In this document: piece after piece, positions 1 through 64,000 of the stretch
Position numbering within the stretch: position 1 is the first letter of the stretch
Layout: each line of letters starts with the position of its first letter
Origin: Euglena gracilis
Taxonomy: Eukaryota
NCBI GenBank assembly: GCA_039621445.1
Contig: CP154954.1
Span: 36,751,703 to 36,815,702, forward strand
Reading direction: 5' to 3'
Length of the DNA stretch: 64,000 nt
Notes under the pieces: model-generated
What the model was told of the DNA's origin: nothing
The model's input: only the letters and a program-made list of their open reading frames with translations
The model's database searches: none
Made by a program: the position numbers and the translations under genes

Positions 1-1600
1 GGCCAGGGCCCTGGGCCTGGCATACCGGCAGACCGCGGCCAAGGGGTACGGGGGACCCCCTTGGCCTTCCGCCACAAGAAGGGCCGGTTGGGAGCGGGGC
101 CGTAGGGGGGGGTGAGGGGGGCCGCCGTAGCCGGGATTCCCAACCGGCCCTTCGCTTGTCGCCTGACTGCCCCGCCTGGCGGGGGCTGTCACACAGGAGG
201 GCCCCGGGGGGGAAGGGGTTGGGGGTTGGGCACGCGGGGGAGGAATGACAGCTCCCAGGATCGCCTCAGCCGCCACCCAACCGTCCCTCCCTCCCTCCCT
301 CCTCGATTACAACAACATCGGCACCTTCACCAACACCATCTTTTTTATTTGCCGTGCCCGGGGTGTCATTTCGGGGTATCTGTTTGTGCAGGCAGGTGGA
401 GCAAGAAGAATTGGGTTTGCAATGAGTTGAGTGGGGTGTTTTGAAGGGTTTTGTGAGGCACGGTGGTCATAGGGCCTGTTCATTGGTTTGAAAAAAAAAA
501 CAATGTGAAGTCAATCTTGAGCTTGTGGGCAAATGACAGGGTATTTCTTTGGGAGTTTTGAATGACAATTTAGTGTTGCTTTGTTCCATGTGTTTTTCCC
601 CATGGTGTTCCCCTCTCTTTGATCTGAGAGCCCTGGGCACCTCCCGTCATATGGTGGCAGGATTAAAAGGGCTATGGTGATGGGCCATTGGTTTTCATTT
701 TTGTGCAATTATTCCATCAACCTTACGGCATCAAACGACATCCACTGCTGTGCTGTGAAAGGGGGGTGGGCAGGAGAAAGGGGGGGGTGGGTTTGGGAAA
801 GAGGATGTTATGGTGCAATTCACCATGAACTCTTTGTATGTCCAGTGTGGTCAAGGTGACATTTTCATGGTTCACCTGTGAGCACCAAAATTTTTCATGG
901 CTACCAGTGGTGACACCCAAAAGCACTTTGTGGCTCACAACCCTGATTTTGTGGGACAATTTTGTGCTTTTTCAAAATTTTTGTGGATGACATTGCAATT
1001 TGCCATTATTCAGCAGCAGCGGGAGTCGTTTGTGGCCATCATTTTTTTGGTTGCTTCTGTTGTTGACTCAGTTGTTATTTTATTTTACTTTCTTTGAATT
1101 ATTTGAAAATATATGTGGTATTTTTATATTCAGTTGATCATTATGATGACAGTTTTTTGATTCGATTGTTTGCCACAAGTTGTATTTTATGAAGATTGGT
1201 TGTTCAACATGCTTTGTAGCTAGCTGGCTCTCTTGGATTATTTTGGGCATATTGTCTGTTTGCTTTCATGAGAACTTTGGTCTTTGACATTTGCATTTTT
1301 CCATGTGGTGATTTTTTTCCCACTCCATTGGGTCGGCCTTTCACAACGTGGCCCTACCACAACCCAACACCTCCAAATCCAGTGCCCCGTGGCACTGCGC
1401 ACAAATCCATGGTTGGTTTGCAGCTCCCCTTCCCCTTTTTTTTGCCATCTTTGTGGAGTGACCCGCACGCTGGCACACGCATGCACACCCAGGTCGGGGT
1501 AGCAAACCATGGTAGTCATCGCATCGATCATGGTACTCGACACCTCTCTCTCTGTCCCTGTCTCCGTCTCTGTCTTGCGCCTTGTTCCCGCCTCACGCAG

Positions 1601-1791
1601 TCTGCGCTGCCCCCCACCCCCCATATGTCTTTGGCTTGCGGCGCACGACCAGGGGACACTGAAGACGCTGCGGCCGGCGGCGGCGGCGGTCTGCGCGGCG
1701 GGTGCGGGTGCGGGTGCGGGCAGCGCCCCCAGTCCCCGGCTACTCCCCAGCCCCCGCAACGCCAACGACCATTGGCCGGCCTGTCCGTCAG
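1601..1791 (+). other. Candidate isolated exon, low-complexity G/A/P-rich
   Basis: Pyrimidine tract 1541-1600 ending in cacgcag, alternative acceptor ccag at 1649-1652, donor-like CAG|GTAC at 1791/1792. CpG-rich and not repeated in the window. One frame reads GDTEDAAAGGGGGLRGG...PQSPATPQPPQR. No recognisable domain. Confidence 0.25.
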
Positions 1792-1959
1792 GTACCTTGT
1801 GCATTGAACGCAAGGCCGCCTGGCATTACCCCACCCACAGGGAGCAGGCTTCTGCTCAAGGGTTCGCAGCCTCCGGGGGGATATTCAAGTTGCAATTTGC
1901 TTTTCGCATCATCCAAAGATTTGTGATTTTGCATTTTTTGCATATGGTTCATTTCTTGA

Positions 1960-2433
1960 TACGTGCCCCCCCCCCCCCGGGCAATTGACGCCCCCGGGCA
2001 ATTGTCACCCCTGGCTGTGCCGGCCAATTTGTCACCCCAGGAAATTGTCACCCCCCTCCGATTTGTCACCCCCCCCCACGGAAGATGTTTGTGAATTTTC
2101 TTTTCGCTGACACAACTCGATTGAACCTCTATTTCGCTACCACGTGCTGAGAAATGTCACACACCAAATGCTATGCACAATATCGCAACCATAGCTGCAT
2201 TTTTACATGTTCATTGGTGTTTCAGATGGTGTTCTTGGTCATTTGGATTTAATGTGGCCCACATGGGTGGGCAATTGACGCCCCCGGGCAATTGACACCC
2301 CCGGGCAATTGACGCCCCCGGGCAATTGTTACCCCCCTCTGTGCCGGCCAAATTGTCACCCCGGGAAATTGTCAATCCCCCTCCGTGCTGCCCGATTTGT
2401 CGCGCGACAATTGCCTGCGGGGGGGGGCGGGTA
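1960..2433. mobile_element. TA-flanked MITE (Tc1/mariner/pogo-like ends)
   Basis: Left end TACGTG(C)nGGGCAATTG; right end CAATTGCCTGC(G)nCGGGTA (imperfect TIR). Subterminal ~17-19-bp repeats cccccgggcaattg(acg/tca) near both ends. Confidence 0.55.
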
Positions 2434-4129
2434 ATATAAAATTTGCAAATCGTCTTTTTTTTGCATTTTTGGAGATGCTTTTTTTGCTGATATTTTTTGG
2501 GGCAACAATGCACAGGCAAATTGCTTCATCACCAGACAACAGAAAGTTGTACATACATTTCTTGGCATTTTTACTGTTCCCCCCCCTTTTCGGGCATTTT
2601 TTTTGAAGGCACTTTTTTCCCAGCTCTAATGCGTTTTGTCAGAGAAGAGTGCAAATAATTGTCCAAAAATGTTCCATGTTCCATAACAAACACTGCTGCA
2701 AAGTGCAAAAGGATTCATTTGAAAAGGCCAACAATTTTCTGTCTTCTCCAGCAGAAAAGTGCACAGTACAGGGTGCTATTCACATTTTTTTGCATTTTTT
2801 TGCATTTTTTGGCCTTCACATATCCTGAGGCACCTTGGTGCATGTCCCCCCTGGTCTGTGGCCTACATTCTGGAATGGAGGCCTCTCATTTGTCCCCTCC
2901 CCCTGGTTGGGTTCGTCCACCCCGCCGTTTCATTAGTTAATCCTCCTTTTCAGGTCGGCCTCTCGCAACGCTGGCGGCCACAGCACCCCGCCACCAACCC
3001 AGCACCCCGAGGATCCAGAAAAAAAATGGTGTTGGGCACATTGGTCGGTGATGGCACAGGCATAGCGTTTTGCGCCATCATTTGCACGTGCGCACACAGA
3101 CGCACACATATTCTGGTTCTGAGAACATTTGCGCGTTCAGAAATCACTCTTCACACTCCCGGCACCAGTGTTTGTTTGCCTGGTTTGTGGTGAGCGGGGG
3201 GCAGTGGGCTGAAGTGGCGGGGCAGTGGCAGCAGCAGCGGCAGCGGCAGCAGTCCCATCGCCTGCAAAGCTGGCGATCCCGCGAAGCTCGCGCAAAGAAT
3301 GGGGTAGAATTGCCTCTCCAGCTTCCAGGGATCCAGTTCGGTTGGGTGTTTTGCGTGCGTCACAGAGGGGTAAGCACGAAGGTGTGATGACAGGCAAGTT
3401 TTTTTTTTTGACACCGACAGGCGGCGAAAATTGGTGAAAGTGGCGTGGAAGGAATGGGTTTGCGAAATCCCGCCAAAGTAATAATTTGGCGGCTTCTTCC
3501 AAAAATGGTATTTTGCCACTGTTTTGGGAGGAAATCACCAAATTTTTCCTTGCACAATTTTTTCAAATTTTTTTTCGAGCACCATCCCCCCCACCCCTGG
3601 CACTGCCTCCCATCACCCCCGACACCATGTGCAACTTTTTAATTTCTGCATTTTTTCTTTTGTTTGCTTTCATATCTTTGTTTTCCTGACACTGTTTGTT
3701 TTCCCCCAAATTTTTGGCACTGACGTTCCAGCGTTTTCCAGAGTTTCAGCCTGGGGTTTTTTTTGCGATTTTTGCCAGGGTGCCAATGGGCCCACATACT
3801 GCCACCACCAGACGTATGATGTCCCGGCCAGGCACTTCTAACCTTTTGGCCCAAGGTGGCTGGAAACCTCAGTTGTAGTTGTAGGACCAAGGCAGGTGGC
3901 AAGTCCAGCGTCGCCGAAGCAAGCAAGTGGCTGCTGGCGCGGCCGCTGTCGTGGCCGAAGCAAGCAAATGCAAGCAAGCAAAAAAAAAAAAAATGGCCGC
4001 AGGCGCGTCCGAAGGAAGCAAATGGCCGCCGGCGCAGCCAAACCGAGCAAGCAGGCTGCCAAAGCCACAAGCCACAAGCCACGCAACCAACGCAATTGCC
4101 CTCCTTGGTGAGCAGGTTTAAACGGCTGG

Positions 4130-4835
4130 TGAACAAATGGCTGCCGGAGCCAAAGCAAGCAAATGGCGGGTGCAGCCGAAGCAAGCAAATGGCCGCCGGC
4201 GTGGCCGAAGCAAGCAAATGGCCGCTGGCGTGGCCGAAGCAAGCAAATGGCCGGTGGCGTGGCCGAAGCAAGCAAATGGCCGCCGGCGTGGCCAAAGCAA
4301 GCAAATGGCCGCCGGCGTGGCCGAAGCAAGCAAATGGCCGCCGGCGTGGCCGAAGCAAGCAAATGGCTGCTGGCGTGGCCGAAGCAAGCAAATGGCCGCC
4401 GGCGTGGCCGAAGCAAGCAAATGGCCGCCGGCGTGGCCGAAGCAAGCAAATGGCCGCCGGCGTGGCCGAAGCAAGCAAATGGCTGCGAGTGCGGCCGAAG
4501 CAAGCAAATGGCTGCTGGTGTGACCGAAGCAAGCAAATGGCCGCCGGCGTGGCCGAAGCAAGCAAATGGCCGCCGGCGTGGCCGAAGCAAGCAAATGGCC
4601 GCCGGCGTGGCCGAAGCAAGCAAATGGCCGCCGGCGTGGCCGAAGCAAGCAAATGGCTGCCGGCGTGGCCGAAGCAAGCAAATGGCCGCTGGTGCGGCAA
4701 ATGGCTGCGAGTGCGGCCAAAGCGAGCAACTGGCTGCCGGCGCGGCCGAAGCAAGCAAATGGCCGCTGGTGCGGCAAATGGCTGCTAGTGCGGCCGAAGC
4801 GAGTAAATGGCTTCCGGCGTGGCCGAAGCGAGCAA
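4130..4835. repeat. 29-bp minisatellite (GGCCGAAGCAAGCAAATGGCCGCCGGCGT)n
   Basis: More than 20 near-identical tandem units, with degenerate units from ~3910. Explains the long repetitive ORFs in all frames. Confidence 0.97.
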
Positions 4836-5751
4836 GCAGGTTGCCAAAGCGCAGCAGCCACAAGCCACGCAACCAAAGCAATTGCTCTCCTCGGAGAGCA
4901 GGTTCAAACGGGTGGTGAACAAATTTCAGGGCAGGTTACAAGTGCCTGCCCAGCAGTTGCATTGTGCGACGGCCCCGACCCATCCTGATAACCCTGCTGA
5001 TGTTTGGTGGTGGTCAGTGTTGGGCCACAACTGGCAGCACTGGTCATGTGGTGGTTTGTGTGTTGCCTGCTTTTTTTTCCGGAGCAACCGATTCCACCCT
5101 GAAGGTTAGAGAGGGAGGTTTGCCAGACGTCATTCACCCCGTTTTGTTGGGGTTTTTGTGCGGCGTTGTGTTCCGTGGGACATCCATCGGGGTCGCCAGG
5201 CGGCAGCGGCGCCACCGCCGGCTGCCGCAGCGGCCGAAGCGGGCCCCGGCCGCAGGGCCCCCCCGACCCCGTAGCTCGGGGCACCGCGCGTCGGGACGTC
5301 GCTGGCTGCAGCGCAGCGCAGCGCGTGAAGGAGCCCGCGTGCCCATGGCGTTGCCCCCGCACGCCTGAAGACCTGAAGGTGTGGCGCTGCCCAAAAGTCG
5401 GTGCAGTGCCTGCATCCATCTAACCCCAGGGTGCCAAGTGATTGTTTGGTTTTGCACAGTGGCAGTCGTCCCCAACCCCCTTTCGGGGTGAAAGGGGGGG
5501 GGTCCGGAAACCCTTCTCAAAATTACCAGAAAGTTTTCTTCCCCGGCGAGAGATGTATGTCGTTATCGTCTTTTTGGGGGGGTTTCGGGGTCAAAAAATC
5601 GATTTTTGGGCATATTTTTGTCAGTTTTTTTTAAAAATTTTTTTGCAATTTCAAAATCACAAAAAAATTGATTTTTTTGATCCTCGGCTCGAGCACTGCC
5701 ACTGCTTTAACCTAGCTCCAGCCCAGGACTCCTTTTACCTGTTTCTCTCAG

Positions 5752-5833
5752 GCAGTGTGGAAGCAATCGTGTCCTTCAACAGATCCTGGAGGCCCTGGTC
5801 TTCATCCGTTCCATCCATTCTCCCAAGACACAG
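5752..5833 (+). pseudogene. Kinase-like exon fragment, degenerate copy
   Basis: After tttctctcag, one frame reads RVLQQILEALVFIRSIHSPKTQ. Paralog of 44771-44857. Confidence 0.3.
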
Positions 5834-5979
5834 GCATGCCCCCCTTCGGCTGCATGGTTTTTTTTTCTGCACAGGTCTCTTTCCATTTTGGGATTTACAG
5901 CTGATATCTCTGTCGGAGACGCTGCAACGCCGTGAATAATTAACACCGCTGCACATGATCATTAAATCTACCCCCCCCA

Positions 5980-6381
5980 TACCTCCCCCCCCCCCTTGTC
6001 TAAGCACCACCCTTGTCTAAGCACCACCCCCCCGGTTCTTACCCATCTTTTTAAAGGTCATCGTCACGGAGAGGTTTATTTTGTGTGCATTTTTAAGGGA
6101 AATTTCTCAAAAATTTCGAAATTTATGCAACTTCTGAGACCTGATTTGGTGAGGTATTGTTGATTTCTGCATCCAAATGCGTGTAAGTTCAAAAGTGGGC
6201 CTCCAAAATAAGGGGAATTTTTCCTTTTCGGCGCGAAGCGCCGGATTTTTTTTGCATTCAAAATTTTCCCCCTTGTCTAAGCACCACCCCCCTGGTTCTT
6301 ACCCATATTTTGGCAAAATAGGCACCACCCCCCCGGTTCTTACCCATCTTTTCCGGTGCTTAGACAAGGGGGGGGGAGGTA
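5980..6381. mobile_element. TA-flanked MITE (Tc1/mariner/pogo-like)
   Basis: TIR TACCT(C)nTTGTCTAAGCACC ... GGTGCTTAGACAA(G)nAGGTA. The paralogous locus near 45000 (ctgccccc-ta-tcttatac) lacks it, giving an empty site consistent with a TA duplication. Confidence 0.9.
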
Positions 6382-6911
6382 CTTATACCCCCCCTTGGGC
6401 CACAGCAATTGCAGGAACCCCAAAACTGTCACGGCCCGTGGTTTGTTTTTTTTAACGTTTTATTGACATGCAATCTCTAAGGATTGTTATGTGGAGTCAC
6501 AGCAACGTGAGAAATGCGCAGAGATATGTATTTTTCGAAATTCATGCGCCCACGCCCCGATTTACACCGAAAATTGCCAAATTTTTGCAAAATTTCGCTA
6601 TTCGGGGGTGTTTACCAGCAGCGGTTCTGACGATAAAGGGGTTTCTGGGGGCGGGAAACCAAGCCGACCTGGTCCCAGGGGGGTGGTCGCACTTTTTGGC
6701 ACACCCCATTTCCTGGCATTGAGGGCAGGCCCTGAAAATGAGAAGTTCGGCTAATCAATCTGGTGCTTTGGCAGTTAATTGATCATCCCTGCCACCCCCT
6801 GGGTGAGGCAGCACCTCTTTCCCAACCGGTTCCTAATTTGGTGTCAAAACCGACTTTCGAGCGCGGGTATTGCGAATTTATGGGAATTTTTTTCATATCT
6901 TGGGTTTGGTG

Positions 6912-7209
6912 TATGCTTGTGCTGACCGACCGGGGGGGGGGAGGGGGGGTGGGTGCTATAGGGTGCCTGCCCCTAGCAGGCACATCCCCCCTGGGGGTGG
7001 TAGGGGTTCGGGGGGGGGGGCAAGAAAATTTTCATTGAAAATGGCCTTTTCCAGGCCCCGGCGCCTTCGTTGCCGGGATTGGAGGGGGGTGCCTGCTATG
7101 GGCAGGCACCCCCCAAAACCCTATCCCCGGGGGGGGGGTCGGATCGGGTGCTATGGGGTGCCTACCCCCCCCCCTCCGTTGGGTAGGCACCCGACTCAGC
7201 ACAAGCCTG
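6912..7209. mobile_element. hAT-like MITE (CAGGCTTGTGCT family)
   Basis: Ends tatgcttgtgctg / cagcacaagcctg. Flanks gtttggtg / gttcggtg (7/8). Empty site tgggttcggtgaat at ~8900. Inverted relative at 54085-54333. Confidence 0.85.
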
Positions 7210-7845
7210 GTTCGGTGAATTTGGCAACGGAAAATGTGGTGTTCCCCCGTGACCCGAACCACCCCCTGTGCATGTGACGCTTCCTTCCGCACCTTCTGCA
7301 GATTCAATTGCAAGAAATGAAAATTCATTGAGATTGCAATCACCACGCTTTGGATGGAACCTGACTTTGAAACAATTTGGAAGATTTGGATGATGGATGA
7401 TTATGAAGGTGATGTCTCTCAAAATGACAGTATCAAAAGTGTACTTGATTCAGGAAAGGAAAGCACGAGGTTTGCCGAAAATTGAAAACAACAGCCAATT
7501 TTGTTTGTAACGGGTTTTTTTGAACCCCGTTTTATTATGGGGTTCATTATTTTTGCCAATCGATGGGAATCAAAATCTTGTGAAATGTGACACAAAGCTG
7601 TTGAAACAGCCCTCGGTGGGGACAATTGGAAAAGGTGTTAGGTGATGCAAAATGAAAGCGGCAAATCGGTGAACTGGATGACATACTGGATCATTTTTGA
7701 AGTGAGATTGAGGCAAGCGTTCCAGGAAAAGCCGCCCGAAATTTGCACCGAAAAATTGCCAGAATTTCGTCATTCGGGGAGTGTTGAGCAGGAGTTGTTC
7801 CGGTGATAATCGGGTTTCTGGGCCCAGGAACCCAGCTGACCTGGT

Positions 7846-8341
7846 GGCATTTGTCTGTTAGTCGATCCACGGCAGTGCATCAAGTCTGTTAGTCGATCCT
7901 CACCAATTACGGTTAGGAATCCGCCAATGATGACGTGCCCACTGTGGTGGGATTGACATACCCACAGGGTTCGGGTTAGGGTTAGGGATTGGGTTAGGGT
8001 TGGGTTGGGATTATGGTTTAGGGATACGGTTTAGATAGGGTTAGGGATAGGGTTAGGGACAGGGTTAGGGTTAGGGATAGTGACAGAGTTAGAGTTAGAG
8101 TTAGGTGAACGGTTAGGGATAGAGTCAGGGATAAGGTTAGGGTTGTTTAGGGTTAGGGATAGGGTCAGGGATAAGGTTGGGGTTGGTACTCGCAGCTCCA
8201 CAAATTCTCTTGACCCTGTGTTGACACCAGCCGTATCTTCTGACCCTGTTTTGTGTTTCCCTGTCCATCAGTGACCCAAAGTCGGCCAAAAATGGTGTGG
8301 ATCGACCTGTTTTGCCGTGGATCGACTAACAGACAAGTACC
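7846..8341. mobile_element. Merlin-like MITE carrying a degenerate TTAGGG tract
   Basis: TIR GG(C/T)A(T/C)TTGTCTGTTAGTCGATCCACGGCA. Perfect 8-bp TSD GACCTGGT (7838-7845 / 8342-8349). GG termini plus 8-bp TSD fit the Merlin/IS1016 group. Confidence 0.8.
7966..8185 (+). repeat. Degenerate interstitial telomere-like repeat (TTAGGG/ATAGGG/TCAGGG)
   Basis: 6-bp periodic gggtta/gggata units inside the MITE at 7846-8341. Confidence 0.9.
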
Positions 8342-11193
8342 GACCTGGTCCGGGAGGCTGGTCGCACTTATTAGCAACCCCTTTTCTGGCCGTTGATGCA
8401 ATCTGGCCCTGAAAATCACGCCCCCACGCCCCGATTAAGACCCCAAAATTGTCAAATTCCTGCATTCGGGGGGTTGAGCAGTTGTATTCCCCCCCCCCCC
8501 CGAATGGCAGAATTTTGACATTTTTTGGGCGTTAGTCGGGGCGTGGTGTGTGCCAAAATGTGCCACCTGCCCCCGGGACCAGGTCAGCTGGGTTCCCCAC
8601 CCCCCAAAAACCCCATTAATACCAGAACCCCTGCTGCTCCCGGGGACAGACAGGTGGCACTTTCTGGCACCCCCCAATTCTTGGGATTGTGGCAACCTTG
8701 CCCCAAAAATGAGATGTCTGGTAAATCAATCTGGGACCCCCAGTTAATCGCGGTTATTCGCTTGGTCCCTGCTTTGGCGGGAAATTGATCATTCCTGCCA
8801 CCCCTTTGGTGGAGCAGCACATCTTTCCCAGCCGGTTCCTAATTTGGTTTCAAAACCAACTTTCGAGAGCGGGTATTCCGAATTTATGGGAAAATACCTT
8901 GGGTTCGGTGAATTTGGCAACGGAAAATGTGGTGTTCCCCCGTGACCCGAACCATCCCCTGTGCATGTGACGCTTCCTTACGCACCTTCTGCAGATTCAA
9001 TTGCAAGATATGGCAATGCATTGAGATTGAGCAATTACCACGCTTTGGATGGAACCTGACTTTGAAACGATTTGGAAGATGATAACAAAGATTTGGATGA
9101 TGATTGTTGTAAAGGTGATGTCTCTCACGAGGTCTAAAGTGACAGCATCAAACGTGCATTTGATTCAGCAAGGGAAAGCACGAGGTCAACGGTTGAAAAT
9201 TGTCAAAATTTTGCAATTCGAGGGTTGAGCAGCTGTATCCTCCCCCCGAAATTTTGACAATTTTTGGGTGTTAACCGGGGCATGGGGTGTGCCAAAACAT
9301 GCCTCCAACCCCCGGGACCAGATCAGCTGGGTTCCCCACCCCCCAAAACCCCCATGAATATCAGAACCACTGCTGCTCAACACCCCCTATATAGCAGAAT
9401 TGTCACTTGTCATATAGCAGAATTTGGGTGTTAACAGGGGGGGGCGTGGGGGCGTGATTCCCACCCCCAAAAACCCCAGAATCACCTGAGCCGCTGCTGG
9501 TCACCACCCCACAATCACAAAATTTTGCTTTTTTTTGTGCGATTTGGGACCGTCTGTGCCACCGCCACCCCTCCCCCCCAAACAGTACGGTCAAAACGGC
9601 AGGGTTTTTGGTTCGTGAAGGAACAGGGTTAGGGTTACTGTCAGGGACCCAGTCCGGGGGCTGGTGGCACGTTTTGGCACCCCGCATTTCCTCGCATTCA
9701 ATCTGGCTTTGAAAACCCCCCCCCCCCCCCCCCCCCCCCTCAACAGCTGGAAATTGTCAAAATTTTGCAATTCGGGGGGTTGAGCAGCTGTATCCCCCCC
9801 AAAATTTGACATTTTTTGAATCAATTGGGGCATGGTGTGTGCCAAAACGTCCCACCAGCCCCCGGGACCAGGTCAGCTGGGCTCCCCACCCCCCAAAACC
9901 CCCATGAATATCAGAACCACTGCTGCTCAACCCCCATCATCATTATCATCACACTCACAATGGTTTTATAAAAATAAATTTGCAATAATGCATGTTGGGC
10001 CAGCCCTCATTTGGCGAGGGCTGCAATCCCCACAACACCCACAAGTCGCCTAGCGGTTTGTTAGTTGTTTTTATTTTCTTTGCTTTTAGTTGTTCCCCAC
10101 CCCAAATGCAAACCCCCAAACTTCCCCCCCCCCCCCCCCCCCCGCCCCCGAAGGCTTTTTGTTGAACCCCGGTGCAAACAATTGATTGAGTGAATCCACA
10201 TGAAATGAGGACAATTACCTCTTTTTACCACTTTTTTTAATTGCACCAAAAGCTGCCCCCAGACCAGCAAAGCAAAACCTGCAGGGTTTGAATGGAACTC
10301 CACTCCCTGAATTTCATGGATTCCTTTTAAGACCAGGGGTCGACCCCCCCATCACAGCACCATTGGTGCCACCAGTGCGGAAGGAAATTTTTGACCAAAA
10401 AAATCGGTGCCCTTGAGAAGAATGCTCGACAGGGTTGTGTCCAGTACAACAGTACACCCCCAAATCAACGACTGGGGGGGGGTCTGGACCCTTGCTTTTG
10501 GTGGGGGGGTTTGGGCTGCAGCCTGAGTATCATAATTGAGGGGTGGGTGATTGCCCCGCATTTTCAGGTCGACCTCTCAGCACGCGGGCGGCCACTGCAC
10601 CCTGCTCCCCCGGCAATACAATATGGTCCGGGACAATGCGCGCGCACGTGCAAACATTCTGGGTTACGAGAACATGTGGTCACCATTAAAACAGAAGATC
10701 AGAAATTCAGGTGAACTGAGTTTTTTTATTATTTTTGAATGGTCGTGATTTTCAGGAAAAATTCTGGAAAAAAATGGAATACATGCAAGTATATTAAGTA
10801 TAATAAGAATAATGAATACGTCTTTTGTAGGTATTAATGGGTTAATCTGACAGGAAATCTTTTCATTGCATTCTCCTCTGGCTGGGGACAACTTTGGTCG
10901 GTGTTTTGGTGAGGCATCTGCCAGTTTTTTTTTTCCCTTGGTTGCGGGGGTGAGCAGGGGGTTGGCACTCAGCCCCATCTCCAGTCCACCTCGGAGCCAT
11001 GGTGCTGCTGCTGCTGCCATCGCCAACCGAGCACCCGTTCCCCACCCGCCAACTCAGGGCCCCCTGCTCCCACCCGGCAGCTCACCGGTGCTGGGTTTCC
11101 CTCTTCCAACCCGTGGACGCTTGTACCACACCCCCAGGAGTGTGCACCGAATGTGTGCGATGGACACGTGTGGGGGCATATGATGGTGGAGTG

Positions 11194-11648
11194 CAGGGGG
11201 GGGGAAAATGCGTTTCGCATTTTTTCGCATTTTTGCGCATTTTTTCAAATTTTCCAAAAATGCGCATTTTTGCGCATTTTTTCGCATTTTTTGCGCATTT
11301 TTTCGTTTTTTTTTTGGCGCATTTTTTTGCTTTTTGGCACATTTTTTCGTGATTTTCCAAAAATTTCGCATTTTTTGAGCATTTTTGCAATTTTTTGCAA
11401 AAATTCGAAATTTTCGACTTTTTTTGAAACTTACATTTTCCTCATTATTCTACATAATTTCTTCAAATTTGGTGCCATTTTTGCATGTTTTTTGGTAAAT
11501 TTTGCATTTTCGTGATTTTTGCGCATTTTTTCTCGGATTTTGCACATTTTTGCGCATTTTTTCCAAAAATGCGCATTTTTTGCGCATTTTTTTGCGCATT
11601 TTTGCGCATTTTTTCCGAGGCCGGGCGAGCGCATTTCCCCCCCCCCTG
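11194..11648. mobile_element. hAT-like MITE with internal (TTTTGCGCAT)-type tandem repeats
   Basis: TIR CA(G)nAAAATGCG ... CGCATTT(C)nTG. Flanking direct repeat TGGAGTG (7-8 bp). Interior is 10-12-bp repeats. Confidence 0.85.
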
Positions 11649-12064
11649 TGGAGTGGAATGGAAGCATGCTTTTCCCCCTCCTCAACCCGGCGAACCCGGC
11701 ATGGTATGAGCAGGGGTCACTGAAGGGATCCGGCAGGCGGCAGCGAAGGCACGGGTGGTAGGCGCAGGGCGTGCGCAGGGGCATATGCGAAGCAGCACCT
11801 CTGCACACCTCTCGCCGCAAACCGCTCAGGTGTGCACTGCTGGATTGGCGGGAACACACACGAAGAGAAGTGTCGCGCTTGACTTCAGTCAAAAATGGCA
11901 GGATGGAAACAAGGAAGGCGGTGGAGCGCATGGATTCGAAGTTTCCAAAGGCATTATATTTTGCTTTTCATCCTCACCATGCAATTGTTCGATGTAGGTT
12001 CTTTTTTCATTCGGGGGGCAAGGGGTGACTGGTTTTTTCTGAAACTGGATTGCAGTATGGTGTG

Positions 12065-12342
12065 CAGGCTTCTTTTTAAGTCAGCAGACCCCCCCCCCCC
12101 CCCGGGGGGGGAGGGGGGTGGGTGGGTGGGTCCGGGCCGGACCCCCCCCCCGGGGGGGGTCCCGCGCCGGAGGCGCTGGGTATACCTTTTCGGCGCGAAG
12201 CGCCGAAAATTTTTGAAAATTGCCTTTAACGGGCCCGATTTTGGGTGAGTCCCCGCCCCCCCCCCCTGGGGGTTCCGCGCCACCCTGGGTGGGTGGGGGG
12301 GACCCCCCCCGCCCCCCCCCCGGGGGCTTAAAAAGAAGCCTG
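12065..12342. mobile_element. hAT-like MITE (CAGGCTTCTTTTTAAG family)
   Basis: Perfect 16-bp TIR and perfect 8-bp TSD ATGGTGTG (12057-12064 / 12343-12350). Second copy at 36565-36804. Confidence 0.95.
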
Positions 12343-13079
12343 ATGGTGTGTTTTCCCTCATTATTTTGCATCTTTGCCCACCGGTACATTCAGGTTCTCT
12401 CCACCATGAAGTTCGACTTCGACGTGTCTGCTGCCCATGCCAGCCCAGCACCCACCCCCACCTGCCTGCCCAGTGCCCGATGCTACCTCAACAGTTGTGC
12501 ATGTTGTTCGCAGATCGCAGATGTGCATGTTTTTGGCAAACGCTCGCGCGCGCACACACAGACACACACACACACACACACACACAATGAAGGTTCAGCG
12601 TCCAACGCACGGCACATGCAGTCCACCAGGGTTCGCATTTTTTCCCCAGTTGGGTATGTTGCCAAGGAGCACTGAAGGCAGCGGCAACCACAGGAGCGCA
12701 GAAGCAGCAGCAACAGGAGCGCAGGAGCAGCAGCGCCTCCGGCCTGGCGTCCCCATCATTTTGGGGTTGGTTTGATTTAGCAGAGGTGTGGTGAAGGCTA
12801 CAACGGGTTGGGCCAGCGGTTAATTTAAAGAAATTTATCACCAAGATGCAGGGGGGGGGCACATTTTTTTTGTCTTTTGAAAACGCCACCGATCCCTCAG
12901 TTTGTACCATCCCACCGATGCCCTCGGGGCAGGTGAATTTGGTGTGTTCATAGAGAAGCCATGTGGCTTGTTCCTGTTGCCAATTTCCTGTGAAATTTCC
13001 TGTGAAATTTGTTCTCAGTTTTGTGATATTTGATTTTCATTTTTAAGATTTGTGAAAATTTTTTGATTTTTTCCCATGT

Positions 13080-13800
13080 GGGCGGGGTTGCAGCCTGCCC
13101 ATATGCCTCCCCACCACCAGACACATGATGTCCCGAGGCATTTATGATCCCCAGCCAGACAATGGGTGAAAGGTGGTTAGTGGTGGCCAATGGTCAACTG
13201 CTTCTGGCCGTGTTCTTGGCCTGCTTTCCTGCTCTTTCTGCCCTTCTTCCTTCGTTCACCCTGGCCACCTCCTTTTGACGCGGTCTTGCGTCGTTCTGCA
13301 GCGCTTCAGCAGCTTTGAAGCAGTTTTGCCACCTTGGACCTGTCTTGAGGGCTTTGGTCTTGCACTTGCTGTGGTTCAGCTTTGGCTGCTTTGGACCTCT
13401 TTCCGCTTCGCAGTGGCCATCTTGGCCACATTGGGCCCTGCTCACCGTGCTTTGGCTGCAAAGGCAGCCAAAAGGTTTGCTTTGGCCAGCTTGAGTTTCT
13501 ACCAGTGCTCTATCTGCTCCTCACATCTTGTGCCTGTTTTCTTTGGCCACCCTGTTTGTTTCTTGGGTCGTGCCAGAAACAAGGCCATTGTATGAGGTTT
13601 AGGTTCAGGCATTGGATGATAAGTGCCTCGCCATGCCATGCATTTGATTTGATCCACTGACCAATGTTGATGTTGTCTCCTGATGTTTGGTGGTGGGTGG
13701 CATTGGGCCTGGGCAGACAATGCCGGCTGTGTTGACACACCACATCTGTTTTGTGTTTTTTTTTTGCAGCAACACACTTCCAGAACAGAGCAGTTGGTTC
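13080..13800 (-). pseudogene. Decayed coding remnant: K/A-rich stretch followed by MPRDIMCLVVGRHMGRLQP motif
   Basis: Minus strand reads EHW*KLKLAKANLLAAFAAKAR*AGPNVAKMATAKRKE with stops. The terminal motif is shared with remnants at ~3800, ~34170, ~41540, ~51440 and ~56620. Confidence 0.35.
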
Positions 13801-15179
13801 CACCAGAACCCAACCCCCAGTGGGAAAGAACCTCTAAGTGGTGGCTGTGTGCTTAGTCTGGGCGCGCTTTTTTTTCAGTCTAATTAGTTCAAGTGCCCCC
13901 CCCCCCCCCTCCCCGTGCGATGAAATGGACCCCTCCTCTGTGGGGACTGAACCAAAGGGTTGGCCGTCCGTTTTGGTGGGGCAGCATGGGTTGAAGCCGT
14001 ACACAGAGAAACAGGCACCAATGCTTTGCACTCTGGGATGGGCAACACCGGGGTCGCCAGAAGGCAGCCCCGCCGCAGCCGCTGGCAGAGTGGCGGAGGC
14101 GGGCGGGCCGGAGCAGCATGCGCCCAGCCGCGACGGCGAAGATGAGGCGTGCGCGTGTGGGGAGGTGTTTGGGTTTCCGTGTGAGGAGTTTTTTTTTTGT
14201 GGGGGGCTGGACTCCCCCCTCCGCTCCGGAATTTTTTTGGGTGTTTTTTGGCCTAAATCCATTGCTTTTGAGGCAGTTTTCCCTCGGTGTCTCCAGAGCA
14301 ACCGACTCCCCCCAGGTGGGGGGAGGGTGGGAAATGAGTGATTGGTTTTGAAAAGTGGCTGACCGGTTTTTTTTTCTGAAGTGGATGGTGACCTCGTTTC
14401 AAATGAACGACAGTTTTTTGAACATCATTCTGGTCTCCCCGTGAGCCCCTGCAAATTGTCGGCACTTGACAGTGAAATTTTTTTTAAAAAAGGCCCAGCA
14501 TATATTTTTCCTCCAAAAAAAGGGAAATCGTTTTGATGGGCAGGCAGTCATTGGTTGGGCTGCGGCCAGCTGTGGCCCAACCAAAACCGCAATCTTATCA
14601 AAATTTTCGAGTTTGTTGGGCTTCACTTGGCATTCTTTCATTCTCTATCCTTGCCAATTCTTCTTTTTGCTGAAACGGAGGGCCTCACTTTCAGGGGGGT
14701 GTGGCTGTGCATGTGTTTGAATGTGTCTTTGATGGTGCCCCCCCCCCACCGTTCATCTCCCCATTCTCCTCTCCCCCTCAGGGCTTCTCATACGCCCCTG
14801 CCACACTCGACGGACCGTTCTTCCCAGAGAAGGTGTGGCACTGCTGTTATGCGGCCAAGGAGTGCTGACCTCACAAATGGCAGGCGTTTTCCTTTTGAGG
14901 GCGATGCCAGTTGTGTGTTGCCCTGCTTGTTGGCCAAAGGAGCGGTTCGGCAGTCCAGGGCTCTAACAGGTGGGGAGAAGGGCCACTGGAGGCACCAATT
15001 CATCCCGAAAAATTCCTGAAGTTTGCAATTCGGGGGTGTGGTTCCGGTAATAATGGGGTTTCCATGACGGGGAACCCAGCTTGGTCCCTGGGGCGGGCAC
15101 CCCCCCAGGCACCTCTCACCACCCTTGGCATTTTGCCATTTCGGCCCAAGATTTTTCCAGTGTGGAAAATGCTTTGCAT

Positions 15180-16000
15180 TGATGATGTGGTTTTCTTTGA
15201 GAAGTTTGGTTGATCAATTTGGGACCCCCAGTTAATCGCGGTTAATTGTTTATTCCCCGCTTTGGCCACCCTCTGTGGGGGTCCAGGCAGCACCTCTTTC
15301 CCAGCCGGTTCTCAAATTGGTGTGAAATCCAATTTTCAGTAGTGGGTATGCCTGATTTTGGAAAAAAATTTTCCACATCTTGGGTTCGGTCGATTTGGCG
15401 ACCGAAAATGTGGTGTTCCCCCGCTGGTCCAAACCACCCCCTGTGCATGTGACGCTCCTTCCGCACCTTCTGCAGATCCATTGCAAGAAATGATGATTCA
15501 TTGAGATTGAGCAATCACCATGCTTCGGACGAAACCTGATTTTGAAACAATTGAATATTTGGAAGACGATGACGCAGATTCGGATGACGGTTGTTATGAA
15601 GGTGATGTCTCTCACCACGTCAAAAGGGACAATATTGAGTGTTTTTGATTCAGCAAAAAAAGGCACGAGGTTTGTCGAAAATCGAAAACAACCAACCAAT
15701 TTTGTTTTACCAATTTTTTGACACCCATTTTATTTTTGCCAGTCAATGGGAACCAAAATGTTGTAAAATGTGACACAAAGCTTTTGAAGCAGCCCTCGTT
15801 GGGGAACAATTGGAAAAGGGCAACCCTGTGTTGGGGGATGCAAACAGGGAATTGGCAATCGGTGAATTGGATGAAATACTGGATCATTTTTTGAAATGTG
15901 AGATTCAGGCAAGCTTTCCAGGAAAAGAACAGGAAAGATGTGTTTTAGAGAATTGGGAATGCCATCCACCACAAAGGTGTGTGTGCTTGACCACAAGCAT
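15180..16000 (+). pseudogene. Dispersed repeat with decayed exon-like acidic coding sequence
   Basis: After ccttctgcag: ...MLRTKPDFETIEYLEDDDADSDDGCYEGDVSH, then ...HKAFEAALVGEQLEKGNPVLGDANRELAIGELDEILDHF, with stops and frameshifts. Partial copies at ~6740-7730, ~8710-9185 and ~17690-17980. Confidence 0.5.
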
Positions 16001-16200
16001 TTGAGTGGGGTATTTGAAATTCGATCGAAGGTTGGAGACAAAGGGGGGGGGGCTGGGGTGCGCTCTTGCCCAGGATGAGAGGTCAGCAAACCCCGAATTG
16101 ACCCCCGCCAGTTTGCAATTGGGGGACATTTGTTCAAACGGTTCCGGCAACAATGGGGTTTTTGGGGGGTGGGGAACCCAGCCGACCTGTTCCCGGGGGC

Positions 16201-17665
16201 CAAGCACCTATAGCTAAAATGGCCTAAAATGGCCTGAAATGGCTTTTTGACCCCCTGTAGGTGGGGGTCCATAAAATGGCTGCCTAAAATGGCCTAAAAT
16301 GGCCTAAAATGGCCTAAAATGGGAAAATTTTTGTTGCACAACAATTTATTTAATTTAAACCACAAATAATCACGCCGAAAGATCAAATGACCTAAACAAC
16401 CACAAACAATTATGAATGAGATTCTCTCTTGTTTATGAACGTCTTCAGAGGGTTTTCTTTCTAGAGTTAAGTTTCTCCAAGGGGGAAACCAAACACGGAG
16501 AAGAGAGTTTTGCCCTTTGATCTCTGCAATCGCCAAACAGGGCCCAAAATGGCTAAAACAATGCCAAAATCAAATTGAATTTCACCAGGCAACAGTATCA
16601 AATTTGGCGTTGGACCGAAAATCCCCAAATGCTGTCTGAGGTTGGGGGTGGGTTATGGCGGGGGTCTCTTATATTTGGTGGGAGGTTCAGGCTTGGGAGT
16701 CAATCTGCAGTTACCAACTTTGTATGCATGACCCCCCCAGCGTTTGGCTCTCCTCCTCCTTCCATGCAAACATGGTTCCTTAATTTGTGTGTCTTGGCCC
16801 CCCATTTTTTTTCAAAAACTTTGGCCTTTTTTTGTGCAAAGCCTGCTGGAAGTTTGACACTCGTGCAAATTTACTCTCTCATCATCACGTCATAGTGGCC
16901 TGTGAAATGCCCGACAAAAAAAAGTCTCCACTCATTACCCTCAATTACCCCACCTTCTCGAGTTAAACCCCTCAAAATTGGGTATTTATCTGTTATCGCA
17001 CGACATACCCCCCCCCCCTTTCGGTTATCGCACGACGCCTTATTTTTAGGTTTTATAGGGTTATTTGAAGGAATAGGGTTAGGTGCGCACATGCAATGTT
17101 GCGCTACATGGCCACGTTGCGCTACATGGCCATGTTGCGCTACATGGCCATGTAGCGCAACGTGGCCATGTAGCGCAACGTAGCATGTGCGCACCTAACC
17201 CTATTCCTTTAAATAACCCTAAATAACCCCAAAAAAGGGTGTAGTGCGATAACCGAAAGGGGGGGGTATGTCGTGCGATAACAGATAAGTACCCAAAATT
17301 GCTCCACACACAACACACAACCTGAAACTTTGGGAAACATAGATTTTGGACCAGATGGGAAAAATATAAGCCACGTGCAGACAGTGAAGATGAATTATTC
17401 CCCAGAAAAGTCAGAAACTTCTTTTTTCGAAATCCCTTAAAATGGTATAGATTTCACAAAATACAAAAAAACTGGACGCTTTTTTGGCAGCACAAAATAA
17501 AATCTTTTAATATTTGTCCAAAATTTTTTTCCTGAAAATTTTTCATTGCCATAAATTCTTACTGTTCAGAATTCCTCTATGGGGATGAATTAAGATTTGT
17601 TGAGCTTCCCGTGGTTTTGATCTAGTTCTCATGAATTTTGCATGCTTTTTTGGATGTACATTACT
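16201..17665. mobile_element. Truncated relative of the 2.8-kb CAAGCACCTATAG element
   Basis: Same left end caagcacctatagctaaaatggcct... as at 60195. 17520-17660 resembles 62660-62800 (catgcttttttggatgtaca). Right TIR absent. Confidence 0.7.
16981..17293. mobile_element. Palindromic Merlin-like MITE
   Basis: Whole element is an imperfect hairpin. TIR GGTA(T/C)TTATCTGTTATCGCACGAC. Perfect 8-bp TSD CAAAATTG. Central 18-bp repeats gttgcgctacatggccat. Confidence 0.9.
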
Positions 17666-17991
17666 CATTACTGATTCCAATCCAATCAAAATCCAATTTT
17701 CAGCAGTAGGTATGCCTGATTTTTGGAAAATTTTTTCCATACCTTGGGTTCGGTCAATTTGGCAACCGAAAATGTGGTGTTCCGCCACTGGTCCAAACCA
17801 CACCCTATGCATGTGACGCTGCTTCCGCACCTTCTGCAGATCCATTGCAAGAAATGATGATTCATTGAGATTGAGCAATCACCATGCTTCGGACGAAACC
17901 TGATTTCGAAACAATTGAATATCTGCAAGGCGATGACGCAGATTCAGACGACGATTGTTATGAAGGTGCTGTCTCTCACCAGCAAAATGCT

Positions 17992-18100
17992 TACCTCCCC
18001 CCCCCCATGCCTAATGAACACCCTTGCCCAATGAACAGGGGGTGTTCGGACCGTCTAGATTGTCACCTTAGTGTTCATTGGGCTTGGGGAGGGGGAGGTA
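17992..18100. mobile_element. Short TA-flanked MITE
   Basis: TACCT(C)nATGCCTAATGAACAC ... GTGTTCATTGGGCTT(G-rich)AGGTA. Internally deleted form of 50801-50986. Confidence 0.85.
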
Positions 18101-18863
18101 CAATTTTGGGCGTCAATCGGGGGGGGGGGGGCATGGCGGCGTGATTTTCGGGGCCAGATTGCCTCAATGCCAGGAAATGGGGTGCGCCAAAACGCCCCAC
18201 CAGCCCCCGGGACCAGGTCAGCTGGGTTCCCCACCCCCCTAAACCCCAGAATCAGCCGAGCCACTGCTGGTCACCACCCCACAATCGCAAAAGTTTGCCT
18301 TTGTGTAATTTGGGACCATCTGTGTGACGTCAAAAGGCAGGGTTTTTGGTTCGTGAAGGAACAGGGTCAGGGTTAGTGTCAGAGACCCAGTCCGGGGGAT
18401 GGTGGCACGTTTTGGCACCCCGCATTTCTTGGCATTCAATCTGGCTTTGAAAACCACGCCTCCCGCCCCCCTTTCAACAGCTGAAAATTTTCAATATTTT
18501 GCAATTCGGGGGGTTGAGCAGCGCTGTATCCCCCCAAAATCTGACATTTTTTTGAATCAATCGGGGCATGCTGTGTGTCAAAACGGGTACTTGTCTGTTA
18601 GTCGATCCACGGCAAAACAGGTCGATCCACACCTATTTTGGCCTACTTTGGGTCACTGATGTATTTTAGGTCACTGGAAAGCACATAACAGGGTCAGAAG
18701 ATACGGCTGGTGTCGACACAGGGTCTAGAGAGTTAGGGTCAGGGTCAGGGTCAGGGTTTAGGGTTAGGGTTCTGGGTTCGGGTTTGGGTTTAGGGTTGGG
18801 TTTTGGTTTAGGTAAACCCTAACCCTAACCGTAACCCTTACCCAAAACCCAAAACCCTAACCG

Positions 18864-19056
18864 TAACCCCCCCCCCCCTAGTCGTACGACCACCCCTCAT
18901 TTACGACCACCCCCCAGCCACAGGTTGCAGGTCATGGGGGTGTTATGACCACCTCCCCCGGTCACAGGTTGCAGGTTATGGGGGTGTTACGACCACCCCC
19001 CCCCCCCCGGTCACAGGTTGCAGGAACCCGGTCGTACGACTAGGGGAGGGGGGGTA
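18864..19056. mobile_element. TA-flanked MITE (CTAGTCGTACGACC family), nested
   Basis: TAA(C)nTAGTCGTACGACC ... GGTCGTACGACTA(G-rich)TA. Interrupted copy at 35300-36499. Confidence 0.85.
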
Positions 19057-19256
19057 ACCCTAAACCGTGACCCTAACCCTTACTCTCTAGACAACCCTCT
19101 CTGTGCCGACACCAGCCGTATCTTCTGACCCTTTTTTTTGTGCTTTCCCTGTCCATTAGTGACCCAAAGAGGGCCAAAAATAGGGTTAGGGATAGGGTTA
19201 GGGAAAGGGTTAGGGTTATGGTCACATTGCCCTAACCCTAAACCTAACCCTAACTC

Positions 19257-19491
19257 GGTACTTGTTCGGTAAGGGACCGCCAGTGAAATTTCTCTAAGTC
19301 GGTTATCATGGGGTTAATTGAAGGAGTAGGGTTAGGTGCGCACAAGGCCATTTTGCGCTACATGGCCATGTTGCGCAACATGGCCATGTAGCGCAAAATG
19401 GGCATGTGCGCACCTAACCCTACTCCTTCAATAACCCTAAAAATTCCGACTTAGAGAAATTTCACTGGCGGTCCTTTACCGAACAAGTACC
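19257..19491. mobile_element. Palindromic Merlin-like MITE, nested
   Basis: TIR GGTACTTGTTCGGTAA(G/A)GGACCGCCAGTGAAATTTCTCTAAGTCGG. Perfect TSD CCTAACTC. Core shared with 16981-17293. Confidence 0.92.
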
Positions 19492-19663
19492 CCTAACTCT
19501 GCAGACCCTGTGCCGACACCAGCCGTATCTTCTGACCCTGTTTTGTGCTTTCCCTGTCCCTCAGTGACCCAAAGTAGGCCAAAAATAGGAGTAGGCCAAA
19601 AATAGGTGTGGATCGACTAACAGACTTGATGCACTGCCGTGGATCGACTGACAGACAAGTACC

Positions 19664-22600
19664 CCAAAACGTGCGACCAGCCCCCGGGACCAGGTCAGCT
19701 GGGTTCCCCACCCCCAAAAACCCCATAATGACTGGAACCAATGCCGAAAATACCCCACAATAGCAAAATGTTGGCAATTTTTTTTGGTATAACAAAAATC
19801 GGGGCGGAAGGGGAGGTGGCGTGGTTCAAAGGACCAGATACCATTTTTTTTTGGTTTAAATCAGGGCAAAAGGGGGGGGGGTGCCGTGGTTCTCGGGACC
19901 AGATTGCCTCAATGCCAGGTACTGGGGGGTGACAAAACGTGCGACCAGCCCCCGGGACCAGGCCAGCTGGGTTCCCCACACCCCAAAACCCCACAATAAC
20001 TGAAACCACTGCTGAAAATACCCCACGATAGCAAAATTTTGGCAATTTTTTGGTATAAATCGGGGGGGGGGGGGCTTGGTTTCAAGGACCAGATTGCCTC
20101 AATGCCAGGAATTGGGGGGTGCTAAAACGTGCGGCCAGCCCCTGGGACCAGGTCAGCTGGGTTCCCCACCCCCCAAAACCCCACAATAACTGGAACCAAT
20201 GCCGAAAACACCCCACAGTTGCAAAATTTTGGCATTTTTTTTATTACAAATCAGGGCGGAAGGGGGGGGGCGTGGTTCTCGGGACCAGATTGCCTCAATG
20301 CCAGGAATTGGGGGGTGCCAAAACGTGCGGCCAGCCCCCGGGACCAGGTCAGCTGGGTTCCCCACCCCCAAATCCCCACAATAATTGAAGCCACTGCTGA
20401 AAATACCCCACGATAGCAAAAGTTTTGGCAATTTTTTGGTATAAATCGGGGCGGAAGGGGAGCTGGCGTGGGGGGCAAAAGGGGGGGTGCCGTGGTTCTC
20501 GGGACCAGATTGCCTCAATGCCAGGTACTGGGGGGTGACAAAACGTGCGACCAGCCCCCGGGACCAGGTCAGCTGGGTTCCCCACCCCCAAAAACCCCAA
20601 AATAACTGAAACCACTGATAGTGAACACCCCAAAATAGCAAATATTTCGCAATTTTTTTGGTATAAATCGGGGCGGAAGGGGGGGGGGGGCGTAGTTTTT
20701 AAAGGACCAGGTTGGCTCAATGCCAGGAATTGGGGGGGTGCCAAAACGTGCGACCAGCCCCCGGCACCGGGTAAGCTGGGTTCCCCACCCCCAAAACCCC
20801 AAAACCCACTGCTGAACCAACTGCCCCCACAATAGCAAAATTTTCAATTTTTTGGGCGTTATAATCGGGGCGGGGGGGCGTGGGGGCGTGATTTTCGGGG
20901 CCAGATTGCCTCAATTGCCAGGAAATGGGGGGTGCCAAAACGTCCCACCAGCCCCCGGGACCAGGCCAGCTGGGTTCCCCAACCCCAAAAACCCCATGAA
21001 ATAATCAGGAAACCACTGCTCACCCCCCCAAATAGCAAAATTTTCACAATTTTTGGGTGCTATCGGGGGGGCGGGGGGGGGGGCGTGGTTTTCGGGCGTG
21101 ATTTGGCCATGCCGCCAGGAATGGGGGTTGCCAAAACGTGCGACCAGCCCCCGGGACCAGGTCAGCTGGGTTCCCCACCCCCAAAACCCCACAATAATTG
21201 AAACCACTGCTGAAAATACCCCACGATAGCAAAATTTTTGCAATTTTTTTGGTATAAATCGGGGGGGGGGGCCGTGGTTTCAAGGACCGGATTGCCTCAA
21301 TGCCAGGAATTGGGGGGTGCCAAAACGTGCGGCCAGCCCCTGGGACCAGGTCAGCTGGGTTCCCCACCCCCCAAAACCCCACAATGACTGGAACTACTGC
21401 TGAAAACACCCCGCAATAGCAAAATGTTGGCATTTTTTTATTACAAATCAGGGCGAAGGGGGGGGGGCGTGGTTTTCGGGACCAGATTGCCTCAATGCCA
21501 GGAATTGGGGGGTGCCAAAACGTGCGGCCAGCCCCCGGGACCAGGTCAGCTGGGTTCCCCACCCCCCAAAACCCACAATAATTCAAGCCACTGCTGAAAA
21601 TACCCCACAAATAGCAAAATTTTCACAATTTTTTGGTATAAATCGGGGCGGAGTGGGGGCGTGGGGGCGTGATTTTCAAGGGGCCAGATTGCCTCAATGC
21701 CAGGAAATTGGGGGGTGCCAAAACGTCCCAGCCCCCCCCGGGAGCTGGGTTCCCCACCCCCCAAAACCCCACAATAACTGAAACCAATGCTGAAAACACC
21801 CCGCAATAGCAAAATGTTGGCAATTTTTTTGGTATAAATCGGGGCGGAAGGGGGGGGGCGTGGACCAGATTGCCTCAATGCCAGGAATCGGGGGGGGGGG
21901 GGAGTGCCAAAACGTGCGGAGGGACCAGGTCAGCTGGGTTCCCCACCCCCAAAAACCCCACAATAACTGAAACCACTGCTGTTCAACGCCCCCCAAATAG
22001 CAAAATTTTTTGGCAATTTTTTGGGTATAAATCGGGGGCGGCGTGGGGGCGGGGGGCGTGGGGGCGTGATTTTCGGGGGGAGAGTGCCTCAATGCCAGGG
22101 AAATGGGGGGGCCAAAAAACGTCCCACCAGCCCCCGGGACCAGGTCAGCTGGGTTCCCCACCCCCCAAAAACCCATGAATATCAGCACCACTGCTGCTCA
22201 ACGCCCCCCAAATAGCAAAATTTTCACAATTTTTGGGTGTTAATCGGGGGGGGGGGGCGTGGGGGCGTGATTTTCGGGGCCAGATTGGCTCAATGCCAGG
22301 AAATGGGGTGCGCCAAAACGTCCCACCAGCCCCCCGGGACCAGGTCAGCTGGGTTCCCCACCCCCCAAAAACCCATGAATGTCAGCACCACTGCTGCTCA
22401 ACGCCCCCCAAACAGCAAAATTTCACAATTTTTGGGCGTTAATCAGGGAGGTGGGGGGCGTGGGGGCGTGATTTTCGGGGCCAGATTGGCTCAATGCCAG
22501 GATATGGGGTGTGCCAAAACGTCCCACCAGCCCCCGGGACCAGGTCAGCTGGGTTCCCCACCCCCCAAAACCCCATGAATATCAGCACCACTGCTGCTCA

Positions 22601-25600
22601 ACGCCCCCCAAATAGCAAAATTTTCACAATTTTTGGGCGTTGATCGGGGGGGGGGGTGTGGGGGCGTGATTTTCGGGGCCAGATTGGCTCAATGCCAGGA
22701 AATGGGGTGTGCCAAAACGTCCCACCAGCCCCCGGCACCAGGTCAGCTGGGTTCCCCACCCCCCAAAACCCCATGAATGTCAGCACCACTGCTGCTCAAC
22801 GCCCCCCAAATAGCAAAATTTTCACAATTTTTGGGCGTTGATCGGGGGGGGGGGGCGTGGGGGCGTGATTTTCGGGGCCAGATTGGCTCAATGCCAGGAA
22901 ATGGGGTGTGCCAAAACGTCCCACCAGCCCCCGGGACCAGGTCAGCTGGGTTCCCCACCCCCCAAAACCCCATGAATATCAGCACCACTGCTGCTCAACG
23001 CCCCCCAAATAGCAAAATTTTCACAATTTTTGGGCGTTAATCGGGGGGGGGGGGCGTGATTTTTGGGGCCAGATTGCCTCAATGCCAGGAAATGGGGTGT
23101 GCCAAAACGTCCCACCAGCCCCCGGGAGCGGGTCAGCTGGGTTCCCCACACCCCAAAACCCCATGAATGTCAGCACCACTGCTGCTCAACGACCCCCAAA
23201 TAGCAAAATTTTCACAATTTTTGGGCGTTAATCGGGGGGGGGGGGGCGTGGGGGCGTGATTTTCGGGGCCAGATTGCCTCAATGCCAGGAAATGGGGTGT
23301 GCCAAAACGTCCCACCAGCCCCCGGGACCAGGTCAGCTGGGTTCCCCACCCCCCAAAACCCCATGAATATCAGCACCACTGCTGCTCAACGCCCCCCAAA
23401 TAGCAAAATTTTCACAATTTTTGGGTGCTAATAGGGGGGGGGGCGTGGGGGCGTGATTTTCGGGGCCAGATTGGCTCAATGCCAGGAAATGGGGTGTACC
23501 AAAACGTCCCACCAGCCCCCCGGACCAGGTCAGCTGGGTTCCCCACCCCCCAAAACCCCATGAATATCAGAACCACTGCTGCTCAACACCCCCCAAATAG
23601 CAAAATTTTCACAATTTTTGGGTGCAAATGGGGGGGGGGGGGCGTGGGGGCGTGATTTTCGGGGCCAGATTGCCTCAATGCCAGGAAATGGGGTGTGCCA
23701 AAACGTCCCACCAGCCCCCGGGACCAGGTCAGCTGGGTTCCCCACACCCCAAAACCGCATGAATATCAGAACCACTGCTGCTCAACGCCCCCCAAATAGC
23801 AAAATTTTCACAATTTTTGGGTGCTAATAGGGGGGGGGGGGCGTGGGGGCGTGATTTTCGGGGCCAGATTGGCTCAATGCCAGGAAATGGGGTGTGCCAA
23901 AACGTCCCACCAGCCCCCGGGACCAGGTCAGCTGGGTTCCCCACCCCCCAAAACCCCATGAATATCAGAACCACTGCTGCTCAACCCCCCCCAAATAGCA
24001 AAATTTTCACAATTTTTGGATGTTAATCGGGGGGGGGGGGGCGTGGGGGCGTGATTTTCGGGGCCAGATTGGCTCAATGCCAGGAAACGGGGTGTGCCAA
24101 ACCCCAGGACCAGGTCAGCTGGGTTCCCCACCCCCCAAAAACCCCATGAATATCAGCAGCACTGCTGCACAACACCCCCCAAATAGCAAAATTTTCACAT
24201 TTTTTGGGTGTTAATCGGGGGTGGGGGGGGGGGCCGTGGTTTTGGGGGCCAGATTGCCTCTATGCCAGGAAACGGGGTGCGCCAAAACGTCCCACCAGCC
24301 CCCGGGACCAGGTCAGCTGGGTTCCCCACCCCCCAAAACCCCATGAATATCAGCACCACTGCTGCTCAGCGCCCCCCAAATAGCAAAATTTTCACAATTT
24401 TTGGGTGCTAATAGGGGGGGCGGCGTGGGGGCGTGATTTTCGGGGCCAGATTGCCTCAATGCCAGGAAATGGGGTGTGCCAAAACGTCCCACCAGCCCCC
24501 CGGGACCAGGTCAGCTGGGTTCCCCACCCCCCAAAACCCCATGAATATCAGCACCACTGCTGCTCAACGACCCCCAAATAGCAAAATTTTCACAATTTTT
24601 GGGCGTTAATCGGGGGGGGGGGGGGGTGATTTTTGGGGCCAGATTGCCTCAATGCCAGGAAATGGGGTGTGCCAAAACGTCCCACCAGCCCCCGGGACCA
24701 GGTCAGCTGGGTTCCCCACACCCCAAAACCCCATGAATATCAGCACCACTGCTGCTCAACGCCCCCCAAATAGCAAAATTTTCACAATTTTTGGGTGCTA
24801 ATAGGGGGGGGGGGCGTGGGGGCGTGATTTTCGGGGCCAGATTGGCTCAATGCCAGGAAATGGGGTGTACCAAAACGTCCCACCAGCCCCCCGGACCAGG
24901 TCAGCTGGGTTCCCCACCCCCCAAAACCCCATGAATATCAGAACCACTGCTGCTCAACGCCCCCCAAATAGCAAAATTTTCACAATTTTTGGGTGCTAAT
25001 AGGGGGGGGGGGGGGGGGGGGGGGTGTTTTTGGGGGCCAGATTGCCTCAATGCCAGGAAATGGGGTGTGCCAAAACGTCCCACCAGCCCCCGGGACCAGG
25101 TCAGCTGGGTTCCCCACCCCCCAAAACCCCATGAATATCAGCACCACTGCTGCTCAACGCCCCCCAAATAGCAAAATTTTCACAATTTTTGGGTGCTAAT
25201 AGGGGGGGGGGGCGTGGGGGCGTGATTTTCGGGGCCAGATTGGCTCAATGCCAGGAAATGGGGTGTACCAAAACGTCCCACCAGCCCCCCGGACCAGGTC
25301 AGCTGGGTTCCCCACCCCCCAAAACCCCATGAATATCAGAACCACTGCTGCTCAACACCCCCCAAATAGCAAAATTTTCACAATTTTTGGGTGCTAATAG
25401 GGGGGGGGGGCGTGGGGGCGTGATTTTCGGGGCCAGATTGCCTCAATGCCAGGAAATGGGGTGTGCCAAAACGTCCCACCAGCCCCCGGGACCAGGTCAG
25501 CTGGGTTCCCCACACCCCAAAACCGCATGAATATCAGAACCACTGCTGCTCAACGCCCCCCAAATAGCAAAATTTTCACAATTTTTGGGTGCTAATAGGG

Positions 25601-28600
25601 GGGGGGGCGTGGGGGCGTGATTTTCGGGGCCAGATTGTCTCATTGCCAGGAAATGGGGTGTGCCAAAACGTCCCACCAGCCCCCGGGACCAGGTCAGCTG
25701 GGTTCCCCACCCCCCAAAACCCCATGAATATCAGCACCACTGCTGCTCAACGCCCCCCAAATAGCAAAATTTTCACAATTTTTGGGTGTTAATCGGGGGG
25801 GGGGGGCGTGGGGGCGTGATTTTCGGGGCCAGATTGGCTCAATGCCAGGAAATGGGGTGCGCCAAAACGTCCCACCAGCCCCCCGGGACCAGGTCAGCTG
25901 GGTTCCCCACCCCCCAAAAACCCATGAATGTCAGCACCACTGCTGCTCAACGCCCCCCAAACAGCAAAATTTCACAATTTTTGGGCGTTAATCAGGGAGG
26001 TGGGGGGCGTGGGGGCGTGATTTTCGGGGCCAGATTGGCTCAATGCCAGGAAATGGGGTGTGCCAAAACGTCCCACCAGCCCCCGGCACCAGGTCAGCTG
26101 GGTTCCCCACCCCCCAAAACCCCATGAATGTCAGCACCACTGCTGCTCAACACCCCCCAAATAGCAAAATTTTCACAATTTTTGGGCGTTGATCGGGGGG
26201 GGGGGGCGTGGGGGCGTGATTTTCGGGGCCAGATTGGCTCAATGCCAGGAAATGGGGTGTGCCAAAACGTCCCACCAGCCCCCGGGACCAGGTCAGCTGG
26301 GTTCCCCACCCCCCAAAACCCCATGAATATCAGCACCACTGCTGCTCAACGCCCCCCAAATAGCAAAATTTTCACAATTTTTGGGTGCTAATAGGGGGGG
26401 CGGCGTGGGGGCGTGATTTTCGGGGCCAGATTGGCTCAATGCCAGGAAATGGGCCCATTTCCTGGCATTGAGGCAATCTGGCCCCGAAAATCACGCCCCC
26501 ACACCCCCCCCCCCCCCCCCCCCGATTAACGCCCCAAAATTGTGAAAATTTTGCTATTTGGGGGTCGTTGAGCAGCAGTGGTGCTGACATTCATGGGGTT
26601 TTGGGGTGTGGGGAACCCAGCTGACCCGCTCCCGGGGGCTGGTAGGACGTTTTGGCACACCCCATTTCCTGGCATTGAGGCAATCTGGCCCCAAAAATCA
26701 CGCCCCCCCCCCCGATTAACGCCCAAAATTTGTGAAAATTTTGCTATTTGGGGGCAGGGTTCGATATAAGGAGGGCGTACATGGTTTAGGTGGGGGGGGG
26801 GGCCCCCCCCCCCCCCCCCCCCCCTCCAGGCCGCCAGGGGGGGGCCCGGACCACCCCCCCCCCCACCTGCAAGGGGGGTCCGGACCGACCCTCGGGGGCA
26901 AAAATTGACCCCCCCCAAAAAGGGTCAATTTTTTCCTCCGGCGCTTCGCGCCGAAAATTTTTTGCATTTTTGGCACATTTTTGCCCAAAAAGTGCCCAAA
27001 ATGGCACTTTTGGTCGTTTTGGGGGGGCAAAAATTTTCGGCCCGGCGCTTCGCGCCGGGCCGAAAATTCGGCCACCCTGACCGCGCACCTGTTTAGGTGG
27101 GGGGGGTGTCCCCCCCACCCCCCCCCCCCTCCTGGCCCGCGGGGGGGGGTCCGGACCACCCCCCCCCCACCTGTCCTTATATCGAACCCTGTTTGGGGGG
27201 CGTTGAGCAGCAGTGGTGCTGATATTCATGGGGTTTTGGGGGGTGGGGAACCCAGCTGACCTGGTTCCGGGGGCTGGTGGGACGTTTTGGCACACGTGTG
27301 CCAAAATGTCACACCAGCTCCCGGGAGCAGGTCAGCTGGGTTCCCCACCCCCCAAAAACCCATGAATATCAGAACCATTGCTGCTCAACCCCCCCCCAAA
27401 TAGCAAAATTTTCACAATTTTTGGGTGTTAACCGGAGGGGGGGGGGGCGTGGGGGCGTGATTTTGGCGGCCAGATTGCCTCAATGCCAGGAAATGGGGTG
27501 TGCCAAAGCGTCCCACCAGCCCCCGGGACCAGGTCAGCTGGGTTCCCCACCCCCCAAAACCCCATGAATATCAGAACCACTGCTGCTCAACCCCCCCAAA
27601 TAGCAAATTTTTCACAATTTTTGGGTGTTAACCGGAGGGGGGGGGGCGTGGGGGCGTGATTTTCGGGGCCAGATTGCCTCAATGCCAGGAAATGGGGTGT
27701 GCCAAAGCGTCCCACCAGCCCCCGGGACCAGGTCAGCTGGGTTCCCCACCCCCCCAAAACCCCATGAATATCAGAACCACTGCTGCTCAACCCCCCCAAA
27801 TAGCAAATTTCTCACAATTTTTGGGTGTTGGGGGGGGCGTGGGGGCGTGATTTTCGGGGCCAGATTGCCTCAATGCCAGGAAATGGGGTGTGCCAAAGCG
27901 TCCCACCAGCCCCCGGGACCAGGTCAGCTGGGTTCCCCACCCCCCAAAACCCCATGAATATCAGAACCACTGCTGCTCAACCCCCCCAAATAGCAAAATT
28001 TTCACAATTTTTGGGTGTTAACCGGAGGGGGGGGGGCGTGGGGGCGTGATTTTCGGGGCCAGATTGCCTCAATGCCAGGAAATGGGGTGTGCCAAAACGT
28101 CCCACCAGCCCCCGGGACCAGGTCAGCTGGGCTCCCCACCCCCCAAAACCCCATGAATATCAGAACCACTGCTGCTCAACCCCCCCCCCAAATAGCAAAT
28201 TTCTCACAATTTTTGGGTGTTAACCGGAGGGGGGGGGGGCGTGGGGGCGTGATTTTCGCGGCCAGATTGCCTCAATGCCAGGAAATGGGGTGTGCCAAAA
28301 CGTCCCACCAGCCCCCGGGACCAGGTCAGCTGGGCTCCCCACCCCCCAAAAACCCCATGAATATCAGAACCACTGCTGCTCAACCCCCCCCAAATAGCAA
28401 ATTTCTCACAATTTTTGGGTGTTAACCGGAGGGGGGGGGGGGCATGAGGGTGTGATTTTCGGGGCCAGATTGCCTCAATGCCAGGAAATGGGGTGTGCCA
28501 AAACGTCCCACCAGCCCCCGGGACCAGGTCAGCTGGGTTCCCCACCCCCCAAAACCCCATGAATATCAGAACCACTGCTGCTCAACCCCCCCCCAAATAG

Positions 28601-30960
28601 CAAAATTTCTCACAATTTTGGGGTGTTAACCGGAGGGGGGGGCGTGGGGTTGTGATTTTCGCGGCCAGATTGCCTCAATGCCAGGAAATGGGGTGTGCCA
28701 AAGCGTCCCACCAGCCCCCGGGACCAGGTCAGCTGGGTTCCCCACCCCCCAAAAACCCCATGAATATCAGAACCACTGCTGCTCAACCCCCCCCAAATAG
28801 CAAATTTCTCACAATTTTTGGGTGTTAACCGGAGGGGGGGGGGGCGTGGGGGCGTGATTTTCGGGGCCAGATTGCCTCAATGCCAGGAAATGGGGTGTGC
28901 CAAAGCGTCCCACCAGCCCCCGGGACCAGGTCAGCTGGGTTCCCCACCCCCCAAAACCCCCATGAATATCAGAACCACTGCTGCTCAACCCCCCCCAAAT
29001 AGCAAATTTCTCACAATTTTTGGGTGTTAACCGGAGGGGGGGGGGCGTGGGGGTGTGATTTTCGCGGCCAGATTGCCTCAATGCCAGGAAATGGGGTGTG
29101 CCAAAACGTCCCACCAGCCCCCGGGACCAGGTCAGCTGGGTTCCCCACCCCCCAAAACCCCATGAATATCAGAACCACTGCTGCTCAACCCCCCAAATAG
29201 CAAAATTTTCACAATTTTTGGGTGTCAACCGGAGGGGGGGGGGCGTGGGGGTGTGATTTTCGCGGCCAGATTGCCTCAATGCCAGGAAATGGGGTGTGCC
29301 AAAACGTCCCACCAGCCCCCGGGACCAGGTCAGCTGAGTTCCCCACCCCCCAAAAACCCATGAATATCAGAACCACTGCTGCTCAACCCCCCCCAAATAG
29401 CAAATTTCTCACAATTTTTGGGTGTTAACCGGAGGGGGGGGGGCATGAGGGTGTGATTTTCGGGGCCAGATTGCCTCAATGCCAGGAAATGGGGTGTGCC
29501 AAAACGTCCCACCAGCCCCCGGGACCAGGTCAGCTGAGTTCCCCACCCCCCAAAACCCCATGAATATCAGAACCACTGCTGCTCAACCCCCCCCAAATAG
29601 CAAATTTCTCACAATTTTTTGGGTGTTGACCGGGGAGGGGGGCGTGGGGGCGTGATTTTCGCGGCCAGATTGCCTCAATGCCAGGAAATGGGGTGTGCCA
29701 AAGCGTCCCACCAGCCCCTGGGACCAATTCAGCTGAGTTCCCCACCCCCCAAAGCCCCATGAATATCAGAACCACTGCTGCTCAACCCCCCCCAAATAGC
29801 AAATTTCTCACAATTTTTGGGTGTTAACCGGAGGGGGGGGGGGCGCGGGGGCGTGATTTTCGCGGCCAGATTGCCTCAATGCCAGGAAATGGGGTGTGCC
29901 AAAACGTCCCACCAGCCCCCGGGACCAGGTCAGCTGGGTTCCCCACCCCCAAAAACCCCATGAATATCAGAACCACTGCTGCTCAACCCCCCCCAAATAG
30001 CAAAATTTTCACAATTTTTGGGTGTTAACCGGAGGGGGGGGGGGCGTGGGGGCGTGATTTTCGCGGCCAGATTGCCTCAATGCCAGGAAATGGGGTGTGC
30101 CAAAACGTCCCACCAGCCCCCGGGACCAGGTCAGCTGGGCTCCCCACCCCCCAAAACCCCATGAATATCAGAACCACTGCTGCTCAACCCCCCCCAAATA
30201 GCAAATTTCTCACAATTTTTGGGTGTTAACCAGAGGGGGGCGGGCGTGGGGCGTGATTTTCGCGGCCAGATTGCCTCAATGCCAGGAAATGGGGTGTGCC
30301 AAAACGTCCCACCAGCCCCCGGGACCAGGTCAGCTGGGTTCCCCACCCCCCAAAAACCCCATGAATATCAGAACCACTGCTGCTCAACCCCCCCAAATAG
30401 CAAATTTCTCACAATTTTTGGGTGTTAACCGGAGGGGGGGGGGCGTGGGGGCGTGATTTTCGGGGCCAGATTGCCTCAATGCCAGGAAATGGGGTGTGCC
30501 AAAGCGTCCCACCAGCCCCCGGGACCAGGTCAGCTGGGCTCCCCACCCCCCAAAAACCCCATGAATATCAGAACCACTGCTGCTCAACCCCCCCAAATAG
30601 CAAAATTTTCACAATTTTTGGGTGTTAACCAGAGGGGGACGGGCGTGGGGGCGTGATTTTCGGGGCCAGATTGCCTCAATGCCAGGAAATGGGGTGTGCC
30701 AAAGCGTCCCACCAGCCCCCGGGACCAGGTCAGCTGGGCTCCCCACCCCCCAAAAACCCCATGAATATCAGAACCACTGCTGCTCAACCCCCCCAAATAG
30801 CACATTTCTCACAATTTTTGGGTGTTAACCGGAGGGGGGAGGGCGTGGGGGCGTGATATTCGCGGCCAGATTGCCTCAATGCCAGGAAATGGGGTGTGCC
30901 AAAGCGTCCCACCAGCCCCCGGGACCAGGTCAGCTGGGCTCCCCACCCCCCAAAAACCCC
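19664..30960. repeat. ~199-bp tandem satellite array (roughly 50-55 monomers)
   Basis: Monomer ccagattgcctcaatgccaggaaatggggtgtgccaaaacgtcccaccagcccccgggaccaggtcagctgggttccccac...atgaatatcag(c/a)accactgctgctcaac...aaatagcaaaattttcacaatttttggg...(G)n cgtgggggcgtgattttcgggg, repeated head-to-tail. 26454-27295 is inverted. Confidence 0.98.
26755..27191. mobile_element. hAT-like MITE (CAGGGTTCGATATAAGGA family) inserted in the satellite
   Basis: Perfect 18-bp TIR. 8-bp TSD TTTGGGGG (26747-26754 / 27192-27199). Copies at 39880 and 58584. Confidence 0.95.
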
Positions 30961-31364
30961 AGAATCACCTGAGCCGCTGCTGGTCACCACCCCACAATCG
31001 CAAAAGTTTGCCCTTTTTTTGTGTAATTTGGGACCATCTGTGCGACCGCCACCCCTCCCCCTCAAACGGCAGGGCCAAAGCGGCAGGGTTTTTGGTTCGT
31101 GAAGGAAAAGGGTTAGGGTCAGTGTCAGGGACCCAGTCTGGGGGCTGGTGGCACGTTTTGGCACCCCGCGTTTCTTGGCATTCAATCTGGCTTTGAAAAG
31201 CACGCCCCCCGCCCCCCTTCAACAGCTGAAAATTGTCCAAATTTTGCAATTCGGGGGGTTGGCCAGATTACCCCAATGCCAGGAAATGGTGGGTGCCAAA
31301 GAGGGCCACCAGCCCCCGGGACCAGGTCAGCTGGGTTCCCCACCCCCCAAAACCCCATGAATAT

Positions 31365-31662
31365 CAGACTGACTGGTTTTTTCAGAGTGACTGACTGGTT
31401 TTGGGTGGGGGGGGGGTCGGCCAGGGGTGGGCAAAAGTGGCTTGAGTGACCCCGGCGCCAAAGGCGTCGGGAAAATTTTTTTGGCCTAAAATGGCCCAAA
31501 GTGACTGGAAATCGGCCGTTTTTCTGAGTGACTGACCCCCCCGGGGGGGAGGGGGGGTAGTGACTGACTGGCTTCCCAAAAAAAAAGTGACTGACTGGTT
31601 TTTCAAAAAGTGGAGTGACCCCCCCCTCCCCCCCCTCCCGGGGGTCGGTAAAAAATTGTATG
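31365..31662. mobile_element. Left-truncated MITE of the gtgactgactgg family
   Basis: Colinear with 49761-50124. Right end ggtaaaaaattgtatg retained, left TIR missing. Confidence 0.7.
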
Positions 31663-32289
31663 ACCCCCCCCACCCCGTCTCGGGGGCGATTGTTCGCTGC
31701 ATGACCGCCCCCCCCCCCCAAACGACAGTGTCAAAAATTTTGGTTTGTGAAGGAACAGGTCCCGGGGGCTGGTGGCGCTTTTTGGCACCCCACATTTCCT
31801 GCATTCAATCTGGCCTTGAAAATCACGCCCCCACGGCCCGATTGTCAAAATTTTGCAATTCGGGGGGTTTAGAGCAGCTGTATTCCCACCCCCCGAATAA
31901 CAAAATTTTAAGAAAAACCCCTCAATGATCCCATGAATACCAGAACCACTGCTGCTCAACCCCCCCAAATAGCAAAATTTTCACATTTTTTTGGGTGTTA
32001 ATCGGGGGGGGGGGGGAGGGGGGCGGGGGGGCGTGACTTTCGGGGCCAGATTGCCTCAATGCCAGGAAATGGGGTTGCCAAAGAGCGCCACCAGCCCCCG
32101 GGACCAGGTCAGCTGGGTTCCCCATCCCCAAAAACCCCACTGTTTCGTAAGTGAGGAAACAGATCTTGGCCTGAAAATCACGCCCCGTGCCCTGGTTAAC
32201 AGTTGAAAATTGTCAAAATTTTACAATTCGGGGTGTTGAGCAGCTGTATCCCCCACCTGAGTGGCAAATTTTTGACTTTTTTTTGTGTT

Positions 32290-33300
32290 TTTTTTTGCAT
32301 GCTGTGTTTTTGCCAAGAATTTTATGTGGTTGTCACTCCCCACACCTCTTGGCATTCAGGTACTCTCCAAGGAGGAGAAGGAGGAGGAAAATGAAGGAAA
32401 AAAGAAGAATGAAAAAGGAGGAGGAAGAGGAAGAAGAGGGAAGAAGAGGGAAGGAGAGGAAGAAGAGGAAGGAAGAAGGAAGGGGAAAAAGAAGAAGGAG
32501 CAAGAAGAAGGAAGCAGGCGATGGAATACGAAGGAGGAAGGAGAAGAAGGAAGAAAGAATGATCAGAGAAGAAGGAAAAGGGAATGATCAGAGAAGGAGA
32601 GGGAGACAATGGAAGAGGAAGGTGGCCATCGCCAACACCCACCTCCTCGCTTCCAGCCCAGTGCCCCGCACTACCACAAAATAGCTTGTGGTTGACAGTT
32701 TTTTTGTGAATTGGTCGCGTTGTTGTTTCCCCCGCGTGGCTATGCAAAATAGCACCGGAACAAAGCTGTGTGTGTTTTTTTAAGGAAGCTTGCATCCACG
32801 CAGACACACGCCTGCGCGCACACGCATGCACTTGCGCGCACGCACGCACACACACACACACACACACACGCATATGCACACGCACACGCACACACGCATG
32901 TGCACTCACAGAAAGTGCGAGGAACACAGCACATGCAGAGCAGGCAACACAGTTTGTTGTGGAGTTTGCGCTGTTTGTGTGAGCTGGGGGAGGGCACTGA
33001 CGGGAGGCAGCGGCGGCCAGGCGGCGCAGGAGCGGGGGCAAGTGAAGGAGCGGGGGGCGGGCTGCGCTCTTCCCACCTCCACGTCCATCTGCCCACCGGT
33101 CCGCTCGTTGCCAGGTGTGTGCTGCTGCATCAGCAGGAAGCGAGCCCCCCCCCCAGGGCTGGTATTTTAGGCGTTTTGCATCTTTTTTTGGCCATTTTCG
33201 GGGAAAAGTGGTTGGGGGTGACCCCCCTCCCCCCCGGTTTTTTAAAAAAAAACCCTGCCTGGCCTGTGTGCAGGTGTGCGCTTTCCGCTTCAGCAAGGTA
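32290..33300. repeat. Dispersed ~1-kb repeat with (GA)-rich tract and (CA)n microsatellite
   Basis: Conserved blocks cattcaggt.ctctcca, cagtgcccc, catgcagag, ggcactga.gggaggcagcggcggccaggcggcgcaggagcgggggcaag. Other copies at ~12380-12740, 37655-39330, 46720-47740, 50380-51160 and 55660-56345. Confidence 0.85.
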
Positions 33301-34139
33301 TTCTAGCACTGGCTTCCAACCACTCAGATTTTCTCTCTGGGTGTGAATTCATATTTGTTCATTGTGCATGGATTTTGCGTGCGTGGTTTTTTTGGACGCA
33401 CATTGTTTTTATTGCAGGGATTTTTGAATAACTTTGGCTGGTATTGGTGCACAGTGCCACAGGAAATATTGTCCGGGTGAGACCCCCGGACCCCCGGACC
33501 CCCCAGAGGGGGAGGGTCTAGCCCTGGCTGGTGGCTTTATCCGATGTCTCCGCAAAATGCCGGTGGACCCCTGAGGGCCTTAAGCAGAAGCCTGCCTGGA
33601 ACCCCCCTCAAGGGGAGCCAGCCAGCGCTTCGTTGATTTATGAGAAGTGTTTTCTGGGCAGCGGACGAGACACCCCAGGCTGCTCACTGCCCCCCCTCCC
33701 CCAATCCCCCCCCCTCATTGGTGTGCAGGGTGAGGAAGCTGCGCCCCAGACCAGTCTTCGCCGCCGGAGCACCGGGACGGCGCGGCGGGCCGGCAGTGCG
33801 GCGGGGAAGGAGGCCAGCGCCGCCGCGGCGGTCTGCCTGGCCACCGCTTTGGGTGGTGCGGATGGCTTCGCAACCCAACCCACACCCCCCCCCCCCAGAA
33901 ATGCCGGTCCCACCACCACTGCTTGCCACCCCCCGGGATGAACGTGGACGACAGGCACCGTACGTCCGATTAGGCGCTTGCGGTTGCATTTTGTGAGGGC
34001 GGCTGAAAAAAATTTGTGCAAAACCGTGGCCGGCAGTGCACGACAGGCCCCGTGGCACAGAATTGTGCCACAGGCCTAGGCAAATGCAGAGGGCAATGTT
34101 TTTGGCTGCCCGTTGTATTCTCCCCCCGGAACCGCAGAG

Positions 34140-35225
34140 CACGGGGTCCCGCCGGCCCATGTGCGGCCGCCACCAGGCACATGATGACCCCGCCAGGCAC
34201 TTATAGTCGGAGGCCAGCAGGGGACGGGAAAGGGGTTCGGTGAGAACCGGTGTGATGGTCGCTCATGGCCAGGTCGGTGCTTTGGCCATTTGGTCCCCCC
34301 TTGCCGCCATCCTTCGACTGCCCTCGACCTCTTTCCTCCGTGGCTTTTTGCTGCCTTGCTGCCCCTCAGCTTTGGTGCTGCAGCTTGCTGGGGCTGTCTA
34401 ACGTGCTCCCCCATTGTGCTTCGCCTACTTTGCTTGGAACTCCTGTGCTCTTGCTTGCGACCTCTGCCCTGGGCCTGTTGTGGTCCTGCCCTGTTTCTTG
34501 GACCAATCAGGTCCGCGGCTGCACACCTGCAATGGCCAGCAGGCCTTCTGCCACCTGTGTGAGGTTTCGGGCTGGACTATAGGCGCCTGGCCGTTGCGTG
34601 TGTCCTGATCCCACTGACTCATATGCCCCCATGGGGTGCTGATGCTTGGTGGCGGCCAGCACTGGGCCGGGGCAAACCCAGAACACTGCCGCTCCCAGAA
34701 ACCACCTCTGGCCCCAACCGGAGAAAGCCCCAACCCCCCCCCCCAGTCTGGGACGGGCCACCCCAGACACGGAAACGCACACAAACGCAGGGATGGAAAG
34801 GTCGAGTGTTTTGGCTTAACGAGGTTTAATAAGATGGCCATTCCATTTGCTGAGGTTGGGTTTGGCGTGGTTGCCAGATGGCAGCGGCGGCTGCCAGGAG
34901 CAGTGGCGGCGGCGGCAGAGGCGGGCGGCAGCACAAGTGCGGGTGCTGGGGGCAGAGGTGTGCTCCTCTCTGCCATTTGCTGCATTTGCCCTGGCATAGA
35001 TGGGAGTTGGGGGACAATTTTTGGGTGGCAGGGAAGGAATGACACACACCAAGCCCCCAAATGGAGCGCCAAAGGTTCAACCCGTCCTTGTAAAGTCTTT
35101 TGGGACATTCTGTTTGAGTTGCTGGACGTCACACCATTGCTTCACCGCTTTGTTTTGTTTTCCCGGCAAGGTTCACGGCAAGCATTCTCACATTTCCATT
35201 CCCTCAAGTCGGCGGTTTTGACCCA
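34140..35225 (-). pseudogene. Decayed coding remnant related to those at 13.1-13.8 kb and 51.3-53.3 kb
   Basis: K/A-rich minus-strand stretch ending in VPGGVIMCLVAA. Frame broken. Confidence 0.3.
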
Positions 35226-35327
35226 TTAGTACATTAGAGTGAGTAGTCGGCCAACCAGTCGGCCGACTACCCACGCCCCCCCCCCCCCGTCTCGCTGACT
35301 ACCCCCCCCCCCTAGTCGTACGACCAC

Positions 35328-35798
35328 CATACATCTCTCTAAGGTTTTGCGAACTCCCCCGGGGGGGGGGGGGGGGGGGCTGCAGCCAGCCCCGATTTCG
35401 GCCCAGCCCAGCCGCAACAGCCCCCTCCCCCGCGGGGGGGGGGGGTGCTGCTGGCCCCAGCTAGCCAGCCCCCTTTTGGGGGTCCAGCCCAAAATTTTTC
35501 GGTGCCGAAATTTTTTTGAAAAACTGTGTTCGAAAGTGGCCAAAAATGGGGTTTGGGGGGGTTTGGGGCATTTTTGAGTGGTTTCAGATGCATCATTTTT
35601 TCAAAGCTGTGTTCTGCAGGTCATTTTTGGGCATTTTTCCGATTTCAGTCCAGCTCGCCCCGGTTCGGGTCCAGCCGGGGTCCAGCCCCCCCCCCCCCCC
35701 CCCCCGGGGGGGCTAGCCAGCCCAAATTTCTAGCCAGCCCAAATTTCTAGCCCTAGCCCAGCAACCCCCCCCCCCCGGGGTCCTTAAAGAGATGTATG
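35328..35798. mobile_element. hAT-like MITE (CATACATCTCT family)
   Basis: TIR CATACATCTCT(C/T)TAAGG. Perfect TSD ACGACCAC (35320-35327 / 35799-35806). Confidence 0.93.
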
Positions 35799-35833
35799 AC
35801 GACCACCCCTCATTTACGACCACCCCCGGTCAC

Positions 35834-36210
35834 CAGGGAATTTCTTAAGCCGGAGGGTACCCTACCCCCCGGGGGGGGTCCAGCCAGCCAGCAGCTCAAA
35901 TCCAGCCAGCAGCCCAAATTCGGGCTGGGAACCCCCCCCCCCCCGGGGTCGAGTGAAATAAAGTCGGGTCCAGCCCGGCCGGAGGCCGGGCCAGCCGGCC
36001 GAAGGCCGGCCCAGCCGGCCGCAGGCCGGCCAGCCAACTGGGCTGTCCAGCTCACTTATCCCTGCATTTTCCCCCCTCATCACAGCCCCTCCATCACAGC
36101 CCCCCAGCCTTGATCTAGCTCCACCCATCAAAATGTCGAAAATGGCCAAAGTGTGTTAGAAAATTTTGTTTTTCCTCGACCCAGCCCAGCCCAGCCCGCT
36201 CCAGCCCCGG

Positions 36211-36243
<33 letters not shown>

Positions 36244-36338
36244 GGGGGGTCCAGCCAGCAGCTCAAATCCAGCCAGCAGCCTTTTTGCCAGCCGGAGGCT
36301 GGACCCCCCCCCCCGGGGGGTGCTTAAGAAATTCCCTG
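35834..36338. mobile_element. hAT-like MITE (CAGGGAATTTCTTAAGC family)
   Basis: Perfect 17-bp TIR and perfect TSD CCGGTCAC. Relative at 46323-46696. Confidence 0.95.
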
Positions 36339-36564
36339 CCGGTCACAGGTTGCAGGCCATGGGGGTGTTATGACCCCCCCTCCTGGTCACAGGTTGCGAA
36401 AAATTTAACACCACCTCACCTACGACCGCCCCCTCAGTTACGACCCCCCCCCCCGGTCACAGGTTGCAGGAACCCGGTCATACGACTGGGGGGGGGGTAG
36501 TTACCGACCAGGCCGAGTCGGCCGACCAATTGGGTAGTCGACCGACTAGTTCTAGTACTAGTTC

Positions 36565-36804
36565 CAGGCTTCTTTTTAAGTCACCTGACCCCCCCCCCCA
36601 CCGGGGGGTGGGTGGGTGGGTCCGGGCCGGACCCCCCCCCCCCGCGCCGGAGGCGCTGGGTATACCTTTTCGGCGCAAAGCGCCGAAAATTTTTGAAAAT
36701 TGCCTTTAACGGGCCCGATTTTGGGGGGGGGTTCCCGCGCCACCCTGGGTGGGTGGGGGGGGGACACCCCCTCCCCCCCCCCGGGGGTCTTAAAAAGAAG
36801 CCTG
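36565..36804. mobile_element. hAT-like MITE (CAGGCTTCTTTTTAAG family)
   Basis: Perfect 16-bp TIR and perfect TSD ACTAGTTC. Confidence 0.95.
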
Positions 36805-37654
36805 ACTAGTTCTAGTACGACTGCCCAATACCCCCCCAGTCTGGTGCTAGAGGCTGGTCGCACTTATTGGCAACCCCCTTTTCTGGGCATTGACGCAATC
36901 TGGCCCCAAAAATGATTGCCCCCACGCCTCGATTTAACAGCCAAAAACTGTCAGAATTTTTGCAATTCGGGGGGTTGAGCAGCTGTATTCCCCCCTCCCC
37001 AAATGGCAAAAATTTGATTTTTTTTGTGCATTAGTCGGGGCGTGGTGTGTGCTAAAACTTGCCACCTGCCCCCGGGACCAGGTCAGCTGGGTTCCCCACC
37101 CCCCAAAACCCCAGAATCACCTGAACCGCTGCTGGTCAGCATCCCACAATCGCAAAATTTTGGCAATTTTTCGGTGTAAATTGGGGGCGATTGTTCGCTG
37201 CACGACCGCCCCCCCCCCCAAATGGCAGGGTCAAAAATTTTGGTTTGTGAAGGAACAGGTCCCGGGGGCTGGTGGCGCTTTTTGGCCCCCCATATTTCCT
37301 GCATTCAATCTGGCCTTGAAAATCACGCCCCCACGGCCCGATTGTCGAAATTTTGTAATTCGGGGGGGGGGGGTGGAGCAGCTGTATTCCCACCCCCGAA
37401 TAACAAAATTTTAAGAAAAGCCCCTCAATGATCCCATTAACCCAGAACCACTGCTACTCAACCCCCCCAAATAGCAAAATTTTCACAATTTTTGGGTGTT
37501 AATCGGCGGGGGGGGGGGGCGTGGGGGCGTGATTTTCGGGGCCAGATTACCCCAATGCCAGGAAGTGGTGTGTGCTAAAACTTGCCACCAGCCCCCGGGA
37601 CCAGGTCAGCTGGGTTCCCCACCCCCCAAAAACCCCACTGTTTCGTAAGTGAAA

Positions 37655-38551
37655 TTTTTTGCATGCTGTGTTTTGCTAAGGATTTTGTGTGGTTGCCACT
37701 CCCCACACCTCTTGGCATTCAGGTACTCTCCAAGGAGGAGAAGGAGGAGGAAAATGAAGGAAAAAGAAGAATGAAAAAGGAGGAAGAAGAGGGAGGAAGA
37801 GGAAGAAGAGGGAAGAAGAGGAAGAAGAGGAAGGAAGAAGGAAGGGGAAAAAGAAGAAGGAGCAAGAAGAAGGAAGCAGGCGATGGAATACGAAGGAGGA
37901 AGGAGAAGAAGGAAGAAGTTTGCAGAAGTTGAAGGAAGAAGGAATGTTCAGAGAACAAGGAAAAATGAATGATCAGAGAAGAAGGGAGACAATGGAAGAG
38001 CCATTGCCAACAGCCCAGTGCCCCGCACTACCACAAAATAGCTTGTGGTTGACAGTTTTTTTGTGAATTGGTCGCGTTGTTGTTTCCCCTGCTTGATAAT
38101 GCAAAATCGGAACAAAGCTGAGTCTGTTTTTTTAGAAAGCTTGCATCCACGCACACACGCGCGCGCACACACACACACGCACACGCACACGTACTCGCAC
38201 ATTTCACACACAGAAGGTGCGAGGAACACAGCACATGCAGAGCAGGCATGTACGTAGTTTGTTGTGGAGTTTGCATTGTTTGTGTGAGTTGGGGGCACTG
38301 ACGGGAGGCAGCGGCGGCCAGGCGGTGCAGGAGCGGGGGCAAGTGAAGGAGCGGGGGCGGGCTATCGAGCCATGGCCAGCCCCGATATCCGCCTCCCCCT
38401 GCTAGACCAGTGCCCCCTGCTATCACAGAACAGGCTGTGGTCAACGTTTTTTTTTGTGAATTGCATGCATTCCCCCCAGGTGACGAAGCTGAGAATTTTT
38501 TTTGAGAATGCTTCCACACACGCGCGCGCACACACACACACACAAACACAC

Positions 38552-38588
<37 letters not shown>

Positions 38589-39330
38589 CGAACACGGGCA
38601 CGCATGCATGCGCGCGCACACATATGCATATGCATGCACAGAAGGAGTGTGGAACACATGCTTGCATCACATGCAGAGTGGACAACACCAGACATTCAGA
38701 GGGCACCATATTTGTGTATCATGTGTATCACCTTTGGTATCACCTGGTTCACATTGTGTTCACCAATGTTTTTGTGTTCACCTGTGTTCACCAAAAGATC
38801 GTCCGAGTTTAAGTAAAGTAAATTTGAGAATGCTTCACAAAACGCGCGCGCGCACAAACACAAATACACACCACCAAAAAAACACACACAGCACACACAC
38901 GCCAAACAAAAAAACAGGCGGGCACGCATGCATGCACCACAAAATATGCATGCACAGAAGGAGTGTGGAACACATGCTTGCATCACATGCAGAGTGGACA
39001 ACACTGTTTGTGGTGGAGTTTAAATATTTGACACGTTTGTGTGAGCAGGGGGACTGAAGGGAGGCAGCAGGCCAGGCAGCAGGAGCGGGGGCACGCTGTG
39101 CGGGTACGCTTCCCCCACCTCCACCTGCCCGCCAATCGGCTCGCTGCCAGGTGTGTGCTGCTGCCTCAGCAAGAAGAGGGTGGGTGTGTGCAATTGTGCG
39201 TATTGCATTTCAGCAGAAAGAAACCGACAATGATGTCAAGAAAAATATGCATGGCGGATTTCCAGGTTGCCCATTTTTCAAATCAGAAATGTTGTGCCCC
39301 GGACACGCTTTCGTTTTTTTTTTGCTGGCT
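37655..39330. repeat. GA/CA dispersed repeat with internally multiplied (CA)n module
   Basis: Closely similar to 32290-33130. The CA-containing block occurs three times (~38150, ~38520, ~38840). Confidence 0.8.
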
Positions 39331-39879
39331 TTTGGATTTTTTTTGATGTTATCAGCTTGTGGACAATGAAGGGCAAAGATTGTAAGGCACAGACGTGTTC
39401 CTGAGGCCAAAGATGACTTTTGTCATTTTCGGATTTTTCACCCAAGAAATTCCATATTTCCAGAATCAGCACGTTCCCAAAATGACAAAAAGCAAGCTTT
39501 TGGACTTTTTTTTTTGGAAAGAATGTGACAAATGGCTCAAAGGTTGCGCCCATGTTGCAAAAACGACCAAATTTGTGAAATTTTCCCAAGTCCCCTCCAG
39601 TACATTCCCGACATCAATTTTCCCTCAGTTTTTCCAAAGGCCTCCAACATCAATCCCCCCCCCCCCGTGCACTGCACAGAAGCTGGTCTGTGTGCAGACG
39701 GGTCTTTGTGTCACCGGATGGCAGGGTGACAGACATGTGGCCATTTGCTGATGTTTTGGTTTCATTGCTTGGCAGTTGGAAGTGCAGGAGTGAACTTTCT
39801 GAACACCCACCCACCAGCACCCGGGAGAAAATGACCCAAAGTCAATGGTTTGGTAGCCCAAACCGGGGGGGGGGGGTGG

Positions 39880-40269
39880 CAGGGTTCGATATAAGGAGGG
39901 CGTACATGGTTTAGGTGGGGGGGTGTCCCCCCCCCCCCCCCCCCCTCCTGGCCCGCAGGGGGGGGGGTCCGGACCACCCCCCCCCCACCTGCAAGGGGGG
40001 TCCGGACCGACCCTGGGGGGCAAAAATTGACCCCCCCCCAAAAGGGTCATTTTTTTGCTTTGCGCCGAAATTTTTTTGCATTTTTGGCACATTTTTGCCC
40101 AAAAAGTGCCCAAAATGGCACTTTTGGTCGTTTTGGGGGGTCAAAAATTTTCGGCCACCCTGACCGCGCACCTGTTTAGGTGGGGGGGTGCCCCCCCCCC
40201 CCCCCCCCCCTCCTGGCCCGCAGGGGGGGTCCGGACCACCCCCCCCACCTGTCCTTATATCGAACCCGG
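39880..40269. mobile_element. hAT-like MITE (CAGGGTTCGATATAAGGA family)
   Basis: Colinear with 26755-27191. Right end tccttatatcgaacccgg. TSD imperfect. Confidence 0.9.
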
Positions 40270-40619
40270 GGCTGGCGGGTCGAAAAACGCTCATCTTCGG
40301 CCCAAAAACGGTTTGTCTGGGTCCGGGAGGCAAAAAAAACATCGTTTCGGGCCAAAAAAAAATTCGGGTTTTATCGCTTTTTTTGACCCGAAAATGATCC
40401 AAGGGGGTCCATCCACCTAGCAGCCTTTTTTTTATAACAGATTCATGTTCCTGTCCATCCAGCTTTTTGACTTGGTGGATGGAACAGGTTTTTGGTATTG
40501 CAGTTCACTCCACAGCCTGTGGGACATTTTTGCTCATTTGGTGCTGAAGGCCCCAAATATGTGCATTATCTTTTCTGGCTTGCTTGCCATTCGTTGGCAT
40601 CTGACGCTCCGGTTGGCGC

Positions 40620-40877
40620 CGGTTGTTTTTTTTACCAACCCCTGGGGGGGAGTGTGCCTGTGAGTGCCTGCCCAGGCAGGCACTACCCCCCCCCCCCGGG
40701 GTGGGGTCAGATTTCGGCCTGTGCCCACCGCCATTTTTGGCTCCCCGGCGCTTTGGTGCCGTGTGCCCTACCCCCCCCCCCCTGGGGGGTTGGATCAGGA
40801 GTGCCTTGGAGTGCCTGCCCAGGCATGCACCCCCCTCCCCCCGGGGTGGGGTCGGCACCCGACTAAAATATGGCCTG
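40620..40877. mobile_element. hAT-like MITE (CAGGC.ATATTTTAGTCGGG family, inverted)
   Basis: Reverse copy of 48396-48689. Flanks gttggcgc / gttggcac (7/8). Confidence 0.8.
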
Positions 40878-41634
40878 GTTGGCACAGGAGAAGTTCTTTT
40901 TTGGAATGAATACTATTTTTTTATTAAAGTATATCATAGTTTAATTATATTATTTTTTTTGGAAAATGCCACTCCTGCTCCTGAGGGGGGGTTCTGCCAA
41001 AATGGCATTCATTTGGCCAGCCGGCCATGAAGGGTTTTCCGCTTGCCAACCGCCATGGTGGGTTCCCCACCCCAGGACCACTGCTCCCGTCTTTTCCTGT
41101 TGTCGCGGGTGACACCGTCGTCCCAGGCTGCAAATAACGCTCCCCCCGCCCCAGCCCCACTGACAGCAGAGCTGGCGATCCATGCAGGATCCAGGGGCCG
41201 TTGGGTGTGTTTTTCGAGCGGTTCGGAGGGGTTGGCATGAAGGACCGGCGGGCGGCAAAAATTGGCAAAAGTGGCGTGGAAGAAATGGGCGTGCGAAATC
41301 CGGCCAGACATTTCTTCCCATTTTTGGAGGCAGCCGGCAAATTTTTCTATTTTTTTAAGAGTTTTTTTTTTTGAGCACCATCCTCCCCCACCCCCGCCCG
41401 ATATTCCCTCCCAGCACCCCCAATTTAACACATATAATTTATAATTTCATTATAATCATATGTACAACTATTTAGTTTCAGCCTGTGTTTTTTTGCAATT
41501 TTTGCCAGGGTGCCAATGGGTCCACCCACTGCCACCACCAGACATATGCCGTCCCGGCCAGGCATTTCTGACCACTTGGCCCAAGGTGGCTGGACCATTT
41601 AGTTGTACCTGTAGGTAGGCGGGTGACAAGTCCG

Positions 41635-43285
41635 GTGTGGCCGAAGCAAATAAATGGCCGCTGGCGTGGCCGAAGCAAGCAAATGGCTGGCGTGGCCGAA
41701 GCAAGCAAATGGCCGCTGGTGCGGCCGAATCAAGCAAATGGCCGCCGGCGTGGCCGACGTAAGCAAATGACTGGCACGTCCGAAGCAAGCAAATGGCCGC
41801 TGGCGTGGCCGAAGCAAGCAAATGGCCGGTGGCGTGGCCAAAGCAAGCAAATGGCCGGTGCAGCCGAAGCAAGCAAATGGCCGCTGGTACGGCCGAAGCA
41901 AGCAAATGGCCGCCAGCGTGGCCGAAGTAAGCAAATGGCCGCTGGTGCAGCCGAAGCAAGCAAATGGCCGGTGCAGCCGAAGCAAGCAAATGGCCGCTGG
42001 TACGGCCGAAGCAAGCAAATGGCCGGTGGCGTGGCCGAAGTGAGCAGAAGCCAGTGCAGCCGAAGCTAGCAAATGGCCGGTGGCGTGGCCGAAGCAAGCA
42101 AATGGCCGCCAGCGTGGCCGAAGTAAGCAAATGGCTGGCGCGTCCGAAGCAAGTAAATGGCCGCTGGTGCGGCCGAAGCAAGCAAATGGCCGCCAGCGTG
42201 GCCAAAGCAAGCAAATGGCTGGCGTGGCCGAAGCAAGCAAATGGCCGGTGCAGTCGAAGCAAGCAAATGGCCGGTGGCGTGGCCGAAGTAAGCAAATGGC
42301 CACTGGTGCAGTCGAAGCAAGCAAATGGCCGGTGCAGCCGAAGCAAGCAAATGGCCGCTGGTGCAGCCGAAGCAAGCAAATGGCCGCTGGTGCAGCCGAA
42401 GCAAGCAAATGGCCGCTGGCGTGGCCGAAGCAAGCAAATGGCTGGCGTGGCCGAAGCAAGCAAATGGCCGCCAGCGTGGCCGAGGTAAGCAAATGGCTGG
42501 CGCGTCCGAAGCAAGCAAATGGCCGCTGGTGCGGCCGAAGCAAGCAAATGGCCGCTGGCGCAGCCGAAGCAAGCAAATGGCCGCTGGCGCAGCCGAAGCA
42601 AGCAAATGGCCGCTGGCGTGGCCGAAGCAAACAAATGGCCGCTGGTGCGGCCAAAGCAAGCAAATGGCCGCTGGCGTGGCCGAAGCAAGCAAATGGCCGC
42701 TGGCATAGCCGACGCAAGCAAATGGCCGCTGGTGCGGCCAAAGCAAGCAAATGGCCGGTGGCGTGGCCGAAGCAAGCAAATGGCCGCCGGCGTGGCCGAA
42801 GCAAGCAAATGGCCGCTGGTGCGGCCGAAGCAAGCAAATGGCCGCTGGCGCAGCCGAAGCAAGCAAATGGCCGCTGGCGCAGCCGAAGCAAGCAAATGGC
42901 CGCTGGCGTGGCCGAAGCAAGCAAATGGCCGCTGGTGCGGCCGAAGCAAGCAAATGGCCGCTGGTGCGGCCAAAGCAAGCAAATGGCCGGTGGCGTGGCC
43001 GAAGCAAGCAAATGGCCGCCGGCGTGGCCGAAGCAAGCAAATGGCCGCTGGCGTGGCCGAAGCAAGCAAATGGCCGCTGGTGCGGCCGAAGCAAGCAAAT
43101 GGCCGCTGGCATAGCCGACGCAAGCAAATGGCCGCTGGTGCGGCCGAAGCAAGCAAATGGCCGCAGACGCGGCCGAAGTGAGCAAATGGCTGCTTGTGCA
43201 GCCGAAGCAAGCAAATGGCCGCTGGCGTGGCCGAAGCAAACAAATGGCCGCTGGTGCGGCCAAAGCAAGCAAATGGCCGCTGGCG
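41635..43285. repeat. 26/29-bp minisatellite with core GCCGAAGCAAGCAAATGGC
   Basis: More than 50 tandem units with a constant core and 7-10 variable nt. Source of the 666- and 731-aa spurious ORFs. Confidence 0.97.
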
Positions 43286-43498
43286 GCTGGTCGCAAAGCA
43301 ATGGGCCGCTGGCACTGTCGACGCCAGCGCCGGCTGCCGAAGCGGGCCCCGGCCGCAGGGCCCCCCCGACCCCGGCAGCTCAGGGCTGCCGCGCGTCGGG
43401 ACGTCGCTGGCCGGCAGCGCAGCGCAGCGGGCGAAGGAGCCCGCCGTGCTGCTGCGGTGCCCCCACACGCCTGAAGACCTGAAGGTGTGGCACTACAC

Positions 43499-44004
43499 CA
43501 GGGATGGATGGCAAGCCCTTCGGTATTGAGGTAGGTGGTGGGGGGGTCCCGACCACCCCCCCCCCCCAGGGGGTAAGGTGGTGGGGGGTCCGGACCCCCG
43601 TCCCAACATCTAGGGGGGGGGGTGGTCCGGACCCCCCCCCCTCCTTGACAGGTGCCAAAAATAGCAGAAAATTTTCTTCCGGCGCGCAGCGAGCAAAATG
43701 AGCAAAAACATCCCTTTTTGCTCACTTTTGGACATATTGCCCTTTTTTTGATGTGTTGGTGTTTTCCCCCCAAAAATTGTTCAAAAAATTTCAAAAAACG
43801 TTTTTGGATCGATTTTCAAAGAAAAATCAGGGATTTTTGACCGATTTTGACCCGATTTCTGGCCCTTTGCCCGTCCATGAAATCGAAAATTTTTCGGCCC
43901 CCCCTCAGTTTCGAGGTAGGAGGGGGGGGGGGCCGACCCCCCCCCCCCCCGTGTCGGGAGGGGGGGTCCGCCCCCCCCCCCTCAAGGCTTCCCATCCATC
44001 CCTG
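43499..44004. mobile_element. hAT-like MITE (CAGGGATGGATGG family)
   Basis: TIR CAGGGATGGATGG(C/G)AAGCC. Flanks cactacac / cactgccc (6/8). Empty site gtgg-cgctgccc-aaaag at ~5385. Second copy at ~63326-63831. Confidence 0.88.
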
Positions 44005-44072
44005 CACTGCCCCGAAACTCGATGCCGACCTTGCATCCATCCAACCCCAGGGTACTAAGCGAGCGTTTAGGC

Positions 44073-44332
44073 CAGGATTTTTTTTAGTTGTGGACCCCGG
44101 TGGGGGGGGTAGGGTGAGTGGGTCTGGCCGAGCCCCCCCCCCCCCCCGGGCCCCCCCCAAGGGGGGTGGGATATATTTTTCGGCGCCAAAGGCGCCGAAC
44201 AAGTGCTATTTTTAGCATTTTTCACAATCTTTCGGCCATTTTTTTTGTGGGTCCCCCGGGACCCCCCCCCCCCAGGGGGCAGGGGGTGGGTGGGTGGGGG
44301 TCCCCTCCCCCCCCGGTCTTAAAAAATTGCTG
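44073..44332. mobile_element. hAT-like MITE (CAGG..TTTTTTTA family)
   Basis: caggatttttttta ... taaaaaattgctg. Flanks gtttaggc / gtttaggg (7/8). Relatives at 59419-59653, ~33154-33257 and ~55371-55610. Confidence 0.75.
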
Positions 44333-44770
44333 GTTTAGGGGCAACCACCCCCAGCCCCTTCTCAGGGTAGGCGGGGAGGTCCGGAAACTCCTCTCAAAAT
44401 TACCAGAAAATTTTCTTCCGTGGCGCTTTGCACTGACAGATTTATGTTGCTATCATCTGTTTTTTTGGGGTTCTTGGGGTTAAAAAAAAATCGACTGTTT
44501 GGCATCATTGGCAGTTTCTTTTTTGGATTTTTTTTTGCAGTTGTGATTGTTTGATCCCCGGTGATTTGGCCTAGCTCCAGCCCGGGACCCCTACAGGGGG
44601 GGGGTCAGCAAGCAGCGTTTTTTTTAGCCTGCCCAAATTTTCCAGCCTCTGTGCTGTGGACCCTGGGGGGGAGGGAGCCTGAAACAACGCCCTGGTGGGA
44701 AGCGCAGTCGGCGTGTCAGGTGACAGATCCTTTTGGAGATTCAACTACGTTTTTTGCCTCTTTCTCTCAG

Positions 44771-44857
44771 GTATTTGTTAACAATGTGGAAGCGGCACAT
44801 GATGTCCTTCGACAGATCCTGGAGGCCCTGGTCTTCATCCATTCTCCCCAGACACAG
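44771..44857 (+). pseudogene. Exon-like fragment resembling protein kinase subdomain VIa (alphaE helix)
   Basis: Acceptor tttctctcag, then 29 codons VFVNNVEAAHDVLRQILEALVFIHSPQTQ, resembling the kinase pattern EA..I.RQILEAL.YLHS that precedes HRD. No other kinase motifs seen. Confidence 0.4.
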
Positions 44858-46322
44858 GCATTCCCCCCTTCGGCTGTGTGGTTTTCCTTTTCTGTGTAGA
44901 ACTCTCACCATTTTGGGTGTGACAGCTGATATCTCCGTCGGAGCCGCTGCAGCGCCGTGAATCATTAACACCACCGCACATGATCATTAAACCTGCCCCC
45001 TATCTTATACCCACCTTGGGCCACAACAATTGCAGGAACCCCAAAACTGTCACGGCCCGTGGTTTGTTTTTTGACGTTTCATTGACATGCAATCTATAAG
45101 GATTGTTCTGTGGAGTAATGGCCAGCATCATATTTTATCTGAAATTCATGCCCCCACGCCCCGGTGTATGCCGAAAAATTGCTGAAATTTTGCCGAAAAT
45201 TTGCTGTTGTGGGTGTTGACTAGCAATGGTTCAGGTGATTCTGGGGTTTTTTGGTAATGATGGGGTTTTGGGGGGTGGGGAACCCAGCTGACCTGGTCCC
45301 GGGGGCTGGTGGCACATTTTGGCACATCCCACCCCCGATTAAATCTTTAAATTGTCAAATTTTTTGCTTTTCGGGGCTCCCCCAAAGACCCCATTATTAC
45401 CAGAACCACAAGGGCCACAAAATTTTGACGATTTTTGGGTGTGAATCTGGGCGTCGGGGCGTGATTTTCGGGGCCAGATTACCCCAATGCCAAGAAATGT
45501 GGTGTGTGCTAAAACTTGCCACCTGCCCCCGGGCAGGTCAGCTGGGTTCCCCACCCCCAAAAACCCCAGAATCACCTGAGCCGCTGCTGGTCACCACCCC
45601 ACAATCGCAAAATTTTGGCAATTTTTTTGGTGTAAATGGGGCCATTGTTCGCTGTACGACCGCCTCCCCCCCCCCCAACGGCAGGAGCAAGATTTTTGGG
45701 TCGTGAAGGAACAGGGTTAGGGTCAGCGTCAGGGACCTGGTTCCGGGGGCTGGTGGCACGTTTCGGCACAGAGCATTTCCTGACATTGAGGCAATCTCGG
45801 CCCAAAAATCACGGGTATTTGTTTGCTGGACAAACCGCCGCCAAAAAATTACACGTCAGTTGCACCGAGGCCTGAATAGTGCTTTTATGTGTTATGTGGG
45901 TTGGGTTTTTCTTTTTGGTTAGTTTGTGGTTTGGCGGACATATGACCTGATTTTCATGACGTACGCCCCACCCCCCGATTGACAGCTGAAAATTGTCAAA
46001 ATTTTGCTACTCGGGGTGGGCATGAGAAGCAGTGATCCCCTTCGAATAGCAGTCGGAGCAGTCAGTCGGAAATTTTTTTTTCTGAATTCCTTTTTTGAAG
46101 GTTTTTTTTAATGTTTTTCTGAGGTATTTTAAGGTGTTTCTGCATCATGCCGGCCATTTGAAGGCTTTTCTTTTATCATTTTCTGAAGGCATTTTGGCCA
46201 AACATCTTTTGGATTTTTTAAAAGGGGGTTTCAAATTTTTCCAAATGAAATGAAACGGAGAGTTCCGTGGCTTGAAGGCCAACCTTTTCCCATTGTGGGC
46301 TGGAGGTTTTTTGAACCTGGCC

Positions 46323-46696
46323 CAGGGGTTTTCTTAAGCCGGAGGGGACCCTATTCCCCGGGGGGGGGGGTCCAGCCAGCCATCAAATCCAGCCAGCAGC
46401 CCAAATTCGGGCTGGGATCCCCGGGGTCGATATAAATATAGTTGCGTCCAGCCCGGCCGGAGGCTGGGCCAGCCGGCTGCAGGCTGGCCAGCCAAATGGG
46501 CTGCCCAGCTCACCTATCCCTTCATTTTTTCAGTAATTTTCCTGTTCCTCCAGTTCCGATCCAGCCTTGATCTAAATCCATCCATCAAAATGTCGAAAAT
46601 GGCAAAAAAAATCATTTTTTTGTTTTTCATCGACCCAGCCCAGCCCCCTCCAGCTCCGGACCCCCCCCCCCCGGGAGGTTCTTAAGAAAACCCGTG
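46323..46696. mobile_element. hAT-like MITE (CAGGG..TTTCTTAAG family)
   Basis: caggggttttcttaag ... cttaagaaaacccgtg. Flanks acctggcc / accgggcc (7/8). Colinear with 35834-36338. Confidence 0.85.
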
Positions 46697-47259
46697 ACCG
46701 GGCCCGCAGCACGCTGCACTTTCCCCAGAATTCTGTGCGGTTGTCCCTCCCCGCACCTCTCTGCATTCAGGTCCTCTCCATGAAGGAGAAGGAGGGAAAC
46801 AAAGGAAAAGGAAAAAGAACGAAGAAGTCCAAAGAAGAAGAAGGAAGAAGATGGCGTAAGGAAGAAGGTGATGAATCAAGGAGGAAGAAGAGAAAAGAAG
46901 AAGAAGGAAGCCGATGATGGAATAAGTAAGAGGAAGATGAAGGAGGAGGAGGAAGAGGAAGGAATGATTGAAGAAGCAGGAAGAATGAGGAAGAAAGTAG
47001 GACGAGGAAGGAAGCCATTGCCAGCCCAACACCCACCTCCTCTTGGCGGCCAGTGCCCCGTGCCTCCACAAAGGAGCTTGTGGTTGACGTTTTTTTTTTT
47101 GCGAATTGGACGCGTTGTTGTTTCCCCCAGGTGGACGTTCATTACAGGAACAAAGCAGAGTATGTTGTTTTTGAGTAAGGTTGCACGCGCACACACACAC
47201 ACACACATGCATACACACACACACACACATGCACACACACACACATACACACACACATG

Positions 47260-47290
<31 letters not shown>

Positions 47291-48395
47291 TCACACACAC
47301 ATACACACACACATGCACACGCACACATATACACACACGCGCGCACGCATATGCACCACAGCATGGTGGGTGGAATGCACACCACATGCAGAGCGGGCAA
47401 CATAGTTTGTGGTGCAGTTTGGGGGAGTTTGAGGGGCACTTTGGGGGGCTGAGGGGCACTGAAGGGGAGGCAGCGGCGGCCAGGCGGCGCAGGAGCGGGG
47501 GCAAGCGAAGGAGCGGGGGCGGGCTGCGCTCTTCCCCCACCTCCACCTGCCCACCGGTCCGCTCGCTGCCAGGTGTGTGCTGCTGCATCAATGGGAAGGG
47601 GGGCTGGGCTGTGTGCAAGTGTGCGCGTTCCGCTTCAGCAGAAAGAAACCGACAATGATATCAAGAAAAAGCACATGCAGCGGATTGCCTGGTTGCCCGG
47701 TTTTCAAATCAGAAATGCTGTGCCCCGCATAATCTCATGCTAGCTTTTTGGATAACATTTTTGTCATTGTTGGGGAGCTCCGGTGTTATTAGTTGCTTCC
47801 TGGAGCTTTGCACCGGAACACTTCTGTCATCTGCTTTTGTCAATTTGGCGAAAATCCCCCCGAAAATGCAATTTTGGGAGTTTTTTTGAAGCCACCCAAA
47901 AGATTGTGTGATCTGCTTTGGGCAGGGCTTTTCCCCCACCGGGGCTGTTGATCCCCCTCCCCCCACCCGGGGGTAGGGGGAGTGGGGTGGACCTGGTGGC
48001 TGCCCCCCTTGAAAACCTCATCACAGGGTGGACAAAAATTATGGCGGACAAGAAGTTTTGGGAACCCCTCCCCAAATTTTTCCATATTTATTCTTGCCGT
48101 AATGTTCGACCGGTGCTGGTTTCTGACCAACGCTCAGCACCTGTGTGACCCCTCCCCCTGCCTCCAATGGGTGGCTGAGTGGTTGACCCCACCGCAGGGA
48201 TGGGGTAGGTTTTTGCCTGGCTGAAGGCCAGCAGAATTTTTCTGTGTTTGCGGCCAGTTTGACTGGTGGGTGGGTGGGTGGATGGACGCTTGACCCCGGG
48301 GGGGGGGGGGGGTGGGTTTTCGAAAAAATGAAGGTGGGTTTGGTCTGTGAACGAGCCAAAGTATGTTCGACACATTGCAAAAAAGTGCTCAGAAG

Positions 48396-48689
48396 CAGGC
48401 TATATTTTAGTCGGGTACCGACCCCACCCCGGGGGGGGGGGTGCCTGCCTGGGCAGGCACTCCAAATCCGCCCCCCGGGGGGGGGGGGGTAGGGCACACG
48501 GCCAAAAGTGCCTTAGCACAACGCCTTTGGCGCCGGGGAGCCAAAAATGGCCTATTTTCAAAGGAATGTGCCTGGGCACAGGCCGAAATCCGACCCCCGG
48601 GGGGGGGGGGGGTAGTGCCTGCCTGGGCAGGCGCACACAGGCACTCCGGACCCCCCCCCTCCCCCCGGGGTTGGTAAAAAAACAGCGTG
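48396..48689. mobile_element. hAT-like MITE (CAGGC.ATATTTTAGTCGGG family)
   Basis: Imperfect TIR caggctatattttagtc / ggtaaaaaaacagcgtg. Perfect TSD CTCAGAAG. Confidence 0.9.
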
Positions 48690-49760
48690 CTCAGAAGTGG
48701 TTGAATACCAAATTTTACCAAAATATTTTTTTGTCCACTCCTGCTTTTTTGTTTGTCTAGCAAGCTCTTTGGCAATTTTTAGATGAAAATGAATATGAAG
48801 ACGGGAAAACCCAACACGTTAGTTTTGGGTCTGTTTGAGCCTGAGGGGCCTGAGGGCCTGAGGGGCTTGGAGGTTATTGAGTGTTTTCCCGTTGGTGGTG
48901 ACTGGTTTTTTTTTGTTGAAAGGGGGCTGCAGCACGCTGCAGTTTTCCCCAGAATTTGGTGTTGTTGGGGTTGTTGGAATCCTCAATTTTGGTTACCTTG
49001 GCCTCTGCGGAGGCTCCGCGGAGGCTGGGCACCTGCGGAGGCAACCAGTTTTGTATGCGGGCCACATCTGGAAAAAAAAATAAATAATGTTTTATGGGTT
49101 GACCACAACCTCCCCCCCCCACAGGCCCCCCCCCCCACCCCCCTCCCCTCTCCCCCCCTACAGCCCAACCCCCCTGCCCCTCCCCCCCTCCCCCGCTCCC
49201 CAATGACAGAATCTTTTTGTGTGGACAAAGTTTGATGGACATGACGTAAATGGCAAACTGGTAAACGGTAAAAGCAAATTCAGGTGGACAGGCTGTTTTT
49301 GTGGCAAACGGATAAATGGTTTTCAACAAGTTTGGCGGGCATGGCGTTAATAGCAAAGGGGTGAACAGTCTGCTCCACATCAGGCGGACATGGCGCTTTT
49401 GTGACAAATGGCAAATGGCGTTTTTATGCAAGCATGTGAGATGGAAAAAAAATGTTTTGTTTTTTTTGTGGGGATGTGGGCGGTGGCGGGGTGAAAACAA
49501 AATTTGAATTTTTTTAGGGGATACAAGGGCAAAAAAATGGAACGGTGGGGTAGGGGGTGGGGCAGAAACCCCCCAAATGTTTTTTGTTTAATTGCTTTTC
49601 TTGCGGAGAGTCGGGGGTGCAAAGATTAAAATACAATTCCTCTCTTTCTGGGCGTTAGTGTGGGGGCCGTGGGGAGGGTGTGCCCCCCCCAGGCATTTCA
49701 CGTGACAAATCCGCGTTCAGTTCTTGGTTCACACCATGCTCTGGCAAAATTGGTTGGGAG

Positions 49761-50124
49761 CAGACAATTGCTTAAGCACTGTCCCCCCCCCCCCCCCCCC
49801 CCCCCCGGGGGGGTGGGTGACTGGTTTTTTCACAGTGACTGACTGGTTTTTGGGCCCGGACCCCTCCCCCCCCCCCCGGGGGGGGTCGGCCAGGAGTGGG
49901 CAAAAGTGGCTTGAGTGACCCCGGCGCCGAAGGCGCCGGAAAATTTTTTTGGGCCTAAAATGGCCTAAAGTGACTGGAAAGTGGCCGTTTTTCTGAGTGG
50001 CCGCCCCCCCCCCCCCCCCGGTAGTGACTGGCTGGTTTTTTGAAAATGAGTGACTGACTGGTTTTTAAAAAAGTGGAGTGACCCCCCTCCCCCCCCCCCG
50101 GGGGGGGCGGTAAGCAATTGTATG
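49761..50124. mobile_element. hAT-like MITE (CA(G/T)ACAATTGCTTA family)
   Basis: TIR cagacaattgctta / taagcaattgtatg. Perfect TSD GTTGGGAG. Internal gtgactgactgg repeats. Confidence 0.92.
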
Positions 50125-50670
50125 GTTGGGAGGGGAATGGTGGGTGGGTCCGGCTGAGCGGAGTACATCCCCCGGGGAGGGCATACTTTTTGGTGCCAAA
50201 GGGGCAAACTTTTCTCAAAAGGCGTGCTTTTTAGCATTTTTCGTGATTTTTTGGCCATTTTCAAGGGAAAGTGAGGGGGTCCCCGGGACCCCCTGGGGGG
50301 CCTCCCCAAGGGGTGGGGGGAGGGGAGCCTGAGCCCCTTCCCTCAGCTCATGCTCCGCAGAAGCAACCCAAAAGTTAGGATTCTACTTGCGCGGTGGACG
50401 CATATGGTTGCTCCCCACCCCCCTCGGCATTCAGGTCCCCTCCACCATGCAGCGCCGCGCCGCCCATTGAGCCCAACGCCCACCTCCCCCTGCCAGTCCA
50501 ATGCCCCCTGCCACCAGAAAGCATCCCGCGGTTGTCATTTTTTTTTTTAGGAGCTGGACCTGTCTTTGGTGGCCATGCAATGCACTACAGGCAAAAAGTT
50601 GTGCACATACACATGAGAACGCTTGTGCACATACACATGCACAATACGCACCCACACCCACACCCACCCA

Positions 50671-50708
<38 letters not shown>

Positions 50709-50800
50709 AACACATATACACGCAAACACACATACACGCTTCCGCACACCCACGCCCACACCCACATACACATGTACACCCACACACACATGTACACACG

Positions 50801-50986
50801 TACCTCCCCCCCCCCCATGCCTAATGAACACCCCTGCCCAATGAACAGGGGGTGTTCGGACCGTCTAGATTGTCACCATATACCTTATCTACACAGAAAC
50901 CGTACCCCAAGCCCAATTATTACTCTTCCTTTTGGACCGTCAAGATTGTCACCTTAGTGTTCATTGGGCTTGGGGGGGGGGAGGTA
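50801..50986. mobile_element. TA-flanked MITE inserted in a (CA)n tract
   Basis: Same TIRs as 17992-18100. Absent from the duplicated region near 56040. Confidence 0.9.
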
Positions 50987-51159
50987 CGCACATGCACATG
51001 CGCAGCAAAGGTGGGTGGAACGCACATCTCATGCAGAGGGGACAACATAGTTTGTGGTGGTTTTGGTTTTCCTGGTTGGGTTTGTGTGAGCAGGGGGCAC
51101 TGAAGGGAGGCAGCGGCGGCCAGGCGGCGCAGGAGCGGGGGCAAGCGAAGGAGCGGGGG

Positions 51160-53340
51160 TGCTCAGACCATCTTTTTAACGGTCATCTTCTCGGGGAGGT
51201 GTATTTTGTGTGCATTTTTTAGATTTTTTTTGAGAAATTCGAATTTTTGGAGAATTTCTGAAGCCAGGTTCTTTCCCACATTTTGGCAAAGTGAGTACCC
51301 CCCCCCCCCCAAGTGCTCACCCATCTTTTCCGTCGATTAGACAGGGGGTTTGGCCGGCCAAGGTGATTGCTGAAAAAAAATAATGCTCCCCCCCCCAACA
51401 CCAAGAGGGGATTGCAGCCAGCCCATGGGCCACGCCAATGGGCATATGATGCCATTGCCAGGCACAATCCCACGCCACGCCAAGCTGGAAAGAAGCCAGC
51501 GTGGGCGACGGAGGGTTGAAAGTCCGTGTTGAGTTTGGTTCCTCCTCCTTGTCTTGTTGGTCCTCACGCTTGCCTTGCCACCTTCTTGGTCCTTTGCAAC
51601 CTTGCCACGCTGCAACCTTTCAACGCTTGCATTGGGCCTCTCTGATTGGCCCTCTTTCTGCTGTGCTCCCGTTTCGCGCCGCTTTCAATTGCCTTTCCAG
51701 CCGTGTGGTTGGCCTCCCTCTACCATGCCGTTGTTGGCATTTGCCTGCCCTTCAACCAGTTCCTCTTGCCACCTCTTGCCACCCCCTGCCATTTGCCACC
51801 TTGGGCCCAGCCAGCAATGGGTGAGTGCAAGAATGAATAATGATAATGAGGAAGGGAACATAAGGGTAAGCAGTGGGGGGTTAGCCAGTTTGGTGATTTG
51901 CCCTGGCATGTTGTCTGTTTGATCCGACTGACTGATGCTTGGATTGCCTGCTGACAAAATGTTTTGGGGGTGGCATTGGGCCAGGGCTGCAATCCCGGCT
52001 GCACCCACAGATGTTTGCTGAAGGAAAGTTGTTGTTTAAAGGGCAGAGCATCCCCCAGGCCGTATTTTAGTCGGGTGCCCCACCCCACCTTGGGGGGGGG
52101 GTGCCTGTCTGGGCAGGCACTCCCAATCCGACCCCCCCCCCGGAGGGGGGCTGGGGCACTTGGCCAAAATTGCCCTAGCACAGACCCGGCCAAAGGCGCT
52201 GGGGAGCCAAAAATGGCCTTTTTTCAAAGGAATGTGCCTGGGCACAGGCCAAAATCCGACTCCCCCCTGGGAGGGGGTTGTGCCTGCCTGGGCAGGCACT
52301 CAAAGGCACTCCGGACCCCCCCTCCCCACGGGGTCGGTAAGAAACAACCTTGCGCCCCCGGCGTTGATGAGGGCAGCCGGAGGCGGGCAGCGGCGGCAGC
52401 ATATCGCAAGCTGATGGCAGCCCAGAGGTGCGTGCGTGCGTGGGGCACTTGTCTCTCAAAACTTCAGACCAGGGTTTGATGCACGGTGCAATGGCTTCGG
52501 TTTTGCCGAAACGCCCGCTGCAGGGCCGACTGCATGGGGGATACCCCATGCAGTGGGGTGAAGCATACCCATCACCCCACCCACCTGCCACCCCAGAGGG
52601 CCCCATGAAGCGTCAAAATTTTCTTTTCCGGCACTCTGCACCGAAACTTTTTTGGCAATTTTCGGAAAAATTTGCCCCAAAATGTGCCCCAAATAATGTG
52701 TTGGGTCGATTTGAGGTGACATCCCCCCATCCCTTCTCGCCAGGCAAAAGATCAGTCTGTTTGGCCACCCCATTGTTCAGGTTGGTTGTTGATGATGATT
52801 TTGCCCCGGGTGTTTGCGAATGGGGGGGGGAAACGGTGGGAATACTGTGAAAGAGTTGGTGTCCGTCTCCAAACGGTTTTACACCAGGGGGTGGGGGCAG
52901 CTTCCGAACTGCTGGGATCAGCTTTCCTTCCATTCCTTCTCACCTTCAGACGGACTTGGTTGGGTTGTGCTGCCTCCCTTTCAGGGAATTCTGCTTTTTT
53001 ACATATGTTTTTTAAACTTTTTCAAGGGAGTTTCAACAGAGCTGGGTTGGGAAATGGAATTTTCCTGCTAGCAAACCAGACCTGTACACCTCCTCTGGGT
53101 TGTGCTTGGGAAATCGTCTCGAGTCCATTTGCTTGTTTATTTGGGGCATCCGCTCCCTTGGTGAAATCAGTTGCTTTCCTGAAGGAAATGAATCGATGAA
53201 AGAAGGCCGAGAAAGCGCTGCCAAAAGACAAGGTTGTTTTTGCAAAGTACAAATTTGGGTCCACCCACACACCAAAAGGACACAACGCAAACTTCTGGGG
53301 CAGGGGGGTCCGCCCATTTTGATCCGCAACCCAGCCACTT
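51160..53340 (-). pseudogene. Possible heavily decayed pogo/Tc1-like transposase element (second copy ~56345-58230)
   Basis: Minus-strand fragments in the order expected for pogo DDE_1 proteins: EKEW/EGKLIPAVRKL...FGDGHQ, SPPHS, GLQPWPN, then a K/A-rich tail. 51160-51345 resembles the interior of the TA-flanked MITE at 5980-6381. Many frameshifts; motif matches are weak. Confidence 0.35.
52056..52351. mobile_element. hAT-like MITE (CAGGC.ATATTTTAGTCGGG family)
   Basis: Colinear with 48396-48689. Flanks gcatcccc / gcgccccc (6/8). Partly deleted counterpart at ~57230-57307. Confidence 0.8.
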
Positions 53341-54084
53341 AGGGGGTGATGAGTCATCAAGGCAAAAATCTTCAGAAGTAGTTTTTTTAAGTCGTTTTTC
53401 TATGAAGGTTTTTATGAGGGTTTTTTAAGGCATTATCAAATTTTAAAGAATTTTTTAAGGCGTCTATTTTTCATGAACGGTCAAAGAGCCGAGTTTTGAG
53501 TGGCTGTACAATGTTCCAGCGATGCCAAAAAGCATTTTTTCCCCCGCAGTTGACCCGTTTTTGCCGAGTTTTTGCGATTTCTTTTTTTGCTCAAAATTCG
53601 GAGAAGTTTTCCCCAGCCAATTTTTTTCAGGTTTCTGAGGTTTTTGAAGGCCGCTTCATCATTCAGACGGGCCCAACAATTCTCCCCCCGTTCTTGCTTC
53701 CACGCCCGAGAGAGCCCTTGCCCCCCAACGCTCCCCCCCCCCCTCTCTCTCGGTGGTGTGCAGGGCGAGGACGTCCCTGGGGACCAGACTTGGCCGCCGC
53801 CGGAGCACTGGGCCAGCGCGGCGGGGAAGGCGGCCAGCTCCGCTGTGGCGGTCTGCCCCCCCCCCTGTTGGCGTGAATTGGGTTTCGCAACCCAACCCAC
53901 CACCGGCCCACCACCAGCCCCCACTGCCCCAGTGCTCCCCCGGATGCACGTGGGTTCATTGGGCCGAGCGCTCGATTAGGTAATTTGGTGCCCCACAAAC
54001 GATCTGGACGGCTGCCAGCCGACCGGACCCCCCCCCCAGACCCCCAAGGGGGGTCCAGCCAAGCGGCCTTCACTTTTTTCCAGC

Positions 54085-54333
54085 CAGGCTTGTGCTTAGT
54101 TGGGTGGCTACCCCACGGGGGGGGGGGGGGCGCTAGGGGCAGGCACCCCACCCATCCAACCCCCCGGGGGGGTCGGGGTTTTGGGGGTGCCTGCCCATAG
54201 CAGGCACCTCCCGGCGACGAAGGCGCCGGGGGCCCGGAAGAGGCCATTTTCAATGAAAATTTTCTGGGTCCCCCCACAAGCCCCCGGGGGATGTGTGTAG
54301 CACCCCCCCCCCCGGTCGGTAAGCACAAGCCTG
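54085..54333. mobile_element. hAT-like MITE (CAGGCTTGTGCT family) at the duplication junction
   Basis: Perfect 14-bp TIR CAGGCTTGTGCTTA. Flanks do not match (tttccagc / ttctgatc). Confidence 0.85.
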
Positions 54334-57300
54334 TTCTGATCTGCTTTGGGCAGGTCTTTTTCCCCCACCGGGGCTGTTGATCCCCCGTCCCCCCACCCGG
54401 GGGCAGGGGGAGTGGGGTGGACCTGGTGGCTGCCCCCTGAAAACTTTGTCACAGGGTGGACAAAAATTAGGTTGGACAAGAAATTTTGCAATATTCGCAA
54501 AATTTTACCATATTTATTCTTGTCATAACGTTCAACCAATGCCGGTTTCAACATTTAGCACCTGCGTGACCCCCCCCCCCCCGCCACCAGTTGGTGACTG
54601 GGTGGTTGGCCCCACCGCGGGGATGGGGTGCATTATGGGACAGGTTTTTTGCCCAGCCGGGCCAGAAATTTTTCCAGTGTTTTTGGCCGGTTTTGACTGA
54701 TGGGTTGGTGGGGTGGGCCCAGAAAAAAATGTGCCCTCCCCCCAGGTGTCACTGAGTGAATGTATGCTTCCGAAGCCTCAGCTTAAAATGACAAAAAAAT
54801 GGCTGGAAATGGCAAAAATAAAGACAACCATAAACGTTGGCAAATATTGGCGTTTGGTGGTTTTTTTGAGGTAACGTGGCCAGAATCTGTTCAATTTCCT
54901 CAGCGAAAAGCACGAGCAAAAAAAACAAGTTTGACACATTGCAAAAAAAAGTCTGCACCACATCAGGAGGACATGGTGTTTTTGTGGCAAACGGGGGGCA
55001 TGTGGGAGGGAGAAAAATGTTTTTTTTTTTTTGTGGGGATGTGGGCGGTGTTGGAGTGAAAACAAAATTTGAATTTTTAGGGAATACAAGAGCAAAAAAT
55101 GAAAAAAAATGTCTTTTTTTTGGTGGGGTTGGGGTGGGCAGAACCCCCCAAAATGTTTTTGTTTTGGTCTGTTTTTTTTTTTGCGGAGGGTTGTGGGTGC
55201 AAGAATTAAAACTAAAAATTCCCCTCTTTCTGGGTGTTAGTGTGGGGGGCGTGGGGAGGGTGTGCCCCCCAGGCATTTCACGTGACAAATCTGCGTTCAG
55301 TTCTTTGTTCACAACATGCTCTGGCAAAATTGCTCACCTGAGCCTCCACACAGGCTGGATATTTTAGGTTCAGGGCTTTTTCCATCTTGGACCCCGGGGG
55401 GTGTCCAGCTGAGCAAAGTTTTACAAGTACATTTTCCTTTTTGGTGCCAAAGGGTCGAAATTTTTTGAAAAAGCTGCTATTTTCAGCATTTTTAGCGATT
55501 TTTTGGCCATTTTCGGGAAAAGTGAGAGGGTCCCCCCCCCCCGGAACACTGGAAACCCCCCAGAGGGTGGGTGGGGGGACCCCCCGGTTCTTTTTAAAAA
55601 AAAAACCCGCTCAGGCTCCGCGGAGGCTGGTAACCCTGGGCTCTGCGGAGGCTACCAAAAAAGTCAGGATTCTGCTTGCGCGGTAGACCCCTGTGGTTGT
55701 CCCTCCCCACCCCCCTCGGCATTCAGGTCCGGTCCACCAATGCAGCGCCGTCGCGCCGCCTGTTGCCAGCCCAACGCCCACCTCCCCCCGCCAACCCAGC
55801 GCCCCCTGCCACCAGAAAGCAACTCGCGGTTGATGTTGATTTTTTTTGTGAGCTGTACGTGTTTTTGGTGGCCATGCAATGCACTGCAGGCAGAAAGCTG
55901 AGCATTTTTTTTGAGAATGCTTATCCACATGCAGACACATACGCACACATACAAACACATGTACACACAAACACACATACACGCTTCCGCACGCCCACGC
56001 CCACACACATACACACACATACACACACATGCACACATACTCACATGCACACATGCACACATGCACATGCACAGCAAAGGTGGGTGGAACGCACATCTCA
56101 TGCAGAGGAGACAACGTAGTTTGTGGTGGTTTTGATTTCCTGGTTTGGTTTGTGTGAGCAGGGGGCACTGAAGGGAGGCAGCGGCGGCGGCGCATTTTTT
56201 TTTTTTTTTTGTTTTTTTTTGTGGTTTTTTTTTTTTGGGTGTTGTTTTTTTTTTGTGTTTTTGTTCGGGGTTTGGTTTCGGTTTTGGGGGGGTGTTCGTG
56301 GGGTGTTGTTTGGGAAGCTGTTTTGGCCAAGCGAAGGAGCGGGGGTGCTCAGACCATCTTTTTAACGGTCATCTCCTCGGGGAGGTGTATTTTGTGCGTT
56401 TTTTTTAGAATTTTTTTCCGAAAAATTCGAAATTTTGGAGAATTTCTGAAGCCTGGTTCTTACCCACATTTTGGCAAAGTGAGTACCTCCCCCCAGTGCT
56501 CACCCATCTTTTCCGTCAATTAGACAGGGGGTTTAACCGGCCAAGGGCATTGCTGGAAAAAAAATAATGCTTCCCCCCCAAGACCAAGAGGGGATTGCAG
56601 CCAGCCCATAGGCCACGCCAATGGGCATATGATGCCATTGCCAGGCACAATCCCACGCCACGCCAAGCTGGAAAGAAGCCAGTGTGGGCGACGGAGGGTT
56701 GAAAGTCTGTGTTGAGTTTGGTTCCTCCTCCTTGCCTTGTTGGTCTTCACACTTGCCTTGCCACCTTGGGTCCTTTGCAACCTTGCCACGCTGCAACCTT
56801 TCAACGCTTGCATTGGGCCTCTTTGATTGGCCCTCTTTCTGCTATGCTCCCGTTTCGTGCCGCTTTCAATTGCCTTTCCAACCGTGTGGTTGGCCTCCCT
56901 CTACCATGCCGTTGTTGGCATTTGCCTGCCCTTCAACCAGTTCCTCTTGCCACCCCTTGCCATTTGCCACCTTGGGCCCAGCCAGCAATGGGTGAGTGCA
57001 AGAATGAATAATGATAATGAGGAAGGGAACAATAAGGGTAAGCAGTGGGGGTTAGCCAATTCGGTGGTTTGCCCTGGCATATGTTGTCTGTTTGATCCGA
57101 CTGACTGACGCTTGGATTGCCTGCTGACAAAATGTTTGGGGGGTGGCATTGGGCCAGGGCTGCAATCCCGGCTGCACCCACAGATGTTTGCTGAAGGAAA
57201 GTTGTTGTTTAAAGGGCAGAGCGCCCCCCGGAGGGTAATGCCTGCCTGGGCAGGCACTCAAATGCACTCCGGACCCCCCCCCCCCGGGGTTGGTAAAAAA

Positions 57301-58583
57301 CAACCTGGCGCCCCCGGCGTTGATGACGGCAGCCGGAGGCGGGCAGCGGCGGCCGCATATCGCAAGCTGATGGCAGCCCAGAGGTGCGTGTGTGCGTGGG
57401 CCCATGTCTGTCAAAATCTCAGACCAGGGTTTGATGTAGGGTGTCATGGCTTCGGTTTTGCCGTTACCCCTGACTGCAGGGAGGATGCCAATGACCCCAC
57501 CCACCTGCTCAGGGAAGGTGTCCAGACCGACCCCAGAGGGGCCCCCAGAGCGTCGAGATTTTCTTTTCCGGCGCCCTGCACGCAAACTTTTTTAGGCATT
57601 TTTCGGCAAAATGTGCCCCAAAATGTGCCCCAAATAATGTTTTGGGTTGATTTGGGGTGACATTCCCCCATCCCTTCTCGCCAGGCCAAAAGTCAGTCTG
57701 TTTGGCCGCCCTGTTGTTCAGGTTGGGGATTGACCATTTTGCCCCGGGTGCTTGCGAATGGGGGGAAAATGGTGGAAATCCTGTGAAAGAGTTGTATATC
57801 GTCTCCAAACGGTTTTACACCAGGGGGTCAGGCAGCTTCCGAACTGCTTGGATCAGCTTTCCTTCCATTCCTTTTCACTGCAGACGGATTTTCTGGGTTG
57901 TGCTGCCTTCCTTTCAGGAAATTATGTTTTTTTGCATAATATTTCTTGAAACTTTTTCAAGGGAGTTGCAACTGACCTGGGTTGGGAAATGGAATTCTCC
58001 TGTCTGGCAAACCAGACTCTTCTGGGTTGTGCCTGGGAAATCATCTTGAGTCCATTGTTTATCGGGGCATCCGCTCCCTTGGTGAAATCAGTTGCTTTCC
58101 TGAAAGAAATGAATTGATGAAACACTCCAAAAGGACACAACGCAAACTTCTGGGGCAGAGGTCGACATAAAGGCAAGGTTGGGGGGTCCGCCCATTTTGA
58201 TCCGCAACCCAGCCACTTAGGGGGTGACGAGCCATTAGGCAAAAATCTTCAGAAGTACTTTTTTTATGTCTTTTTTTTGAAGGTTTTTTTGAGGGTTTTT
58301 TAAGGCATTACCAAAATTTGAAGAATTTTTTAAGGCGTCTATTTTTCATGAGTGGTCAAAGTGCTTTTCGGACATCGAATCAACGTCGGTCCAGATTGAG
58401 AATCTTTTTTTTGAGCTTTGAGTGGCTGGACAATGTTCAAGCGATGCCAGAAATCTCATTTTTTCCCGCAGTTGACCTGTTTTTGCTGAGTTTTTGCAAT
58501 TTCTTTTTTTGCTCAGAATACGAAAATTTTCCCGGGCCATTTTTTTTTCAGTGTTTTCGGTTTGCCAGGGGGGGGGGGTCCAG

Positions 58584-58985
58584 CAGGGTTCGATATAAGG
58601 AGGGCGTACATGGTTTAGGTGGGGGGTGCCCCCCCCCCCCCCCCTCCTGGCCCGCGGGGGGGGTCCGGCCCCCCCCCCCACCTGCAAGGGGGGTCCCCGG
58701 GACCCCCCCAAAAAGGGTCAATTTTTTCCTCCGGCGCTTCGCGCCGAAAATTTTTTGCATTTTTGGTCAATTTTTGCCCAAAAAGTGCCCAAAGTGGCAC
58801 TTTTGGTCGTTTTGGGGGGTCAAAATTTTTCGGCCCGGCGCTTTGCGCCGGGCCGAAAATCGGTCACCCTGACCGCGCCACTGTTTAGGTGGGGGGTGTC
58901 CCCCCCCCCCCCCCCCCCCCCTCCTCGGCCCCGGGGGGGGGTTCCGCCCCCCCCCCCCCCCCCTCCTCTCCTTTTTCGAACCCTG
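58584..58985. mobile_element. hAT-like MITE (CAGGGTTCGATATAAGGA family)
   Basis: Colinear with 26755-27191. Flanks gggtccag / gggtccac (7/8). Confidence 0.92.
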
Positions 58986-59418
58986 GGGTCCACCCAAGTG
59001 TGCCTGCATGTTTTCCAGCCAGGATCTCCCAACCGGGTTGTGGACCCACCCTCAGGGTCCGCTGGGGAACACCCCGCTGTGGACCAGCCCGGCGAAGACC
59101 GAGAAAAAAAACCCTTGCATTCTCTCCCTCATCCATCCCCCCATTCTCAGGTGACAGGGCATTGACCTGCAAGGAGCTGTGTGCCTGGCCCTGGGTGGCC
59201 ACAGTTGCACTCCCTCAAGCCCCCTGGGAATTGGGAAGGTCCTCCAGGTGTTCCCCAACAAGAAGGCGCAGTATTTGCAGCCGAAGGACGGTTGTCTGGA
59301 AGGTGTGGCAATGCTGCCGTCTTTGTGGTTGTGTTCTAAAATGAGTTTCTTTTTTGAAGAGTGATGTAACCCCCCCATTTATAATCCCCTCATTAACCCC
59401 CCTGTTTTTGACCCCAAC

Positions 59419-59653
59419 CAGGGGTTTTTTTTTTAGCCTTGTGGACCCCTGGGGGGGGGTAGGGTGGGTGGGTTTGGCCGAGCCTCCCCCCCCTCACCCG
59501 GGGTGGGGGGTGGGATATATGTTTCGGTGCCGAAAGTTTTTGAAAAAGGTGCCATTCTTAGCATTTTTCGCGATTTTTTGGCCATTTTTGGGGGAAAAGT
59601 GGGTGGGATCCCCCCTCCCCCACTCCCGGTCTTTTTTTTAAAAAAAACCCCTG
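59419..59653. mobile_element. hAT-like MITE (CAGGGGTTTTTTTT family)
   Basis: TIR cagggg(t)n / (a)ncccctg. Flanks accccaac / cccccaac (7/8). Confidence 0.85.
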
Positions 59654-60194
59654 CCCCCAACCCCCAAATTGTGATTTATGACTCCCCCGAAGGCAAAAAA
59701 ATGCTGAGGAATCAAAAGGCAAAAATGTGCCAAAATTGTTGTGCTGAAAAAAAACAGGTGTGGGGTAGCCTGGCACTGAGGGGTTTTGGCAAAATCCCGT
59801 GAAATTGCCCAAAATATTTTGTTTTACCCCTCTGGTGCGCAAGTCAGGGGTATTTTTTGGGACGGTTTTTTGGGCCACACACCAAATCTCGATTTATAAC
59901 CCCCCCCCCCGCTTTGGACCGATGAAGAAAGTTAGTGGGGGTTTCAGAATTCCAAAAATGTCCAAAACAGCGGTCGTAGTATTTTTTTTTATTTTTGTTT
60001 GACGTGTGTTTGCCCCCCTCCCCCATCCGGCATTCTTGTGTTTCCGGAGGCGCTGATTTTGGGCCAAGCTTTTGTTTTGGCGCGGACGGAATTTTTTTTG
60101 TGTGGTGGGGTCGGGTCGTATCCCTCCCCTCAGCAGGCTTTCCCTTACAGCCCTGGGTTGGTTTGAGTCGGGGTCTGGGGCCGAGACCCCCCAC

Positions 60195-63006
60195 CAAGCA
60201 CCTATAGCTAAAATGGCCTAAAATGGCCTAAAATGGCCTAAAATGGCCTAAAATGACTTTTTGACCCCCTATAGGTGGGGGTCCCTAAAATGGCCTAAAA
60301 TGGCCTAAAATGGCCTAAAATGGCCTAAAATGGCCTAAAATGGGAAAAATTCTGTTGCGCAACATTTTTTTGTGAACAGCTGAAGCCATTCAGGCAATGA
60401 TTTTCGTGTTTTTGTCTTTTGTGGACGATGGGTTGGGGCGTGGGGAGGGGGGGGTAGGTGCGAATGGGAGACGCAGGGGTGCGAGCGTGAGGGGCGGGTG
60501 AGGGAGAGAGTAGGAGGGGGTAGAAGGGAGGCGTTGGTGGTTCTTGGGCCGTGGCTGAGTCTGTTGCTTGTATTTTTTTTTTGTGACAGCTTGAAGCATT
60601 CAGGCAATGGGGGGATTTTCGTGTCGGGGGTTGTTAATGTGGACGGAAAATACAGAGCGAAATAAAAAAACAAACAGTGGATTTGGTGGAGGAGCCCCAC
60701 AAGGCCCATGGTTTTATCCCAACTAACACTCATATCAGTCCCCAAATCCACAGCCTCAAACTTTTTTTGGTGGCTGAATTTTGAAGGTTTGGACGGATCC
60801 TTTTTTCTTACTCCTATCTTGTTGGTGTGCACCGATGTTTGTTTCGTAAATAATGAAACGGAAGCATGGGGGAAAAGTCAAAAAAGAGATGGAAGATGTT
60901 GGAAAAATCTCAATTGAACTATAAAATTCTAGCATTATCATATAATATAACTTTTGTAAGTAAATTTAATATTTCATTTTTTGAATACACATTTTATTAT
61001 TATAGATATTCTATGTATTTTATGTGGATATTTAGTGTGGGTATTTTATTATTATTGATTTTGTTGATATATTTTCCATATTTATAAAAGATTTTATAGT
61101 CATCAATTTTTAATTGTGGAATTATATTAGAATATAATATTAACAATATATTTAATGCAGTTTTAGTAAAACAAATAACACATGTTTGCATACAATTTCA
61201 TTCAATTTCATACAATATTTGGTAATAAAATATATATAAGTTGAAATTAATAAATATATGTATGAAGTAAAAATGATATTGATATAATATGTAATTGTAC
61301 AATAATTATTACTGCAATCATATTATCAATAAAATTGGAATAATGTTGGTATATTTAATATGATAGAATATGATATATGTTATCCGTCAATAGGTACAGG
61401 ATTAGACATATATATTTCACCTGTTGCCTGGTCAATATTAATAAAATACTCACAGTAGATATCTACATAACATACATAAAATATCTATAATAATAAAAAA
61501 TAAAAAAAAAAAAATGAAATATTAAATTTACTTACAAAAGTTATATTTATATGATAATGCTAGAATTTTATAGTTCAATTGAGATTTTCCCGACATCTTT
61601 CATCTCTTTTTGACTTTTCCCCCATGCTTCCATTTCATTATTTACGAGACAAACATCGGTGCATAGTATTTTTGCAAATAAATTTTGTTTGTATTATGGA
61701 TCTTAAAAATTATTCTTTAAATATTTATCATAATAATAGAATGAATGATATACATGGCTAAAAACAATGCAAAATAAAATTAATTTCACCACCCCGGATC
61801 TTTCAAAAATGGGGTGGGGCGAGGCTTATTTTGGAGGCTTTCTGCTTGGGGTTGGACGGCGGCGGGTGGGCAAGCACGAGTTGAGGATGTTCATTTTGTG
61901 ACCAGGGGGTTTTTTGTTCTGAAAAATTTTCCGCCGCTCCAAATCTCACCTGGCTTCGTCTTCTCTGTGGAGTTTTGGTTTTTCGGGTCGGAATCCGCCC
62001 GTGGGTTTGCTGAGGGTGGGGGGCTGTGTCATGAGGGTGGCTTTGGGAGGTGTTGCATTTGTTTATTTGGACCCGGGTTGCCCTCAGGTATTTTTGGGGG
62101 CCGGTTTTGTCTCGCCGGGACACGATTATAACAAACCCGGACCGGCGAGGCCCGTCTTGTGTGTTGCCCCAAAATGTCCGGGTTTCCGAGGCTTTGCGTA
62201 TAGGTTTTTCACCCCCCCTTTGGGATGGTTCTGTTGTTCCCCGGACTGCTGTTCGTGTCGTGTTGTCACTTCCATCGGCCTCCCCTTCGTCCCCGGGCCG
62301 GGGGGGGACGTGGCCGCCGTTTTTTTCCCCCCCCCCCGGCGGGGGGGTTCTTGGCCGGGGGCTTTCGGGGGGGGAGGGTGATGATGCGCGCGTAAAATGG
62401 GGCTCGCTGGCCAGGTGTCACTGCTTCGCGCCCATGTCAGCGGGTAGGTGGCCTTGGGGGGGGGGGGGGGGGGTGCGGAGGGGTGGGGGGGGGGGTGGGG
62501 GGGGCGAGGGGGCGGGGGGGTGGGTGGTGGGGGGGGGCCTGGTTTCCTGGGCGGTATTTTGGTGTGTTTTTTTTTTTTTTTGATTACCAAAATGGTTTTC
62601 GTATTGAATCTACCAGGAGTTTTTTGTTTTTTAGCATCACATTGAATTTTAAATTTTGTTAAGTTTTTTTTCTCTGAAAATTTTACTGCAGTAATTCTAT
62701 GTTCCAGTTCCCTATGTGGCTTTCTATGAGTATAGATTGTGAGCCTTCCCATGGTTTTGATCCGTGTTTCATTATTTTGGCATGCTTTTTTGGATGTACA
62801 TTTGGTATACTGAAACAAGATAAGGTTTGCACACGTATGATACTGGTTTTCGGGACAAAAATGACCAAAAAATTTTGGTTTCAGAACCCCCACTATACCT
62901 AAAATGGCCTACATGGCCTTTAACTGGCCTAAAATGGCCTAATAAAATGGCCTTAAAATGGCCTAAAATGGGGAAGGAAATTTTTTGGGCTTGACTATAG
63001 GTGTTG
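60195..63006. mobile_element. 2.8-kb non-autonomous TIR element with 8-bp TSD and AAAATGGCCT subterminal repeats
   Basis: Ends CAAGCACCTATAG / CTATAGGTGTTG. Perfect TSD CCCCCCAC (60187-60194 / 63007-63014). 10-bp repeats at ~60208-60340 and ~62898-62970. No transposase ORF. Confidence 0.85.
60828..61663. mobile_element. AT-rich foldback element with ~230-bp inverted arms
   Basis: 60828-61058 (tgcaccgatgtttgtttcgtaaataatgaaa...) is the near reverse complement of 61432-61663. ~370-bp AT-rich spacer. No clear TSD. Confidence 0.88.
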
Positions 63007-63325
63007 CCCCCCACCCCCTGGTCAGGGTTAGCTAAGCCGGAGGGACCAAGGGGGGGGGGGGTTCCAGCCAGGCAGCAGCTCCAGCGGACTGCAAACCTCC
63101 TGGTATCGTCCAAAGAAAGTTGGACCGGAAACAGGGGTTCAAAAACATGGCCCGAAAAAACTGCTGTTTTGAAGCCCCCCACCCAACCCCCCGGGGGGCC
63201 CGGGGGGTACGGACAACTCTCTCATTTTCCCCCGAAAATGGCCAAAGATCGCGAAAATGCTAAAAATAGCACCTTTTTCAAAAACTTTCGGTGCCGAAAA
63301 GTATATCCAACCCCCCCCCCCCCCA

Positions 63326-63831
63326 CCGGTTGGATGGGAAGCCCTTGGTTTATTGAGTTGAGTTTTCGGTGGGTGGGTCCGTGCGACCACCCCACCCCCG
63401 GGGGCGGGTGGTGGGGGGGGGTGGTGACCACCCCCCCGCCCCCCCCCTAGACGTTGGGGGATCCGGACCCCCACCCCCCTCCTTCACAGGTGCCAAAAAT
63501 AGCAGAAAATTTTCTTCCGGTGCTGTGCGCCGGAAAATGAGCAAGAAACACCTCTTTTGCTGACTTTTTGGCCATATTGCCCATTTTCTTTGATGTGTTG
63601 GTGTTTTCCCCCCAAAAAATGTTCAAAAGTTTCAAAAAACGAGCATTTTTGGATCGATTTTCAAAGAAAAATCAGGGATTTTTGACCGATTTCGACCCAA
63701 TTTCCGGCCCTTTGCCCGTCCATGAAATGAAAACCCCCCCCCCCCCCCGTTTCGAGGCACCCCCCCCCCCCCCCCCGTGTCGGGAGGGGGGGTCCGACCC
63801 ACCCCCTCTCAAGGCTTCCCATCCAGCCCTG
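63326..63831. mobile_element. hAT-like MITE (CAGGGATGGATGG family)
   Basis: Colinear with 43499-44004. Left TIR degenerate. Confidence 0.8.
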
Positions 63832-64000
63832 CCCCCCTCCCTGCCAAGGGGGGTCCAGCCGTGCCTGCATTTTTTCCAGCCAGGAGCTCCCAACCGGGCT
63901 GTGGACCCGCCCTCAGGGTCCACTGGGGACTTTTCTAGGCAAGGGCCTAGAAAAGAAACCTCATACACTTGCATTTTCTCCCACATCCATCCCCCCATTC

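Follow-up and report, generated by a model that had tools for sequence, protein, structure and literature searches.

The nonconventional introns of euglenids, whose origin and mechanism of removal have been in question since the 1990s, represent 71.8% of the introns of E. agilis (PMC12501133; this and the other articles given by number are cited for excerpts of their text). Their code was defined experimentally and reads 5'-N3-CDG/CH'G-N5-6|R, with strict spacers of 3 nt and 5(-6) nt, paired ends and a purine as the first base of the acceptor exon (PMC12501133). The motifs CAG(G) and (C)CTG are located at +4..+7 and -9..-6, and a recently gained intron of gapC, intron 4 in E. agilis ACOI 323, carries eight-nucleotide direct repeats (PMC4770533); in E. 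gracilis, CCAGG is found at +3..+7 and CCTG at -9..-6 (PMC11170887). An origin from MITEs was proposed in 2014, when, according to the excerpt of that article, no transposons were known in euglenids (PMC3935182), and was repeated in 2024-2025 (PMC12501133, PMC11282704); in the excerpts of this literature it is a suggestion with no named source element. No report of hAT-like MITE families in Euglena, or of the equality between 3 + 5 nt and the TSD length, was found in the literature searched, mostly open-access articles without their supplements.

Among the described transposons, hAT elements have 8-bp TSDs and TIRs of 10-25 bp (PMC3942097), and the end of Ac/Ds is C/TAGGGATGAAA, with TSDs of 8 bp (PMC3260210). 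The Merlin elements of E. gracilis have 5'-GG ends and 8-bp TSDs (PMC8101967).

A stretch of DNA of 64,000 nucleotides (hereafter, the window) was analysed and found to contain at least 12 elements of about eight families, with a common build consisting of a CAG(G) start, a (C)CTG end and an 8-bp TSD (Table 1). Should the host be a euglenid, the window offers specific families as candidates, together with the numerical prediction that offsets of 3 + 5 equal a TSD of 8, which is open to testing with available genomes, RNA-seq data and the knock-in assay already described (PMC12501133). In any other host, the elements would be ordinary hAT-like MITEs, with unusual arms of C/G runs, and of little interest.

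Structure of the elements and their insertion sites

An unbiased scan of the window was carried out for CA[GT]...[CA]TG pairs with a spacing of 80-1500 nt and an end complementarity of at least 12/14. A total of 169 pairs was obtained, and the identity of their flanks was bimodal: 0-4/8 in 159 pairs, 5/8 in none, and 6-8/8 in 10, six of them perfect. Pairs of low identity were within the 200-bp satellite in 124 of 159 cases. The pair 18719-19510, with a TSD of 7/8 in the scan, was rejected as an element because its apparent TSD, TGTCGACA, is part of a longer palindrome. When the right flank was shifted to 12 other offsets, 0-3 pairs with an identity of at least 6 were obtained, except for the shift of -1, which gave 10 pairs, accounted for by eight palindrome pairs of the satellite, the element I1 and the G-run of B1. 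Block shuffles (n = 20) contained 3-10 TIR pairs each, and a TSD identity of at least 6 was found in 0/20. The bimodal flank identity, the clean shift controls and the shuffles thus indicate that the TSD/TIR pattern is not due to chance.

Empty sites were also detected. The insertion site of B1 is one unit of the 200-bp satellite, and its predicted empty site is present in 29 copies in the neighbouring units, with 1-5 substitutions and no indels. The empty site of E1 is exact (36/36), and the host repeat, after removal of C1 and E1, is colinear in alignment with its paralogue, located at about 18867-18972. B1, E1 and C1 are therefore true insertions, on the basis of these empty sites elsewhere in the window, and the TSD length of 8 is set by the shift controls together with the empty sites.

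The set of 12 elements comprises A1, A2, B1, B2, C1, C2, D1, E1, F1, H1, H2 and I1, and the degenerate copy B3 makes 13 tabulated elements. They are non-coding, with lengths of 235-506 bp, and are located in satellite, in other repeats or in sequence of which the window has no second copy. All 12 have a TIR of about 16 nt, starting with CAG(G), or with CAT/CAG in two families, and with TAAG at about positions 13-16; in the shared terminal design it is followed by fold-back arms of C-runs and G-runs. These arms had been pointed out in the preliminary description, and the 13 tabulated elements contain 78 of the 281 C/G runs of at least 7 nt in the window. The complementarity of the TIRs is 16/16 in A1, A2, B1 and C1 and 12-15/16 in the remaining elements. 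TSD identity is at least 6/8 in all 12, being perfect in six (seven with I1) and 6-7/8 in the five others. The eight positions cited in the preliminary description all start with CAGG (8/8), and the TSDs reported for them were recovered, with identities of 8/8 at 12065, 26755, 35834 and 36565, 7/8 at 44073, 58584 and 59419, and 6/8 at 43499.

Within families, A2 shows 81.5% identity to A1 over 281 aligned positions, with identical 16-nt TIRs; B2 is 84.8% identical to B1, and B3 91% over 290 nt; a degenerate relative of F1, designated F2 (about 63326-63831), is 80.7% identical to it. As family copies are 9-20% apart, these copies give no support to recent activity.

Element A1 has TIRs with a complementarity of 16/16 and an exact TSD at both flanks. 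Its interior has a GC content of 72%, eight C/G runs of at least 7 nt and a GC hairpin at the centre, and it folds at -192.7 kcal/mol (z = -4.68), with 0/100 shuffles folding equally well. It is located within 4.6 kb of sequence with no other copy in the window. A1 is very probably one copy of a non-autonomous cut-and-paste DNA transposon (MITE).

Table 1. Elements and empty site located in the window, with their coordinates including both TSD copies, except for the E1 empty site and the GGTA...TACC elements.
Feature	Coordinates	Strand	Element (length)	Ends	TSD (identity)	Remarks
A1	12057..12350	.	12065-12342 (278 bp)	CAGGCTTCTTTTTAAG (12065-12080)...CTTAAAAAGAAGCCTG (12327-12342)	ATGGTGTG at 12057-12064 and 12343-12350 (8/8)
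A2	36557..36812	.	36565-36804 (240 bp)		ACTAGTTC (8/8)	A family
B1	26747..27199	.	26755-27191 (437 bp)	CAGGGTTCGATATAAG...CTTATATCGAACCCTG	TTTGGGGG (8/8)
B2	58576..58993	.	58584-58985 (402 bp)		GGGTCCAG/GGGTCCAC (7/8)	B family; TIR 13/16
B3	39880..40269	.			ambiguous (7/8 or 4/8 by choice of end)	Degenerate B-family copy; 3' end CCGG instead of CCTG
C1	35826..36346	.	35834-36338 (505 bp)	CAGGGAATTTCTTAAG...CTTAAGAAATTCCCTG	CCGGTCAC (8/8)
C2	46315..46704	.	46323-46696 (374 bp)		ACCTGGCC/ACCGGGCC (7/8)	C family; TIR 15/16; 3' end mutated to GTG
D1	49753..50132	.	49761-50124 (364 bp)	CAGACAATTGCTTAAG...GCAATTGTATG	GTTGGGAG (8/8)	Unlike termini, one CAG and one CAT
E1	35320..35806	.	35328-35798 (471 bp)	CATACATCTCTCTAAG...TTAAAGAGATGTATG	ACGACCAC (8/8)	CAT...ATG instead of CAG...CTG
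E1 empty site	18872..18907	+			ACGACCAC, once	Paralogous unbroken E1 target
F1	43491..44012	.	43499-44004 (506 bp)	CAGGGATGGATGG...CCATCCATCCCTG	CACTACAC/CACTGCCC (6/8)
H1	44065..44340	.	44073-44332 (260 bp)	CAGGATTTTTTTTAG...CTTAAAAAATTGCTG	GTTTAGGC/GTTTAGGG (7/8)	TIR 12/16
H2	59411..59661	.	59419-59653 (235 bp)	CAGGGGTTTTTTTT...AAAAAAAACCCCTG	ACCCCAAC/CCCCCAAC (7/8)
I1	11186..11655	.	11194-11647/8 (about 454 bp)	CAGGGGGGGGG...CCCCCCCCCCT(G)	GTGGAGTG (8/8 only with the end ...CCCT, so the terminal G is common to element and TSD)	AT-rich interior, GC 35%
GGTA...TACC	7846-8341			GGTA...TACC	8 bp
GGTA...TACC	16981-17293			GGTA...TACC	8 bp
GGTA...TACC	19257-19491			GGTA...TACC	8 bp

A separate group of elements, with GGTA...TACC ends, is a neighbour of the CAG...CTG elements in the window. 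It is this group, and not the CAG...CTG elements, that resembles the Merlin elements of E. gracilis in its 5'-GG ends and 8-bp TSDs. An ORF with the Merlin domain DDE_Tnp_IS1595 was not detected in the window.

Assignment to a superfamily

The 12 elements all start with CAG or CAT and have a TIR complementarity of 12-16/16 and an 8-bp TSD, as in hAT transposons, and the first 8 nt of the start of family F, CAGGGATG, are those of the 5' end of maize Ac. The preliminary description had cautioned that CAG ends are ordinary for hAT elements; judged by TSD length, TIRs and the Ac-like end, hAT is indeed the best-supported classification, under which these would be Ac-like MITEs of the hAT superfamily, probably moved by a hAT-type transposase coded elsewhere in the genome. 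No hAT, BED or dimerisation domain was detected in 271 ORFs of the window, so the assignment to a superfamily is taken from TSD length and end sequence only. The target consensus of hAT transposons of the Ac group is nTnnnnAn; in the window, A was found at position 7 of the TSD in 6/12 elements (p = 0.03) and T at position 2 in 5/12 (p = 0.13).

The elements share with Ac/Ds and with hAT MITEs (maize Ds1/Ds-like) TSDs of 8 bp that vary in sequence, short TIRs, C/TAG... ends and short non-coding interiors, but their TIRs are of 13-16 bp, in contrast to 11 bp in Ac/Ds. They also differ from hAT MITEs in the TAAG at TIR positions 13-16, the long C-run/G-run arms and a host that is probably a protist. 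Neither TAAG at these positions nor long C-run/G-run fold-back arms are known as features of hAT MITEs. A Ds element reportedly acting as an intron is the subject of Giroux (1994), cited in PMC3935182.

TSDs of P, Merlin and some Mutator elements are likewise of 8-9 bp. An affiliation of the window elements to a superfamily other than hAT, whether P, Merlin, Mutator-like or undescribed, is nevertheless improbable. No linked transposase was found within the window, the TSD length is common to several superfamilies (8-9 bp in Merlin; PMC8101967) and the GGTA...TACC group (at 7846, 16981 and 19257) has 8-bp TSDs as well; however, Merlin ends begin with 5'-GG (PMC8101967) and those of the elements with CAG/CAT, Ac and family F agree over 8 nt, and TIRs of 13-16 nt are within the range of hAT. 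Exact scans with a 24-mer of the ends of the B family and a 21-mer of those of the A family gave no matches in the metagenome contigs or in the viral contigs scanned.

Comparison with the nonconventional-intron code

The geometry given in the preliminary description for euglenid nonconventional introns (CAG at +4..+6, CTG at -8..-6 and paired ends) agrees with the excerpts of PMC12501133, PMC4770533 and PMC11170887, and the proposal of a MITE origin that it mentioned is present in that of PMC3935182. Its equality of 3 + 5 with the TSD of 8 holds, and the CAGG...CCTG ends agree with the published codes: once 3 + 5 nt of the TSDs are counted as intron, CAG(G)/(C)CTG of the window elements falls at +4..+7/-9..-6. 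As 3 + 5 nt equals the 8-bp TSD, excision at those offsets would take the element and one TSD.

With these nucleotides as spacers, CAG...CTG is at the code positions in 9/12 elements, I1 being off by one, and the CDG/CH'G motif fails in E1 (CAT...ATG), D1 (CAG...ATG) and C2 (CAG...GTG). All three CAG:CTG pairs are formed in the MFE fold of 7/9 predicted introns (2/3 in D1 and 0/3 in H2). Element A1, in + orientation, agrees with the published code in every respect: N3, CAG, a 16-bp helix, CTG, N5 and an acceptor G; the intron that had been predicted for it, 12062-12347, has T|G at both junctions. An acceptor purine in at least one orientation was found in 6/9 elements (about 6.75 by chance), and 5/9 followed the full Y|R..Y|R rule in one orientation or both (about 3.9 by chance), in line with the earlier caveat that only some of the TSDs follow the Y|R rule; B2, C1 and E1 have an acceptor pyrimidine in both orientations. 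Since the junction rule is near chance, there is no sign of splicing selection on these copies.

We tentatively propose that the CAGG...CCTG MITE families with 8-bp TSDs may be the mobile source, recognisable to this day, from which the nonconventional introns of euglenids arose. By extrapolation from the published code, a transcribed exonic copy in a euglenid would be expected to be cut at 3 nt upstream of CAG and at 5 nt downstream of CTG, and this excision would eliminate the element and exactly one TSD and restore the target sequence. The splicing code would then be an undoing, at RNA level, of a hAT-type insertion, measured from the TIR helix, and the sole constraint on both offsets would be that their sum is the 8-bp TSD. 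If true, this source would account for the published 69% of 'slidable' nonconventional introns, for the eight-nucleotide junction repeats of the new intron and for the continuous gain of these introns; it would also explain why conservation within the stem is limited to CAG(G)/(C)CTG, this terminal motif being common to many families. The preliminary description is borne out in its geometry and ends, both being in agreement with the published code. The introner system that it put forward would be a further step, and on the other side are the lack of any gene found in the window, the near absence of RNA beside A1 and a Y|R rule that is not enriched.

It is rather unlikely, but has to be weighed, that the elements are ordinary MITEs of a host that lacks nonconventional splicing, such as dinoflagellates or other protists with large genomes, and that the match to the code is a coincidence, which could arise because hAT ends commonly begin with CAG and hAT TSDs are always of 8 bp. 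Searches of the window for Rfam families (rRNA, snRNA) and tRNAs gave no matches, and a Euglena spliced-leader motif was absent from it with up to 3 mismatches. The lack of enrichment of the Y|R rule, the introners with 8-nt TSDs of Polarella (bioRxiv 10.1101/2020.10.14.339549, cited for an excerpt) and the presence of Merlin also in dinoflagellates (PMC8101967) point in the same direction. Several features nevertheless argue against a coincidence. The agreement extends to the fourth base, CAGG/CCTG, with G/C at +7/-9 in 31/55 introns (PMC4770533), and CAG is preceded by C in 7/12 elements and by S in 12/12, which can be compared with the CCAGG of E. gracilis (PMC11170887). The 16-bp helix is near the 3+12-bp helix that is sufficient for artificial introns (PMC12501133), the sizes of 235-506 bp are comparable to a mean intron of slightly more than 500 bp, and the window contains GG-ended elements with 8-bp TSDs, as E. 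gracilis Merlin (PMC8101967), although the argument from the fit to a euglenid is in part circular.

Nonconventional introns and the window elements are alike in their paired ends, similar sizes, frequent C at +3 and junction direct repeats. They differ in that the elements stand alone as insertions in satellite, in repeats and in window-unique sequence, and in that nonconventional introns are defined by a host gene and by removal from RNA, whereas the elements are known from their DNA anatomy. Introners (those of Micromonas and Aureococcus and the 8-nt-TSD classes of Polarella) are also MITE-like, with TIRs and TSDs and a geometry for RNA-level removal of the element plus one TSD. In contrast to the window elements, which end in CTG and have no fixed AG/GT, they are removed by the spliceosome, with GY/AG taken from the element end or the TSD; the removal proposed for the window elements would follow the non-spliceosomal euglenid pathway, measured from the helix.

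The opposite direction, in which nonconventional introns came first and the repeats are intron copies made through an RNA intermediate such as a reinserted excised circle, is extremely unlikely. Release of these introns in the form of full-length circles is documented (PMC11282704), but an RNA-derived copy is not expected to make a fresh 8-bp duplication at each target; the 12 TSD sequences are different, the target is single in the empty sites, and copies are found in satellite DNA, away from any gene.

Coding content and transcription of the window

Pfam searches were performed on 141 ORFs of at least 100 aa, chosen from a total of 265 by leaving out low-entropy frames and three regions of tandem arrays, and gave no credible family, with three matches at E 0.002-0.008. 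No family was obtained from 130 of the 153 ORFs of 45-99 aa in window-unique regions. The preliminary description had noted that no host gene was visible, and the same is seen in these 271 ORFs without a Pfam family. None of the ORFs was protein-like in appearance.

Reads were mapped on positions 4900-20400 (15.5 kb) from two RNA raw-read runs (of which about 5-6% was sampled), one contig run guessed to be of RNA and one DNA run. RNA depth in the bins 10587-11103 and 12655-13171, which flank the two MITE-bearing bins, was 0 and 0 for X21 in both cases, and for X24 it was 0 and 0.36 in the former and 0 and 0.42 in the latter. No RNA run carrying 10001-17100 was listed.

It is very unlikely that the elements function as nonconventional introns in a gene of the window, with A1 excised as 12062-12347. 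A1 (+) satisfies all items of the code and lies within the unique 4.6-kb stretch, and its removal in silico leaves a stop-free frame of 168 codons across the site (59 upstream and 109 downstream). However, this joined frame is not protein-like in appearance, the 271 ORFs gave no Pfam family, RNA is about zero (0-0.42) in the bins beside A1, and B1, E1 and C1 are in satellite or repeat DNA. In this window, where neither a host gene nor a transcript lacking them was found, the elements appear to act as mobile DNA only.

The RNA junction check suggested in the preliminary description was applied to the 15.5 kb around A1: there was almost no RNA beside A1, and the sole informative joint among those listed does not involve this element. 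Reads on A1 were nearly all partial, with loose poly-C/G ends, and no joint at its borders was among the 15 of 346 joints listed. Homopolymer artefacts are the apparent cause both of these loose ends and of the 'goes back' joint 13914->12303. The informative joint, 16972->17294, leaves out 321 nt (ambiguity, 8), corresponding to the GGTA...TACC element 16981-17293 plus one TSD, and because it is also present in the DNA run, it is attributed to empty paralogous sites and not to splicing.

TIR-bounded elements and their insertion

The whole window was scanned for CAG or CAT paired with CTG or ATG at a spacing of 80-1500 nt and with at least 12 of 14 end bases complementary, flanks being ignored. 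The 169 terminal inverted repeat (TIR) pairs obtained fell into two groups by identity of their 8-nt flanks: 0-4 of 8 in 159 pairs (124 of these inside the 200-bp satellite), 5 of 8 in none, and 6-8 of 8 in ten, six of them perfect. One of the ten, 18719-19510, was rejected as an artefact of a longer palindrome. With the right flank displaced to 12 alternative offsets, 0-3 pairs reached an identity of at least 6, except at shift -1, where I1, a G-run and palindromes within the satellite accounted for the excess; 20 block shuffles yielded 3-10 TIR pairs apiece, none with a target-site duplication (TSD) of at least 6. With copies added by similarity, 12 elements had a TSD of at least 6 of 8. Degenerate copies and one fragment were also present. 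Element lengths were 235-506 bp and GC 54-72% (I1 excepted). Of the 281 C/G runs of at least 7 in the window, 78 lay inside 13 elements (the 12 and degenerate B3).

Positions of elements and other repeats in the window
Feature	Group	Position
A1	family A	12065-12342
A2	family A	36565-36804
B1	family B	26755-27191
B2	family B	58584-58985
B3	family B, degenerate	
C1	family C	35834-36338
C2	family C	46323-46696
D1	family D	49761-50124
E1	family E	35328-35798
F1	family F	43499-44004
F2	family F, degenerate	~63326-63831
H1	family H	44073-44332
H2	family H	59419-59653
I1	family I	11194-11647/8
Fragment		near 31370-31662
GG-type copy	Merlin-like	7846-8341
GG-type copy	Merlin-like	16981-17293
GG-type copy	Merlin-like	19257-19491
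200-bp satellite	52.8 copies, 84% match	20491-31009
29-bp minisatellite	18.8 copies	4149-4835
29-bp minisatellite	58 copies	41637-43285

Element A1 (278 bp) was bounded on both sides by the 8-bp direct repeat ATGGTGTG (12057-12350), so the TSD given in the preliminary description is real. Its first and last 16 nt, CAGGCTTCTTTTTAAG and CTTAAAAAGAAGCCTG, were perfectly complementary, and the element was predicted to fold as a long hairpin with the TIR as its closing stem (-192.7 kcal/mol, z = -4.68). All eight positions previously listed as CAG starts carried CAGG.

Each predicted empty site joined the left flank, carrying a single TSD copy, to the right flank. For B1, inserted within a single satellite unit, neighbouring units supplied 29 matches to the empty site, all free of indels and differing from it by 1-5 substitutions. 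That of E1 was matched exactly (36/36) at 18872-18907, and removal of E1 and C1, each with one TSD copy, made the host repeat colinear with a paralogue at ~18867-18972. The elements thus inserted into their present sites and duplicated 8 bp of target in doing so; in the window they are plain insertions, located in satellite, in other repeats and in non-coding DNA that is unique within the window.

Hallmarks of the hAT superfamily are 8-bp TSDs, TIRs of 10-25 bp and ends beginning C/TAG (PMC3942097, PMC3260210). The elements share with Ac/Ds and hAT the 8-bp TSD, short TIRs and C/TAG-type ends, and family F starts with CAGGGATG, identical to the Ac end over its first eight bases (PMC3260210). 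The elements are very probably hAT-like MITEs, a superfamily assignment based on their ends; no transposase was found among the window ORFs. A common end design across families, CAG(G), 8-9 variable bases and then (T)TAAG, suggests that one kind of transposase serves many of them.

Agreement with the nonconventional-intron code

The intron geometry given in the preliminary description was accurate and has since been sharpened experimentally (PMC12501133, PMC4770533, PMC11170887). The code is 5'-N3-CDG/CH'G-N5-6|R; the 3-nt 5' spacer tolerates no length change, the 5-nt 3' spacer tolerates +1, and a purine is preferred in the acceptor exon (PMC12501133). Splicing was normal for artificial 50-bp introns that had CAG and CTG, both spacers and 12 complementary bases. 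Among the nonconventional introns of E. agilis, 61.2% conform to the code and 69.1% are "slidable" through junction direct repeats (PMC12501133). CAG/CTG was reported in 33/55 introns and G/C at +7/-9 in 31/55; a recently gained gapC intron has junction direct repeats of eight nucleotides, which its authors explained by double-strand-break repair (PMC4770533). E. gracilis introns carry CCAGG at +3..+7 and CCTG at -9..-6 (PMC11170887).

Like these introns, most window families have CAGG...CCTG ends, and their TIR helix begins exactly at CAG/CTG; E1, D1 and C2 depart from the CDG/CH'G motif. The published spacers (3 + 5) sum to the 8-bp TSD, as had been proposed. An element of this type, if transcribed in a euglenid exon, would therefore be excised and take one copy of the TSD with it. 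For A1 the predicted intron is 12062-12347, with the anticipated T|G at both junctions. In the part of the published literature that was searched, neither the identity of 3 + 5 with the TSD nor named source elements were found.

The base before CAG (TSD position 8) was C in 7/12 elements and G or C in 12/12 (uncorrected p = 0.02 and 0.0006, respectively), a further agreement with the CCAGG of E. gracilis introns. The base following the 3' CTG showed no bias. A transposase with a symmetric target would not be expected to leave such a difference between the two sides, which may be due to chance at n = 12.

Splicing evidence within the window

No sign of splicing of the elements was found in the window, the RNA reads covering 4900-20400. 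ORFs and a profile search revealed no gene in the window, in line with an earlier caveat. RNA depth was 0-0.42 in the bins flanking two MITE-bearing bins (two runs, sampled at ~5-6%), RNA reads on A1 were partial with homopolymer loose ends, and none of the 15 joints shown, out of 346, lay at the A1 borders. The full Y|R..Y|R pattern in at least one orientation was found in 5/9 elements (~3.9 expected by chance), bearing out the reservation that only some TSDs conform, and a purine at the acceptor in 6/9 (~6.75 expected); neither was enriched.

The proposal of a candidate introner system stood as to geometry, ends and 3 + 5 = 8, but gained no splicing, gene or junction-rule enrichment in the window. 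Since the arithmetic fit to the published code is exact and several independent details are good, the idea is a serious, directly testable lead if the host is a euglenid; we hold it tentatively, as a lead rather than a finding.

The only window-unique bin with clear RNA depth was 13172-13688 (7.3 in X24, first mate on the minus strand; 23.3 in guessed-RNA contigs), ~0.9 kb downstream of A1 with zero coverage between and without a protein-like frame.

Merlin-like elements and other repeats

A second MITE group had GGTA/GGCA...TACC ends and the exact 8-bp TSDs GACCTGGT, CAAAATTG and CCTAACTC. It resembles E. gracilis Merlin, for which PMC8101967 describes GG ends and 8-bp TSDs. Dinoflagellates, a possible alternative as host, have Merlin elements too (PMC8101967), and introners with 8-nt TSDs are described in Polarella (bioRxiv 10.1101/2020.10.14.339549). 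The single clean joint of ambiguity 8, 16972->17294 (321 skipped) at the second copy, was also present in the DNA run and therefore marks empty paralogous sites.

The satellite changes orientation at about 26.5 kb, which produces inverted arms of 214 nt. Both minisatellite arrays (unit GCCGAAGCAAGCAAATGGCCGCCGGCGTG) yield long stop-free frames on both strands. Telomere-like runs of TTAGGG/TTTAGGG, together with the complementary runs, are in palindromic arrangement at 18730-19260; the repeat that they enclose is a paralogue of the sequence hosting E1 and C1. The region 60300-61700 is AT-rich (the GC content of 60001-62000 is 0.37), has nested inverted repeats, 77-82 nt long, at 60869-61623 and gave no Pfam match; it may be a fold-back element. 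Segmental duplicates of 78-93% identity (50352-53201 and 55640-58122; 31682-32823 and 37183-38170) contain CA/GT-rich microsatellite-like tracts.
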